Origin: Stegostoma tigrinum | Lineage: Eukaryota | NCBI RefSeq assembly: GCF_030684315.1 | Contig: NC_081389.1 | Span: forward strand, 18,915,203-18,979,202 | Direction: 5' to 3' | DNA length: 64,000 nt | Shown: one piece after another, positions 1 through 64,000 of the stretch | Numbering within the stretch: the first letter of the stretch is position 1 | Layout: every line of letters begins with the position of its first letter | Made by a program: the position numbers and the translations under genes | The notes under the pieces: generated by a model | Told to the model about the DNA's origin: nothing | Seen by the model: only the letters and a program-made list of their open reading frames with translations | Database searches by the model: none

Positions 1-331
1 GACTCGGAGGAGAACTTGCAGTTGGGGTGGTATTCCCATGTTCCTGCTCCCTTTGTCATTCTAAACTGTACCATCTTTCTAAGGTGCTATCTAAGAAGCC
101 TTAGGGAATTTAATTGCATTTTGTAACACACACTGACACTGCGCATCAGTAGAGCACGGAGTGGATATTTGCGATGTAGTACATTTATGGGTAAGATAGA
201 TTAAAAAGTAAGAGGAAGAGGAGCAGGTCTATGCTGACTGGGTTAGGTTGAGAAGGGTTGGTGATGACTTGCATGCAGTATGAACATCAGTACAAGAACC
301 AAACATTCCATTTCTGTCCTATACAAGACTT

Positions 332-834
332 TTTCCCCTCTTCCAGAACATGATAGCTCTGGCTGAATGTTAAAAAACATCACATGCCTATGCATCATGC
401 GTCTCAGGTGCAAAAGCCATGTGAGCTGAAGTCTGACGTAAAATGAACTGCACAGAAAGAGAAGAATTGCATTTAAATAGCGCCTGTCAATCCCATTGAA
501 TGTCCCAAAGGGCTTCGCAGCCAATTAATATCTATATCGGTATTTCTATCCACAGATGTCTTCACAACATACAAAGGGGATCATGCAGCCCATCATTTGA
601 ATGCAAGCACTTTGAAAGAAATTATTCAGCCTTCTGCTCTGCACTGCAGAAATCCACTTAAAGTCTCTTTTTCACTACTAAATTAATTATTCCTTTCAAC
701 AAATCAGCTTTCTCAAACATTACAACATAAGCTGGTAAATATGTTTCCCCTCTTCAAGATGATAGCTCTGACTGAATGTTAAAAAAAATCACATGCCTAA
801 GTGCATCATGCGTCTCAGGGCAAAAGTCAAGTGA
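332..834. repeat. Two diverged ~90-bp direct copies (332-424 and 744-834)
   Basis: Both read tttcccctctt..atgatagctctg(g/a)ctgaatgttaaaaaa.atcacatgccta..gcatcatgcgtctcagg.gcaaaag..a.gtga. Confidence 0.85.
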
Positions 835-1545
835 CAACCATCAGTAGTGACGATTGCTTATTTTGCTTTTAAAACCAAAGCCTTAATTTGTCATCTTCTG
901 CTCCTAAGTCTAACACACACAGTAAATAATGCAAACATAGGCTTAACCCTTTCTCCATCCAGTTCTCGATCCAAGTAAAAGATGTAGGGTGGGGAAACAA
1001 GGAGGAAAAATCAGAAGAGTCCAAAACAGAACTAGCTTGTAATAAATGACCTCAGGAGCAGGTTACAAAGGGATACGTTCAAGGGCAAAGCCATTTAATG
1101 AGGAATAAAATGCCAATTTTACTTCACTCTAAAAAGCAACAATTCTTTCTGGATTATAATTTAGACATTTTAAATTTTATAACACTGAACATCATATCAA
1201 AAACCAATTAAAAAAACAATGTTTATAAATTGTCATAACTTTACAACAAAATTACAAAAACTGGATTGGTGTTTAATTATTGAATACAGTTTTGTTTACA
1301 ATAAATCTATGTACTATTAAATAAGGGCTATTCTCCTTATGACCAGTATCCCTCTCAGCAAGGCAGTCCAATACTGGGACTTTTGCTCTGTGGTTAGCAC
1401 CAATCACCACTCTCACCCATCCCTCCCCTCAAACCGGACTCTACCCCTGTAATCTCCCCTTACCATGTTCCCTCCCTACCCCCAAACCCCTGGAAACGTG
1501 ACTTCCAAACTCGGCATTAAATTTGTGGCTAAAACCCAAACGTCT

Positions 1546-1592
1546 TGGTCAGTGTGGGGATTGAACCCATGACCTTGGCGTTATTAACACCA
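1546..1592 (-). pseudogene. tRNA-Ile(AAT) 3' half (anticodon arm, T arm, acceptor 3' strand), decayed
   Basis: Minus strand TGGTG-TT-AAT-AA-CGCCA AGGTC ATGGG TTCAATC CCCAC ACTGACC A aligns to vertebrate tRNA-Ile(AAT) from position 27; several differences are CpG transitions; 5' half absent. Confidence 0.85.
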
Positions 1593-1686
1593 TTTCTGAA
1601 GGGTCCTGACCCGAAACATCAGCTTTCTTGCTCCTCTGATGCTGCCTGGCCTGCTGTGTTCCTCCAGCTCTACACTGCGTTATCGC
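1593..1686 (+). mobile_element. PLE pLTR fragment (second subfamily) with degenerate hammerhead core
   Basis: ctgaagggtcctgacccgaaacatcagc...gatgctgcctggcctgctgtgttcctccagc...gttatc, homologous to the 3' ends of the PLE copies in this window. Confidence 0.8.
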
Positions 1687-1740
1687 AAGACCCTTCTCCT
1701 TCCCCACCCCAGCCTCTCTTCTCCTTTCCCGTTCCCCTAC

Positions 1741-1867
1741 CCTGAAGCCCCTGGACCGTGATGTTACCGAGTCTTAAGTCTTTCACAGCATGGGTCGAGC
1801 TGTGCTCCGTGCTGTGGCGCCTGACTCCATGGGCCGCCTCCTCGCTGGGGACCGGCTGGTAACTCAT
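1741..1867 (-). CDS. Probable first coding exon of an unidentified gene running out of the left end of the window (MSYQPVPSEEAAHGVRRHSTEHSSTHAVKDLRLGNITVQGLQ)
   Basis: Lies in a CpG-rich island; AGGATGA start context; donor CAGG|GTAGGG at 1741/1740. Frame and donor are uncertain (alternative donor CG|GTAACA near 1766). Confidence 0.4.
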
Positions 1868-2200
1868 CCTCCAGAGCTCCCTCACTCGGTCCCCGGTCTT
1901 CCCCTCGACTCCTCTCTCTCGGTGCTCGGCCCCCGGTTCTCCACCACACCCTCTCCCTCTCGACGCTCGACCTCCCCCGTTCCCTCGCTCCGTTCGGACC
2001 GCACATTGTGACCTGCCCCTGCCGCTGTCACCATAGTGTACCGTCGACAAGGTGCTCGGGCGGCCACGCATGGCCACTAACGGATCGCAATAGACTGCGA
2101 CACCGCCACCTGGAGGCTGGGAAGAACTCATCCCGTACAGAAGGCGGCTATTCCACCCATCGGACTGTACAAGCTCTTTGAAGGGACGGTCCAAGTAGTC
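1750..2200. promoter_or_regulatory. CpG island/promoter with CTCF-like motif at 2103-2116
   Basis: High CpG/GC relative to flanks; CCGCCACCTGGAGG (reverse complement CCTCCAGGTGGCGG) matches the CTCF core consensus. Confidence 0.65.
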
Positions 2201-3587
2201 CTTGATTTATTTTCAACTAATTTTGAAGCGTAGGACCAATCCCTTTAATGATAATAGCTTAACAGTTTATACAAGTTAGCGATCACTTTTATAAACTGCC
2301 ATTCATCCTAAGGTCAGGATAACACGCTTAAGCAGCCATTTCTCCAGAAATATTCATATTCTGAGCTACCAAGCGACTATCGAGAATTCTACTATCAGCA
2401 CCTGTGTTTTCCAGAGTCCCGAAGGCACAAGAGGCTATTCAATACCCTTCAGTCTATTCAGTAATCCAGCAGTGCTATTCTCCCACTCTAATCAAACATC
2501 TTTCTAAATCATTGATCATCAGCAACACAATCATTACTAATGTTCATGTAATAAGTATTTCTTCCTTACAACCCCTTAATTTCTTTTGTCTAAAATCTTA
2601 AATCTTTTCTGTCATAGCCTTTGTGCAATAAGCAATTGGGCACAGGCTTTCCTTACCTAACCTTTCTAAACCTGTTAAAATCTTCAGCACCACACCATTC
2701 TTGTTCTACTCGTTCTCAGCATGACATGTTTGGGGCGTGCTCACATATGCTCCCTGCCAAGTCTCGCTTTGATTGATGATAGATACTGCTGGCTGTGCTT
2801 TCCCTCACAGGCCATGAGGCTGGATGCAAGGACAGGACACGTTTCATTCAAATGTTGACACCTTTTCTTCTGAACATGCATATTATACTCATAATCTGCA
2901 TCCTTTCCAGATTATTTAGGACTAATTTAGGACTCCAGCTTTCAAGAGTAGAAGCAACATTTAATCAAGGCTGGAGAAATAAACCCACAAGACTGCAACA
3001 GCGAACTACAGGTAGCATTGTATAAGTCTTGCAATCTATGAGAATAATGGACCTGCTTACTAATACTGGCAGACTCCACATTCTAACCAGAATCTCAGTT
3101 TTGCTGCACTCCCTCCACTGACAACAAGCCAGTTTAGAAATATGCTAGTTTCAGTCACACAATAGTGAATAGCAAACAAATGTTCATACCACAGAGTGAA
3201 AGGACAGGTGACTTATGTTATGGAGCGGTGGTTTTGCCGAAGGTGTGGGGCAATCATTATATTCATTACACTAACCTTTTGTTCCCCTCTATCTCTCTGG
3301 AGCAAAACAGTCATTTTTTCCAGTCCTCACCTTTTTACACACCTAACTCTTAGCATATACTTCAATTTTCTAATATTCCTTTTGCTGCCTCACAAGACTC
3401 TTTTCCCAGAGTAGTTAGAATGTGCAACTTGCAAGAAACAGTTCATGCAAATTCCAGCGATGCATTTAATGATCGGCTAAGTAAACACATGAGGGAGGAA
3501 GTAATCATATGACCTGTTGAACTTATGTGGAAAGGTGTGAAGAGGCTTGTGCACAGCACAAACACTAGCACAGACTAGTTGACTCTG

Positions 3588-4147
3588 CAGTGCCACAATG
3601 ATGCCACCCGAAGGTTGCAGGAACAGCAACTCATATTCCGCTTGGGAACCCTGCAGCCTAATGGTATCAATGTGGACTTCACCAGCTTCAAAATCTCCCC
3701 TTCCCCCACCGCATCCCTAAACCAGCCCAGTTCGTCCCCTCCCCCCACTGCACCACACAACCAGCCCAGCTCTTCCCCTCCACCCACTGCATCCCAAAAC
3801 CAGTCCAACCTGTCTCTGCCTCCCTAACCTGTTCTTCTTCTCACCCATCCCTTCCTCCCACCCCAAGCCGCACCCCCATCTCCTACCTACTAACCTCATC
3901 CCACCTCCTTGACCTGTCCGTCTTCCCTGGACTGACCTATCCCCTCCCTACCTCCCCACCTATACTCTCTCCACCTATCTTCTTTTCTCTCCATCTTCAG
4001 TCCGCCTCCCCCTCTCTCCCTATTTATTCCAGAACCCTCACCCCATCCCCCTCTCTGATGAAGGGTCTAGGCCCGAAACGTCAGCTTTTGTGCTCCTGAG
4101 ATGCTGCTTGGCCTGCTGTGTTCATCCAGCCTCACATTTTATTATCT
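3588..4147 (+). mobile_element. 5'-truncated Neptune-type PLE 3' fragment, short 3' end, 12-bp TSD
   Basis: GIY-YIG C-terminus ([21 protein letters not shown]), pyrimidine-rich UTR, hammerhead core; TAGTTGACTCTG at 3576-3587 and 4148-4159. Confidence 0.92.
4055..4082 (+). ncRNA. Minimal hammerhead ribozyme core in PLE pLTR
   Basis: CUGAUGA-A-GGGU(CUAG)GCCC-GAAA-CG-UC: conserved core boxes, stem II, palindromic ACGU stem III. Confidence 0.75.
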
Positions 4148-4391
4148 TAGTTGACTCTGACTGCCTGCTTCATTCTTGTAAATACTATGCATAAGTAGTA
4201 CTAATTCTTTATTCCATAATAATTAAGCAGCTCCTGGGTCATCAAAACATTAACTTCCTTTGCCTCAGTAGCTGGACAATCCACCCTCATCCATGTGTTT
4301 CCACCAGGAAGTGAAAGATGAATGTACAAATTTCAACTCGTCTCGATATTTGCTTTTTTGATGTCAACCAAATGACAGTTCAAATTTACCA

Positions 4392-4680
4392 TCTCTCAGT
4401 GCCAGGGACCCAGGTTCAATTTCATTCGGGTGACTAACTGCATGGAGTTTGCACATTCTCCTTGTGTCTGCGTGATTTCCTCAAGGTGTTTGAGTGTCAT
4501 CCATAATGCTAAGATGTGCAGGTTAGGTGGATTGGCCATGGGGAAATGTAGGGTTACAGGGATGATGGGGGGGGGGGGGGGGGGTGGTTGCTGGGTAAGT
4601 CTGGGTGTGATGCTCTTTGGAGAGTCAGTGTGGACCCAATAGCCAGCTTCCTAGCTTCCTACACTGTAGGAATTCTAAGA
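4392..4680 (+). mobile_element. V-SINE (HE1-like) tRNA-derived SINE, decayed
   Basis: gggacccaggttcaat B-box region; V-domain ggagtttgcacattctcc...gatgtgcaggttaggtggattggccatg; CR1-like tail. Confidence 0.75.
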
Positions 4681-5446
4681 ATTCTTTTTATTTGCCACTA
4701 CCTTGAGGAATGAACTCCAATCACTGGTCAATAATTAGCTTCAAATAATCAATACAAGGATCCTGCGGCTTACAGCCTTTAACAGTGAGGCTGCTTCCAG
4801 ATCACTACCACGCACCACAGCATCTAGTTTATGGGCTCAGGACTGCAGCAAGATTCTACTCCTACTGTACAAAAGTACAGAAGCCCTTTCCTAACTTGTA
4901 ACTACACTCGCACTTATGTTTACAGAATCTTTAGCAATCATATACATCTTATAATGACCAGTTAAATGACCTGACTCGGACCCATTCAAGACTTTACAGT
5001 AAATTAAGTCCGATACAGAGGAGAAACTAAGCACTAAATAATATCTCAATGTGTTTAGTGGAAGAAGAATTTCAAAATCATTTCTTGAATCAGCCAAATG
5101 TTTCTTATGTTGTGCACCATGTTCCTTGACTGCTCAATTTAAGGTAAGGTTTTAATGAATTCAGTTTCATAAAATTATAAAGAAAAAACCCAACTGTATA
5201 TCTTCATTAAAATACTTCCCTCTTCCTCTCCTCCTCATTTTAACACAATTCCCAGACCACACAAAGGACCCTCAATTCATAGCAGCATATGTTTTAAGAT
5301 ATGCGGTAAATTTTTAGTGTGCAATTAAAATGAGCAAACAGAGTGCAAGGCAACATGCCTTCAAAGCCATCTGTTCAGATCTGTCTGCAGCATTTTCTCC
5401 TAGCCAGAATGTTAACAATACTATTGTAACAATACCCCCATTGTCA

Positions 5447-5702
5447 AAAATCACACAACACCAGGTTATAGTCCAACAGGTTTATTTGAAAACACAAACG
5501 TTCCGAGCCACACTCCTCCTTCGAGAGATAGTATCTTTAACTTAAAAATTATGTCTGATACTATCTCTCTCACTAACACCTGAAAAAGGAGTGAAGCTCC
5601 GAAAGCTTGTGGCTTCAAATGAACCTGTTGGACTATAACCTGGAGTTGTATGATTTCTGACCTTGTCCATCCCAGTCCAACTCCAGCACCTCCACATCAT
5701 GT
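5447..5702. mobile_element. Fold-back insertion of a different pLTR family (hammerhead-like CTGAAAAAGGAG..CTCCGAAAGCTT)
   Basis: 5447-5535 is the reverse complement of ~5557-5660; flanked by ccc(c/t)cattgtca at 5435-5446 and 5703-5714. Confidence 0.75.
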
Positions 5703-6617
5703 CCCTCATTGTCAGCAGGGGCTTAGAGCATGCATACTGTAAGCAAGTGACATTCAGCCTCAGTCTTCTTTCCAGCAACTTGCTGGCACAGAGAGCAAGT
5801 CCCGGACGGAGACAAGCAAGGGGAAGCAGTCCTACAGAAAATTCACCCTGGAGCAGCTGACAGTTGATGTAGAACAGGATGGTTGTTAGACTGGGACCTG
5901 GCGCAGGGGGTCAGAGGTGTGTAAGCTCCTGCACACAGCTACGGCAATGCAATATTTATTTGACTTTTTTTTAATCTGACTGTAAAGTCAATCCTTTAAA
6001 TATGTCTTATTTCTAACTTATTCTTTAAACATTGTAAAGTAGTGCGACTACTTTCCTTTTTTATTCTTTTGCATCTAAAGATTTCTATCCAAGTACTTGT
6101 TCCACAGATTGTGCCATAAGAGACAACATTGTAAAATGTTTCACCCTACTCCTGTACTTGAGTACAGGTAACAATAAAAGATATTCTATTCTTTAAAAAA
6201 GATCCACAGATAGTCACTTGACACAATAAGGAATGGGCAGAAGCAGTTAAATTGCCATTCTGTCGAGGTAAGAATAATTCTTATCCCTAGCGCTCATTTG
6301 ACAGTAGGGCAAGGTCATCACCTGCCCAAGATAAGTTTTGAAACTCCACAAGTGATTCTAATACCTTGAGAACACAGTATTTCAGGTTCGATGCAGTTAT
6401 ACTACTTCCCATACCAGTAGTCAATCCCTAAGCTGTAGTGGTGCAGAGCTGCAAATATTGTGCTCCAAAGTGTAACAGACTGCTAACTCAAACAAGAAAC
6501 CAGCCAGAAGTATCATTCCTGTGGGGATTGTCAGAAATAAGCATGGCTATAAGACAAGGAACCCACTGTAGTGTGGAAACAGGTCATTCAATCCAACAGC
6601 CAAATGAAGACCCATCC

Positions 6618-6862
6618 TTTACCCTATCCCTGCATTTCCCATAGTTAACCCACCTAGCCTGCACATCCCTGAACACGATGGATAATTTTGTGCAGCCAAT
6701 CCACTGGCACATCTTTGGACTGTACGAGGAAACCGGAGCATGCGGAGGAAATCGCACAGACAGAGGAAGATACAAACTCCACACAGACAGGCGTCCCAAG
6801 GTGGAATTGAACTCTGGTCCCTGGTGCTGACAGGCAGCAGTGCTAGGTTAGCACTGCTGCCA
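6618..6862 (-). mobile_element. V-SINE (HE1-like)
   Basis: Reverse complement of the tRNA-like head and V-domain seen at 9262-9590. Confidence 0.8.
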
Positions 6863-7217
6863 CATAAGTTGGACAAAAAAAAATGTATCTGTTAAGATTC
6901 TAGCAGCAGTTAAAACATGTAAATCCAAGGTATCTCTAAGTATTTGAACAAGTTTTTCATACCATTGTCACAATAAACATATGGTATGGTTTTAAATATG
7001 ATCAAAAACAAAAACAAAGCACCACAGTTACAATGTAGAAATATTTATAACATCAATCAGGCATCTTTTTCACACAGCTAGGATGGGTTTGATTGTCTCT
7101 ATATACTGTATGTTTCTGCGATATGTAACATAACTGTGATCGGGGATCCAAACAACAAGATGAAGTCTTAAAAAACATAATTTATCTAATATTTTTTAAA
7201 AAACTGGGACATGATGA

Positions 7218-7770
7218 TCTGTTAATCCAGAGACCAAAGTAATGTTCTGGAAAACCCAGGTTCAATAAACATCTGGAATTAAGAGTCTAATGGTGACCAT
7301 GAATCCATTGTGGCTTGTCAAGTAAAACCCATTTGGTTCACTAATGTCCTTTAGAGAAGGAATCTGCCTTACTCAGTCTGGCCTACATGATGCCAGACCC
7401 ACATGATTGACTCTTAACTGCAGTCTGGGCAATAAATGCCGGCCTAGTCAACGACACTGTCATCCTGTGATAACAAAAAAAATCCAGTTTGAATTTAAGG
7501 ATACAGCTGTGCAAGCAAAGGGATATTCACTAAACATTAGCACATTAAAACTATTATTGTCCTAGAACTGGCCCAATAATATTGTCACTAGACCAACAAT
7601 CCAGAGGACAGTGATGTTCTGGGGACCCGGTTCAAATCCCACGACAGCAGATGATGGAATTTCAATGAAAATCTGGAATACTTTAATGATGATTATCTAT
7701 TATAAAAACTCGGCTATTCCACTAATGCCCCTTAGGGAAGCAAATTCTTATCCTGGTTTGACGTACATCT
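7218..7770 (+). mobile_element. Two decayed copies of a second SINE-like family (related copies at ~41260-41483, 47760-48050, 54390-54690)
   Basis: Recurring gttctgggg..ggttcaaatccc..atctggaat..ggttcactaatg..ctttagggaagg and gggcaataaatg.tggcct tail. Confidence 0.6.
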
Positions 7771-7948
7771 CCAAACAATGTACAATTAGCAAAAATGTAA
7801 GAAAACAGGCTTAACTTGTCCCCAATAAACTAAATTTTTGAGTTTTAATTTCTTCCTTGAGTCCAAGAAATAGTTTAGCTTCCTCCCGCTATGTTAGGCT
7901 TCATTGTATTTTTTTTTCACATGTTGGACATGTGACATTGCATCCATT

Positions 7949-9060
7949 GCCACAACCGCCCAAAGAGGATCCCCCTCGTTCTCACACACCACCCCACCAA
8001 CCTCCGGACACAACGCATCATCCTCCGACACTTCCGCCATCTACAATCCGACCCCACCACCCAAGACATTTTTCCATCCTCACCCTTGTCTGCTTTCCGG
8101 CTGGTCTCTCCGTGACTCCCTTGTTCGCTCCACACTGCCCTCCAACCCCACCACACCCGGCACCTTCCCCTGCAACCGCAGGAAATGCTACACTTGCCCC
8201 CACACCTCCTCCCTCACCCCTATCCCAGGTCCCAAGATGACATTCCACATTAAGCAGAGGTTCACCTACACATCTGCCAATGTGGTATACTGCATCCACT
8301 GTACCCGGTGTGGCTCCCTCTACATTGGGGAAACCAAGCGGAGGCTCGGGGACCGTTTTGCAGAACACCTCCGCTCAGTTCGCAACAAACAACTGCACCT
8401 CCCAGTCGCCAACCATTTCCACTCCCCCTCCCATTCTTTAGATGACATGTCCATCCTGGGCCTCCTGCACTGCCACAATGATGCCACCCAAAGGTTGCAG
8501 GAACAGCAACTCATATTCCGCTTGGGGACCCTGCAGCCTAATGGTATCAATGTGGACTTCACCAGCTTCAAAATCTCCCCTTCCCCCACCGCATCCCTAA
8601 ACCAGCCCAGTTCGTCCCCTCCCCCCACTGCACCACACAACCAGCCCAGCTCTTCCCCTCCACCCACTGCATCCCAAAACCAGTCCAACCTGTCTCTGCC
8701 TCCCTAACCTGTTCTTCCTCTCACCCATCCCTTCCTCCCATCCCAAGCCACACCCCCATCTACCTACTAACCTCATCCCACCTCCTTGACCTGTCCGTCT
8801 TCCCTGGACTGACCTATCCCCTCCCTACCTCCCCACCTAAACTCTCTCCACCTATCTTCTTTTCTCTCCATCTTCAGTCCGCCTCCCCCTCTCTCCCTAT
8901 TTATTCCAGAACCCTCACCCCATCCCCCTCTCTGATGAAGGGTCTAGGCCCGAAACGTCAGCTTTTGTGCTCCTGAGATGCTGCTTGGCCTGCTGTGTTC
9001 ATCCAGCCTCATTTTATTATCTTGGATTGTCCAGCATCTGCAGTTCCCATTATCTCTGAT
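7949..9060 (+). mobile_element. 5'-truncated Neptune-type PLE, long 3' end
   Basis: Cys linker [22 protein letters not shown]...YIGET, hammerhead core 8932-8959, ends ...cccattatctctgat. Confidence 0.93.
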
Positions 9061-9261
9061 CCATCACTAGGTGACTGTTTTCAGTATGTTGTTATGAAGG
9101 GAACAATGCACATGGATGAGTAGATAGATGTAGCCATGTTAGAGTGCCATCTATTGATGTAGCAAAAACTGCGACAGGACTTGACAGTTTACAATTAGAA
9201 GTCCTGAAAGATAGTCTGCTGGAATAGTTGGTGCATTGGTCACCATTTCCCAATATTTCCA

Positions 9262-9590
9262 GCACGGTGGCTCAGTGGTTAGCACTGCTGCCTCTCAGCA
9301 CGAGGGACCCATGTTCGATTCCACCCTCAGGCAACTGTCTGTGTTTGCACATTCCCCCCGTGTCTATGTGGGTTCCCTCCTGTTGCTCTGGTTTCCTCCC
9401 ACAGTCCAAAGATGTGCAGGGTAGGTGGATTGGCCATGCGAAATTGCCCATAGTGAACAAGGATGTTTAGGTTAGGTGGGTTGGACATGGAAATTAGGGA
9501 AGGGATCTGGGTGGGCTGCTCTTCGGAGGGGCAGTGTGGACGTGTTGGGCCGAACGGCCTGTTTCCACGCTGTGAGGATTCTATGACCTA
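9262..9590 (+). mobile_element. Full-length V-SINE (HE1-like)
   Basis: A box tggctcagtgg, B box gttcgattcc, V-domain, CR1-type tail gggccgaacggcctgtttcc. Confidence 0.85.
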
Positions 9591-10329
9591 TGATTTCCCA
9601 GGATTCAAAAATCAATGATAATATGGACTGACTCTTAACTGCCTTCTAAAATGACCTAGCAAGCCACTCTGTTACATCCAAAGGCAACCAGTTTTTGAGC
9701 AAAAATGCTGGCCTAGGCAGTGACACACACTTCCCACAAGCAAATTGTTTTAGAAATTAAATCAATGGCGAAGATTTAATGTAGCTGTCACTTTTACACC
9801 ACAAAATGAGACGTTAAATGCCAGAAGGTAGACCATTGGTCTTTAAACGTGGTCAAGCAACAATTTTGGCTGCTGCTCAAAAACAAAAGGTGCTCTTTGA
9901 ACTGTTTAAGACGTGCTCTTTTCCCCATCTATCAGGAGCTGGGCACCAAGGTTCACCAACAAATGCTGTGGCACCTGACTACCAATGAATAAGGGTGCAC
10001 AGTGATACTGTCAGGCAGAAAACCATGAATCTGAGGAGTTGAAGTACGTAGAGCCAAGCGGTTCAAAATTAAACCAGACGCATTGTTACAGTAGAAAGCA
10101 ACCAAAGAAAAGATAGATTATCTCAACTCAAATAAAGCAACAGTGACATAAAAAAGCATCAGCAAATACAATGTAATTGAATGAAAATTTGAAGCATAAA
10201 TTTTGAGTTTCATCACAAATACGTAATAGATTAACCTTGTTCACATTGATCCAATCCAATATATCCACTTGTCTATTACTGTGTAGTGCATTTGTAATCC
10301 TAGGGATATAGAATCGATGTTGAGGTGGG

Positions 10330-10542
10330 TTACAGCATGCAGCACGCCCTGAAAAGCAGCATCCCATCCACTGAACGAATACACAAGCCAACTCCCTCGT
10401 TGGCTGCAATGAACAGCACAGATCCTCGCCGAATGTTGATTTCAGACAGGGCAGCAGTGCTTGTGGCTTCACCTCGAATGACCAACAGGATACTTGCAGA
10501 ATCAATGCAGGCCACCTTGTACCGTTTCACTGAACTTGGAAC
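10330..10542 (-). CDS. MPI: MPI exon 8 ([10 protein letters not shown]...FRACCML*)
   Basis: Acceptor ccag|GTT, stop TAA at 10330-10332. Confidence 0.95.
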   Translation of the reverse strand, partial: VPSSVKRYKVACIDSASILLVIRGEATSTAALSEINIRRGSVLFIAANEGVGLCIRSVDGMLLFRACCML

Positions 10543-13500
10543 CTGGATTGAAGAGATTTTATTTGGGATTATAAAATTATCAGGTGATACCAAAGCTAAC
10601 AGAATCAGCCCTTTCCTCAGTAGGTACTGTTCAGGGAAGTTACAAACTTGGACAAGATATTGCTGAGCTCAAGCTTTAGAACGTTGTGTGCAATTCTGAC
10701 CTCAACATTACACAGGGAACACAAAGTACTGGAGGCAGTACAATTAAGATTTACTACAATACCTTATCTGAGGGATTCAACCATTGGAAAAAAGAAATCC
10801 AGAACAAGCTGGAAATATTTTCTCTAGAAACAGAGAACAAACGAACTGGTGGTGGATTTTAAAATTACGAAGGGACTTGCAGAGGTAGGTTGGGGGGGGT
10901 GCACATACGGAGGGGAAGGGGTGGAGGAGACGAGTCCAAAATAGAGGGGCTGTAAAATCGCTAATAAAACCAACAAGGGATCCGGGAGTAAATTCATCAC
11001 ATGGCATGTTTCAGCAATTCAGAACAACTGTATTTAGATAGAATAGTGCATGAGGAAGGTAAAAAAAAAGTAGAATACGTGTGTTAATAGGAAGCAGCTG
11101 GGAAAGGGAAACAGCTGGTGTCGTGGATTAACACAGAGACAAACCTAATGGGCTGAATATTCCGTTCCTGTGTCATAAATTCTATGTAATGCAAAGTAAT
11201 CATTTCATTGCAGTGTTGTTACATATTCTCCTCTCTCATCTAACACCAGTGCTTGCTCACACTAAGGTCTGCAATATGCAGTTTGTGTGTGAAGTCAGTT
11301 TCTTGTGGAGCGACAGTACAACCTGCTCTCATCATAAAAGTGTCTGCATTTCTTCACACTCTTTCTTTGAGAGCACAGGAATATAGAAAGAACATCCCTG
11401 CAAAAGCAGAGCTGGAATGCAGGTCTACCCAAAAGATACATTGGTGAATAGCTGCAGAAGATCAAGCATTTCCCAGTGGTACATTGACATTGATTACAGC
11501 TTGAGCCATACCTCTATTTTCATTACTGTGAAATCAGGCACTGGAGGGTCATACACAGAAACACATAGGTCACAAGGATCCCGAACAGATGGAAAGATCT
11601 TCTCCCTTGCTGGGGCAGGTGTGTAATTGAGCATTTCACAAAGCGTCTGAACATCAATGAATTTTGGAGTGAGCCCAGCTCGCACAGTATTATCAGAGCA
11701 TGCCATACATTCTATACAATCTAGAAAATAAAAGAAAATTAATCAATATCTGCTCGTCATTCCACACACTATCACTTGCATAACTCTGCAGTTTAGAGCC
11801 AGAATAGCTGGTGTGTTAGTTGTAGAACCAGATTTTGGATGCTAAATTTTAAAAGTGCAAGTTATATTCGCACTATACAAGCACCAAGTAATCCTTGTCC
11901 CTCTTTGACATTTAATGACATTCCATTGCTGAATCCTGTATCAACATCCTGGGGGGTTATCACTGACCAGAAACTAAACTGAACTAGCTATATGAATAGT
12001 GATTAAGGTTAGGTTAGAGGCTGGGAATACTGTAGCAATTCACAAACTTTCTGACTCCCCAAAGCCATCTACCATCCACAAGGCACAAGATAAGGATTGT
12101 GATGGAATACTCACCACTTGCTTGGATGAATGCAGCTCCAGCAACACTCAAGAATCTCAATGCTCTACAGAACTATAGTTCAACAGCTATGCGTGACTGG
12201 TTCCCATACATCACCTTCAACATTCACACCCTCCATTACTGACTCATTGGCAGCAGTGTGTAATATTTGCAAGATTCTTTGCAGAAACCATAGCAACACT
12301 CCTTTGATATCACCTTCCAGACCTGCAACCTGAAAGGACAAGGGCAAGTGATGCTTGGGAACACCACCAAATACAAGTTCCTCTACAAATCACAAAAGAT
12401 CCTCACATCAAACTATATCGCTGGTGCTTCATTATCGCTTGGTCAAAAATGCTGAATTCCATCCCTAACAGTACTGCAGGTGTATCTACACCACATAAAT
12501 TGTGTAATTCAAGGAGGTAATTCACCCACATCTTCTTAATGACAAGTAGGAATGGACAATAAATGAGGTTGTTGACTTGTCCACTGAGCTGGCTTGTTTT
12601 GGTTCAGATGTTTTGTTACCATGCTAGGTGACATCAGTGGAGCCTCCGCTAAAGTGATATTATTCTACTCCACTTGGAATTTATGCTGTTTAATCCATTC
12701 TGGTGAGTACTATCATTTCTGGTTTTGATCTGTATGGGTTTATATATGAGGTCCAATTCTATATGTTTGTTGATTGAAGTATGGGCCGACAACCATGCCT
12801 CTAGGAATTCCCATGCATTGTCTATGTTTGGCTTGGGCTACTATGGTTACTTTGTCCCAATCAGACAGGAAGGAAAGTAGCTTTCAGAATACACGAACAT
12901 CAGCTAGTAGCAAAACAGCATGATGAACTCTCCTTGATATCTGCACAGACAATGAAGGCCATCAGTTTAACTGGGTCAAAGTAACCATAGGAGCCCAAGC
13001 CAAACGGGCACTTCAAAATTCTGAAAAAGGGTCCAGACCCAAAACGACAGCTTTCCTGCTCCTCTGCTGCTGCCTGGCCTGCTGTACTCATCCAGCTCCA
13101 CACCTTGTTATCTCAGATTCCCCAGCATCGGCAGTTTCCACTATCTCCCAATGATGACAATTATGTTTTTCTCAAAATGAGAGGTTAGAATTTGATCCCT
13201 ATAATACAACAATGCAAACACTGAGCAACCAAATCTTTAAAATTTATTGAGTTAATGTTACAACTTATCATTCATGTCTTGCTATTTTATAAAGAAGTCT
13301 CAAGTCTTACCTCCATACAGATAAGCGTGAGGTTCATTAGCTCCCAGAAACATGGCTTCTCCAGGTTGCAGTTTCACCAGGTTTAGGAAGTAGATGACAA
13401 AACACCCAACGTCCCCTGGAAACTGGGAGTGCAACCGTAGCAAGAGCTCGCCATTACTTCCTGTAGTGTCCTTCCCTGCAGTCTCTACAGAACATGTCAC

Positions 13501-16500
13501 TGTTAGTTTTGAACTGTGGCATGCATTGCGTAATCAGAATGGTAAACACTTCAATCCACAAACATAAAGCACAAAAAGTAGAGGTCTTGTTTTCAGGTGG
13601 CTTGTTTTATCAGCCTCATTGAAGGGCATGCCTGAAATAGTGACCAGTCTTTCTTTGCAAAGCCAACTCACTATTATGCAATTACAACATTTCTCTAAAT
13701 AAGTTTATTTTCAGCATCTGCAGCTTTATGCAGTATTGCAACCACACAGAAGTTGGGATTGCTCTTCAAAGATCAGAGAAGTTTAAAGGAACTTCAAGAG
13801 ATGGGTTCAAAATAGAGGGCTTTGAGAAGACAGAGAAACAGTTTCTACCAGATGAGCAACAGCACACAAATTTAAGATAATTAAAGTCCCAGATGGACCA
13901 TGTAGAGAATTTTTCTTAATGCAGCAAATCATTGCAAGTGCAATGCGCTCTGAAATGATAATTCAATACCAACTCAAAAAAGGAATTTTATAAATATTGG
14001 AAAAGACCAAATATTGCAGGGATATGAAGAAAACTGATAGCATAGAATTTAGTTGTTTAAATTATAGGTCCTAGCCACTAAATGGCAGCTTGCTTCACTT
14101 GGTAACACTTTCAGTTCAAATGTTCAAGCCACATTCCAAGACTGAGCTAAGTTGCAATGAAATACAGACAGCACTGTCACTGTCTTGTAGGTAAGAGATC
14201 TAGACACTGGTAATCCTGTGGATGAAGATCACATAGCACCACCTCAAGAAAAGGAAGTTTTCATGATGTCATAGGTAATATCAGTCTCAGCAATACCAAC
14301 CCAGTAATTCATTCTATTAATGTTGAGGAATCTTGCCATGAGGGATTCTAGAAGGCAGGCAGTCCATTTAGGATTGAGATGAGGAATTTCTTTACTCAGA
14401 GGATTATGAGTCTGAAATTTTCTATGCTACAGGGCTGTGGAGATTTAGTTGTTGAGAATATTCATGACCACGGGTGAGATATTTCTACACAGTAAAAACA
14501 CCAAGGGATGCAGGGATAGTGATGGAAAGTGACATTGAAAATCGGCTACAGTTTCACTGAATGGTGCAGCAGGCCCAATGTGCTGAATGGCCTCCTCCTA
14601 CTAATATTTTAATATATTCAGTGCAATAAAATGGCTATCACATTACTTGCCAACCAACAACTGTATTTCAAGTAATTGCCTGCAGTCATTTCTGACAGAC
14701 AGGACTTGGTAGGCAAATGCAAATATTTGTTTAAGAGTCCTGTATGTCAACAAGCTCACACAAAACTGTTTAAGAAATATTGCACTATGAACATTATCTC
14801 AGTGACTGCAAGTTAATTTATATTTGACTTTATCTCATTTCTTCAGTCAGATCATGAACGCAACAAACCTTCTTGCAACACCCTCTTCACCAGCATGTTT
14901 AGTTGATCAATAAAAGTTTTCTTTTCACAGTTCATCATTCGAGTAAAGCATTTCTTCAAAGCCTCAGATACCTGACGTGGGTCACCAATGCTATTTTCAA
15001 GCACTTCTGCAGCTTCATTGCCAATCACTGCACGGAATTCTGGGACATCTGAAACAAAGCGAAAGCATCTCAAGACATTAAGAGGGTCCAGTGCAGATCA
15101 GATATTTGTTCAGTTTCCATCCCAAAGCAGAAGGCTAGATGATGCTTTGGGTGCAACACTTCATAAGGATTAAGAAAGTAGACATGGGTAAGAGCAACCA
15201 AAACTCCTGTTTGTAATACCAATAATGTTTGAAATGCATAGTGCAACTCTTAAGTGAGGAGTGGGGCAGATCTAAGTGGAAGAACATGCATTGTTGAACA
15301 TCCATACCTGAACTTTTAGAATGGCCATTTACACAAGGAATTGGAGGGTGCTGTTTTAATGAGGGGTCATGATCCCATACAAGTCACTCCCGTTAGGAAA
15401 AGCGACAAAAAAAGGACAATGCAGGTACACTCTCAAATCCAGCTACCAAAACTGGTGTTGTCTCAACATTATTTACAGTTTTTTCCTCAGCTCAAATAGT
15501 TTGTGATGTAGGAAATGGGGACAAATAGGAAAGCGTCATTAAATCCAAAACATTTGAAGTGAATTAATGACAGCAGCAATCTGGCAATTAAGATGACCTG
15601 CTTTGCAATCACAGCAACTAATTTTCACGTATTCCCTGTTCACTGGCTTAAGGTTTTCCGATTTTAATTAACATGGTCCAAACCTCTTGCTAAGAAACAC
15701 AAGTTCCAAAATCTATCGTGTTTTCAGACTGAGGCGGAGTAAGATTTGAGAGAGTCTACCTACATCAGAAGATTAAAAAAAAAGCTAAGGGCCTTAAACA
15801 ATTTTTTTTTAAATTTGGATTTTGTTGATGTGCTCTTCTATTATCTCTGGTACAAACCAATGATATTGGAACACATTTGTGTTAATGTTATAAACAGATA
15901 TCCCAGCTGTAAGGGCTCAATTTAATAATAGAAAGAATCTATATTTATCCAGGACTTCATAACATCCTCAATTCATCAAAGATATTTACAGCTCAGGGAA
16001 GAACACCCAGCATCTACGGAGGTAAATTCAGCAACCAACTTGCATTAGTAATGTCTGACAAATAGCATAACATTTTGTCAAATAGTGACATGATACTTCA
16101 TGTCCACCAGAATAGGCAAACCATTGGTACAGTAATAATACAGCCTTCTGTATTACTACAATATATTAGCCCAGATGTCCTCAAGACTTTTGTGAACCCT
16201 GAAGTACAACGTTTGTCTTGAAAGTAACAGTACTACCAAATCAGAGTACTGATAACAGCTTGTGTGAAGTCCGCACATTACCCATGAGATTCCATGGCAT
16301 AACAACAAGGTGGTGCGTTTAGAACATGGGAAAAGGGCGATGTTTAATCCAGAGGTCTATGATTAAGATTCCCTAGTGTTCTTACCAATACATGTCAGAA
16401 ATCCTCTTACTTTTCAGAAATCCAATAATTTCCTCCACTGGTTTAAATCCACACAGCCCTTCAAACGGGGTCAGTGCAATGGCCATTTCTGGTTTGTGAT

Positions 16501-19500
16501 TTTTATCCGGATAGCGATCCGGAAACTGAGTGTGCAGTTGTACAGCTAATTCCTGAAAAAGGCATAAACTTTGTTAAACTATGATTAATGCAGCACTGAA
16601 TGATCTAGGAAGAAACAGTATAAAGCTCCTAATAATTCAGTATAGAGTGCTGATTCCTGTAGAAACATATTACGTATATATTTTTCAAATGCTTAAGCTT
16701 TGAGACACTGATGATGTCCCTCCAAATGTAGCAAAATCTGAGGATCAATTTCTGACTAAACAGTGTGGAATCACAAATTTACCCCACCAACTTAGAAGGT
16801 GGCCTGCTTCAATATTTCTAGCAAACTCCTTACTAAATGCATTAGTAACATATTCATAACTGTAAAACAGTAAAAATAAAAGTAGATTTTATTTATATAA
16901 TCTCCCACTGGCTTAACTTCAATTTTCAACTTAGAACAGTCTGTCTTGAAGTGCTCACATAAATGAAAATCAGCTATACTTGGCAGTTTGCAGCAGTTAA
17001 GTTAAGGATAGTTGAGTCTGGCAGAAAGCTAAATACAATTGATCAATCATCCTTAGCTGGAATTTAAAGTACCAGAGATAATAGAAGAGCACATCAACAC
17101 TCTCCATAAATCAACCATGTTTCAAACAAAAAGGTCTAAAAATGTAAATATTTGCTTCATATTTGGAAACACTAAATTCCGTGCTCAATCACTGTGAATG
17201 ACAGTTCAATGCATTCTCGTTCATTCTAAACCACTGATTTTGTCAAGGTAACAAAATAAGCAGCTTGCCATTCCACAGAAATGATTTTCACTAAACTCGT
17301 GTTTAGTGTCCCCCAAAAAAAGCATCAAAATAACCACAGTGATAATGGGAACTGCAGATGCTGGAGAATCCAAGATAATAAAATGTGAAGCTGGATGAAC
17401 ACAGCAGGCCAAGCAGCTCTCTGATGAAGGGTCTAGGCCCGAAACGTCAGCTTTTGTGCTCCTGGGATGCTGCTTGGCCTGTTGTGTTCATCCAGCTTCA
17501 CATTTTATTATCAAAATAACCACAGTTGGATCCAACTGTCAATATTATCCAAGACAAAACTGGGGCCCATGACAAAGTACCAGAATTCATTAGGTTTTGT
17601 TAAGTCTAGTGCCGTACAAACATCCAGTTCTGATAGCTCAATATTTTCTGACCAGAAGAATGTTTCTTCACATTGCTAGATCCCAAAAGAATAATTATTG
17701 TGAAACAAAAGAACTCGTTTCTTATAGTCAACTGTTCCCACCTTTAAAGGTCAGGTGGGGCAGCTGCAAATGTATCAACATTTGGGGATGCAAATAACTG
17801 CTGACAGTATGTTTTGTCATCAACTCAATAACCTTTGAAAATGACAGTTATGCGGAAAACTAAGTACTGCTCTCAAATTCTGAACAAGCCCATACTTATA
17901 AGATTCCGGATGTATAAAAATTAATTCCACGATCAAAGTGCTCAATTTACATAACATGATACTTGCCCAGTTGATGGGAAACAGTTAACCACTTCTTCAC
18001 TTACTTTGGTTGGATGAGCTTGAATAGATAATGAAATGTTGACCGAAAGCACCTTGAACAGAAAGGGAAGCTGCCCTTGGAAAATATCCTTCACCTTTGA
18101 TCCCAAACAGTCAGGATGCTTGGCAATCCATTCCCCAAGAGTTTTCTGGGGAATTCTGTTGTCACAGATAATGGCATCTCCTTTGGGATGCGCTCCCATC
18201 CATAGCTAATAGAAAATCACAACAATTTTTGTTTAAAAATCACTTTTCAGCTAATCATTCCTGTATTTCCCTTAATTATTTCACACATTTTAGTCCTCTC
18301 GTGCTTTAAATGTTATTCATTAACAAGGTAACACCAGGTAATTTGCAATATGTTAGGAATAATTTCATGTTGGCAAGTCATTTATTTTATAAATGCTACC
18401 ATTTGAAACTAACAACATTCTTTTATTTCCAAATGAACTGTAGGAATCCCAGTGTTGGCCAAAGCAAAGAAGTAGGATTTACCACACAACAGATTTGTTT
18501 GCTTCTCAAATTTTAATCAATCAGAATAGAGTGCTGAACTGATACAAAAGTAGGAAGAACAATTCTTTTCTGTACCAGTCAATGAGTGAGGTAGCACATT
18601 GAGCAAACTTCTGGGATTAGTGAAGAAAGTTTTGTACTGGTATTTGCTGGGTTGAAAATTGTTGGCCTGACTACAGGCTAAATTAAATTGTACACCAATA
18701 TTAGATAAATATGGATCAGTAAAGCCAAATCATCTACATATATCTTCTTGAAGAAACTTGTTTAACATCCCATCAAAAAAAGGCAATGCAGCTTGTGTCA
18801 CATGGCATAAAAAGTGCCATAGATTGTGTGTTCAAATCTTTGAAATCGACACAAAAATTGACAGCTGAAATGTCTTTTGCTGGGTCATGTTGATTTGAAC
18901 ATTCCTTAACTACCTACTTAATTATTCTTAAGATGGAGCTCCAAGCACAGTATTAGAGATTGGCATCACGTGAATGACCCACATTATCTAGCGTCAGATC
19001 TGCCCAGTTTCAAGCAGAACTGCTGACAGGTAAAATCTGAGCCTTCCAAAGCACAAACTCTGGGTAACCAGCTCAGAGCAGCAAGGTTGGAGGCCAGAGA
19101 GGTATCAGCATTATAATGCACAGGGAAATAAAGCTCACTCACTCCCAAGAAAACGAGTTACTGACACCACAGGGCTCTTTGAAAGTTAACCCCAATGTGC
19201 CTCTATGTAAAACAACAACCTTGGATTTTGTTCGTACAATGTGAAGGGAATTAAAGTACCTCAGCATAGGGTTTCTCCTGCTCAATGGGTATGGAGGGAT
19301 CATCACTTAAAGTGAGTTTTGCCACCTCACTCTCCAGGCCAACCTTCCCCCAGGCATAATGCTGCACAGCACACTTCAGCGGGAACACTGGAGAAACAAG
19401 AGATTGAAGATAACTATTGGTCTGCAAATAACAAAGGGTAAGTAGAAGGGATGGGATGCGGGGAAAAGAGAGAAACAGGGGATCGGGTGGGGGAGAGAGA

Positions 19501-20026
19501 GAGAAACAGGGGATCGGGTGGGGGAGAGAGAGAGAAACAGGGGATCGGGTGGGGGGAGAGAAACAGGGGATCGGGTGGGGGGAGAGAAACAGGGGATCGG
19601 GTGGGGGGAGAGAAACAGGGGATCGGGTGGGGGAGAGAAACAGGGATTGGGGGAAGAGAAACAGGGATTGGGGGAAGAGAAACAGGGGTGGGGTGCAGTC
19701 GTTTGAGGGGGGCAATTGGGGTTTGGGTTGCGGATGGAGAACGAAGAGAGTGCTGTTTGAACCTCACTGCTTCTGCCTCAGTGGGACATAATACCAACAA
19801 GAGCCACATCCAAAAGCTGCGGCAGTGAGGCCGCTGTCCCTGAAGCCCCGCACTTGGCCCTTACTGTGACCTATAAACCGGCACAACTGTCCGCCTTCAC
19901 CGAACCCCCAAATCACACCCTCCTGCCTACAGTCTCCCTAGACGCCCTATGTGACCATCACTTAGTGCCGCCAGTCCCCTGATGTTAACCGGGTGTGAAA
20001 CTGCGCTCACCATTCACCGCCGCCAT
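10330..20026 (-). CDS. MPI: Mannose-6-phosphate isomerase, 8 coding exons, 1263-nt CDS (420 aa)
   Basis: Motifs [50 protein letters not shown]; all introns GT-AG with consistent phases. Confidence 0.98.
11512..11720 (-). CDS. MPI: MPI exon 7 ([20 protein letters not shown]...MKIE)
   Basis: 209 nt, ctag|AT and GAG|gtatgg. Confidence 0.96.
12574..13147. mobile_element. Composite: minus-strand 3' end of a Poseidon/Penelope-type PLE, an inverted piece of the same element, and a long-ended pLTR of a different family
   Basis: Minus strand encodes [31 protein letters not shown]; plus strand 12884-13010 encodes RIHEHQL...[12 protein letters not shown]; pLTR at 13018-13147. Confidence 0.7.
13311..13484 (-). 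CDS. MPI: MPI exon 6 (ETAGKD...FPGDVGCF...EPHAYLYG)
   Basis: 174 nt, gtag|AG and GAG|gtaaga. Confidence 0.95.
14869..15048 (-). CDS. MPI: MPI exon 5 (VPEFRAVIG...VKRVLQE)
   Basis: 180 nt, ttcag|AT and AAG|gtttgt. Confidence 0.93.
16411..16552 (-). CDS. MPI: MPI exon 4 (ELAVQLH...[19 protein letters not shown]...)
   Basis: 142 nt, ttcag|GAA and AAA|gtaaga. Confidence 0.96.
17341..17509. mobile_element. Fold-back pLTR mini-insertion (long arm left, short arm right), 17-bp TSD
   Basis: ATCAAAATAACCACAGT at 17324-17340 and 17510-17526; intact hammerhead core at 17421-17448. Confidence 0.92.
18005..18205 (-). CDS. MPI: MPI exon 3 (LWMGAHPKG...LSIQAHPTK)
   Basis: 201 nt, ttag|CTA and AAA|gtaagt. 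Confidence 0.96.
19260..19387 (-). CDS. MPI: MPI exon 2 ([14 protein letters not shown]...KPYAE)
   Basis: 128 nt, ccag|TG and GAG|gtactt. Confidence 0.96.
19466..19692. repeat. G-rich minisatellite, about 8 units of GAGAGAAACAGGGGATCGGGTGGGG, in MPI intron 1
   Basis: Directly visible tandem units of ~21-32 nt. Confidence 0.95.
20011..20026 (-). CDS. MPI: MPI exon 1 coding part (ATG GCG GCG GTG AAT G)
   Basis: 16-nt phase-1 exon with G|gtgagc donor that restores the frame into exon 2; GTGATGG start context; CpG-rich. Confidence 0.88.
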
Positions 20027-20135
20027 CACCTACACTCCGGCCGACATGCGCCAAACCGCATCATCACAGGGTTCCGCAGTCACGTGATGGTCGCTGCCGT
20101 GGTGTCTGCCGGGACTTGTAGTCCCGCCCTCAAAG
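20027..20135 (-). promoter_or_regulatory. MPI promoter: E-box/CLEAR-like GTCACGTGAT (20079-20088), ACTACAnnTCCC (ZNF143/THAP11-type) motif at 20111-20125, GC box
   Basis: Motif matches in CpG-rich DNA immediately upstream of the ATG. Confidence 0.65.
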
Positions 20136-20154
20136 TCGAGTTAGTTCTGGAGGA

Positions 20155-20371
20155 TAATGAAATGTGGGCTGGATGAACACAGCAGGCTCAGCAGCATCTC
20201 AGGAGCACAAAAGCTGACGTTTCGGGCCTAGACCCTTCCTCTCTGACGAAGGGTCTAGGCACGAAACGTCAGCTTTTGTGCTCCTGAGATGCTACTTGGC
20301 CTGCTGTGTTCATCCAGCCTCACATTTCATTATCTTGGATTCTCCAGCATCTGCAGTTTCCATTATCACTC
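20155..20371. mobile_element. Fold-back pLTR mini-insertion (short arm left, long arm right), 12-bp TSD, adjacent to the MPI promoter
   Basis: AGTTCTGGAGGA at 20143-20154 and 20372-20383; ~85-bp near-perfect hairpin. Confidence 0.92.
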
Positions 20372-20959
20372 AGTTCTGGAGGACGCAAGATCACAAAAAG
20401 CTGGTAAAAGGAAGTATAGTAAAGTTAGGCAACGTGTGCACAGACAAAGATAAGCCGAGTTAAGTTTGTTGCTGGTAACAGGTCACAGATCTGAAATGTC
20501 AATCGTCTTTATCTCTCCACACAGACACAGCTTAAACTCGCCACTGAGGTTGCTCCCCCAGCAGTGTTATGTTTTTCTCTCAGTTTTCCAGCGTCCACAG
20601 TATTCTGCTTTTTCGATTTCTGTTTTAGATGAAATTGCAGTTTAAACTGATATGCAATGCTGAGTCTTGGTGCTTTCACCAAAGATTCGTTGGAATGAAA
20701 GTGCTTCATAAGACTCACTTTTCCCAACCTAATTTTAGATTGTTAACAGAAATTCTCACATTTTTCATGTAATTTAGCATATTCTCTGGACTTCTAAGGC
20801 ACTGCAACTTCTCTGAAATGTTATATTTGTTACGCAGACAAACGTGATAACCAGTTCATTAAAAGTCATGTTGGTCAAAGCATTCAGAAATCTTGTTTTT
20901 CTGATTAGTAATTTTAATCCACTTGACGAGGTATACAATTTCTTGCACCATGTCATCAA

Positions 20960-23345
20960 ACATATACTGGAACTGTCATAGTGTTAACGGCTTAGGTGGA
21001 GAGGAATTTGTTACGTATGTACAAGAACATTTTCTTATTTATTTTGTTGATGTTCCTACGAGAGAAGGAGCAAAACCTGGCCTTTTCTTGGGAAATAGGC
21101 AGGGCAACTGACTGAGGTGTCAGTGGGGGAGCACTTTGGGACCAGTGACCATAAATGTATAAGCCATGGTATGTTATAGTTATGGGAAAGGATAGTTATC
21201 TAATCTAAAAGTGAAAGTTCTAAGTTGGAGTAAGGCCAATTTTGACGCTACTAGGCAGGAACTTTCAAAACTTGACTGGGAGAGGCTATTTGCAGGTAAA
21301 GTGATGGTTGGAAAGTGGGAGGCCTTCAAAATGAGACAACAAGGGCTCAGAGACAATATGTTCCTGTTAGCATGAAGGGCAAGGCTGGCAGGTGTTGGGA
21401 ATGCTAGATGACTGGAGAAATTGAGGTTCTGGTCAACAAAGAGAGGCAATGTTGGGTATAGCTCCGATGAAGGGTCTAGGCCCAAAACGTCAGCTTTTGT
21501 GCTCCTGAGATGCTGCTTGGCCTGCTGTGTTCATCCAGTTTCTCACTTTGTTATCAATGTTGGGTATAGACAGCTGGGATCACGTAAATCCCTAGAAAAG
21601 TATAAGGACAGTAGGAGTATACCTAAGAGGGAAATAAAGTGGCAAAAAAGGCACGTGATAGTTTTGGCAAATAAAGTTATGGAGAATCCAAGGAGATTTT
21701 ACAAATAATTAGCACAAAAAAGTAAGTAGGGAGAGATTAGGACCCCTTAAAACTCAATAAAACTATCTATGTATGGAACCACAGGAGATCAGTGAGATAC
21801 TAAAACTAATATTTTGTTTTAATATTTACTGAGAAACACATGAAATCTAAAGAACTTGGGAAATAAATTGATGAGAAACCACACAACAACAGGTATCATC
21901 CAACAAGTTTATTTGAATACACATCATGAAATAAATAGTGATATCTTGAAAAGGTGCTGGATATCTTCAACTACATAAAGGCAAATAAATACTGATTATG
22001 TGTATCCCTCAACTTTGTGAGAAGTTAGAGAAGAGACTGCTGGGCCCCTTGCAGTGATGTTTGTAACATCGATAGCCATAGGTGAAGTGCTGGAAGACTG
22101 AAAATTATCTAATGTGGTGCCATTATTTAACAAAGGTAGTCAGGAAAACCAGGAACTATAGACTGGTATGTCTGACATCAGTGGTGGATAAGTTGTTGGA
22201 GGGGACTCTGAGAGACAGGGCTTACATGCATTTGGAAAGACAAGGACTAATTAGGGAAAATCAACATGGCTTTGTGCATGGGAAGTCATGTTCCACTAAC
22301 TTGATTGAGTCTTTTGAACAAGTAACAAAGAAGTTTTATGAAGGCAGAGTGGTGGATGTTGTCTATATGGGTTTCTGCAAAGTGTTCAGCAAGGTTCCGC
22401 GTGGCAGTCTAGTTAGCAAAGTTAGATCAGATGGAACCAGCCAATTGGATACATAATTGGCTTGAAGGTAGGAGACAGAGGGTGGTGATGGACTGGAGGC
22501 CTGTGACCAGCGGTGTACCACAGCTATCAGTGCTGAATCCACTGCTTTTCATTATTTAAAGAAATGAATTTGGATGTGAATATGAGGTATGGATAGTATG
22601 TTTGCAGATGACACCAAAATTGGTAGTGTAGTTGATGTGAAGAAGGGAACAGAGTATTAAAACAGGTAAGTCTTGCTAGGACCTAGTCAGAACACAGCTG
22701 GAATACTGTGAACAGTTTTTCACCCCTTAGGAAAGATATACTGGCTTTGTAGGCAGTGCAGAAATGATTCACTTTGTTCATTCTGGTTATGGAGAGATTT
22801 TCGTATGAGAAGTGGATAAGTAGATTAGGCTCAGAGTAAGAATTGCAGATGCTGGAGTCAGAGATAATACAGTGTGGAGCTGGAGGAACACAGCAGGCCA
22901 GGCTGTGTCGGAGGAGCAGGAAAGTTGATGTTTCAGGTCGGGACCCTTCTTCTTGTTCTCATTGGAGTTCATAAGAAATAAAGGTGACCATATTGAAACA
23001 TGTGAGATTCTTTGGGTGCTTGGCAGGGCAGATGAGAAGACTCTCAGACCAGAAGGCATCATCTCAGAGTAAGGAGTTGCCCATTAAAGACCGAGATAAG
23101 GATTTTTTTTCCCTCTCAGGGGATGTTGAATCTATGGAATTCTTTACCTCAGAGCCGTTGAGGCTGAGTTGTCAAGATTTTTCAAAGCTACAAAAGATTT
23201 CTAATGTTTAAGGGAATGAAATGTTATGGAGAAAAGACAAGATAGTGAAGTTGAGGATTATCAGATCAGTCAGTTTCATTGAATGGTGGAGAAGACTTGA
23301 TGGACTGAATGGCCTATTGTGCTTTTATGCATTATGGTCTTAGCA
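20960..23345 (+). mobile_element. Decayed CR1 (HER1-like) LINE ORF2 fragments with nested pLTR insertions (21462-21554, ~21872-21927, ~22833-22952)
   Basis: NYRLVCLTSVVDKLLE, QHGFVHGKSCSTNL, VDVVYMGFCKVFSKVP, FADDTK-like motifs with stops and frameshifts; CR1 tail. Confidence 0.88.
21462..21554 (+). mobile_element. 93-bp pLTR micro-insertion (hammerhead region to short end), 15-bp TSD
   Basis: CAATGTTGGGTATAG at 21447-21461 and 21555-21569. Confidence 0.9.
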
Positions 23346-23669
23346 TGTTGAAAGGTGAAGCAGAAATGACAGGCCAAATGGTCTGTTACTGCTCATCTGT
23401 AGTGCTGTAAAGTTCTGTAATTTTGTGTATCTGCTTGGGTTGTGTGCTCAAACTCAGGATTGTGGCTAGTCTCCACAATCGTCTGACCACCTGAGAATTT
23501 AAAGATAAAGTCTTTAAACAGTGATAGTATAACAGTTTTTACAGCATGGAGAGAGGCCTTTCAGCCCATCTTTTCTGTACCAGCCAATAAACATCTATTC
23601 TAATACTATTTCCAGCAGTGGCCTTGTATGTTATGGCATTTAAGTGTTGATCTGAAGAGTTCTTAAATG

Positions 23670-25682
23670 TCAGTGATAATGGGAACTGCAGATGCTGGAG
23701 TATCCAAGATAACAAAGTGTGAAGCTGGATGAACACAGCAGGCCAAGCAGCATCTCAGGAGCACAAAAGCTGACGTTTCGGGCCTAGATCCTTCATCAGA
23801 GAGGGAGATGGGGAGAGGATTCTGGAATAAATAGGGAGAGAGGGGGAGGTGGACCGAAGATGGAGAGAAGATAGGTGGAGAGGAGAGTATAGGTGGGGAG
23901 GTAGGGAGGGGATAGGTCAGTCCAGGGAAGACGGACAGGTCAAAGAGGCGGGATGAGGTAGTAGGTAGGAAATGGAGGTGCGGCTTGAGGTGGGAGGAAG
24001 GGATGGGTGAGAGGAAGAACAGGTTAGGGAAGCGGAGACAGGCTGGGCTGGTTTTGGGATGCAGTGGGGGGGAGGGGAAGAGCTGGGCTGGTTTTGGGAT
24101 GCAGTGGGGGAAGGGGAGATTTTGAAGCATGTGAAGTCCACATTGATACCATTGGGCTGCAGGGTTCCCAAGCGGAATATGAGTTGCTGTTCCTGCAACC
24201 TTCGGGTGGCATCATTGTGGCACTGCAGGAGGCCCAGGATGGACATGTCATCTAAAGAATGGGAGGGGGAGTTAAAATGGTTCGCGACTGGGAGGTGCAG
24301 TTGTTTATTGCGAACTGAGCGGAGGTGTTCTGCAAAGCGGTCCCCAAGCCTCCACTTGTTTCCCCAATGTAGTGGAAGCCACACCGGGTACAATGGATAC
24401 AGTATATCACATTGGCAGATGTGCAGAATATCTGCTTAATATGGAAAGTCATCTTGGGGCCTGGGATGGGGGTGAGGGAGGAGGTGTGGGGGCAAGTGTA
24501 GCATTTCCTGCGGTTGCAAGGGAAGGTGCCTGGTGTGGTGGGGTTGGAGGGGAGTGTGGAGCGGACAAGGGAGTCACAGAGAGAGTGGTCTCTCCGGAAG
24601 GCAGACAAGGGTGGGGATGGAAAAATGGCTTGGGTGGTGGGGTCAGATTGTAGATGGCGGAAGTGTCGGAGGATGATGCGTTGTATCCGAAGGTTGGTGG
24701 GGTGGTATGTAAGAACGAGGGGGATCCTCTTGGGGCAGTTGTGGCGGGGGCGGGGTGTGAGGGATGTGTTGCGGGAAATGCGGGAGACGCGGTCAAGGGC
24801 GTTCTCGACCGCTTCGGGGGAAAGTTGCGTTCCTTGAAGAATCTGGACATCTGGGATGTGCGGGAGTGGAATGCCTTATCCTGGGAGCAGATGCGGCGGA
24901 GGTGGAGGAATTAGGAATAGGGGGTGGAATTTTTGCAGGAGGGTGGGTGGGAGGAGGTGTATTCTAGGTAGCTGTGGGAGTCAGTGGGCTTGAAATGGAC
25001 ATCAGTTTCTAGCTGGTTACCTGAGATAGAGACAGAGAGGTCCAGGAAGGTGAGGGATGTGTGGGAGATGGCCCAGGTGAACTTGAGGTTGGGGTGGAAG
25101 GTGTTGGTGAAGTGGATGAACTGTTTGAGCTCCTCTTGCTCCCGAGAGGCGGCACCGATACAGTCATCAATGTATCGGAGGAAGAGGTGGGGTTTGGGAC
25201 TTGTGTAGGTGCAGAAGAGGGACTGTTCCACATAACCTGCAAAGAGGCAGGCATAGCTTGGGCCCATGCGGGTACCCATGGCCACCCCCTTTGTCTGTAG
25301 GAAGTGGGAGGAATCGAAAGAGAAGTTGTTGAGGGTGAGGACGAGTTCGGCTAGGTGGATGAGGGTGTCGGGGGATTGGTCGGGCCTGCGGGACAGGAAG
25401 AAGCAAAGGGCCTTGAGGCCATCTGTATGAGGAATACAGGTGCCTAGGGACTGGACGTCCATGGTGAAAATGAGGTGTTGGGGGCCAGGGCATTGGAAGT
25501 TCTGGAGGAGGTGGTGGGCGTGGGTGGTGTCAAGTACGTAGGTATGGAGTTCCTGGACCAAAGGGGAGAAAATGGAGTCCAGATATGTGGAGATGAGTTC
25601 GGTGGGGCAGGAACAGGCTGAGACAATGGGTCGACCAAGGCAGGCAGGTTTGTGGATTTTGAGAAGGAGATAGAAACGGGCC
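23670..25682 (-). mobile_element. Longest Neptune-type PLE copy: RT core, Cys linker, GIY-YIG, long 3' end; inactivated; inserted in an old CR1 tail
   Basis: FTMDVQSL, GVAMGTRMGPSYACLF, FLRYIDDC; premature TAA at 24911-24913 and frameshifts; hammerhead core 23772-23799; flanks join into one CR1 3' tail. Confidence 0.95.
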
Positions 25683-26269
25683 TGAGATTTCCTATCTCTG
25701 CCACACTTCTGGACAGTGAGTTCCTGTATTTCACGACCCTCTCGGTGAAAGAAGTTGTAAGGCCCTTGATAATTGCTGAGCCACCATCTTCAATGGCTGA
25801 AGTCCTTTTAGATGCTGCATCATTTACATCTACAGCATTTACTATAGATTCATCTGCTGTATTTCGCTTGAGGCACGGGTTGAGTGTATAAGGTGCAGCA
25901 ACAGATTGAGTCTGATCACACCGCTTACGGTAACTTGGAACCTCAGAGACGACTCAGCATTATTATTTCCATTGACAGCTTTTTCTTCAAAGTTGAGTGC
26001 TGCAGGAAAATTCATATGGGCCTGAAAAAAGCGAACCAGCATCTGCAGTTCTTTGCTTTGGAGAATTACAGGTTTGTTGTTGTCCCAGTTTAAGTCGAGC
26101 CGCAGATGGCAAGTTCTTCAGCGTGTTCGGTTTCCTTACAATTGCACATTTCCAGCAACCTGCAAGACTTTGCACGGAATAGAAAGGGTGGGAGTGGGCT
26201 AGGCAAAAAGAAAAATTCTTTAACCCATTGCCCCAAAGAAATCTGGATCGCCCGAACTGCAACTTGGTC

Positions 26270-26930
26270 CCAAAACCCTGCCCGGTGTGACGCACTGGGC
26301 AGGAGGTTCCGGGTGACGTCGGCGGGGAGGGCGGGGGACCTCCTTTGTGACATCACAATAGAAGACACCGGTTGGCCGGCAACGGCGAGTGAGTTATTCG
26401 CGCGTGCGCGGTTCCACTCGGCAGAAGGGTGCGAGCGTGAGAGGCTGGCGGGTGGAGGAGGAGGCCGCGGGTGGAGGGTAGGTGGAGGGTGAAGCAGTTC
26501 GTTAACTTTTCTGACGTCTGTGTCTGTGAGGGGAGGAGGTGATACGTTAAGAGAATCGGAAACGATGTCGGAATTCGACGCTAATCCGTTCGCGGATCCG
26601 GTGGATATCAATCCCTTTCAGGTAAGTTTGTAATTTGGTGCTGGTGCGTAAGAGTAAACAATTTTTTTTCCGGGGCGGTTTTCGCTGGGCAGCGGAGCGT
26701 CGAGGCGCAATCCTGAGTCGACCGAACCTGCTGGGCGGCTGATTGACGTGGTGTCCGACCAATCAAGGAGCTCGTGCCTGCTTTCCACGCCCAGTCAGCG
26801 GGGGCGGGGGCGGGGGAAAGTCGGAGGGCTCCAGCGCGTTCGGTTGCTGCCGCACCTTTTTGTTGCCTTCTCTGCCTCTTCACCGCAAGTCGCTGGAAAA
26901 CGCAGCAGCCGTTGCCCACACCCATCACAT
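26270..26930 (+). promoter_or_regulatory. SCAMP2 CpG island promoter (CRE-like TGACGTC, GC box, ETS TTCCGG, TGTGACATCACA near-palindrome)
   Basis: CpG-rich region around exon 1 with motif matches at 26300-26390. Confidence 0.7.
26565..26621 (+). CDS. SCAMP2: SCAMP2 exon 1 ([19 protein letters not shown])
   Basis: 57 nt, CAG|gtaagt. Confidence 0.96.
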
Positions 26931-29900
26931 AAAAGCTACTGCTTATTATTCCAAATACTCCCCTGACAGGATGTCCTGAAGCATTATAGTCATTATTCAC
27001 GTCGGTTTTGTTTCTGTTTTTGTTTTTCACCACCACCTCCAGTGTCGTTTTATCACTTTTTGTAATCTGGAGACGAGATCCGTTCGCGACACGAAATGTG
27101 ATCAGAGATAATGGGAACTGCAGATGCTGGAGAATTCCAAGATAATAAAATGTGAGGCTGGATGAACACAGCAGGCCAAGCAGCATCTCAGGAGCACAAA
27201 AGCTCCTGAGATGCTGCTTGGCCTGCTGTGTTCATCCAGCCTCACATTTTATTATCACGAAATGTGATCAGTACGGGTTTAGCATAACCCTCTCCTTTCT
27301 CGTCTCGAGTTATTTATCTGAAGACGTGAGCAGAAGTAAGCCGTTCAGTTATGTGCACCGCCATTCGACGAGATCAGGGCTGAGCTGACATTCCTCAATT
27401 TCATGTCCTCGCCTTTTCCCCTCATTGCCCTCGATCCCCTTTACAAACATGGGTAGGAAGTAGTGGAGAAACCCAGTACGTCTGGGAGTATTTGTGGAGA
27501 GAGAAACACGGTTAATGTTTCGAGTGCAGTGACCTTTCTTCAGAGTTTGACTCCCTTACTGATTAAAAGTCTTCTTGAATATGCTTAATGACAGCCTCCT
27601 GTGCTGAAGAATTCCAAATCACTTGTCTCTGAAAGTATACATTCCTCCTCAGTCTTAAATGGGTGCGCCCCCCCCCCCCCCCCGACTCTATATAATACTA
27701 CCTGAGATATTGTGAGACTGCTGCAGTGTTACCTGGTAAAATATTTTACAAGTTTTTCAGTGATTTTTGCCAGACTGGGGTTTGGCTGGGAGCAGGTGCA
27801 GCTCACTCCTTAGCAAAGATTGCACAACAAGCTGTGGCTGACACCCATCTCAGTTATTTCTATACTTTCATTTCAGAAACTATCCTTGAAAGAATACCAA
27901 AAGCATTATAACTGCATTCTTAACAATTTCTTTTTTTTTGTACTGGCTGTAGCACTGTATCATTTTTGAAGTGTGAAGAGCAGTGTAGTGTAAATGTGGT
28001 CTAACAAAGGTTCAATGCAGGTTTAAAATAACCTACTTTTAAGATCCAGAGCTAATCTACACAGGCACACCTCAAGCATCAGTTTTATATTACTTCAGAC
28101 CCACTTGTTTATATTTCCAGTTGTGTGCGTTTTGCAGAGCACTTGGTCAGAAGTTACACAACACCAGGTTGTTGTCCAACAGTTTTATTTGAAATTGCAA
28201 GCTTTTGGAGCAGTGCTCCTTTGTCAGTTAACCACCACAGTGCAACTCTGGCACCTCTGTTACGAGTACTTGGGTAAAGACATCCAGCTAGAACCCTATC
28301 TGCAAGTAATCCAGTCTATATATGCCATCATTTGACTTGCCTCTTGTGATGTTGGCATCACTGGCAAAGAAGTATTTGTTGCTTATCCCCAAGTAAGTCA
28401 TGCTGAATTGCCTTGAACCGCATTAGTCCTTTTTTTTGTGGGTAAACCTAAAATGCATTTCGGGAGGCTCTTCCAGATTTAAGGTACAGTGACAATAAGG
28501 GAGGAAGTACATAAGCTCCAAGTCTGAATTTGCTGTGGCTTGTTGGTGTTTCCATGTACCTACTGTCATGTTTTTAATTTGTAGGAGGAGTGTTTGGAAA
28601 GTGCTGAAGGAAGAGCCTTCTCAAATTGCTGTAGTAGATGCAGCCCACTGCTGCCACAGTGTATTGATGTTGTAGGGAGTAAATGTTGATGGTAATCCAT
28701 GGGTTGTGATCACATAGGCAGCTTTGTCTTGGAGCCTTCTGTATTTTCTCTCCTGTAAATGTTTAGATTTTTCTTGAGTGCATCTGTTTGTCTCGGACTT
28801 AATTGGTAGCTTTTCCATATTCTAACCACTCGTTTTTATAGGAGCTTGTCCCAAATTCCTGATTGCATTTTTAGTCAAATATTGAAACCTCTAATTTTAG
28901 ACTCTTACCCAACATGAAAGCACTTCTGTATGCCCCATTAAACTTTTAAAGAATTCTATTCTGTCACCTGCATGAATAATAATTAGTTGTCTCGCGAGAC
29001 CAAAAAGCCGCAATATTTAGTGTAATGTTTTAGAATAACTGAGGAATTTGAAGTATTGTCCTTGTCAGTTTGTCTATTTTTTACACCTTCCCTAGGACTA
29101 CCACATCGTTTGTATAAAATTTGAGAGCAGAACAGTTCACAGTACCAAATGTGGTCAAACCAAGTTTTGCATAACCTGCTTTTCAAGATCATCCCCTGAG
29201 AAATGAACTGGATGTGTAATTTGTGGCTGTTAATGACATGGTCAGCCCGTCTTTTTCTTAAACCGTGACACTTTCTGATCTCTTTGATCCTCTGAATACG
29301 TTTTTATTTTTAATATGTTAACATCTATACTTACATTGTGGGGCAGTGTAATAAGAACATTTTAAAACAGGAGAGACTTCCAGCCTCTTGAGTTAGTTGT
29401 AATTTCCTCACATTTTTGAGCTTTTGGTTTCTAAGATGCAGCAGAATATTTGCAAATTATTTCTTGCTGGAGGATACTATCCTTTGACAGGAATTGAACA
29501 TAAAAATAAGGATGGAATGCTTCGGTTAAATAAGGTATTGGTGAGACCATGTTTTGAATGCTATGTGCAGTTTTTGTCACTTTTTTTAAAAAGACATAAA
29601 AAGCTGACAGGGATATTCAGAGCCAGTTCAATTTAATACCTGGAATCGGTAGGTTGTCTGACGATGCTTTACACAGGCTAAGCTTGTTTCTGTGAAAGTT
29701 TAAAGGAATGGGGAATGACTTGATTGAAGATTCTGAATGGTCTTGACAAGGTTGATGTGAAGGGCTGTTTCATTTTTGTATGATAATCCAGAACTAGGCA
29801 CTGTTTTGAAATTAGACATCACCTTTTAACGACAGTGGTGAGGAGAATTTTTGTTTTGAGGGTTATGCGACTTTGGTGCACTCTGCCTCAGAAGGTGATA

Positions 29901-32900
29901 GAAGCAGGGTTAATAAATAGTCTTGAGATGGGTGAATAGATTCTTATTAGACAAGAAGATGTGGGGTGGATGTGTTAGATGACAGGGTGGAATTTGAAAC
30001 AATGAAGGATCAGCCATGACCTTGTTGAATGATGGAGCAAGCTCAAGGGGCTGAATGGTCTACTTTTGCTTCATTAATAAAAAGTGGAAGAACTAGTTTG
30101 TTATCTTGGCTTTTGCGCAGCTGAACAATTGACCTGTTGCAATTAGAGCATAGGTCACTTAAGTTTTGGTGGAAGCTTAAAACTGATGTCTAGAGGTAGA
30201 TTGCCTGTCAAAGATTACTGTTGCAAGCTTCAGATTCTGGAATAGTTTGGCCAAAGATAGAATATTCTGTTCAGAAATAATTATGGAAAAATAAGTTTAG
30301 ATTTGAAGGAGGTGAGCTATTAAATGAAAAACAAAAGGAAATTGCTTTGTAGCCACACTACATCTACAGAAAGAGAAATAGTTAATGTTTTATGTTTGTT
30401 GCCTTCCATCAGCTAAAATATCTGGCTTTGTGCTGTGGAATTAAACAAACACTTGTCACTTCAATTTGGGCAGTAGGCTGTCAATGTCAAATTTATCATA
30501 AAACTATAGCATTCCAGTATAATACTATTTCTGGGAGGAAAAGCTTGCTGCCTTGTGTTGAATATTGTAAATAGGAACAAACAGTTTAGAGCAAACAGCC
30601 TAAAGTAGACTATTGGAAATAGAGGCTGGCTGAACATGATGGGATGTTTTATTATGTAAACATATATAATTGACTAATTGAGTAAAACTATTTTTATAAA
30701 TGAAAGCTACACATGAACTGATGATAAACCAGTTGTTTTTGAGCAATGCAGAGCCACAAAATGGTTTCATCTTGATGGGTACTTGTTATAATTACTGATC
30801 ATGTGTTTTGTTTTATTAATACACTTTCGGTTAGGACACAACTTTCAAGAAATTGTCAGAATTGCATACAGAGGAGCACGTGAAAGATAAAGCTGTGGAG
30901 GAACTTAAGGAGGGAATTCAAGTCCACGCCATAGGCAGCTGAAGACTGATAAGATCTTCAGAGGGCTTGGCAGGGTGGATGTTGACAGGAATATTTGTTT
31001 TGTTCATTCATGGAATGTGGGTGTCAGTGGCTGAGCACTTATTGCCTACTTCTGGTTGCTGTTGATTAGGTGGTGGTAAATTGCTGCCTTGAAATTCTGT
31101 TTTACACTTGGTGTAGGCAGACTAACAATAATATTAGAGTTCCAGAATTTTGACCTGGTGACACAATGAAGTCACAATGATGAGTGGCTTGGAGGGATGA
31201 TGTTTCCACACTTCAGGTGCCCTTGTCTTTGTCGGTGGGTGTGGCTGTGAGCTATTGCTTCCCCCTTTTATATACTCTGCGTGGACCTCAGGTCTGAGCC
31301 TGGCACCGACTTCTGCAAGCAAAAGCTATTGTTTCAGCACGTTGGCTGGCATCTGCGGAACCTTCAGGCAGCTGTGCAGCTTAAAGGGAATATTTGATCA
31401 TCAGTTTGGAATGTTTCTGTGGTATTACTTGTCGCTGGTACATGCCACTGATGCTCAGTAGCAGCAGAAGGAATGACCACTTGTGACTGTGTCATTCCAG
31501 TGGGTTGATGTTTCCTGGATGGTGTCAGGCTTCGAGTGTTGCTTGAGCTGCACTCATCCGAGCAAGTGGGATTACTCCAGCACAGTCCTGACCAGTATTC
31601 TGTAGATGGCAGGTAGGCGTTGACAGTGAAGAGAAGGGTTACTTGCTGGTTTCTTAACCTCTGACTTTTCCTATAGTCAGAGTATTTGGGGTTAGCCCAG
31701 TTCAGATAACTCCCAGGATGGAATAGTAGGGAACCCCCATGATGAAGCTATTGAATGTCACAATGCTGTTTCACCTTGTGGTAGAAAGCAAAAGTAGTGG
31801 ACATAGTTTGAGTCAGAGACCATTTTAGACTGCCATTTGGGACTGACAGTTGTCAGTCTTGGAATACCCTTCTCCAGAACTTGATAAAGACAAAGTAATT
31901 GTTCACTTGTAAGACAGATTTAGAATAACTTTCCTTTGAGTGAAAAGCCTATTGTTTTAAACTCTAAGTGCTGTCAGCACTGTCCCCATTAAATTGCCTC
32001 TGATTAAACTGGTCACCATAATTCTGTGATAACAAAGTGTGGAGCTGGATGAACACAGCAGGCCAAGCAGCGTCTTAGGAGCACAAAAGCTAATGTTTCA
32101 GGCCTAGACCCTTCATCAGAAAAAGGGGATAGGGAGAGAGGGGGAAGCAGATTGAAGATGGATAGAGGAGAAGATAAGTGGAGACGAGACAGGCACGTTT
32201 AAGGGGTGGGGATGGGGCCTGTAGAGGTGAGTGTAGATGGGGAAGTAGGGAGGGGATAGTTCAGTCTGGGGAGGACGAACAGGTCAAGGGGGCAGAATGA
32301 GGTTAGTAGGTAGGAAATGGAGGTGCGGCCTGAGGTGGGAGGAGGGGATAGGTGAGAGGAAGAACAGGTTAGAAGAGTGGGATCGAGCTGGGCTGGTTTT
32401 GGGATGCAGTGGGGGAAGGGGAGATTTTGAAGCTTGAGAAGTCCACATTGATACCATTGGGCTGCAGGGTTCCCAAGCGGAATATGAGTTGCTGTTCCTG
32501 CAACCTTTGGGTGGCATCATTGTGGCACTGCAGGAGGCCCGGGATGGACATGTTGTCTAAGGAATGTGAGGGGCAGTTGAAATGGTTGCGACTGGGAGGT
32601 GCAGTTTTTTTACTGCGAACCGAGCGGAGGTGTTCTGCAAAGCGGTCCCCAAGCCTCCACGTGGCTCCCCCTCGTCCTCACGTACCACCCCTCCAACCTC
32701 CTGGATCCAACACATCATCCTCCGACACATCCACTATCTACAATCTGACCCCACTACTAACGACATTTTTCCATCCCCACCCTTGTCTGCTTTCCAGAGG
32801 GGCCACTCTCCCCATGACTCCCTTGTCCGCTCCACACTCCTCTCCAACCCCACCACACCAGGAAGTGCTACACTTGTCCCCATTCCTGGTCCCTCACCCC

Positions 32901-35900
32901 CCTCCCCTGCCCCAAGAGAATTTTTCCACATCAAGCAGATATTCACCTGCACATCTTCCAATGTGGTATACTGCATCTGCTGTACCCATTGTGGCTACCT
33001 CTACATCGGGGAAATCAAGCGGAGGCTTGGGGGCTGCTTTGCAGAATACCTACGCTTGGTTCACAATAAACAACTGCACCTCCCAGTCGCGAATCATTTC
33101 AACTCCCCCTCCCATTCCTTAGATGACACATCCATCCTGGGCCTCCTGCAGTGCCACAACGATGCCACCCGAAGGTTGCAGGAACAGCAGCTCGTATTCC
33201 ACTTTAGAACCCTGCAGCCCAATGGTATCAATGTGGATTTCACAAGCTTCAAAATCTCCCCTCCCCCCCCCACTGCATCCCAAAACCAGCCCAGCTCAAT
33301 CCCTGCCTCTAACCTGTTCTTCCTCTCTCCTATTCCCTCCTCTCTCACCTCAAGCCGCACCCCCATTTCCTACCTACTAACCTCATCCTGCCCCCTTGAC
33401 CTCTCCATCCTCCCCAGACTGACCTAACCCCTCTGTCTCTACCTCGCCACCTACAATCACCTCTCCAGGCCCCATCCCCGCCCCTTAAACCTATCTGTCT
33501 CCTCTCCACCTGTCTTCTCCTCTATCCATCTTTGATATGTCTCCCCATTTATTTCAGAACCCTCTCCCCAACGCCCTCTTCTGATGAAGGGTCTAGGCCC
33601 GAAACGTCAGCTTTTGTGCTCCTAAGATGCTGCTTGGCCTGCTGTGTTCATCCAGCTCCACACTTTATCTCGGATTCTCCAGCATCTGCAGTTCCCATTA
33701 TGTCTGACCATAATTCTGTGTTCAAATTTTTGTGATGAATAGAGGGAAACATTAACAGTGCAAGAACATAACAGTTCTGTGACAAAAATCACATGGACTG
33801 TCTACCCGAACAGTCTTGGCAAACACCTGTTTCAATTCTGCATGGCAAAACTTAATATTTTATACTGAGATAAGATAGAGGGCAATTGCCACTATACCTG
33901 AAATTATACCTCCACACCTGGGTTCAATTAGCACAAAAATCAAAGATAATATTCTCAGTGCAATATTGAGGTGCTTTGAGGTTGTTGTTATGAAAACGGC
34001 TATTTAAATGAGAAAACCTCCCTATAATTTTTAAAGGCAAAGTCAGAAAATATTAAGCAACCCCCCCAGTGGAGTGCTGTTGCAAGAAAAAAATTACCAA
34101 CTCTTGTGTAAGGAAATGGAAACTTAAGATTAAAATCATATTTTCTGGAGTGATGATGCACCTCCATCCCTTGTGACACCCACCAGTCTCGAAAGGTCTT
34201 ATTTGTACTACTGTTGAAAACCGCATGCTCCCTATCCAGGGACACCCAAGCATGGACATCTCTGCAAAAGAGGGACAAACTGTAGGATCCGTGACCCCTT
34301 CTGCAGTTTGCTGCCTGGACCCATTAAGGCCAACTTGTTCAGGTGCAGGAATAGACCCATGAGAACGCCCTCTGACTTGTCTGCACCTCCTCACATCAGA
34401 TGTCTGGGGCTGAAGTACAGCTAATATTTGAGAACTCCCTTCAAAAATGGGTTGCTGGAGTAAATAGCAATGTGGTGAGATGGCCAACTCCATTTCATGG
34501 GACAGCAAACTTGAACTAAGTGACTTACCCGTGATCCTAATTTTTTTTAATAAAAGACAAACTACTGATGATGAACACTTTGCTGATTTTAACTGCTTTG
34601 AGGTCGAATTTGTAGAACAGAAAAGTTGTGAAGGGTTCTCGGGCTGGAGGAAGCTATAAAGATGGAATTTGGAGGAGTGGCAGGTAGAATCAAGGAAATG
34701 ATGAGAATTGAAATAGTCTTTCCAAACCAAGAGCCAGTGTAAATCAGCAAGCGATGAGGGAAAAGAATTTGATCCAAGTGCAACCAGCAGAAATCTGGCT
34801 GAGTACAAGCTAGGAAGGGTGGAATGTGAGAGGCCAACCCAGAGATGGAGAGGCAACAATTTGACATTACTGGCTTGGACCAGTATGACATGATAATGTT
34901 CAGTTTACTTAAGCAACTGTTTTAAAAAATAAATGGATAGACTAGCCAAGATTGAAAATGGTGGGGAAACAGAACAAATTCATTTATGTGGAAGCGATGA
35001 ATTGTTAATTCAACAGATTCTCTACGAAAATGATAATCTGATACAATTTGTTTAATTTTACCAACTTATTTGAATCTACACTGCACTCATGTGTTCCTTT
35101 TTGGTTTAGTTGCATGTTTCCTAAGCTTCCATATTGAGTTCCTGAACAAATCCCCTATCAGCAGTCAAAAGTCTGTGTTTTTGTATTTCAAATTGTGGCA
35201 AATGAGACCAGGTATATTTTTCAGATTCTTTCTGATTCAGCTTTGGTAAATTTTGCTTAATTTCCAAATAAATTTGTGACAGTTTCACTGCAAGTTATTT
35301 GGTGAATACAACTTAGACCAGTTTAATTCCATGTCTTAATCATTTCAACTAGTGCTATGGCTGATGCCTTCACAATGTTGCAATCTGCTTAGATATTCTT
35401 TTTTGTTCAGAACATCCCAGGAGGCCCTTGTATATCTCAAGTACATTTTACTCAGTTCCTCACTGACCGTGATGAACATCTTGTTCTCCATTCTTATTTA
35501 TAGAAGAGCAATCATCAAATTGTGACTCCACTAAATGAGTAAAAATTTCATCACTTTAATGTGACACAGGGTAACTTTACTGTCTTCTAGCAAACAAGGC
35601 AAAATTTGCATTTATATAGCCATTTTCATAACACAAGAATCTCAAAGCACCTCTACTGCACGGAGAATATAGTCTTTGGTTTTTTTTTGTGCTGACTGAA
35701 CCCAGGTGTGGAGATATGATTTCAGGTATAGTGGCAATTGACCTCTGCTGTCTTTTTTTTCCAATGTAAAATATTAAGTTTTGCTATGCAGAACTGATAT
35801 AAACAAATGTTTGCCAAGACTGTTTGGGTAAGCAGTTTGAGAGTTTTATCACAGAACTGTTACGTTCTTGCTCTGTGACTATTTCCCTATTTTTCACAAG

Positions 35901-38900
35901 AATCTGAGTAGAGAATTATGGTGACCAATTTAGGCATGGGCAACTCAAGTCGTGACTGACAACCAAAAGTTGCTTGAAATTCAATCAACTTTTTTTTTTC
36001 CTGTATTTTGTTCCTTGTTCTCTTTCTCGCCCTGCCTTTCCCACACCCACATCCAGATGAGTGGTATTGAAGTCTGCAGTTCAGGTTCTGTACTTGTTCT
36101 GCGCTGAATTAGGCAATCTGTCTCTGCTGTCATCTCTGTGGCCTAGTGCCAAACTGATGCATTTACTGAGCCTAATTTTTGAATAAACTGAGAAAGTAAA
36201 ATACTTTGCCAGGAACTATATAATATTACATGTTCTGTTTTCCACTATCTCCCTTTTATTCTAAAGTAAATAGTCATTAAAATGCTCTATTGGTTTAAAA
36301 ATAAGTTATTGTGGAAGTGAGGAGCAGTAATTTTTGGTTAAAACATTCTTTGTTTATGAAATTTGGAGAAGTGCATTTTGTAACAGTTCAAATTTAATAA
36401 TGCTGTATAGATTGGCTTTCAGTAAACTTAAATGAGATGCATCATTACACCTCCTGGTGCAGGTTATATCCACAATGAGACCATAAGAGAGAGAACTTGA
36501 ATTGGACAGTTCAGCATATACAGTTTTCTCCGCCGTTTGATCATAGCTGCTATGTTTCCCAATCTCCTGCTCCAAGACACTCAATGACTTGGCCTCTGTG
36601 GCGAGTTCCACCAATTGGCAACCTGTTGACTGAAGAAATTCCTCCTGGTCTCAGTTCTCAAGGATCAACCCTTCATTCTGAGGTTGTGCCCTTGGTCCTT
36701 GCCACTCCTACTCTGGAAACAACTTCTCCGCATTCACTCTCAGGCTTTTCAATGTTCTGTAAGTTGCAATCAGATCCTTCCTCATCCTTTTTAAACTGAG
36801 TATAGACCCAAAAGTCCTCAACCATTCCTTGTATGATGAGCCCTTCATCCCTGGGATCATTCTTATAATCCTCCACTGAACCCCCTGCAGGCCAGCACAT
36901 CCATCCTTAGGTATGAGGCTCAAAACTCCTGTCAATATTCCAAATGTGACCAGGGCCTTAAACAGCCTCAACAGTATCTCTGCGATTTGTTTTAGCCCTC
37001 TTGAAATGAATGATAATGTTGCGTTTGCCTTTCTAACTGCCAACATGTTAACCATGAGAACCCTGAACGAGTACTCCCAATTTTATGCTTCAGATCTCTG
37101 ATGCCATTCCACAGTTAGAAAATAGTCCGTGTATCTTTTATTTCCTCCCCCCGCCTAAACCATAGCCTCACATTGTATTCCATCTGCCACTTTTCTACTC
37201 TCCTAGCCTGTCCAAATGCTTCTGCAGCCTTCTCACTTCATCAACGCCACCTGCCCCACTACCTGTCTTTGACATCTGCAAATTTAGCAACAATGCCCTT
37301 GTCCAGATCATTTAATATATCGTGAATAGATGTAATCCTAATGCAGACCCCTGCGAACTCTGCTAGTCACCAGCCGCTATTCTAAAAATGGCTCCTTTTA
37401 TCCCCATTGTATGGTTTCTGCCAATCAGTCAATCCTGTATCTGTGCCATACCTTGCCCCTAACACTGGTCTTTTATCTTATTTAGCAGCCTCCTGTGTGG
37501 CACCTAGTCAGAGGCCTCCTAGAAATTTTCTTAATTAATGTCCACTTGCTGTCTTCTGTTCAACTTTGTTGTTGCCTACTCTCAGAATTCTAACAGATTT
37601 GTCAGGCATGACCTCCCCTTGACAAAGTTGCACTGATTCAGCCCTATTTTACCATGCACTTTCAAGAACTCTGCAATCTCATCCTTAATAATGGATTTTG
37701 AAATCTTTCCATCAACTGGGCTCTGTCTAATCGGCTTATAATTCATTGTCCCTGCTTCTCTCTTCTCTTAAGCAGGAGTGTAACAATAGTCTGTGATTGC
37801 ACTGATTCTTGAAAGATCACAATGCCTCCCCTATCTCCACTCTTCTCTCCTTCAGACCTTGTGTGTAATCCAGCTGCTTTGGATGCTTTCAGATTCCCCA
37901 GCACCCCCTCCTTGGTGATGGCCTCTCGAAATTCTGGTATGCTGCAAGCATCTTCTGTGAAAACTGATGCAAAGCATCTATTAAGTTCCTCCACAATTTC
38001 TTTGTTCCCCATTACTGTTTCTCCAGCCTCCTTTTCCAGTGGCCCAATGTCTATTCTTGCCTGTCTTACCTCGTAGATATCTTAAAAGAAGATTCCAAGG
38101 GTATTTTTAATATGGCTAGCTTACATTCACGTTTCACCTACATTCTTATTGCATTTTTTTCAATAATGTTCTAGTTTTAAAGGCTTCCCACTAATCTTCA
38201 CACATTGTATGTTTTTTGTTTTGCTTTTATGCTGTCCCTTCACTTCTCTTAGCCACGGTTGCCTTGTCCTTCCCTTGGCATGTTGTTTCTTCTTTGACAT
38301 GAACTTCTGTGCCTCCCAAAATACCCCCAGAAACTCCTGCCTTTGCAGCTGTACCATCCTCTTTGCTTGACTCCCCTTCCAATCAACTTTGGCCATGTCC
38401 TCCCTCATATCTTTGTAGTTATCTTTACTCAATCGTAAATATTGTTATATCAGATGCCACCATCTTCCCCTCCAGACTGCACGGTGATTTCTGTCATATT
38501 ATGGTCACTGTTCTCTGGGGGGTCGGGGGGTTCCACAAATTCCTTTTCAGATTCACTACCAAACTGATCTAGTCCATCTCCCTGTTGAAGTCCCCACATT
38601 TATTGTAATCATGCTTTTCTTGCATGATATACATTTATGCTCTCTTGTCTATTACAAGTCAAGGGGTTTCACAGGATTTATTGTTCAGTGGTATGCTTTT
38701 TTGGTTACTATCCTAAGCTTTTGTGTATCCCAAAGCATGTGCTCCTGGCCCTCAATCTGTAACAATGTGCTAAGAGATGAGTTAATCTTTGCTAACACGA
38801 GCAAACTTTGGAAATTTTGGACATCAACCCCTTCTTTTAGTTCCAGCTGACTTTAATTGTATTATCACTTGAAGGAATGGAATATTGTTTGCTCTATACA

Positions 38901-41900
38901 ATTTTTAAAAAGAAGCAAATATTTGAATCTTTTTCTGTTTAATCAATCAACTTTTACCTCCAGTTCAACTGTATCAGTTTGTTTCTAAGTCAGCCATTTT
39001 CCTCAATACGTAAGTGTCTTTTTCTTATTAAATCATGCATGTTATCTCCATAAGTCAATAGTTCACACTAAAATGCACATTTATTATACAACCTCTGTAT
39101 TTTATACAGGTATTGTACTTGACATTTGTAAGTTAGTGCAACTAATATTTGTATATCCATCTCAAATTTAGCCAACCAGTTACATTCGTTTGGCCTGTTG
39201 CATTCTCTGTAATTTAGCTATGGAAATTTTACTAGATTTTTTTGATGGACAAACTTAACTTTTGTTCAAGGTTGTTTTTCATATTTGTTCTCTAGCAAAC
39301 CTGTACCCAAAAGGGAAATCTGATAGTTTCCTTTGTCATTTCCATATATTTCATTAACTGGCATTGTATCTCTACATTGGGGAAACCAAGCAGAGGCTTG
39401 GAGACCGCTTTGCAGAACACTTCCGCTCGGTTTGCAATAAACAACTACACCTCCCAGTCGCAAACCATTTTAACTTCCCCTCCCATTCCTTAGACGACAT
39501 GCCCATAATGGGCCTCCTGCAGTTCCACAATGATGCCACCCAAAGGTTGCAGGAACAGCAACTCATATTCCACTTGGGAACCTTGCAGCCCAATGGTATC
39601 AATGTGGACTTCACAAGCTTCAAAATCCACCCCCCCCCCGCCGGCCACTGCATGGCAAAACCAGCCCAGCTTGTCCCCGCCTCCCTAACCTGTTCTTCCT
39701 CTCACCTATCCCCTCCTCCCACCTCAAGCCACACCTCCATTTCCCACCCACCAACCTCATCCCGCCTCCTTGCCTTGTCCGTCCGTCCTCCCCGCACTGA
39801 CCTATCCACTCTCCACCTGTCTTCTCCTCCATCCATCTTCGGTACACCTCCCCCTCTCTCCCTATTTATTTCAGAACCCTCTCCCCATCCCCTTCTCTGA
39901 TGGGTCTAGGCCCGAAACGTCAGCTTTTGTGCTCCTGAGATGCTGCTTGGCCTGCTGTGTTTATCCAGCTACACATTTTGTTATCTTGTATTTCTATTAC
40001 ATTGCTTTCAGCTTTGAGTTTTAAGCTTTGTCTCAGGTGTTTTTACTTTTTTCAAGTTTGGGTCCAGGGGTCTTAAAATGTGCATGAAAATATTGCTGAG
40101 TGTCCCTCAATGCATTTATATTTTGCAATTATCCACTAATTATAAATAAACTTTTTTATAATGTGTAGTGTAAACCCTAAAGGATTTTTCATGCAATGGC
40201 TGCTACTTTGCTCTGACAGATTTAAACTTTAGTTTGATCAATGTAACTTCACTAATGCCCAGACCACTTTAAACTATCTGGACAGTAACTTTGAGACAAA
40301 TTAGCATCTCGTTTTTGGTGAATGATCACGAATATATAGTGTGTGTTTGACCATGCTTGGAATCAAGAATCAAATGTAATACTTTCACAAAAACATTTTA
40401 TGGAGACTGCCATAAATCTCTGGCAAATATTTATTAAGTCATTCATTTCAGTGAAGTGGAATTCATATTTACACACAAACCACCTCAAGCTGCTTCAGCA
40501 CTAGTAGTTCTATCTACAAAGCACAGTAACGCATTGATTTGTTAGGTGCAAACAACCTGTGATATTTTAATACTTGTGGTTCAAGAAAGTCTCCTTGATT
40601 TCTCTTGCCTCACATCTCTTTGAAGGTCGACTCCTTGATGCATAGTTTCTAATCAAACTGTTCAAAGATGTTGTTATATGCCTCTGATCAGGTGGGGCTT
40701 GAACCAGGCCTCCTTGCTTAGAAGTGGGGATACCTTCACTGTGCCACAAGACTTAGAGGTCTGCTTACAGACCTTGTTACAGTTGGTTTCTATGAAAAAT
40801 GTTTGGTACTTAATTATCTTTAGCCTAAATCCCTTTTTTCATGCGTGTTATTACTGAGACACTCTAATTATAGAGGATGTATTGGGATGCTAGAGGTAAT
40901 CTTGATTGTTCACCTGGAATTCACGTGCTTGCTTTCTGTAGATCTTGCTAGACAAAAGAGGATGGTAGCTGCTTTTTTTAAACACACTCAACCCCCTTCC
41001 CTGAACTGTGGTAATGAGGTGGATTTTAATACTGTGACTTTCCGTTTCTATATCGGCCAAAATTGAATCTGATATATTTATGGTGTAGATAACTCTTCAC
41101 TATATGATGTTTCTAAAATAAGTGGTGAGGATACTTCTAAAGTAACAGTCTTGTATGTTAAATTGAATTGTTATTGTAAGACAATTAAGTTTTAAAACTA
41201 TTGCAAGTTAGATTTTAGGTGTGTTATTTGAAATAAGACAGTAAACATATGTTTATGGGGCCATTGTAGTGTAGCAACATTTCAGCCCTGAACTAGTAAT
41301 CCAGAGCCCCAGGGTGCCATTCTGATTGTGAGTTAAAGTACAATAATGGAACCTGGTGGAAATTAAATTCAGTTAGTAAATCTGGAATTGAAAGCTAATC
41401 TCAGTATGGTAACCATGAAACTGATCATTGTTGTACAAATGAATTGTTGTCCCTAATATCCCTTTTGTTTTAAGGGAAGGAAATCCATTTCAAGCCCACC
41501 GACTCCCACAGCCACCTTCCACCCCAACCTTCAGTTCACCTGGGCCATCTCCAGCACATCCCTCACCTTCCTGGACCTCTCAGTCTCCATCTCAGGCAAC
41601 CAGCTTGTAACTGATGTCCATTTCAAGCCCACCGACTCCCACAGCTACCTAGAATACTACACCTCCCACCCACCCTCCTGCAAAAATTCCATCCCCTATT
41701 CCCAATTCCTCCGCCTCCGCCGCATCTGCTCCCACGATAAGACATTCCACTCCCGCACATCCCAGATGTCCAAGTTCTTTAAGGACCGCAACTTCCCCCC
41801 CACGGTGATTGAGAACGCCCTTGACCGCGTCTCCCGCATTTCCCGCGACACATCCCTCACACCCCGCCCCCGCCACAACCGCCCCAAGAGGATCCCCCTC

Positions 41901-44900
41901 GTTCTCACACACCACCCTACCAACCTCCGGATACAACGCATTATCCTCCGACACTTCCGCCATTTACAATCCGACCCCACCACCCAAGACATTTTTCCAT
42001 CCCCACCCCTGTCTGCTTTCCGGAGAGACCACTCTCTCCGTGACTCCCTTGTTCGCTCCACACTGCCCTCCAACCCCACCACACCCGGCACCTTCCCCTG
42101 CAACCGCAGGAAATGCTACACTTGTCCCCACACCTCCTCCCTCACCCCCATCCCAGGCCCCAAGATGACATTCCACATTAAGCAGAGGTTCACCTGCACA
42201 TCTGCCAATGTGGTATACTGCATCCACTGTACCCGGTGCAGCTTTCTCTACATTGGGGAAACCAAGCGGAGGCTTGGGGACCGCTTTGCAGAACACCTCC
42301 GCTCAGTTCGCAACAAACAACTGCACCTCCCAGTCGCAAACCATTTCCACTCCCCCTCCCATTCTCTTGATGACATGTCCATCATGGGCCTCCTGCACTG
42401 CCACAATGATGCCACCCGAAGGTTGCAGGAACAGCAACTCATATTCCGCCTGGGAACCCTGCAGCCTAATGGTATCAATGTGGACTTCACCAGTTTCAAA
42501 ATCTCCCCTTCCCCCACTGCATCCCTAAACCAGCCCAGTTCATCCCCTCCCCCCACTGCACCACACAACCAACCCAGCTCTTCCCCCCCACCCACTGCAT
42601 CCCAAAACCAGTCCAACCTGTCTCTGCCTCCCTAACCGGTTCTTCCTCTCACCCATCCCTTCCTCCCACCCCAAGCCGCACCCCCAGCTACCTACTAACC
42701 TCATCCCACCTCCTTGACCTGTCCGTCTTCCCTGGACTGACCTATCCCCTCCCTACCTCCCCACCTACACCCTCTCCACCTATCTTCTTTACTCTCCATC
42801 TTCGGTCCGCCTCCCCCTCTCTCCCTATTTATTCCAGTTCCCTCCCCCCATCCCCCTCTCTGATGAAGGGTCTAGGCCCGAAACGTCAGCTTTTGTGCTC
42901 CTGAGATGCTGCTTGGCCTGCTGTGTTCATCCAGCCTCACATTTTATTATCTAAGATAAAAATGAATAGGCTTCTGGTAAAACTATACTTTGAGAAATAT
43001 GTCCAACTTCAATCAACAATGTGAAAAAGTGGCATTCATGCCAGTACAAGAGCCAAAGGGCTATTCCCAATTGGTGAAGAATTGAGTATGGAAAAGATAG
43101 GAAGGAGAACATTGGCCTCTCACCCCTGAAATGACCTCAACTCGTGAAATAGTATTGTAAAACAAAGCTGGGCATTAAGTAAAAATTAAAACAAGAGGGC
43201 TGATTTGAGTTGAAGGTAAGTGTAGGTGGATTCTGAGGACTTTTTTATATAAAAAGATCAATGTATGAAACAATTGCAGGCAGAAAATAGAAATGATTAA
43301 ACAAAAGTTAAGACCTTGAAGTTATTTGAATAATAAATGCATACCTGGATGGGAGAACTGGTTTTTCTGGATGGCTCTTGTGAATCTTTATCTTTGGATT
43401 AAAATTTTAGCTTCTCGAGTTATATGGTTTCATTTTCAAGAACTTGCTGGGGGTGTGAAGAGAACATTGAAGAGGATTTAATCAAAGAACTAAGAGAATC
43501 TGTTCTGATGAAGAGTTGAAACATTCAGTTCTTTGAGTTAACTCTTCTTTCAGATGCTGCCAGACCTGCCGAGTTTCTCTGGTAGTTTGCTTTTGTTTCA
43601 GATTTCCAGCATCTGCAGTTCTAAGTTAACTCCTTTTTAAAAAAAAACCCCAGAATGCCTCTGCATTTACTATCAGCTGCATTAAGCTTGTTAAACCCTC
43701 CAGCATGCCTGATCTTGCCAATCAGCAAGAGTTCTCTCATTAGTGGCTGCTAATCAAACATTATTAAGCTGGAAAAGGTTTGGGAGGGCAAGGTAGGACT
43801 GGATGATAATGAAGCTGTATAATTCGTGTAGTTTGGCTATCTTTCTCTGCTTTTACAGCTTGACTGAATTTGATTAGTCAAGTTGAATGCCACCTTAGGC
43901 ATCTTTTCAGTAAATGTACAATATACTGAGGACAGTAATTGGTGGTAAACTAATATAGGACATTAATTGGAGTAGTGAGCTAGTTTGATCTTAAGCTAGA
44001 AAGTAGACTTCTGATTTTGCCCTAATATTTAACTTGTTGATTCAATTTTGCAAAGTAACTTCATTACTGATGTATATGCCAAATGTTAATGCATTTTTTT
44101 GGTGTTCAGTCAGTTGGGGCTAATTATTGTTGGCATTTGAAAGACACAGTTGATGGAGAAAGATCATTATTCAACCTGCATTCTGAACCTTCAAAATTAG
44201 ACTTGAAATTGCCATTCAGATTACCAATGGGAATAACCAAAATGGAATCAGTTTCATCAACTTAGCTCATGGTGATATCTGGTGCTGCTTACTAAAATTT
44301 CATTTGCTTCAGTTTCAGCTAAAGAAACAAAATAAACAAAGAAAATTGTATATTTGTGTCTCCAGGAGATACTACAAAGTGTAGTCGTAGCAGCTGTTAC
44401 AGTTAAAATATTAAGATACGTTTTCAGCTGATCTGTGAAATCATTCTAATAAGTGCTGCCAAGGCACCTGACAACATTTTCTGCTCTCGGAATAGTGACA
44501 CATTTGTTGAAAGCTTGTGTTGGTTTGGTTTAATAACCCATCTGAAAGATGACATCTTTGCCAGTGCAATACTGCCTCTATACGGGGGCTAAAATCAGTT
44601 GAAGCACATTTTGCTACTTTGCCCAAACACCCTGTTAAATTCACTTGGGATGTGAAACCAGGGAATTTACTGCTAAATCTAGAAATCCACCCTGACAAAT
44701 GAGACACTTTTTTAATGCACTGATTTCTGAACTAGTTGTAAATGAGCGCTTCATCAGTTGCAAAATTGAAGACTTAATTTCTTAAGCCATAAAACATGTA
44801 TTACTGCAACTGGGCCTGTTCAATACAGCATGCAATTTAATATCCAGCTGTACCTTCAAACTTGGCAAATTGATTTTCTTCTTTGTCCATAAACAAAAGG

Positions 44901-47900
44901 ACAACCCCCTACTTTGGCAATGTTGTGAAGGCAATCCATGAATCTCTTAGAAACAGTGGTGCCAAAGGTTTATGGTAAGCCAGGCATTAAAAGGTTTCCA
45001 CTATATTACAATTTTTTTTTAAGAACATTGAAGTAAAAGAATGGCATCTCTTCGTGGAACTGTTGAAGAATGGTATGCAATTGAACAGCTTAAGTTAGAA
45101 GTCCCCGACTTAATTGCCACCAATTCAAATGAATAGACATTGTGCTTTTGTCTACCCCGGGGGCGGTGGGGGGGCGCTTTTGGAAAATTCTGTTCACCTG
45201 AATTTTTTTAGGGGACAAGTCTCTACATTTTATTCATGACATTAATAAACTGTTGTTGGCTTTTGAATGGGTGCAATCATATGTGACTGTATGGCAGTCG
45301 TTTTAATACAGCAATGAAGCATTTCTGTTGTCAGTTAAGTTTAGTGACATCAGAGGCAAATGTATTATTCTGTTGTGTCCTTGATTTAATTTTATGGCAG
45401 TCACGGAGATAGGGATGCTTTGTCTGGGCTATCTGAGTTATTATGGTAATCTTTACTGTCAAGAAAAGATAGCATTGTCTCTATCTAGGCATTGAAAATG
45501 AAATACCAGAGGATGCCTGGCTCTCGAGGATCAGTACATCAGTGAGTTAGTACTTAACATGATGGAGTAAGGGTAGTTGACTGGAAAAGTAAGCTTGTTC
45601 AATTATTTTATTCACTAACCTTGCTGGTGTTGTGAATTGCAAATACCGTTGCTTAAATAGAAGCCAGAGGGAGAGATTGAGAAACACATGAGGATGTTCA
45701 GTATAGTACTATTTGAGATGAGATCAGAAAGCCACCTGTCTAGTTCTGTGTTCAGTTTAATATTCACCCACTAACTAATCTAGATTCAGATCTTCACTTT
45801 CACACTTCCCACTTCCTTGAGAGAATCTTGTTCTTTTGAATACTATCGCTTGTGTTCTTAGCCAGTATGTTTCTGTTTCCTCAGGATCCGTCAGTGACTC
45901 AGCTGACGAATGCCAACCAGCAAGGTATTGATGACTTCAATCCATTCACTGAAAACTCCAGGCTGGTAAGTTTGATTGCTACATCATCATTTTTGCTCTC
46001 TGGGCCAAAAAACAAACTTCAGCACTCCTTATGTCTTGGGCTGCGCACAAACTGGAAAAATAGGTTCAGACTGCTTGAGTTTTACTTCAGAGACAGGAAG
46101 GAAATGATAGCATTAATTGAATTTATTGTCACATGTACTGAAGTACAGTGAAAAGCTTTGTTTACAAGCAGCTCATAGTAGGCAAGGATGTATAGATGAG
46201 AGGTTGTAAAAAGAGTAAGACACTCATACAGTTTACGTTGCGTAAGGCATGCGAGATCAATGTTACCAAAATCAGCATTATTTGAGGCCAGAAAGTCCAT
46301 TTGTCTGTCTAATAATGGTTGGGAAGAACCCATTCTTGAACCTGCTGGCGTGTGTTCAGGCTTCTATATCTTCTGCCTGACAGTAGTAGTTGCAGGAGAT
46401 CATTACTGCGGACTTTGTCGGCAGCCTTCCTGCGGCAGCGAGCTGTGTAAATGGAGTCCAGTGTATTCTCTGCTTTGCAGCCAAGAAAAATTGTTAATCA
46501 CTTGAGCTTTTGGTCTTAACTGGGTTGAAGAAGTAATTTCAGAAGATTATATTGCTTTCCTTTCAATGTAGATGATTGGTTAGATGAGTAACTAAGGCAA
46601 CATTGAAAACTTAGCAGAAAGCTGTCAAAATGTTGCTTGTATAATTTTGGCCAACTGAAAATTCCTCAAGAGATTTTTGCTTTGTGATTTATTAACACGT
46701 CAACTTTTATTTTAACACACTACTTATTTGTAGAAAGATGTGATTTAGTATGAAATATTTTTGCATGGTACTGTTTTGGGATTTGTTTTATTGGTGGTTT
46801 CGTTTTAAATGTCTACTTAATAGTTTAATTTAGTGCAATAATAAAAATATTACCAACATACACAAATGGCTGTGCCAGGTTTCATCAGAGGAAATGTGAA
46901 GAATAGCCAGAAATAATATATTAGCTATTGGAAACCAGTTATTTCAGATCTGCATTATTCAGACATTATGAACAGCAAATGTAAATGTAATCTATAAGTT
47001 AGTTGTTTTCTTCTGATTTTCTCTACACCCCACTGAGGTATCAACCCCAACTGGCATTGACTTTAACCCATTGACTTATCACCTCACCTAAGTGGGCTGA
47101 TAGTGAAGGTAGGAATCAAATGCCCCTAAATCTGACATGGTTACGACCTGATGTGTATTCCCAGCAGAGAACACTTGATAAGGATCAATAATGTATGATC
47201 TTTTTCTCCCCTCTTCCTTGGCCGTGTGCCTTGGACTAATGAGAGGATCCCAGGTATCACTTCGCTTTAAGGGTGAACTTTTAAAAATTCATTCATAGGG
47301 CGTGGGCATCACTGGCTGGTCAGAATTTTTACTTATCCCTAGTTGCCCTTGAGAAGGTGGTCATGCACTGTCTGCTTGAACCACTGCAGCCCATGTGTTG
47401 TAGGTAGATACATAGTGCATTTAGGGAAGGAATTCCATGATTTTTGACCCAGTGACACTGAAGGAACAGTGCTATTTTCCAAGCTGGGAGAATTTGCAGA
47501 TGGGAGTGTTCTCATGTTTCTGCTGCCGTCCTCCTGGAACAGTGGTTGTGGAAGATGTTGTCTAAGACCCCTTAGTGAATTTCTCTAGTGCTTCTTGTCG
47601 GTGGTACACACTGCTACTGCACGTGGAGACAGTGGATGTGGTTCCAATCAAATTGGCTACTTTGACTTGGATAGCGTCAAGCTGCTACCGGAGCTCTGTT
47701 CACCTGGGTAACTGGGGGCATCCCATCACTCCTGGCGTTATTAATTCATTCCCCAGATGAGGGCATCACTGACTGTGCCAGCATTAATTGACCGTCCCAA
47801 AGTCAACTACGTTGCTGTGGCTCTGGAGTCACATGTAAGCCAGACCAGGTAAGGATGACAGTTTCCTTCCCTAAAAGACATCAATGAATGCAGATACCCA

Positions 47901-50900
47901 GGTTTTGTGGACAGTTGACAGTGGTATCGTGATCATCATTGGACTCTCTAATTCCATGTTTTTGTTTTGGTGGGATTTGAGCCTGGTTACCCAGACTGTT
48001 ACCTGGGTCTCTGGATTAACAGTCCAGCAACAATACTACTAGGTAATCACCACCTCAAGTGACTTGTCTCATGTGCCTCCCCACTTGAGCCTTGTAGATG
48101 GTGGACAAGCTTTAGAAAGCCAGGCAGCAAATTATTCGCTTTAGCATTCCTAGCCTCTGACTTATGCTTGTAGTCAAATAACTTGTATGGTGAGCTCAAT
48201 TAGGTTTCTGCTGAATGGTAAACACTGCTGCCGCCACCACTACCAATGCCCAAAAAAAAGAAAAACCAAGGATGTTGATACAAGGGATTCAGTGACAATA
48301 ACCCAGTTGAAATTCAAAGGGCAGTCTTATTGGAGATGGCCATTGCTTTGCATTGTATGGTACGAATGTAACTTGCCATTATTCAGCCCAAATCTGGATA
48401 TTGTCTAAATCTTTGTGTTTGAACACAAATTGCTTCAGTATCTGAGGCGTGGCAGGTTCTGAACATAGTACAATCATCCGCAAATGCCCCCAGTTCTGAC
48501 TGGTGATGGTACAGACATGATTATGAAGATCCATTGGCTGATTTCTCCTTTTTTTTTTATATATAGTACTATCAAAGATGTGAACTTAAAATCAGAAGAA
48601 TAAGCTTAGTATATCTTACCTTGCTGTATAACATAGAGCTCTGTTGGTTGAATGCAAGCTGTTATTCACTTGAATATTACTAGTTTGCAAATAACTTGGT
48701 TAAGGCTGTGATGCTATAAATGTAACCTTAACTAAATGTTTGATTGTTCTGAACAGTGACTGATAATGGTCACTCCCTTGTATTGAAACATGATCTAAAC
48801 TGATTACAAGTTGTAGATTTTGTAAATTGTCATTGGGATAAACCAAGAATGAAATGTTTTTTTAATTGGGGGCTGGTATCTGTGGGACACCTGAATAGCT
48901 AAATTGAGTATATCACATTAAATTCTAGTTGTTTTTGGTAACAGATCAGTCAAGATTCATTGTTTTATTGCAAATAGTTTTTGTTCAGCTACTAATTTAC
49001 TACATTATTCAGAGTGCACATAACTTAATTTCAAAACCATTACATACCATGAATCTGACCTAAATTAAACATGTTGTCACAGCCCTGAGTGGATGCTGGA
49101 AATCTGAAATAAAACCCAAAATTGCTGGAGAGACTCGGTAAGACTGACAGCATCTGCAAAGAGTAATCAAGCTCAAACAGCAGAGACCTGAGTTTCTCAA
49201 GCAATTTATTTATCTTTTTTCTGAATTAATTATGTATGGATTTCCTACAAACTGGCTTTGGTGACAAATCCCAAACACACTTATCAATGTTTTTCTTTTC
49301 AGAAAAGTTAAAACTCAATTTTATTAAATTGACACTTTAGTTGAAAATCTGTACAGCAATAATCTAATCTATAAATTCAGGATTCATAACTATTGAATTA
49401 TCACATTATCTCAAATGGGAAATTGCATCGAGGCTCTTGCTACTTATTTAATTGATTCTCCTGGGCATTCCATATCATGGCAGCAACTAAAAGAAAGCGC
49501 ATTCACCTACTGTTTGACCAATGTTTCTGTCTTAGCTAGTTGCTACCAAAAATACACACTACCTTGTCATTTACCTCAAACTTCATGAATTATATTGTTG
49601 AACATTGGCTGCTGTATTTGGAGATAGTAAGAACGCTGATGTTGGAGTCAGATAAGTGTGGAGCTGGAGGATCACAGCAGGCCAGGCAGCATTAGAGGAG
49701 CAGGAAAGCTGACATTTCAGGTCGGGACCTTTCAGAAAATTCGGAAGAAGGCTGCTGTATTTGTTGTATTACCCGGTGAACTTCCAGTGTGCATTTTGTG
49801 AAGAACAGTGCAGCTGCTTAACTAGCAATGCAGTTCATTTGTATCTTTTCTTTTTGTTTCTTCTTTAGACGCCACCTATTTCGGATACCCAAGTGCTAGC
49901 TGGACAGAAGACCACTCCTTCTCAGCCAGCGATATTACAGCCTACAGTGGAACCCAGTCCACAGGTATGGAGTGATGAGTCTGTGTTTGTTGGTTGAGCA
50001 ATTGGCACTGAGAAATATTATAGAGAAAGTAGACTTTATAGAGACCAACTTAATTTGGTTCAAGTGACATATGAACGCACAACTCAGAAATAAAGCCCAA
50101 AGAACTGCGGATGCTGGAGATCAGGAACAAACACAGAAATTGTTGGAAAAGTTCAGGTCTGGCAGCTTATGCGGAGAGAAAGCAGAACTAATGTTTCTGA
50201 AGAAGGGTCACTGGACTTGAACTGATTGTGTAGCTGAGGAAAAAGTTGGTATCAATGCCAACCATGAGATGAGAGGAGTGACTAGGAATAAATAATGGAA
50301 ATGAAACTGAGAAAAACAGTTAGGCAAAGGAATAGTTAAAAGTCAGCCTGGGATAATAAATTGCTGCTAATGGGGACCATTTGTGCTGGCAGCCCAAGTG
50401 ACGACAAAGCCTGGTGCATGGGATTTGGGGTGAGGATATGCGAAAAAGTGCTCCTGACCTAAAGTTGTTGAACTCAGTATTGAATCTAGAGAAGTGCCAG
50501 GTTCCCAAGAAGAGAATGAGATTCTTCCAGCTTGCTGGAGCACTACAGCAAGCTTGAGACAGAAATGTTGGCCAGGTAACATGATGTGTTTAAAATGGCA
50601 GGCAGCCAGAAGTTCATTGCCCTTTTTGCAGAGAGAACATAAGTGTTCCACAAAACAGCTGCCCAGTCTGTGCTTCATTTCCCCTGTAGATCGCAATGTG
50701 AGTAGTGAATACAGTAGATTAGATGGAGAAAAGTGCGGATAAATTGCTTTTCATCTGAGAGGTGTCTGGGGCCTTGGATGGTGAGGATGGAGGAAGGACA
50801 CACAATTCAAGTCTTTGTCAATTCAATGCAGATTTGAGGTAATGTTAAGTTGCCGGTGGAATAATCTTTCAAATTTGTACTTCAGACTGAGGGTGTCTCT

Positions 50901-53900
50901 CTGCCCAGACTTATGTAAAAGATTCCATGGCATTGTTTTGAAGAAAGGAGAGTTAAACCCTGACCAGCATTTCCTTGTTTTGAAAGCAAGCTGAAACCAT
51001 TTCCTATGAGCAAATTGGTTGGTTTGTTTGCTCCCCACTATGTAACTTTGTTACTGTAGTTCTCAAATATGCTGGGGATCTGATGTGCTAAATTAATGCA
51101 GTTTTATCATTTGAATTACCTGAGTGGTGAAATAATAAGGACAGTTAAAATCTGACTTAATCATTTTACAAATCTTTTTAATAGGTTCATCACTCTTTCC
51201 TTACAGATCATATCAAATTGCACTGTTGTTCAAGTCAATATTTTCTGTTTTGACCACAGTTTTAAGAGCGATTGTTTAAAAAAAAAACTAATCCTAGATT
51301 TGAAATTTCTTCGTGGCTGGATGGACATGTTTTCAGGCCTTTGCTTGTGACATCCTTTAGTTAGGAAATTGATTGGAACAATAGTCTGATGAAATTTGGT
51401 TGCTTGTATGGAGTAGAAAGCAGCATTAATTTTGCAAGAAAACAGTCTTCCAGCTCATCTGACCATTATGTTGCACTATATTACAGCAATGATATTGTGT
51501 CACTGTTCTGCGGGCACACTTACTTGGCGTGGACTCATTTGCATTCATTATTCTTGTTTGGGTTTGAGTTTCTGTGAAGTCAATTTTTTTTAGATTGAGG
51601 ACAGTTATCTGTTATCATTTGGTATTATCAGTATCATCTGAATATGCTGATCTTAATTCCCAATATCCTGAGCTGCTGCACGTAGAAGCATAGAAAATAG
51701 GAGCAAGTATAGGTCCCTTGGTCATTTTGAGCATGATCTGTTGTTCCATATGATCATGTCTGATAATCCAGCTAAGTGCAGTGTTCCTGCATTCTCCCAT
51801 AACATTTGATCCCTTTACATCACAATTGTTATGGTGCAGGGGGTGACCATTTGGCCCACTGTTCCTCTACCAGCCTTTCAATAATCATCGTTATCTGGTG
51901 CCGATGCCTTGAATTTTCACCATGCTCTTGCACCCAATTTCTATCCAACTGATTATCGGATGCTCTTTTGAGTGCCTCAGTTGAACCTGCCTCCACCACA
52001 TTTCCAGGCAGTGCATTCCATAATCCTGTGTAAAAACCTTTTTGTTCTCATAATTAATGCCCAACAGCCCCTCTGACCGTGAAGTTAATGTTTATTTTGA
52101 ATGTTAAATATTTTGGTGTTTTTTGAAAGGTATTTTGTTTAAATAAGATTGAAGCAAAAGTAATGGTAGTCGCTTAGTTTGCAGTCTAAAAATTAAACTT
52201 CAAAGAGAAGAATGTTTTTAATGTTTGGTTTACTGTCTGACACTTGTGTTTTATGTGCTTGCTGAAGTTACTGTAACTGTGCACCAAGATACTCCTTTGT
52301 CTTGGGTGCTGGTTTATATTACCATTGGGAAAAGATAACATCATGGTACAGAGCTTGCTCTATCTTTATGGATAGCTTTGAGGTTTGCTACAAATGTTAT
52401 GCTTTACCATTCCCCTCAACAGTTCAGCCAACAAGTAAGTTGATTGTCACCTTGTACAAATAGGACATAAGGAACTGTGGAGATGTATAGATGGCTCAAA
52501 TGTCAATGTAGTGCCAAAACCATATCCGTGAAGAGGTCAGAGCATCTGTTTGTATGAGGGAATGCTGATGTTGAAATCCATATAATGGAAGGCTGCTCTT
52601 CACTCCCAAGTAGGCATGCCTTGGAGAAATGTTTATTTTTGGATCTGTATTTTAATATTAAAAGTGCACATACTCTTTGAAAGATCCTTTGATTTATCCC
52701 ACAGCTCCATAAATACATGTGATTTCCATATGAAAGTTTAAAAAGTAAACATGTAACCAATTCATGCTGCCAACCTTGCAATCAAAGATCAAGGTGCACT
52801 GTTGCTTTTGTAAATTCACTTTTGTTGCTTTTAATTGCCTGAGAGTGATTGAGATTGAATTACTATCATCATATATATGTTGACATTTTATAAACCATTT
52901 GAGTTTTCAATGTTGCATCACTCAGTTGAAGTAAACTCAGCAAGTTACTATAGGAAAAGTTAGAATTTGGTTAGCATTATTTTAGATAGTACCTTTTAGT
53001 ATTGCCATTAATTTTAAGTTAAGGTCATGCCAGAACGTTATGTTGGTAAAACAAAAGTCTGTCTCAAAAGCTCAGTTCTACTCCAAATTTATATGGGTCT
53101 CATTGGTTTTAAGGCTTATAATCCTTCCCAAACATTGGGTCAGCAGATTATTGTGAAATGATTTTGTGAATGAAGCAGATTTCAATCTGCTCATGTTAAT
53201 ATTTTTGACATTGCATTTACTTGTTTGATTTATTCACATATTGTACTTTCCAGTACCTTTTAAACTTTACATTTTGTTTTTGAGGGTTTGTTTAAAATCT
53301 TGAATATTTTTCACTACTGAAGGCATAATTATTTTTCATCTTGAATAATTCATGCTGATCTTGTGATTATTTTTTTTTTCTTTTTGGGGTTCCAAAAGTC
53401 CGTGGTTGTATACTGTTGGGATTTCAGATTATAATCAGTGCGAACTCTTGAGATGGGCTATTGCAGTCATTGAAGATCATGGAGTCAGACTCTTAAGCTT
53501 GTGTTGCAGATACTACTGTTTCAGCAGGCCAGGAAGTTTTTGACTACTTTATCCAGTCCACTGTCTCCACCAATTAACAATGACAAGTATTCAGAGACCT
53601 GCAGTTTGTTAGGGGGAATTCCTTTCGAATGTAAAGACAAGGTGAGAAGGAAATAGGATCAGGTAGGCAAACTAGCTGTTTCCTGAAAAAAGGTGTTTTT
53701 ATTAGCTCAAATTGTAATGTTATGCTTGTTAATATGTTGTCCCACAAATTGTTCCTTTTCTGTAATCAGTTATTTGAAAAGTACACCTTTATGTGGATCT
53801 TGTTTGTGCGAAGTAACTATTATGGTATCATGGTGGGTATCAACACAAATGCCAAATTAAAATCCTAATACTAAAATCTAATGCTGTTTTTAAATTCAGT

Positions 53901-56900
53901 TTTAGTAGCTTCATCCAAAACATGCAGTTGAATAAGTGTGATACAACAGGGTATTGCCCCTTCCTGTGTTTCCCATCAGGTCTTTTAAATCTGCCACCTC
54001 TAATGAGCACCTTGTACATGGTTGCCTCCATTTAAATTGAAAATTATTTCATGACCATTGTTAATATCATTTTAGTTAGCTATGTAGGAAGAGAAATGTT
54101 ATTCTTCATATTGTAGTTCAACAATGACCATTGCACAAAAATTCAATACATGTTGGACATTTTGAAAGTGAATTGCTTTTCTGTTTTGGCTGTGATTTAT
54201 GCAGTTAAAAACTGCAGTGTTCCCAATTTAGTTCTCACTGTGGGATGCCACGTAAAGCAACCCTTATGTGACCGTAGCAACAAAGCCCTGGTCTTGTCTG
54301 TGCTTCCAAGTGCAAATAAGATGATTTTTATTTTCACATACTATCATTGTTATTTTTGTGTGTTAACTTTTCCTTTGGATCCATCCCTGATTGTCCTTGA
54401 GCTGAGAGACTTGCTAGTCCATTTCAGGGGCTAGTTAACAGTCAACTGCATTGTTCTGAGTTGTGTCTTGCATGTAGGCCAGACCAGGTAATGATGGCAG
54501 ACTTCCTTTCTTAAAAGCAACCTCGTGGACTTTATCGCAACAATAAACTCTAATGGAACTTACGAAGCCTGTCTTTCAATCCCAGTTTTGTTTCTTGAAC
54601 TGGAGTCCTGCCAGTTGGACCAAGTGGAATTTGAACCCATTTCCTAAAGCTTACTGTGACTGTCAAGATTGTTACTCCAGTAACTTTGCCTCTATGCCAT
54701 CATCTATGATCAAAAACTGGGATGAGTTGCCATGTGCTCATTTCACTGTAGAACACTTGCAGTTAGCAGAAAGAGAATTTTGTTGCATTACATCAGTTAG
54801 ATTAGGGCTTTGGCACCAGCCCTTTAGTTCTAATTTTGCATTGTTTGATCAAGCTTTGGTTATGAAAAGTGATGCAAGACAGCAAAGAAGGAATGAAAAA
54901 TGAAGAGTAGTAGTAGTACTGTGTAAGGATTATATAAACTGCTAGTTTGCTGATCATTGTGCTCTTATTGGTCTATGAACCCACTCACCCAAAGCTTTTT
55001 ATCCCAAAATGTTTAAGGGTGCTTTGCCATTAATTACATTTACTTGTGTACTATTCAGGTCAGTGCTACAGCTGCACAGCTGGCACTGCTTCGACAGCAG
55101 GAAGAGCTGGAAAGAAAAGCTGCTGAACTAGACCGCAAAGAGCAAGAACTGAAGAATGAAAGTTACACTTGTAAGAATGTGGGGGCAGATGTGTACGAGG
55201 GTGATGGGTATGCATTAGGTGGGGTGGTAGGTGGTTATCTGGGGATGGCTGTGCAGGAAGCGGGAGGAGTGCACGAGAAGGGAGAGAGTAGTGTGGCTGT
55301 GGAGTTTGTGCAGGAGATAAGATGTGGAATGGGTTTTGCGGAAGGATGGTGTAGGAGGATGTCAAGCTGGGAGGGGAGGGTTAAAGATTATGCAGGTGGG
55401 GTGGCTGGGTTGTTTGAGCCTGCAGAAAGGGTTGGATTATGTGCATGGGGTTGACATTGCATGTTGGGGCGAGGATAAGTCTGTCAGCTAATGACATACC
55501 TATCTCCCCAACTGCCTGCACTTTTTAAAAATATATTGACAAGACTAAAACTCCTTTCCAGAAGCAGTTTTGTAGTTGCAATACCTCCATTGTGCTGTAA
55601 GACTCGTACTACGTTTTGCCTTCTAATTTTTGAGACAAGACCAAAGTAACTTTGAGCTAATTTTCAAAGTGGTTTTGCAGTTGCAAGGCTATTAATACTA
55701 TCTTTAGACCTCTTAAAGAATTGTTGTATTAAGTTAATATAATGAAATAGAATGCCATAGCAAGTTGAATTCTGCCTAACATATCTGTCTGTAAGTGGCA
55801 TTAATAATAATAATTTGTAAAGCTCATCAGATGAAGGGGTCAGTTTACTTGTTTCTCTTTTTAGAATATTCAGAATCTCGGGTCTTCAAAGTACACTTCA
55901 CCTTTAAGCTTAATGTTTGAAAACAAAATTTCTTCATTCCTCCGTACAGCAAAACGAAATAACTGGCCTCCTTTTCCTTCGTTCTGCCCCATCAAACCAT
56001 GCTTCTACCAGGACTTTGCAGCAGAGATCCCATCAGGCTTTCAGAGGACAGTAAAAATGCTATACTACTTGTGGATGTGTAAGTTGCAACCAATGTTTCC
56101 TGCCTTTTTATTTCACCTCATTACTGCAGTATTTTTGTACAACTTCACAATTGTGCATTTTAGAGAGAACACTACGAATTATTGGTATAAGCTAATAAAT
56201 TGAGCTGCAACTTGATTCGAAATCCTTATGTCTCAGATGGTAAAAGACAAACGAGCCAATTAAACAGATGGTGGGTGTTGCGTTGCAGTGTTGGTGTGCA
56301 TTAAGCTAGTCAGTCTAGCCTCAACTCAACGATGTAATTTGGTCAAATTCTGTACTGTTTGAGAAAGAGTTTACAGAATTCAGCTGGAGATGTTTTTAAA
56401 ATGGAGATTTCAAGGTTACGGTTAAAGTTGATTTATACCAAGTTAACTGTCCTCATTGCAAGTCATTGAAATCTTATTTCTTTTTCTTCCAACAGTCCAT
56501 ACTGTCACATTGTTCTTGAACCTCCTCGCTTGCCTGGCTGAGTTTATTAATGATGCAAAATTTGGAGTAGACTTTGGCTTGGCAATCTTATGGTTTTTAC
56601 TCTTCACACCTTGTGCCTTCCTGTGTTGGTATCGGCCAGTTTACAAGGCTTTCAGGTAAAACGTCCTCCAGATTAGAGATGATTTTCTTTTTACTTTGCC
56701 ACTCACCTCGCCGAGAAGGAGTCTGTATCAGAATGCCTAACTTTTGGTTTGTTTGCTGTGCTTATGTAATCCTGTTGTAACATGCAAAATGCCATACGAG
56801 GCAGAGGTTTGACCTCCTGTGACATTGTAAACTGAATGTAGTCTGGGTTAAACCAATTTGGAGGATGGGAGACCACTGGATCTGTGCACAAATGTGTGTA

Positions 56901-59900
56901 AAGGACAATTGAGCTAAAGTATGAAAATGTGAGCACATACAGCATTTTTATATAGATAAATACAAAGGCATCATTCCATAACCTGACATACTAAATTGTT
57001 GTTGGGCCTTTGGCTTAACTTCAGCAAAGCATCCTCTTGCTAGCTATCTCCAAAGGAGGAAGAGTCTGAGGAAAGCCAAATTGGAGCTCCTGTTCATATT
57101 TCATCTTCATTGACAGGATATGAGTGTCGCAAGCTAGGTCAGCATCCCTAACTGCGCCTGAAGGTACTGTTGAGCTGACTACTTGAATCGTTCCTGTTGA
57201 TAGGGAATTGAAACACCTGGAGTATTGGTACTTGGGGAACATTCTGTTGCTCAGGCTTATAGGATCCAACTTCTCTGCTCTTCACTTGCAGAATGATTGT
57301 AGCCTGTTTTCAAGAAAATGATGATTTAAAGTCTAAAACTGCACTCTTCAGTAATGTTAGAAGTTGAACTGGGTATATAACATTCTAATTGATCAAATTA
57401 TGTACAAGGCACAGAACAAAAAGACCATTTGGCCCAGCTGTGTTTGAGCACCCTCCCACCCTATTTCATTTAACTGTAATAGAATATCCTTCTATTCCTT
57501 TCTCCCTCTTGTACTTAAACTTCCTCTTAAGTCTGTTTGATTTGCCTGAACTACTCAATGTGGTAGCCAATTCCACATTCTACTTAACCTCTAGGTGAAG
57601 ATTTTTTTTCTGAAATCTTTATCGTATGTATAACTGCATAGATCACAACTTTGCCCTCTCGTTCTGGATTCTTGCATAAGTGATGACATCTTCTGTAAGG
57701 ATTTATAATGGTTACACCACACCCTAATTGAGAAAAGCCCAACCCTTTCGGACTTTCCGGATTGTTCGTTTCTGTTCTGTTAGTGACCTTTCGTCATTAT
57801 TTTTGGATCAGCTCTCCTGCATGTTTATCACTTGCACTTTTACTTGACTGCTTTCAGGAATGTAAAAACTACAACTTTTTTAAAAATTGTAAAAGACTAA
57901 GATAAGAATGGAAGAGAAAACCTTTGTCTCGAGATTTGAGGCCTAAACTTTAAGTCCAATCTAAGAGTTGAAGGCCAGATGAAATATAACTATGACAATT
58001 TAAATCAAATCTTGAAGTCTGAGATGGAATTAAACTCCATAAATATTTGTGTAAGTATTAATGGCTCTTTCAAAGATACCTTCTAAATCTGCAGCCCACT
58101 TAGTAAAACAAGGGCTGTAGATTCAAGGAGCACAACACCTCCCAAGTTGTTCCTCCAAGCTGCTACTTCATCCTGACTTGGAACTGTATTGCTATTCTTT
58201 GTTGCTGGGTCCTAATCCTGAAACACCCACCCTAATCAAACTGTGGGTCCATCTACACCAAATACACTACAGTGGTTCAAGAAGGCAGCTCACTCACACC
58301 TTGGGGGCCTTTAGGGATGGGTACTATGACAGTGCCAAAGCCATAGGAGGTTATTTTGTCCTGGTCTGTTTTGAGAGATTGAATAAGACATAACAAGCTA
58401 GCTAGTTAAGACAAATTGAGTAAACAGCTTGGGAGGTCTTTGGTTTTTTGTAAATAGCTTGAATGGGTGTGGCTAACTCTAATTAGAGTTCTAGGTAGAA
58501 CCAGAAGCTATTGGGGTCTCAACAGAGATTGAAGCTTAGTGAATGGCTCCTGGCTACTACTGTCTTTGAATTTTCTCAATGTTTTCTTCCTCCAGGATGG
58601 GAGAACTGAATGTGAATCTGTCTGAACTCTCCTCCTTTGCCAAGGGGTGTGTTAATGGGATATTACAATATTGGCATAGTTAATTAGTAATAGTTGCTAT
58701 ATCTGTTATTCTGTTAGGTTTTCCAGTAGAGTTATTTTAAATTCCTTTTTTCTTTGTGTGTTAATGACAGTGTTTAAGTTTGTTTTGCTTAACTTTAAGT
58801 AGTTTTACCAGTTTTACCTTTGCATCTGGAACACAGCACTTTATATTTGCCTTGACAATAAGAAGGTAGCCCAGACCATAACATTTTTAAAAGATATTTT
58901 GAGGGGATCTAGTCTGGTCCATAACAGCATGAACTGTTGGTCCATGTGTATGTGAAATGATATTTCAAAAAATTTATAATACTGGTGTTACTGCAAATTA
59001 TTAACATCTGCCAAAGGTGATTTATTTCACATAACCGAATCAGAGGGGATGGAGATTGATTTCAGAATTGTTTGTGTAAGAAGAAAATCGATGGCAAGAT
59101 GCTGATGTTTGAATGAACTGTGGGAATAGTTAATTGTGTCACAAGAACTTTTTTTACATAAAGATTAATTTTTCTTAAAACTTGTTTTTCAGGTCCGACA
59201 GTTCATTCAACTTCTTTTTCTTCTTCTTTGTGTTCTTCTGTCAAATTGTTCTTTATGTCATTCAGGCAGTCGGCATTCCCAATTGGGGTGTCAGGTAAGT
59301 ATCATTTTGGTACTGAGTGAAAGAAATGTAATTCTCCAGTGTGAGTTTTGTCTTCTGTGAGCTGTCTAGCTTTCTGCATATTCTCTGTACCCTTTCTTCA
59401 ACAGATTCCAGTAGTGTGTATAGACAGTTGATAAGACACATGTCCTGCTGACTATTTTAGCCACTGGAGAGGCATGTATTTCTTCTACTGACCATTCTTT
59501 CCACCCCATGCTTGCAGTTATGTGTTTTTAAACCTCATCAGCGTGCCTTTTCTTTAAGGTCATCTTGGCTCAGGTATCCCAAAACAAGTTTGTCTTTGAC
59601 CCCTTTGTGATGCCCACTTGTAACATTTTCATGGTTGCTGTACTGCTCATTCTTTGCAGCTCTCAAAGCAGGCTCTTCTGTATTGGCTCAAGATGTATGT
59701 TCCTGCAGCTGAATTGCATATACTCTTGGCAGTACAGATGTTTCCTTGCATTGTCTAGTTAAATTGATTTTAATATGAAGTACTTATCAAAAGCAGCCTA
59801 GTCTTGATAACTCACCCAATCTGTCTTTATACGAAGAACCAAATTGAATTACTGTGCAATTTGAATTGGATTTTGGAAATAAAATGGTCATATTCAAAGT

Positions 59901-62131
59901 AGCTGAAGAATTTGTCATCTCGTAATTCTATCTAATTAATTTTGGGTTAGGGAGTACACTTTGCAGAGAGCATTTTATGGTTTGCATTACTCTCCCTCAC
60001 CTTTTATCCTAACTTTGCAGTGCAAAGTGGAAACTTCAGCAGGACCAGGTTGATTTGTGTTCCTGAAATAAAACAGTTCTAATCCGGATTGAGTTCATTG
60101 AACCAAAACCAACTCAATGAAGAATGCAAGTGGAAATGCCAGAGGCAGCATACTAAAACATGAGGTGTCAACCTGATGAAGCTGCAGATCAGGACTACTT
60201 ATGCAAAACTGTTTTTAGTAGCAGGTGATAGCTCTGAGTGAGTCTACAATCAACTTCAATTTGCCAGGCAGTACTGCCACATTACCATTAATAATGGTAG
60301 ACAACTGAAGAATCCACTGGAGGAGGTTGGTCCACAAATGTCACCATCCTCAATGGGGCACTCCTGTGTCAATGCAAAAGATAAGGTTGTGGTATTTACT
60401 GTTAACAGTCTTCAGCCAGAAGTGCTGAGGGAATGATTAATTTTGTGTTCCACTGAATGTCCCAAGATTCACTGCCAGTCTTCAGCCAGTTCAATGCACT
60501 CCACATGATATCAAGAGATGGCTGGAGGCTCTGTACTGCAGTTGTGGGATCATTCAAGTATCTCTTCAGACTGACTGCCAATCTAGGACGTGCAAAGCTG
60601 GGAGAGGCAACTTGATTAATAAGCAGTGATTTCATCACTTGCGAAAGCATTTCAGGCACTACCCTGAGGAGGTATTTCTGGTAGCCCCAAACTTGGAAAT
60701 TTAGTCCAAGATTTGTTGTATTGTAATTTGTATTCTCAATGACTTCAAATTCCAGAAGAGACAGAACTTTAACTTCCTTGCAGTGGTTGCTGAATTGGCA
60801 AAAAAAAATTGCTGTGTTTATAGGGTCTTTAAATGTGACTATCACTCTACATCAACTTAAGTCTTTAAGATTAAGCAAGAAGGCTGCCCTGGAAGGGGGA
60901 GCAAATGCAACTGGACTGAGCCAATGTGAAATGTGTGACTGTGGTCCTGATGCAAAACAAATTGCTGATCTAGTTCAGTGAGCATGGGAGCCTGGAGTAG
61001 TGCACAGATTCCCATGCTGACTTAGTGTCGTATTGAATTTTGAAATTTCGAGGAATGATGATGTGAGAGCGTAATCTGTGTCTAACAGAATCTGAATGGT
61101 GCCACGAGTGAAGGCAGAAATGTTCAAGATGACATTCCCCACACTTATAAATCTGCTCAATTTGAAATTCTTCTCAAACAGGATATTTTTTAATTGCAGG
61201 AGGAGAACAGATTATTTGAAGGACCAACAATGGGAAATTAACTGGCAGTGCCTAATCATTCAAGGAGCAAAGATTCTTGAAGAAAGACCTGATTGAAAGC
61301 AGGTGTATTGACAATAAGGCAGTCAGTGCCACGCTCCAAGAGAAACCCTGTTCTGGTCAGGCTGATCTGGTGCTGCCTTGTAATAGGGCCCATTGCGTGA
61401 ATTAGTGCCTGTAATAGTTTAGTGTGAGCTTGTGTTGTAAACCACTAATCTGTACCAAATTGATTTGTGTTCTCTGTTTTATCTATTATGCCCTAAAATA
61501 ACGCTCAAACTGCACAGAACAACATTTAACTTGATGTTAGCGTCAACTGTTCTGAGATTAACTCTGTCCATGTGTAAGATACAGAAATGCAATCTAGAGC
61601 GTGAGTTTCATTGGGCTGTCGGGACTGACAGTCACTATTTTAAAAAAAAAAATGCACAGTAGGGAGAGGTAACCTGAGTAAAATGTGATTAGATTGCTGA
61701 AGGGAGCAGCTGATGCACTGAATCTGAGGAGAGCTATCTCTGGCACACTGAAATTCAGAATGCCCAGTAACCATGAATCTGTCATCTTCTCTGACTGTGA
61801 CCTATGCACTTAGCAAAAAGAAACTTGCAGCTTGACCTGCTTTTTATAAGATTTCAATAGCTTTTCCCCATACTTCTCTCACTGGCTTATTTTGTTTTTA
61901 TAAATGTGGCATGATCTGCAGTTTTAGTTTTCTAGCCGAAATCATACTTTTTGGCTTCTGTAAAACAATGTTAACTTACCACTAGCTTAACCCATTAATA
62001 TTTCTCTTTTCAGTGGTTGGATTGCAGCACTTAGTTGGACGACAAAAAATCTTGCTGTGGCAGTGGTCATGATGGTAGTAGCAGTATTCTTCACAGTGTG
62101 TGCAGTCTTGTCTTTGTTGCTGGTACAGAGG
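26565..62131 (+). CDS. SCAMP2: Secretory carrier membrane protein 2, exons 1-8 (final exon outside window)
   Basis: Three N-terminal NPF repeats, coiled coil [26 protein letters not shown]-peptide [11 protein letters not shown], four TM segments; head-to-head with MPI as in other vertebrates. Confidence 0.96.
27106..27255. mobile_element. Fold-back pLTR mini-insertion lacking the hammerhead (long arm left, short arm right), 16-bp TSD
   Basis: CACGAAATGTGATCAG at 27090-27105 and 27256-27271. Confidence 0.92.
28147..28263. mobile_element. Fold-back insertion of the 5447-type family: inverted short arm plus forward tail only
   Basis: Homology to 5447-5702; gag(c/t)acttgg at 28137-28146 and 28264-28273. 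Confidence 0.65.
29480..30070 (+). mobile_element. Decayed CR1 LINE 3' fragment
   Basis: [28 protein letters not shown]; tail ctcaaggggctgaatggtctact. Confidence 0.75.
32029..33706. mobile_element. Head-to-head double PLE: minus arm 32029-32660 (short end), plus arm ~32666-33706 (long end), 14-bp TSD
   Basis: ACCATAATTCTGTG at 32015-32028 and 33707-33720; both arms encode GIY-YIG C-terminus; hammerhead core 33581-33608. Confidence 0.93.
34600..34890 (-). mobile_element. Decayed L2 LINE ORF2 3' fragment (similar piece at ~62240-62420 +)
   Basis: GLSHSTL...LADLHWL...[12 protein letters not shown] resembles the L2 ORF2 C-terminus. Confidence 0.6.
36480..38570 (-). mobile_element. Decayed CR1 LINE
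   Basis: [45 protein letters not shown] segments; CR1 tail at the left end. Confidence 0.85.
39370..39988 (+). mobile_element. Neptune-type PLE 3' fragment, short 3' end, deletion in the hammerhead core
   Basis: [16 protein letters not shown]...; ctgatgggtctaggcccgaaacgtc. Confidence 0.9.
41484..42952 (+). mobile_element. Young 5'-truncated Neptune-type PLE; uninterrupted frame 41514-42635 (RT C-terminus/thumb, Cys linker, GIY-YIG); short 3' end
   Basis: [57 protein letters not shown] with no stop; hammerhead core 42860-42887. Confidence 0.95.
45885..45965 (+). CDS. SCAMP2: SCAMP2 exon 2 ([27 protein letters not shown])
   Basis: ctcag|GAT and CTG|gtaagt. Confidence 0.95.
49869..49964 (+). 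CDS. SCAMP2: SCAMP2 exon 3 (TPPISDTQ...[15 protein letters not shown])
   Basis: Polypyrimidine tract, ttag|ACG and CAG|gtatgg. Confidence 0.92.
50085..50790 (-). mobile_element. Old, divergent PLE 3' fragment (further family)
   Basis: [16 protein letters not shown]...ACHF GIY-YIG remnant plus pLTR-like end (related pLTR pieces near 20480-20615, 27460-27545, 43503-43622, 49090-49210). Confidence 0.7.
55059..55170 (+). CDS. SCAMP2: SCAMP2 exon 4 ([24 protein letters not shown]...)
   Basis: ttcag|GTC and T|gtaaga, phase 1. Confidence 0.94.
55950..56078 (+). CDS. SCAMP2: SCAMP2 exon 5 ([22 protein letters not shown]...YYLWM)
   Basis: acag|CA and T|gtaagt, 129 nt. Confidence 0.96.
56496..56655 (+). 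CDS. SCAMP2: SCAMP2 exon 6 ([13 protein letters not shown]...[11 protein letters not shown])
   Basis: acag|TC and AG|gtaaaa, 160 nt. Confidence 0.96.
58322..58926. mobile_element. Possible solo LTR interrupting an older LINE tail
   Basis: Ends in ...ccataaca and begins with degenerate tactatgac; flanks join as agggatgg-gcatgaa like the common LINE tail. Confidence 0.4.
59193..59294 (+). CDS. SCAMP2: SCAMP2 exon 7 ([17 protein letters not shown]...GIPNWGVS)
   Basis: ttcag|G and AG|gtaagt, 102 nt. Confidence 0.96.
62014..62131 (+). CDS. SCAMP2: SCAMP2 exon 8 (GWIAALSW...VLSLLLVQR)
   Basis: ttcag|T and AGG|gtaagc, 118 nt. Confidence 0.95.
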
Positions 62132-62422
62132 GTAAGCATTCTATCTTCGTAGCATTGCTTGCTCTCCCTCCTGACCTCTGTTCATCTTCCAGTGAAACCT
62201 TTAGCTAAGCCCTTGGCGGTCTCTAAATTTGACCATTCCACCGCTGTGCTGGCTGTCCATCTTTCACCCTCCATTCAACGTCAGATCATCCAAACCCTGC
62301 TGTTTGTATGGTGATCTCACTCATCCTACTTTTGCCGATCTACATTGATTCCTGATCCACGTAATCCCTTACCTTTTTAGATTTAATCCTAATGTTTAAA
62401 TACTTCTGCGATCTTGTCCCTC

Positions 62423-62850
62423 AGGCGGCACACAGTGGTTAGCACTGCTTCCTCACAGCACCAGGCACCCAGGTTTGATTCCAACCTTGAGTAACTGTGT
62501 GTGTGTGTGTGTGTGCGCCCTCTCCATATCTGTTCCCACCGATGCTCTTTTTCCTCTCAGTCCAAAAGAAATGTGCAGGTTAAGTGGATTGGCCGTGCTA
62601 AATTTCCCCGTAGTGTTCAGGGATGTGCAAGTTAAGTGGGTTAGCCATGGTAAGCACAGGGTCTAGACCCGAATCATCAGCTTTCCTGCTGCTTGGCCTT
62701 CATCCAGCTAGTGTTCATCCAGCTCTACACCTTGTTATCTCAAACACACCATGCCGGGATAACAGGATTGGTCTGGGTGGGAAGATCTTCAAAGGGTCGG
62801 TACAGACCCCATGGGCTGAATGGCCTATTTCCACACTGTAGGGATTCTGA
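62423..62850 (+). mobile_element. V-SINE with an internal (TG)n run and a nested pLTR fragment (~62659-62741)
   Basis: SINE head, V-domain and tail interrupted by gggtctagacccgaatcatcagc...ttgttatctc. Confidence 0.75.
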
Positions 62851-63395
62851 TTTAATGACCCTTTACGGTTCAAGTGGTTTGAGTCCATGTACATAAGTCA
62901 TTAAAATGCAATGGTCAGGCATAGAATATAATCAAAAGACTACTAAAATGTCAGCCTTTACATCCCTTGGGTCAGGATAAGAGGGAGAAGGGAAAGCAGG
63001 TGGGAGGAGTGTGGTGTTTGCCACACCAATGGCATTGTTAAACGACATCACTATATTGAGTGTACTATATTAACCACCACAGCGTTTACAAGATATATTC
63101 GTTTTGGACACACATATATTGCACTAAATGTCAACAAGATGCCAATGATTACATTGAATTATTCTAGGGAATATACAGTTAAGACTTGATTTGATTAAGA
63201 TTGAGTTCTGCAGGGAATTTATAGGCTAGATAGAAAGTAGTAGAAACTGGTAGATGAGTCCATGACACACGCCCTGTTAAATTGGGAGTCAAGCCATTCA
63301 GGACAAAATTGGGCAAGACATCTAAGAAAACTGAAAAGTGTGAAACTGTTGCAAGAAGTGGTGGATGTTCACAATCAATTTTAATTCTGAAATTA

Positions 63396-64000
63396 GACCA
63401 TAAGACATAGGAGTGGAAGTAAGGCCATTTAGGCCCATCAAGTCCACTCCACCATTTTAAATCATGGCTGATGGGCATTTCAACTCCACTCCCCTGCACT
63501 CTCCCCATAGCCCTTGATTCCTTGTGAGATCAAGAATTTATCGATCTCTGCCTTGAAGCCATCTAACATCCTGGCCTCCACTGCACTCCTTGGCAATGAA
63601 TTCCATGAGCCCACCACTCTGGCTGAAGAAATGTCTCCTCATTTCTGTTTTAAATTTACCCTCTGTAATTCTAAGGCTGTGCCCACGGGTCCTAGTCTCC
63701 CTGCCTAACGGAAACAACTTCCTAGCGTCCACCCCTTCTAAACCATACATTATCTTGTAAGTTTCTATTAGATCTTCTCCCCTCAACCTTCTAAACTCTA
63801 ATGAGTACAATCCCAGGATCCTTAGCCGTTCATCATGCGCTAAACCTCCCATTCCAGGGATCATCCGTGAGAATCTCCGCTGGATACACTCCAGGGCCAG
63901 TATGTCCTTGCTGAGGTGTAGGGCCCAAAATTGGATGCAGTTTTCTAAATGGGGCCTAACTACAGTCTCCGAAGCAAATCGCTGCTTTTAAATTAATATT
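63396..64000 (-). mobile_element. CR1 LINE 3' end
   Basis: MIPGMGGLAHDERLRILGLYSLEFRRLRGEDLIETYKI...RTRGHSLRI; (ctatgtcttatgg) tail. Confidence 0.9.

Follow-up and report, generated by a model that had tools for sequence, protein, structure and literature searches.

Inverted arm pairs with one long and one short 3' end in Penelope-like elements of Stegostoma tigrinum

Introduction

Pairs of inverted pLTRs inside one TSD, one of them extended by a 'tail' of 30-40 bp, have been described for Penelope-like elements (PLEs) (PMC3846280, PMC8557442), and PMC8557442 calls the origin of PLE tandem and inverted structures open. How does one insertion come to carry two inverted arms with different 3' ends? 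We addressed this in a window of 64,000 nucleotides of Stegostoma tigrinum (NC_081389.1, positions 18,915,203 to 18,979,202). The copies give hints that the two cuts in the DNA serve to copy one and the same RNA, which has two fixed start points. We give a probability of roughly 55% to the reading that each structure arose in one retrotransposition event of a Neptune-type PLE, with two nicks priming at two RNA sites. Inverted pairs with a one-sided tail are a known feature, so the structure will not surprise a specialist; the observations are largely published, and what is added is a modest, testable refinement of the mechanism.

Results

The element family

The main family (family A) is, judged by its sequence, an EN+ PLE, probably of Neptune type. 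It combines RT, a C-terminal GIY-YIG domain, a Neptune-type linker and a hammerhead core, and its closest named relatives are carpet shark elements. The matches to RVT_1 (E=0.001) and GIY-YIG (E=0.00046) were both below the Pfam cut-offs. A CCHH motif as defined in PMC8557442 is present, its two cysteines lying between GIY and YIG. The RT-EN linker, CNRRKCYTC, fits CX2-5CXXC in its CX4CXXC form; as this linker is common to Neptune and Nematis (PMC8557442), it excludes Poseidon and does not single out Neptune. The optional 3' tail, inverted arrangements and variable TSD of PLEs are all found in family A. The DKG motif was found in P0002 and P0003, close relatives of the family, and the RT fragment had no match by sequence in the PDB.

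Family A is dense, with 19 arms in 64 kb. Its copies in the window are truncated and frameshifted, and no full-length copy (a pLTR-ORF-pLTR partial tandem) was found in the 64 kb. The longest copy, at 23671..25683 (minus strand), is a 5'-truncated single arm with a long end. It contains a frameshifted RT, thumb, CX4CXXC linker, GIY-YIG, 3' UTR and pLTR, and aligns collinearly with residues 374-891 of P0031, a protein of 893 aa that bears RT and GIY-YIG domains. The single-arm copy at 41484..42951 (plus strand) has an open frame over thumb, linker and GIY-YIG and a short end.

A hammerhead was predicted in six family A copies by pattern search (CUGAUGA, stem II, GAAA, palindromic stem III, GUC), and the core agrees with the minimal PLE hammerhead of PMC4209133. 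Rfam gave no match over the whole window at the gathering threshold; at E values up to 10, positions 33500-33760 gave just three chance-level matches and no hammerhead.

Four inverted insertions, each inside one TSD

The four inverted insertions of the preliminary description are all present. Each consists of two arms with their 3' ends outward inside one exact TSD (17, 12, 16 and 14 bp), taken as the maximal exact flanking repeat.

In insertion 1, the left TSD (17324..17340, 17 bp), whose last 4 nt agree with the long terminus, is followed by the long-ended (tailed) arm of 77 nt (17341..17417, minus strand), with a body shorter than its partner's. The short-ended arm of 97 nt (17416..17512, plus strand) begins at the hammerhead core (17421-17448), and its final 3 nt overlap the right TSD (17510..17526, 17 bp). 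Insertion 2 lies between 12-bp TSDs at 20143..20154 and 20372..20383. Its short-ended arm (86 nt, 20153..20238, minus strand) shares a private variant with the long-ended arm (134 nt, 20238..20371, plus strand), which begins at the hammerhead core. In insertion 3, with 16-bp TSDs at 27090..27105 and 27256..27271, the 5' end of the long-ended arm (102 nt, 27103..27204, minus strand) is the predicted hammerhead cleavage site; the short-ended arm (55 nt, 27202..27256, plus strand) meets it at an inner junction with 3-nt microhomology. Insertion 4 has 14-bp TSDs at 32015..32028 and 33707..33720. Its short-ended arm of ~630 nt (32028..32659, minus strand) comprises the EN coding end, 3' UTR and pLTR, and its long-ended arm of ~1040 nt (32664..33706, plus strand) has its hammerhead core at 33581-33608. 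The paired arms thus measure 55-1043 nt, in agreement with the earlier estimate of ~55 to ~1040 bp.

Exact matches of at least 12 nt occurred in 0.18% of 20,000 trials with random pairs of windows (40x40 nt). Separate TSDs around each arm, which had been named as a sign of independent insertions, were not seen: in all four cases no repeat longer than 5 nt was found between outer flank and inner junction. Moreover, insertion 4 lies in an older repeat, and a paralogue of that repeat (35609..35943, minus strand; 80% over an alignment of 342 nt that crosses the junction) carries the target in one copy and represents the empty site. The outer TSD without an inner one (4/4) and this empty site support a single event.

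The TSD ends overlap the element termini by 1-4 nt (18 nt in total over 10 junctions, P=0.002). This overlap could reflect a sequence preference of the endonuclease rather than annealing. Short microhomology or palindromes were found at some inner junctions.

A second family with three further pairs

Family B is tentatively a PLE as well, a status suggested by the layout of its pLTR. In the window it consists of terminal repeats only, and tblastn linked no coding sequence to it among the matches listed for two of eight queries. The expected layout is core, short site and a tail of ~35-40 nt; the tail is whole in one copy (5662-5701), and a degenerate hammerhead-like core at 5580 fits a relaxed pattern only.

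Pair B1 (5435..5714) has a degraded 12-bp TSD (11/12 match), a short arm from 5443 to ~5545 (minus strand) and a tailed arm at ~5555-5701 (plus strand). In pair B3 (28137..28273; 10-bp TSD, 9/10 match), the short arm (28145-28227, minus strand) and a tail-only arm (~28228-28263, plus strand) do not overlap. Pair B2 (21860..21942) is tentative: inside an exact 9-bp TSD core, its short arm (21870-21923, minus strand) is joined by the final 9 nt of a tail (21920-21928, plus strand), a 9-mer that occurs three times in the window. All three family B pairs have weak TSDs, with null fractions of 0.026, 0.017 and 0.081.

Two termini and their combination

Both termini carry TTATC. The spacing was 33 nt in six of the seven long copies measured and 34 nt in one. 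The long end runs 0-5 nt past the second TTATC, so the spacing of ~38 nt given earlier is an upper limit.

The combination was long+short in all four family A pairs, as first reported, and neither long+long nor short+short was seen. Under independent choice this has P=0.06, hence the four pairs alone establish no rule. With the three family B pairs, the count is seven of seven (P=0.008 for independent 50:50 choice), in a sample of seven pairs that all come from one window and with family B looked at after the rule was known.

The 11 single family A arms comprised five long and six short ends, within about +3 nt of either site. This agrees with the claim that single arms end at two positions only, except that two of the 11 (22840 and 39367) are degraded and ambiguous in end type. 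No hidden tiny second arms were found next to the 11. A TSD of at least 12 bp was found for three of them, and two more had a 6-nt match at the expected place.

Inner ends and overlap of the arms

The inner ends had been said to vary freely; they cluster at the hammerhead. The 5' edge of its core is the start of three of eight paired arms (P=0.011) and of nine of 19 family A arms (P=8e-7), under a rough log-uniform null and with the 5' end of four old copies being the alignment end only.

The arms overlap by 44-630 nt in five of the seven pairs. Nesting was seen in insertions 2, 3 and 4, where the arm with the tail also has the longer body. Three of the seven pairs (insertion 1, B2 and B3) are non-nested, each arm having sequence absent from its partner; in insertion 1 this is due to the shorter body of the tailed arm. 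In twin priming, an inverted 5' segment lies directly against a 3' segment that is not inverted, and the two overlap little. This geometry was seen in B3 and tentatively in B2, and was absent from insertions 1-4 and B1.

Discussion

Proposed mechanism

Going by the TSD lengths, the GIY-YIG endonuclease would nick both strands 12-17 bp apart and leave 3' overhangs. Each 3' end would then prime reverse transcription, as seen in vitro for another PLE. Priming would take place at either of two fixed sites in the pLTR RNA, which are separated by 33-38 nt and both contain UUAUC, and may be aided by 1-4 nt of primer-RNA pairing, to which the observed overlap points. Most likely both primers would sit on one and the same RNA, probably with a protein dimer involved, and each at its own site, for which reason the tail would appear on one arm only. 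Downstream reverse transcription halting at the upstream primer would give a tail-only long arm (B2, B3); displacing the leading cDNA, it would give overlapping arms (insertions 1-4, B1). Overlaps of 44-630 nt would need strand displacement, which is presumed here. Finally, the two truncated cDNA ends, often halted at the hammerhead, would be joined, sometimes via microhomology, and filled in.

The strictest version, with one RNP, a single RNA, two start sites ~35 nt apart, each nick obliged to use a different site and 1-4 nt of pairing, is tentative, and we rate it somewhat below even odds. If true, programmed twin priming would account for the one-sided tail, the inverted pLTR, tail-only arms and arms that overlap, throughout the PLE families. 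What can be used from this work is a sharp joint prediction: a single event would have its ends at two different sites of one RNA, and some long arms would halt at the short site. Such a rule would bear on PLE annotation and on the use of two-ended TPRT enzymes as tools for insertion.

In RNA folding, the tail formed the 3' strand of a long stem. The pLTR fold was not above shuffles in stability (z=+0.89), so that a basis of the two sites in RNA structure is unsupported; in the consensus fold, two-sided change was seen in only two of 26 pairs. The fold therefore plays no part in the argument.

Comparison with known systems

The EN+ PLEs described so far (Pen2a_Av of Adineta, PMC3846280; the scheme in PMC8557442; the 34-37 bp repeat of D. 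virilis, PMC2377424) have the same head-to-head inverted, 5'-truncated copy, one TSD around the unit, a pLTR hammerhead and a one-sided tail (33-38 nt here). Unlike these, the shark pairs are minimal, with two truncated arms and no full ORF or direct pLTR. The published accounts, in the text available, give no counts, non-nested pairs or junction overlap.

The closest functional parallel is PAc (Poseidon_Ac) of the green anole, studied in vitro in PMC11167929. Both strands were cleaved and extended, a dimer was predicted, and the tail lay between two sites of RT start that follow the hammerhead, as proposed here. Single events with both staggered nicks priming at two defined RNA sites, as the preliminary description proposed, are supported; this inference is not new, as two-site, two-nick priming is already in PMC11167929 and the one-sided tail in PMC3846280 and PMC8557442. 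In PAc RNA, ACAACA occurs at the stated site and ~36 nt upstream (counted by hand in the methods sequence), like TTATC twice in family A. PAc belongs to the Poseidon clade, whereas family A has the CX4CXXC linker of Neptune/Nematis. In PMC11167929, the strands were assayed separately, the start site was the same for both and non-homologous to the cut DNA, and later insertion steps were left unvalidated. How the two ends of a single event are distributed over the sites is not discussed in its accessible text; the maps of genomic ends in its Fig. 1G and Fig. S2 may already contain the end pairing.

In L1, the internal priming site is variable and overlaps are usually short. L1 twin priming likewise has two target nicks that prime on RNA and yields an inversion in one TSD, and its geometry is that of the non-overlapping pairs B2 and B3. 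These two pairs work like twin priming but are no L1 products. The shark elements differ from L1 in an internal priming site fixed ~35 nt from the first, in lacking poly(A), in another class of enzyme and in overlaps of 44-630 nt in five of seven pairs. The sharp contrast with L1 drawn earlier is not supported, given B2 and B3 and the duplications reported at L1 inversion junctions (PMC12350158).

Variants common to both arms, the 1-4 nt overlap of TSD and terminus, and non-nested pairs had no account in the portions of the literature that our search covered. The portions available of PMC9977147, 10.64898/2026.07.22.740005 and 10.1101/2024.12.14.628481 held nothing on paired-arm ends.

Alternative explanations

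Both nicks could have primed on two template copies: a dimer could carry two RNAs, or one tandem transcript could offer both an upstream and a downstream copy of its pLTR/3' part. An asymmetry between first and second priming, rather than a shared RNA segment, would then set long versus short. The relatedness of the arms counts in favour of the main reading. Among all 24 long x short permutations of family A, the true pairing has the fewest differences. The insertion-4 arms are 88.7% identical and sisters in the tree (support 0.95); they have 12 sites in common that are absent from five other copies (next best pair: 5), and both carry a 44-nt UTR insertion. Two RNAs transcribed from a single master locus would have variants in common in the same way. 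The arms differ in 65 of 581 columns, and in 11 of the 65 each arm matches some other copy, which favours two templates. Overlaps up to ~630 nt would then need no displacement, and PLEs are commonly partial tandems (PMC2377424). However, none of the 19 family A arms is in a tandem copy, independent site choice leaves P=0.008 for the seven pairs, and two templates give no reason for long arms to halt at or before the short site (B3, B2). We consider this explanation possible but unlikely.

Nesting separates priming at two sites from self-priming, in which hairpin copying would come after a single TPRT event and the endonuclease would trim the second end, so that the tail stays on one side. Earlier work favoured this view (PMC3846280 for self-priming, PMC8557442 for EN-mediated resolution), and it would fit nested insertions 2, 3 and 4, the variants common to both arms and the microhomology or palindromes at inner junctions. 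A copy cannot hold sequence that its template lacks, and so insertion 1, B2 and B3 count against it; with three of seven pairs non-nested, cDNA fold-back copying is excluded, and 'fold-back' is not supported as a mechanism. Moreover, each of the two sites serves as the end of some single arms, and RT starts at either of them in vitro (PMC11167929). Self-priming is accordingly improbable.

If there is no rule at all, ends combine at random and four of four or seven of seven is small-sample luck. The P value of the original four pairs leaves room for this, as do 'optionally' and 'often', rather than always, in the wording of PMC3846280 and PMC8557442. The seven of seven reached with family B and the same asymmetry in rotifer and other PLEs (PMC3846280, PMC8557442) make luck a poor explanation with little left to recommend it. 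Two independent adjacent insertions, or later recombination between copies, would draw on the density of family A and can practically be dismissed in view of the exact outer TSD, the missing inner TSD, the empty site and the matching subfamily variants within pairs.

Other repeats in the window

Three inverted repeats (12826/13005, 15816/17106 and 60034/60187) fall outside families A-C, as judged from the best 25 of 30 and of 41 pairs. A weak family B match lies at 40644 (E 0.27). Two loci of a third family (C) were excluded from the pair count: at 49090-49222, an inverted pair that is degraded and lacks a usable TSD, and at 50100-50225, a single arm in which the hammerhead is locally inverted.

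Termini of the family A pairs

The four inverted pairs of family A, a Penelope-like element (PLE), were found where the preliminary description had placed them (insertions 1–4: 17341–17509, 20155–20371, 27106–27255 and 32029–33706). Each consists of two 5'-truncated copies (arms) with outward 3' ends inside a single TSD, as had been claimed; the maximal exact flanking repeats were 17, 12, 16 and 14 bp, and ≥12 exact matches occurred in 0.18% of 20,000 random window pairs. Insertion 4 lies in an older repeat, and a paralogue of that repeat at 35609–35943 holds the target sequence once. A blastn search of the window with the longest arm as query identified 19 family A arms, eight in the four pairs and 11 single.

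All four insertions combine one long and one short end, the two alternative 3' termini. TTATC ends both, with a spacing of 33 nt in six of the seven measured long copies and 34 nt in one, and the long end extends 0–5 nt past TTATC. Single arms (five long, six short) had been said to end only at these two sites. Their termini do lie no more than about 3 nt from one or other of the sites; two arms are degraded.

Where the TSD was clear, at ten junctions, its overlap with the element terminus was 1–4 nt (18 nt in total; P=0.002, two-sided geometric null), with two of the ten scored junctions depending on an A inferred after the long terminus and the TSD-bearing single arm 49631 (old subfamily) unscored. 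On these data, the overlap fits either primer–RNA pairing or endonuclease preference.

Insertion 3 lies close beside a GC-rich, CpG-island-like stretch (26250–26900), a possible host promoter. Upstream of insertion 2, a purine-rich minisatellite (19460–19690) adjoins another GC-rich stretch.

Identity and inner 5' ends

The longest copy (23671–25683, minus strand) carries a truncated, frameshifted RT, a thumb, a CX4CXXC linker and a GIY-YIG domain with a CCHH motif, and it aligned collinearly with full-length RT + GIY-YIG proteins. The nearest named matches belonged to Rhincodon typus (86%, covering 71% of the query) and Chiloscyllium punctatum (77%, covering 100%), which makes a carpet shark the probable host. 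By the criteria in PMC8557442, the linker motif rules out Poseidon and agrees with Neptune or Nematis. In a single-arm copy, a 34-nt internal segment occurs twice at the 5' end (41484–41517 and 41617–41650), resembling a first-strand template jump.

Contrary to what had been proposed, inner 5' truncation is not free: three of eight paired arms and nine of all 19 begin where the hammerhead core has its 5' boundary, this start being only an alignment end in four old copies. Short-copy 5' ends cluster there in three families (17416, 20238, 21461, 49737 and other arms; also 28227, 27540 and 43505). The clustering of these solo-pLTR-like copies suggests that an RNA has its 5' end here or that the RT stops here. 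One of the 19 arms (27204, minus strand) begins exactly at the predicted cleavage site, with a 3-nt junction ambiguity. A pattern search found the minimal core in six copies; an Rfam search did not detect it. The antisense pLTR at 33593–33718 (minus strand) gave a weak, chance-level Rfam match to RMST_8, a conserved lncRNA region (E 4.4), a possible sign of an old PLE remnant, or simply noise.

Pairs of further families

Family B, a second terminal-repeat family, has four strong arms and one weak match in the window. Its inverted pairs B1 (5435–5714), B2 (21860–21942) and B3 (28137–28273) are each short on one side and tailed (with the extra stretch of the long end) on the other, with degraded TSDs (null fractions 0.026, 0.017 and 0.081, respectively). 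The long arm of B3 is the tail alone (null 0.00075). The long arm of B2 consists of the final 9 nt of the tail, and this 9-mer occurs three times in the window, which makes B2 tentative.

Further pLTR-like copies, of a third family that is related to A, lie at 20481–20601, 27464–27545, 43505–43625, 49090–49222 and 50100–50800. Its 49090–49222 copy is a degraded inverted pair, and 50100–50225 has a small inversion inside the hammerhead stem.

Priming mechanism

The feature is genuine: it is the one-sided tail already described for inverted PLE insertions (PMC3846280, PMC8557442). The main earlier proposal, that two nicks each prime from a different defined site, had already been demonstrated in vitro in 2024: an anole PLE cut and extended both strands, two RT start sites bounded the tail and a dimer was predicted, and the start sites neither differed between strands nor showed homology to the DNA that was cut (PMC11167929). 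Previous work also describes the 34-bp repeat (PMC2377424) and the hammerheads (PMC4209133). The contrast drawn with L1 twin priming is weakened, as L1 twin-priming products include junction duplications (PMC12350158).

We favour one RNP using two fixed start sites of one RNA (probability roughly 55%), because B3 and B2 are arranged as in twin priming on a single RNA: their tailed arm stops at or before the point where the inverted arm begins. In this view, arms would overlap if the RT that follows displaces the cDNA ahead of it. RNA folding of the pLTR did not point to a structural basis for the two sites.

Two templates are the strongest alternative, though clearly less probable. In the 42 columns that every one of the eight arms covers, the true arm pairing has the fewest differences among 24 permutations. 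The insertion 4 arms share a 44-nt insertion and 12 sites that five other copies lack, and they are sisters in the tree (support 0.95). They also differ in 65 of 581 columns; in 11 such columns each arm agrees with another copy. A single template is thus likely, not proven.

Fold-back copying of the cDNA with endonuclease trimming needs one arm contained in the other. Insertions 2–4 are nested in this way. Insertion 1, B2 and B3 are non-nested, which requires priming at both nicks in these cases; we consider fold-back unlikely. A chance combination of ends would be compatible with the original four pairs, for which P=0.06 given the five long and six short single arms. Long+short in seven of seven pairs has P=0.008 and in six of six P=0.016, with the family B pairs examined after the rule was known, family B having no ORF linking it to PLEs and two third-family structures excluded as unusable; chance appears quite improbable. 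Independent insertions of the arms are barely credible, flank-to-inner-junction repeats being ≤5 nt in all four insertions.

What one-RNP, two-site priming adds is a modest, directly testable refinement, supported by seven pairs: obligate two-site priming on one RNA. As the general origin of PLE inverted pairs this is tentative, at somewhat less than even odds. The literature search, which did not extend to most subscription papers (among them the 2006 PLE survey cited for the tail), found no count of end combinations and no proposal that pairing of the two sites on one RNA is obligate.

Other repeats

Inverted repeats of 41 nt, 98 nt apart and MITE-like, lie at 12826–13005, immediately upstream of an old pLTR copy. 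An exact 31-nt inverted repeat (15816–15853 and 17069–17106) has its two copies 1.2 kb apart. A dispersed SINE-like family occurs at 4393–4635, 6628–6845, 9273–9541 and 62433–62800, the last copy being interrupted by an old pLTR copy.
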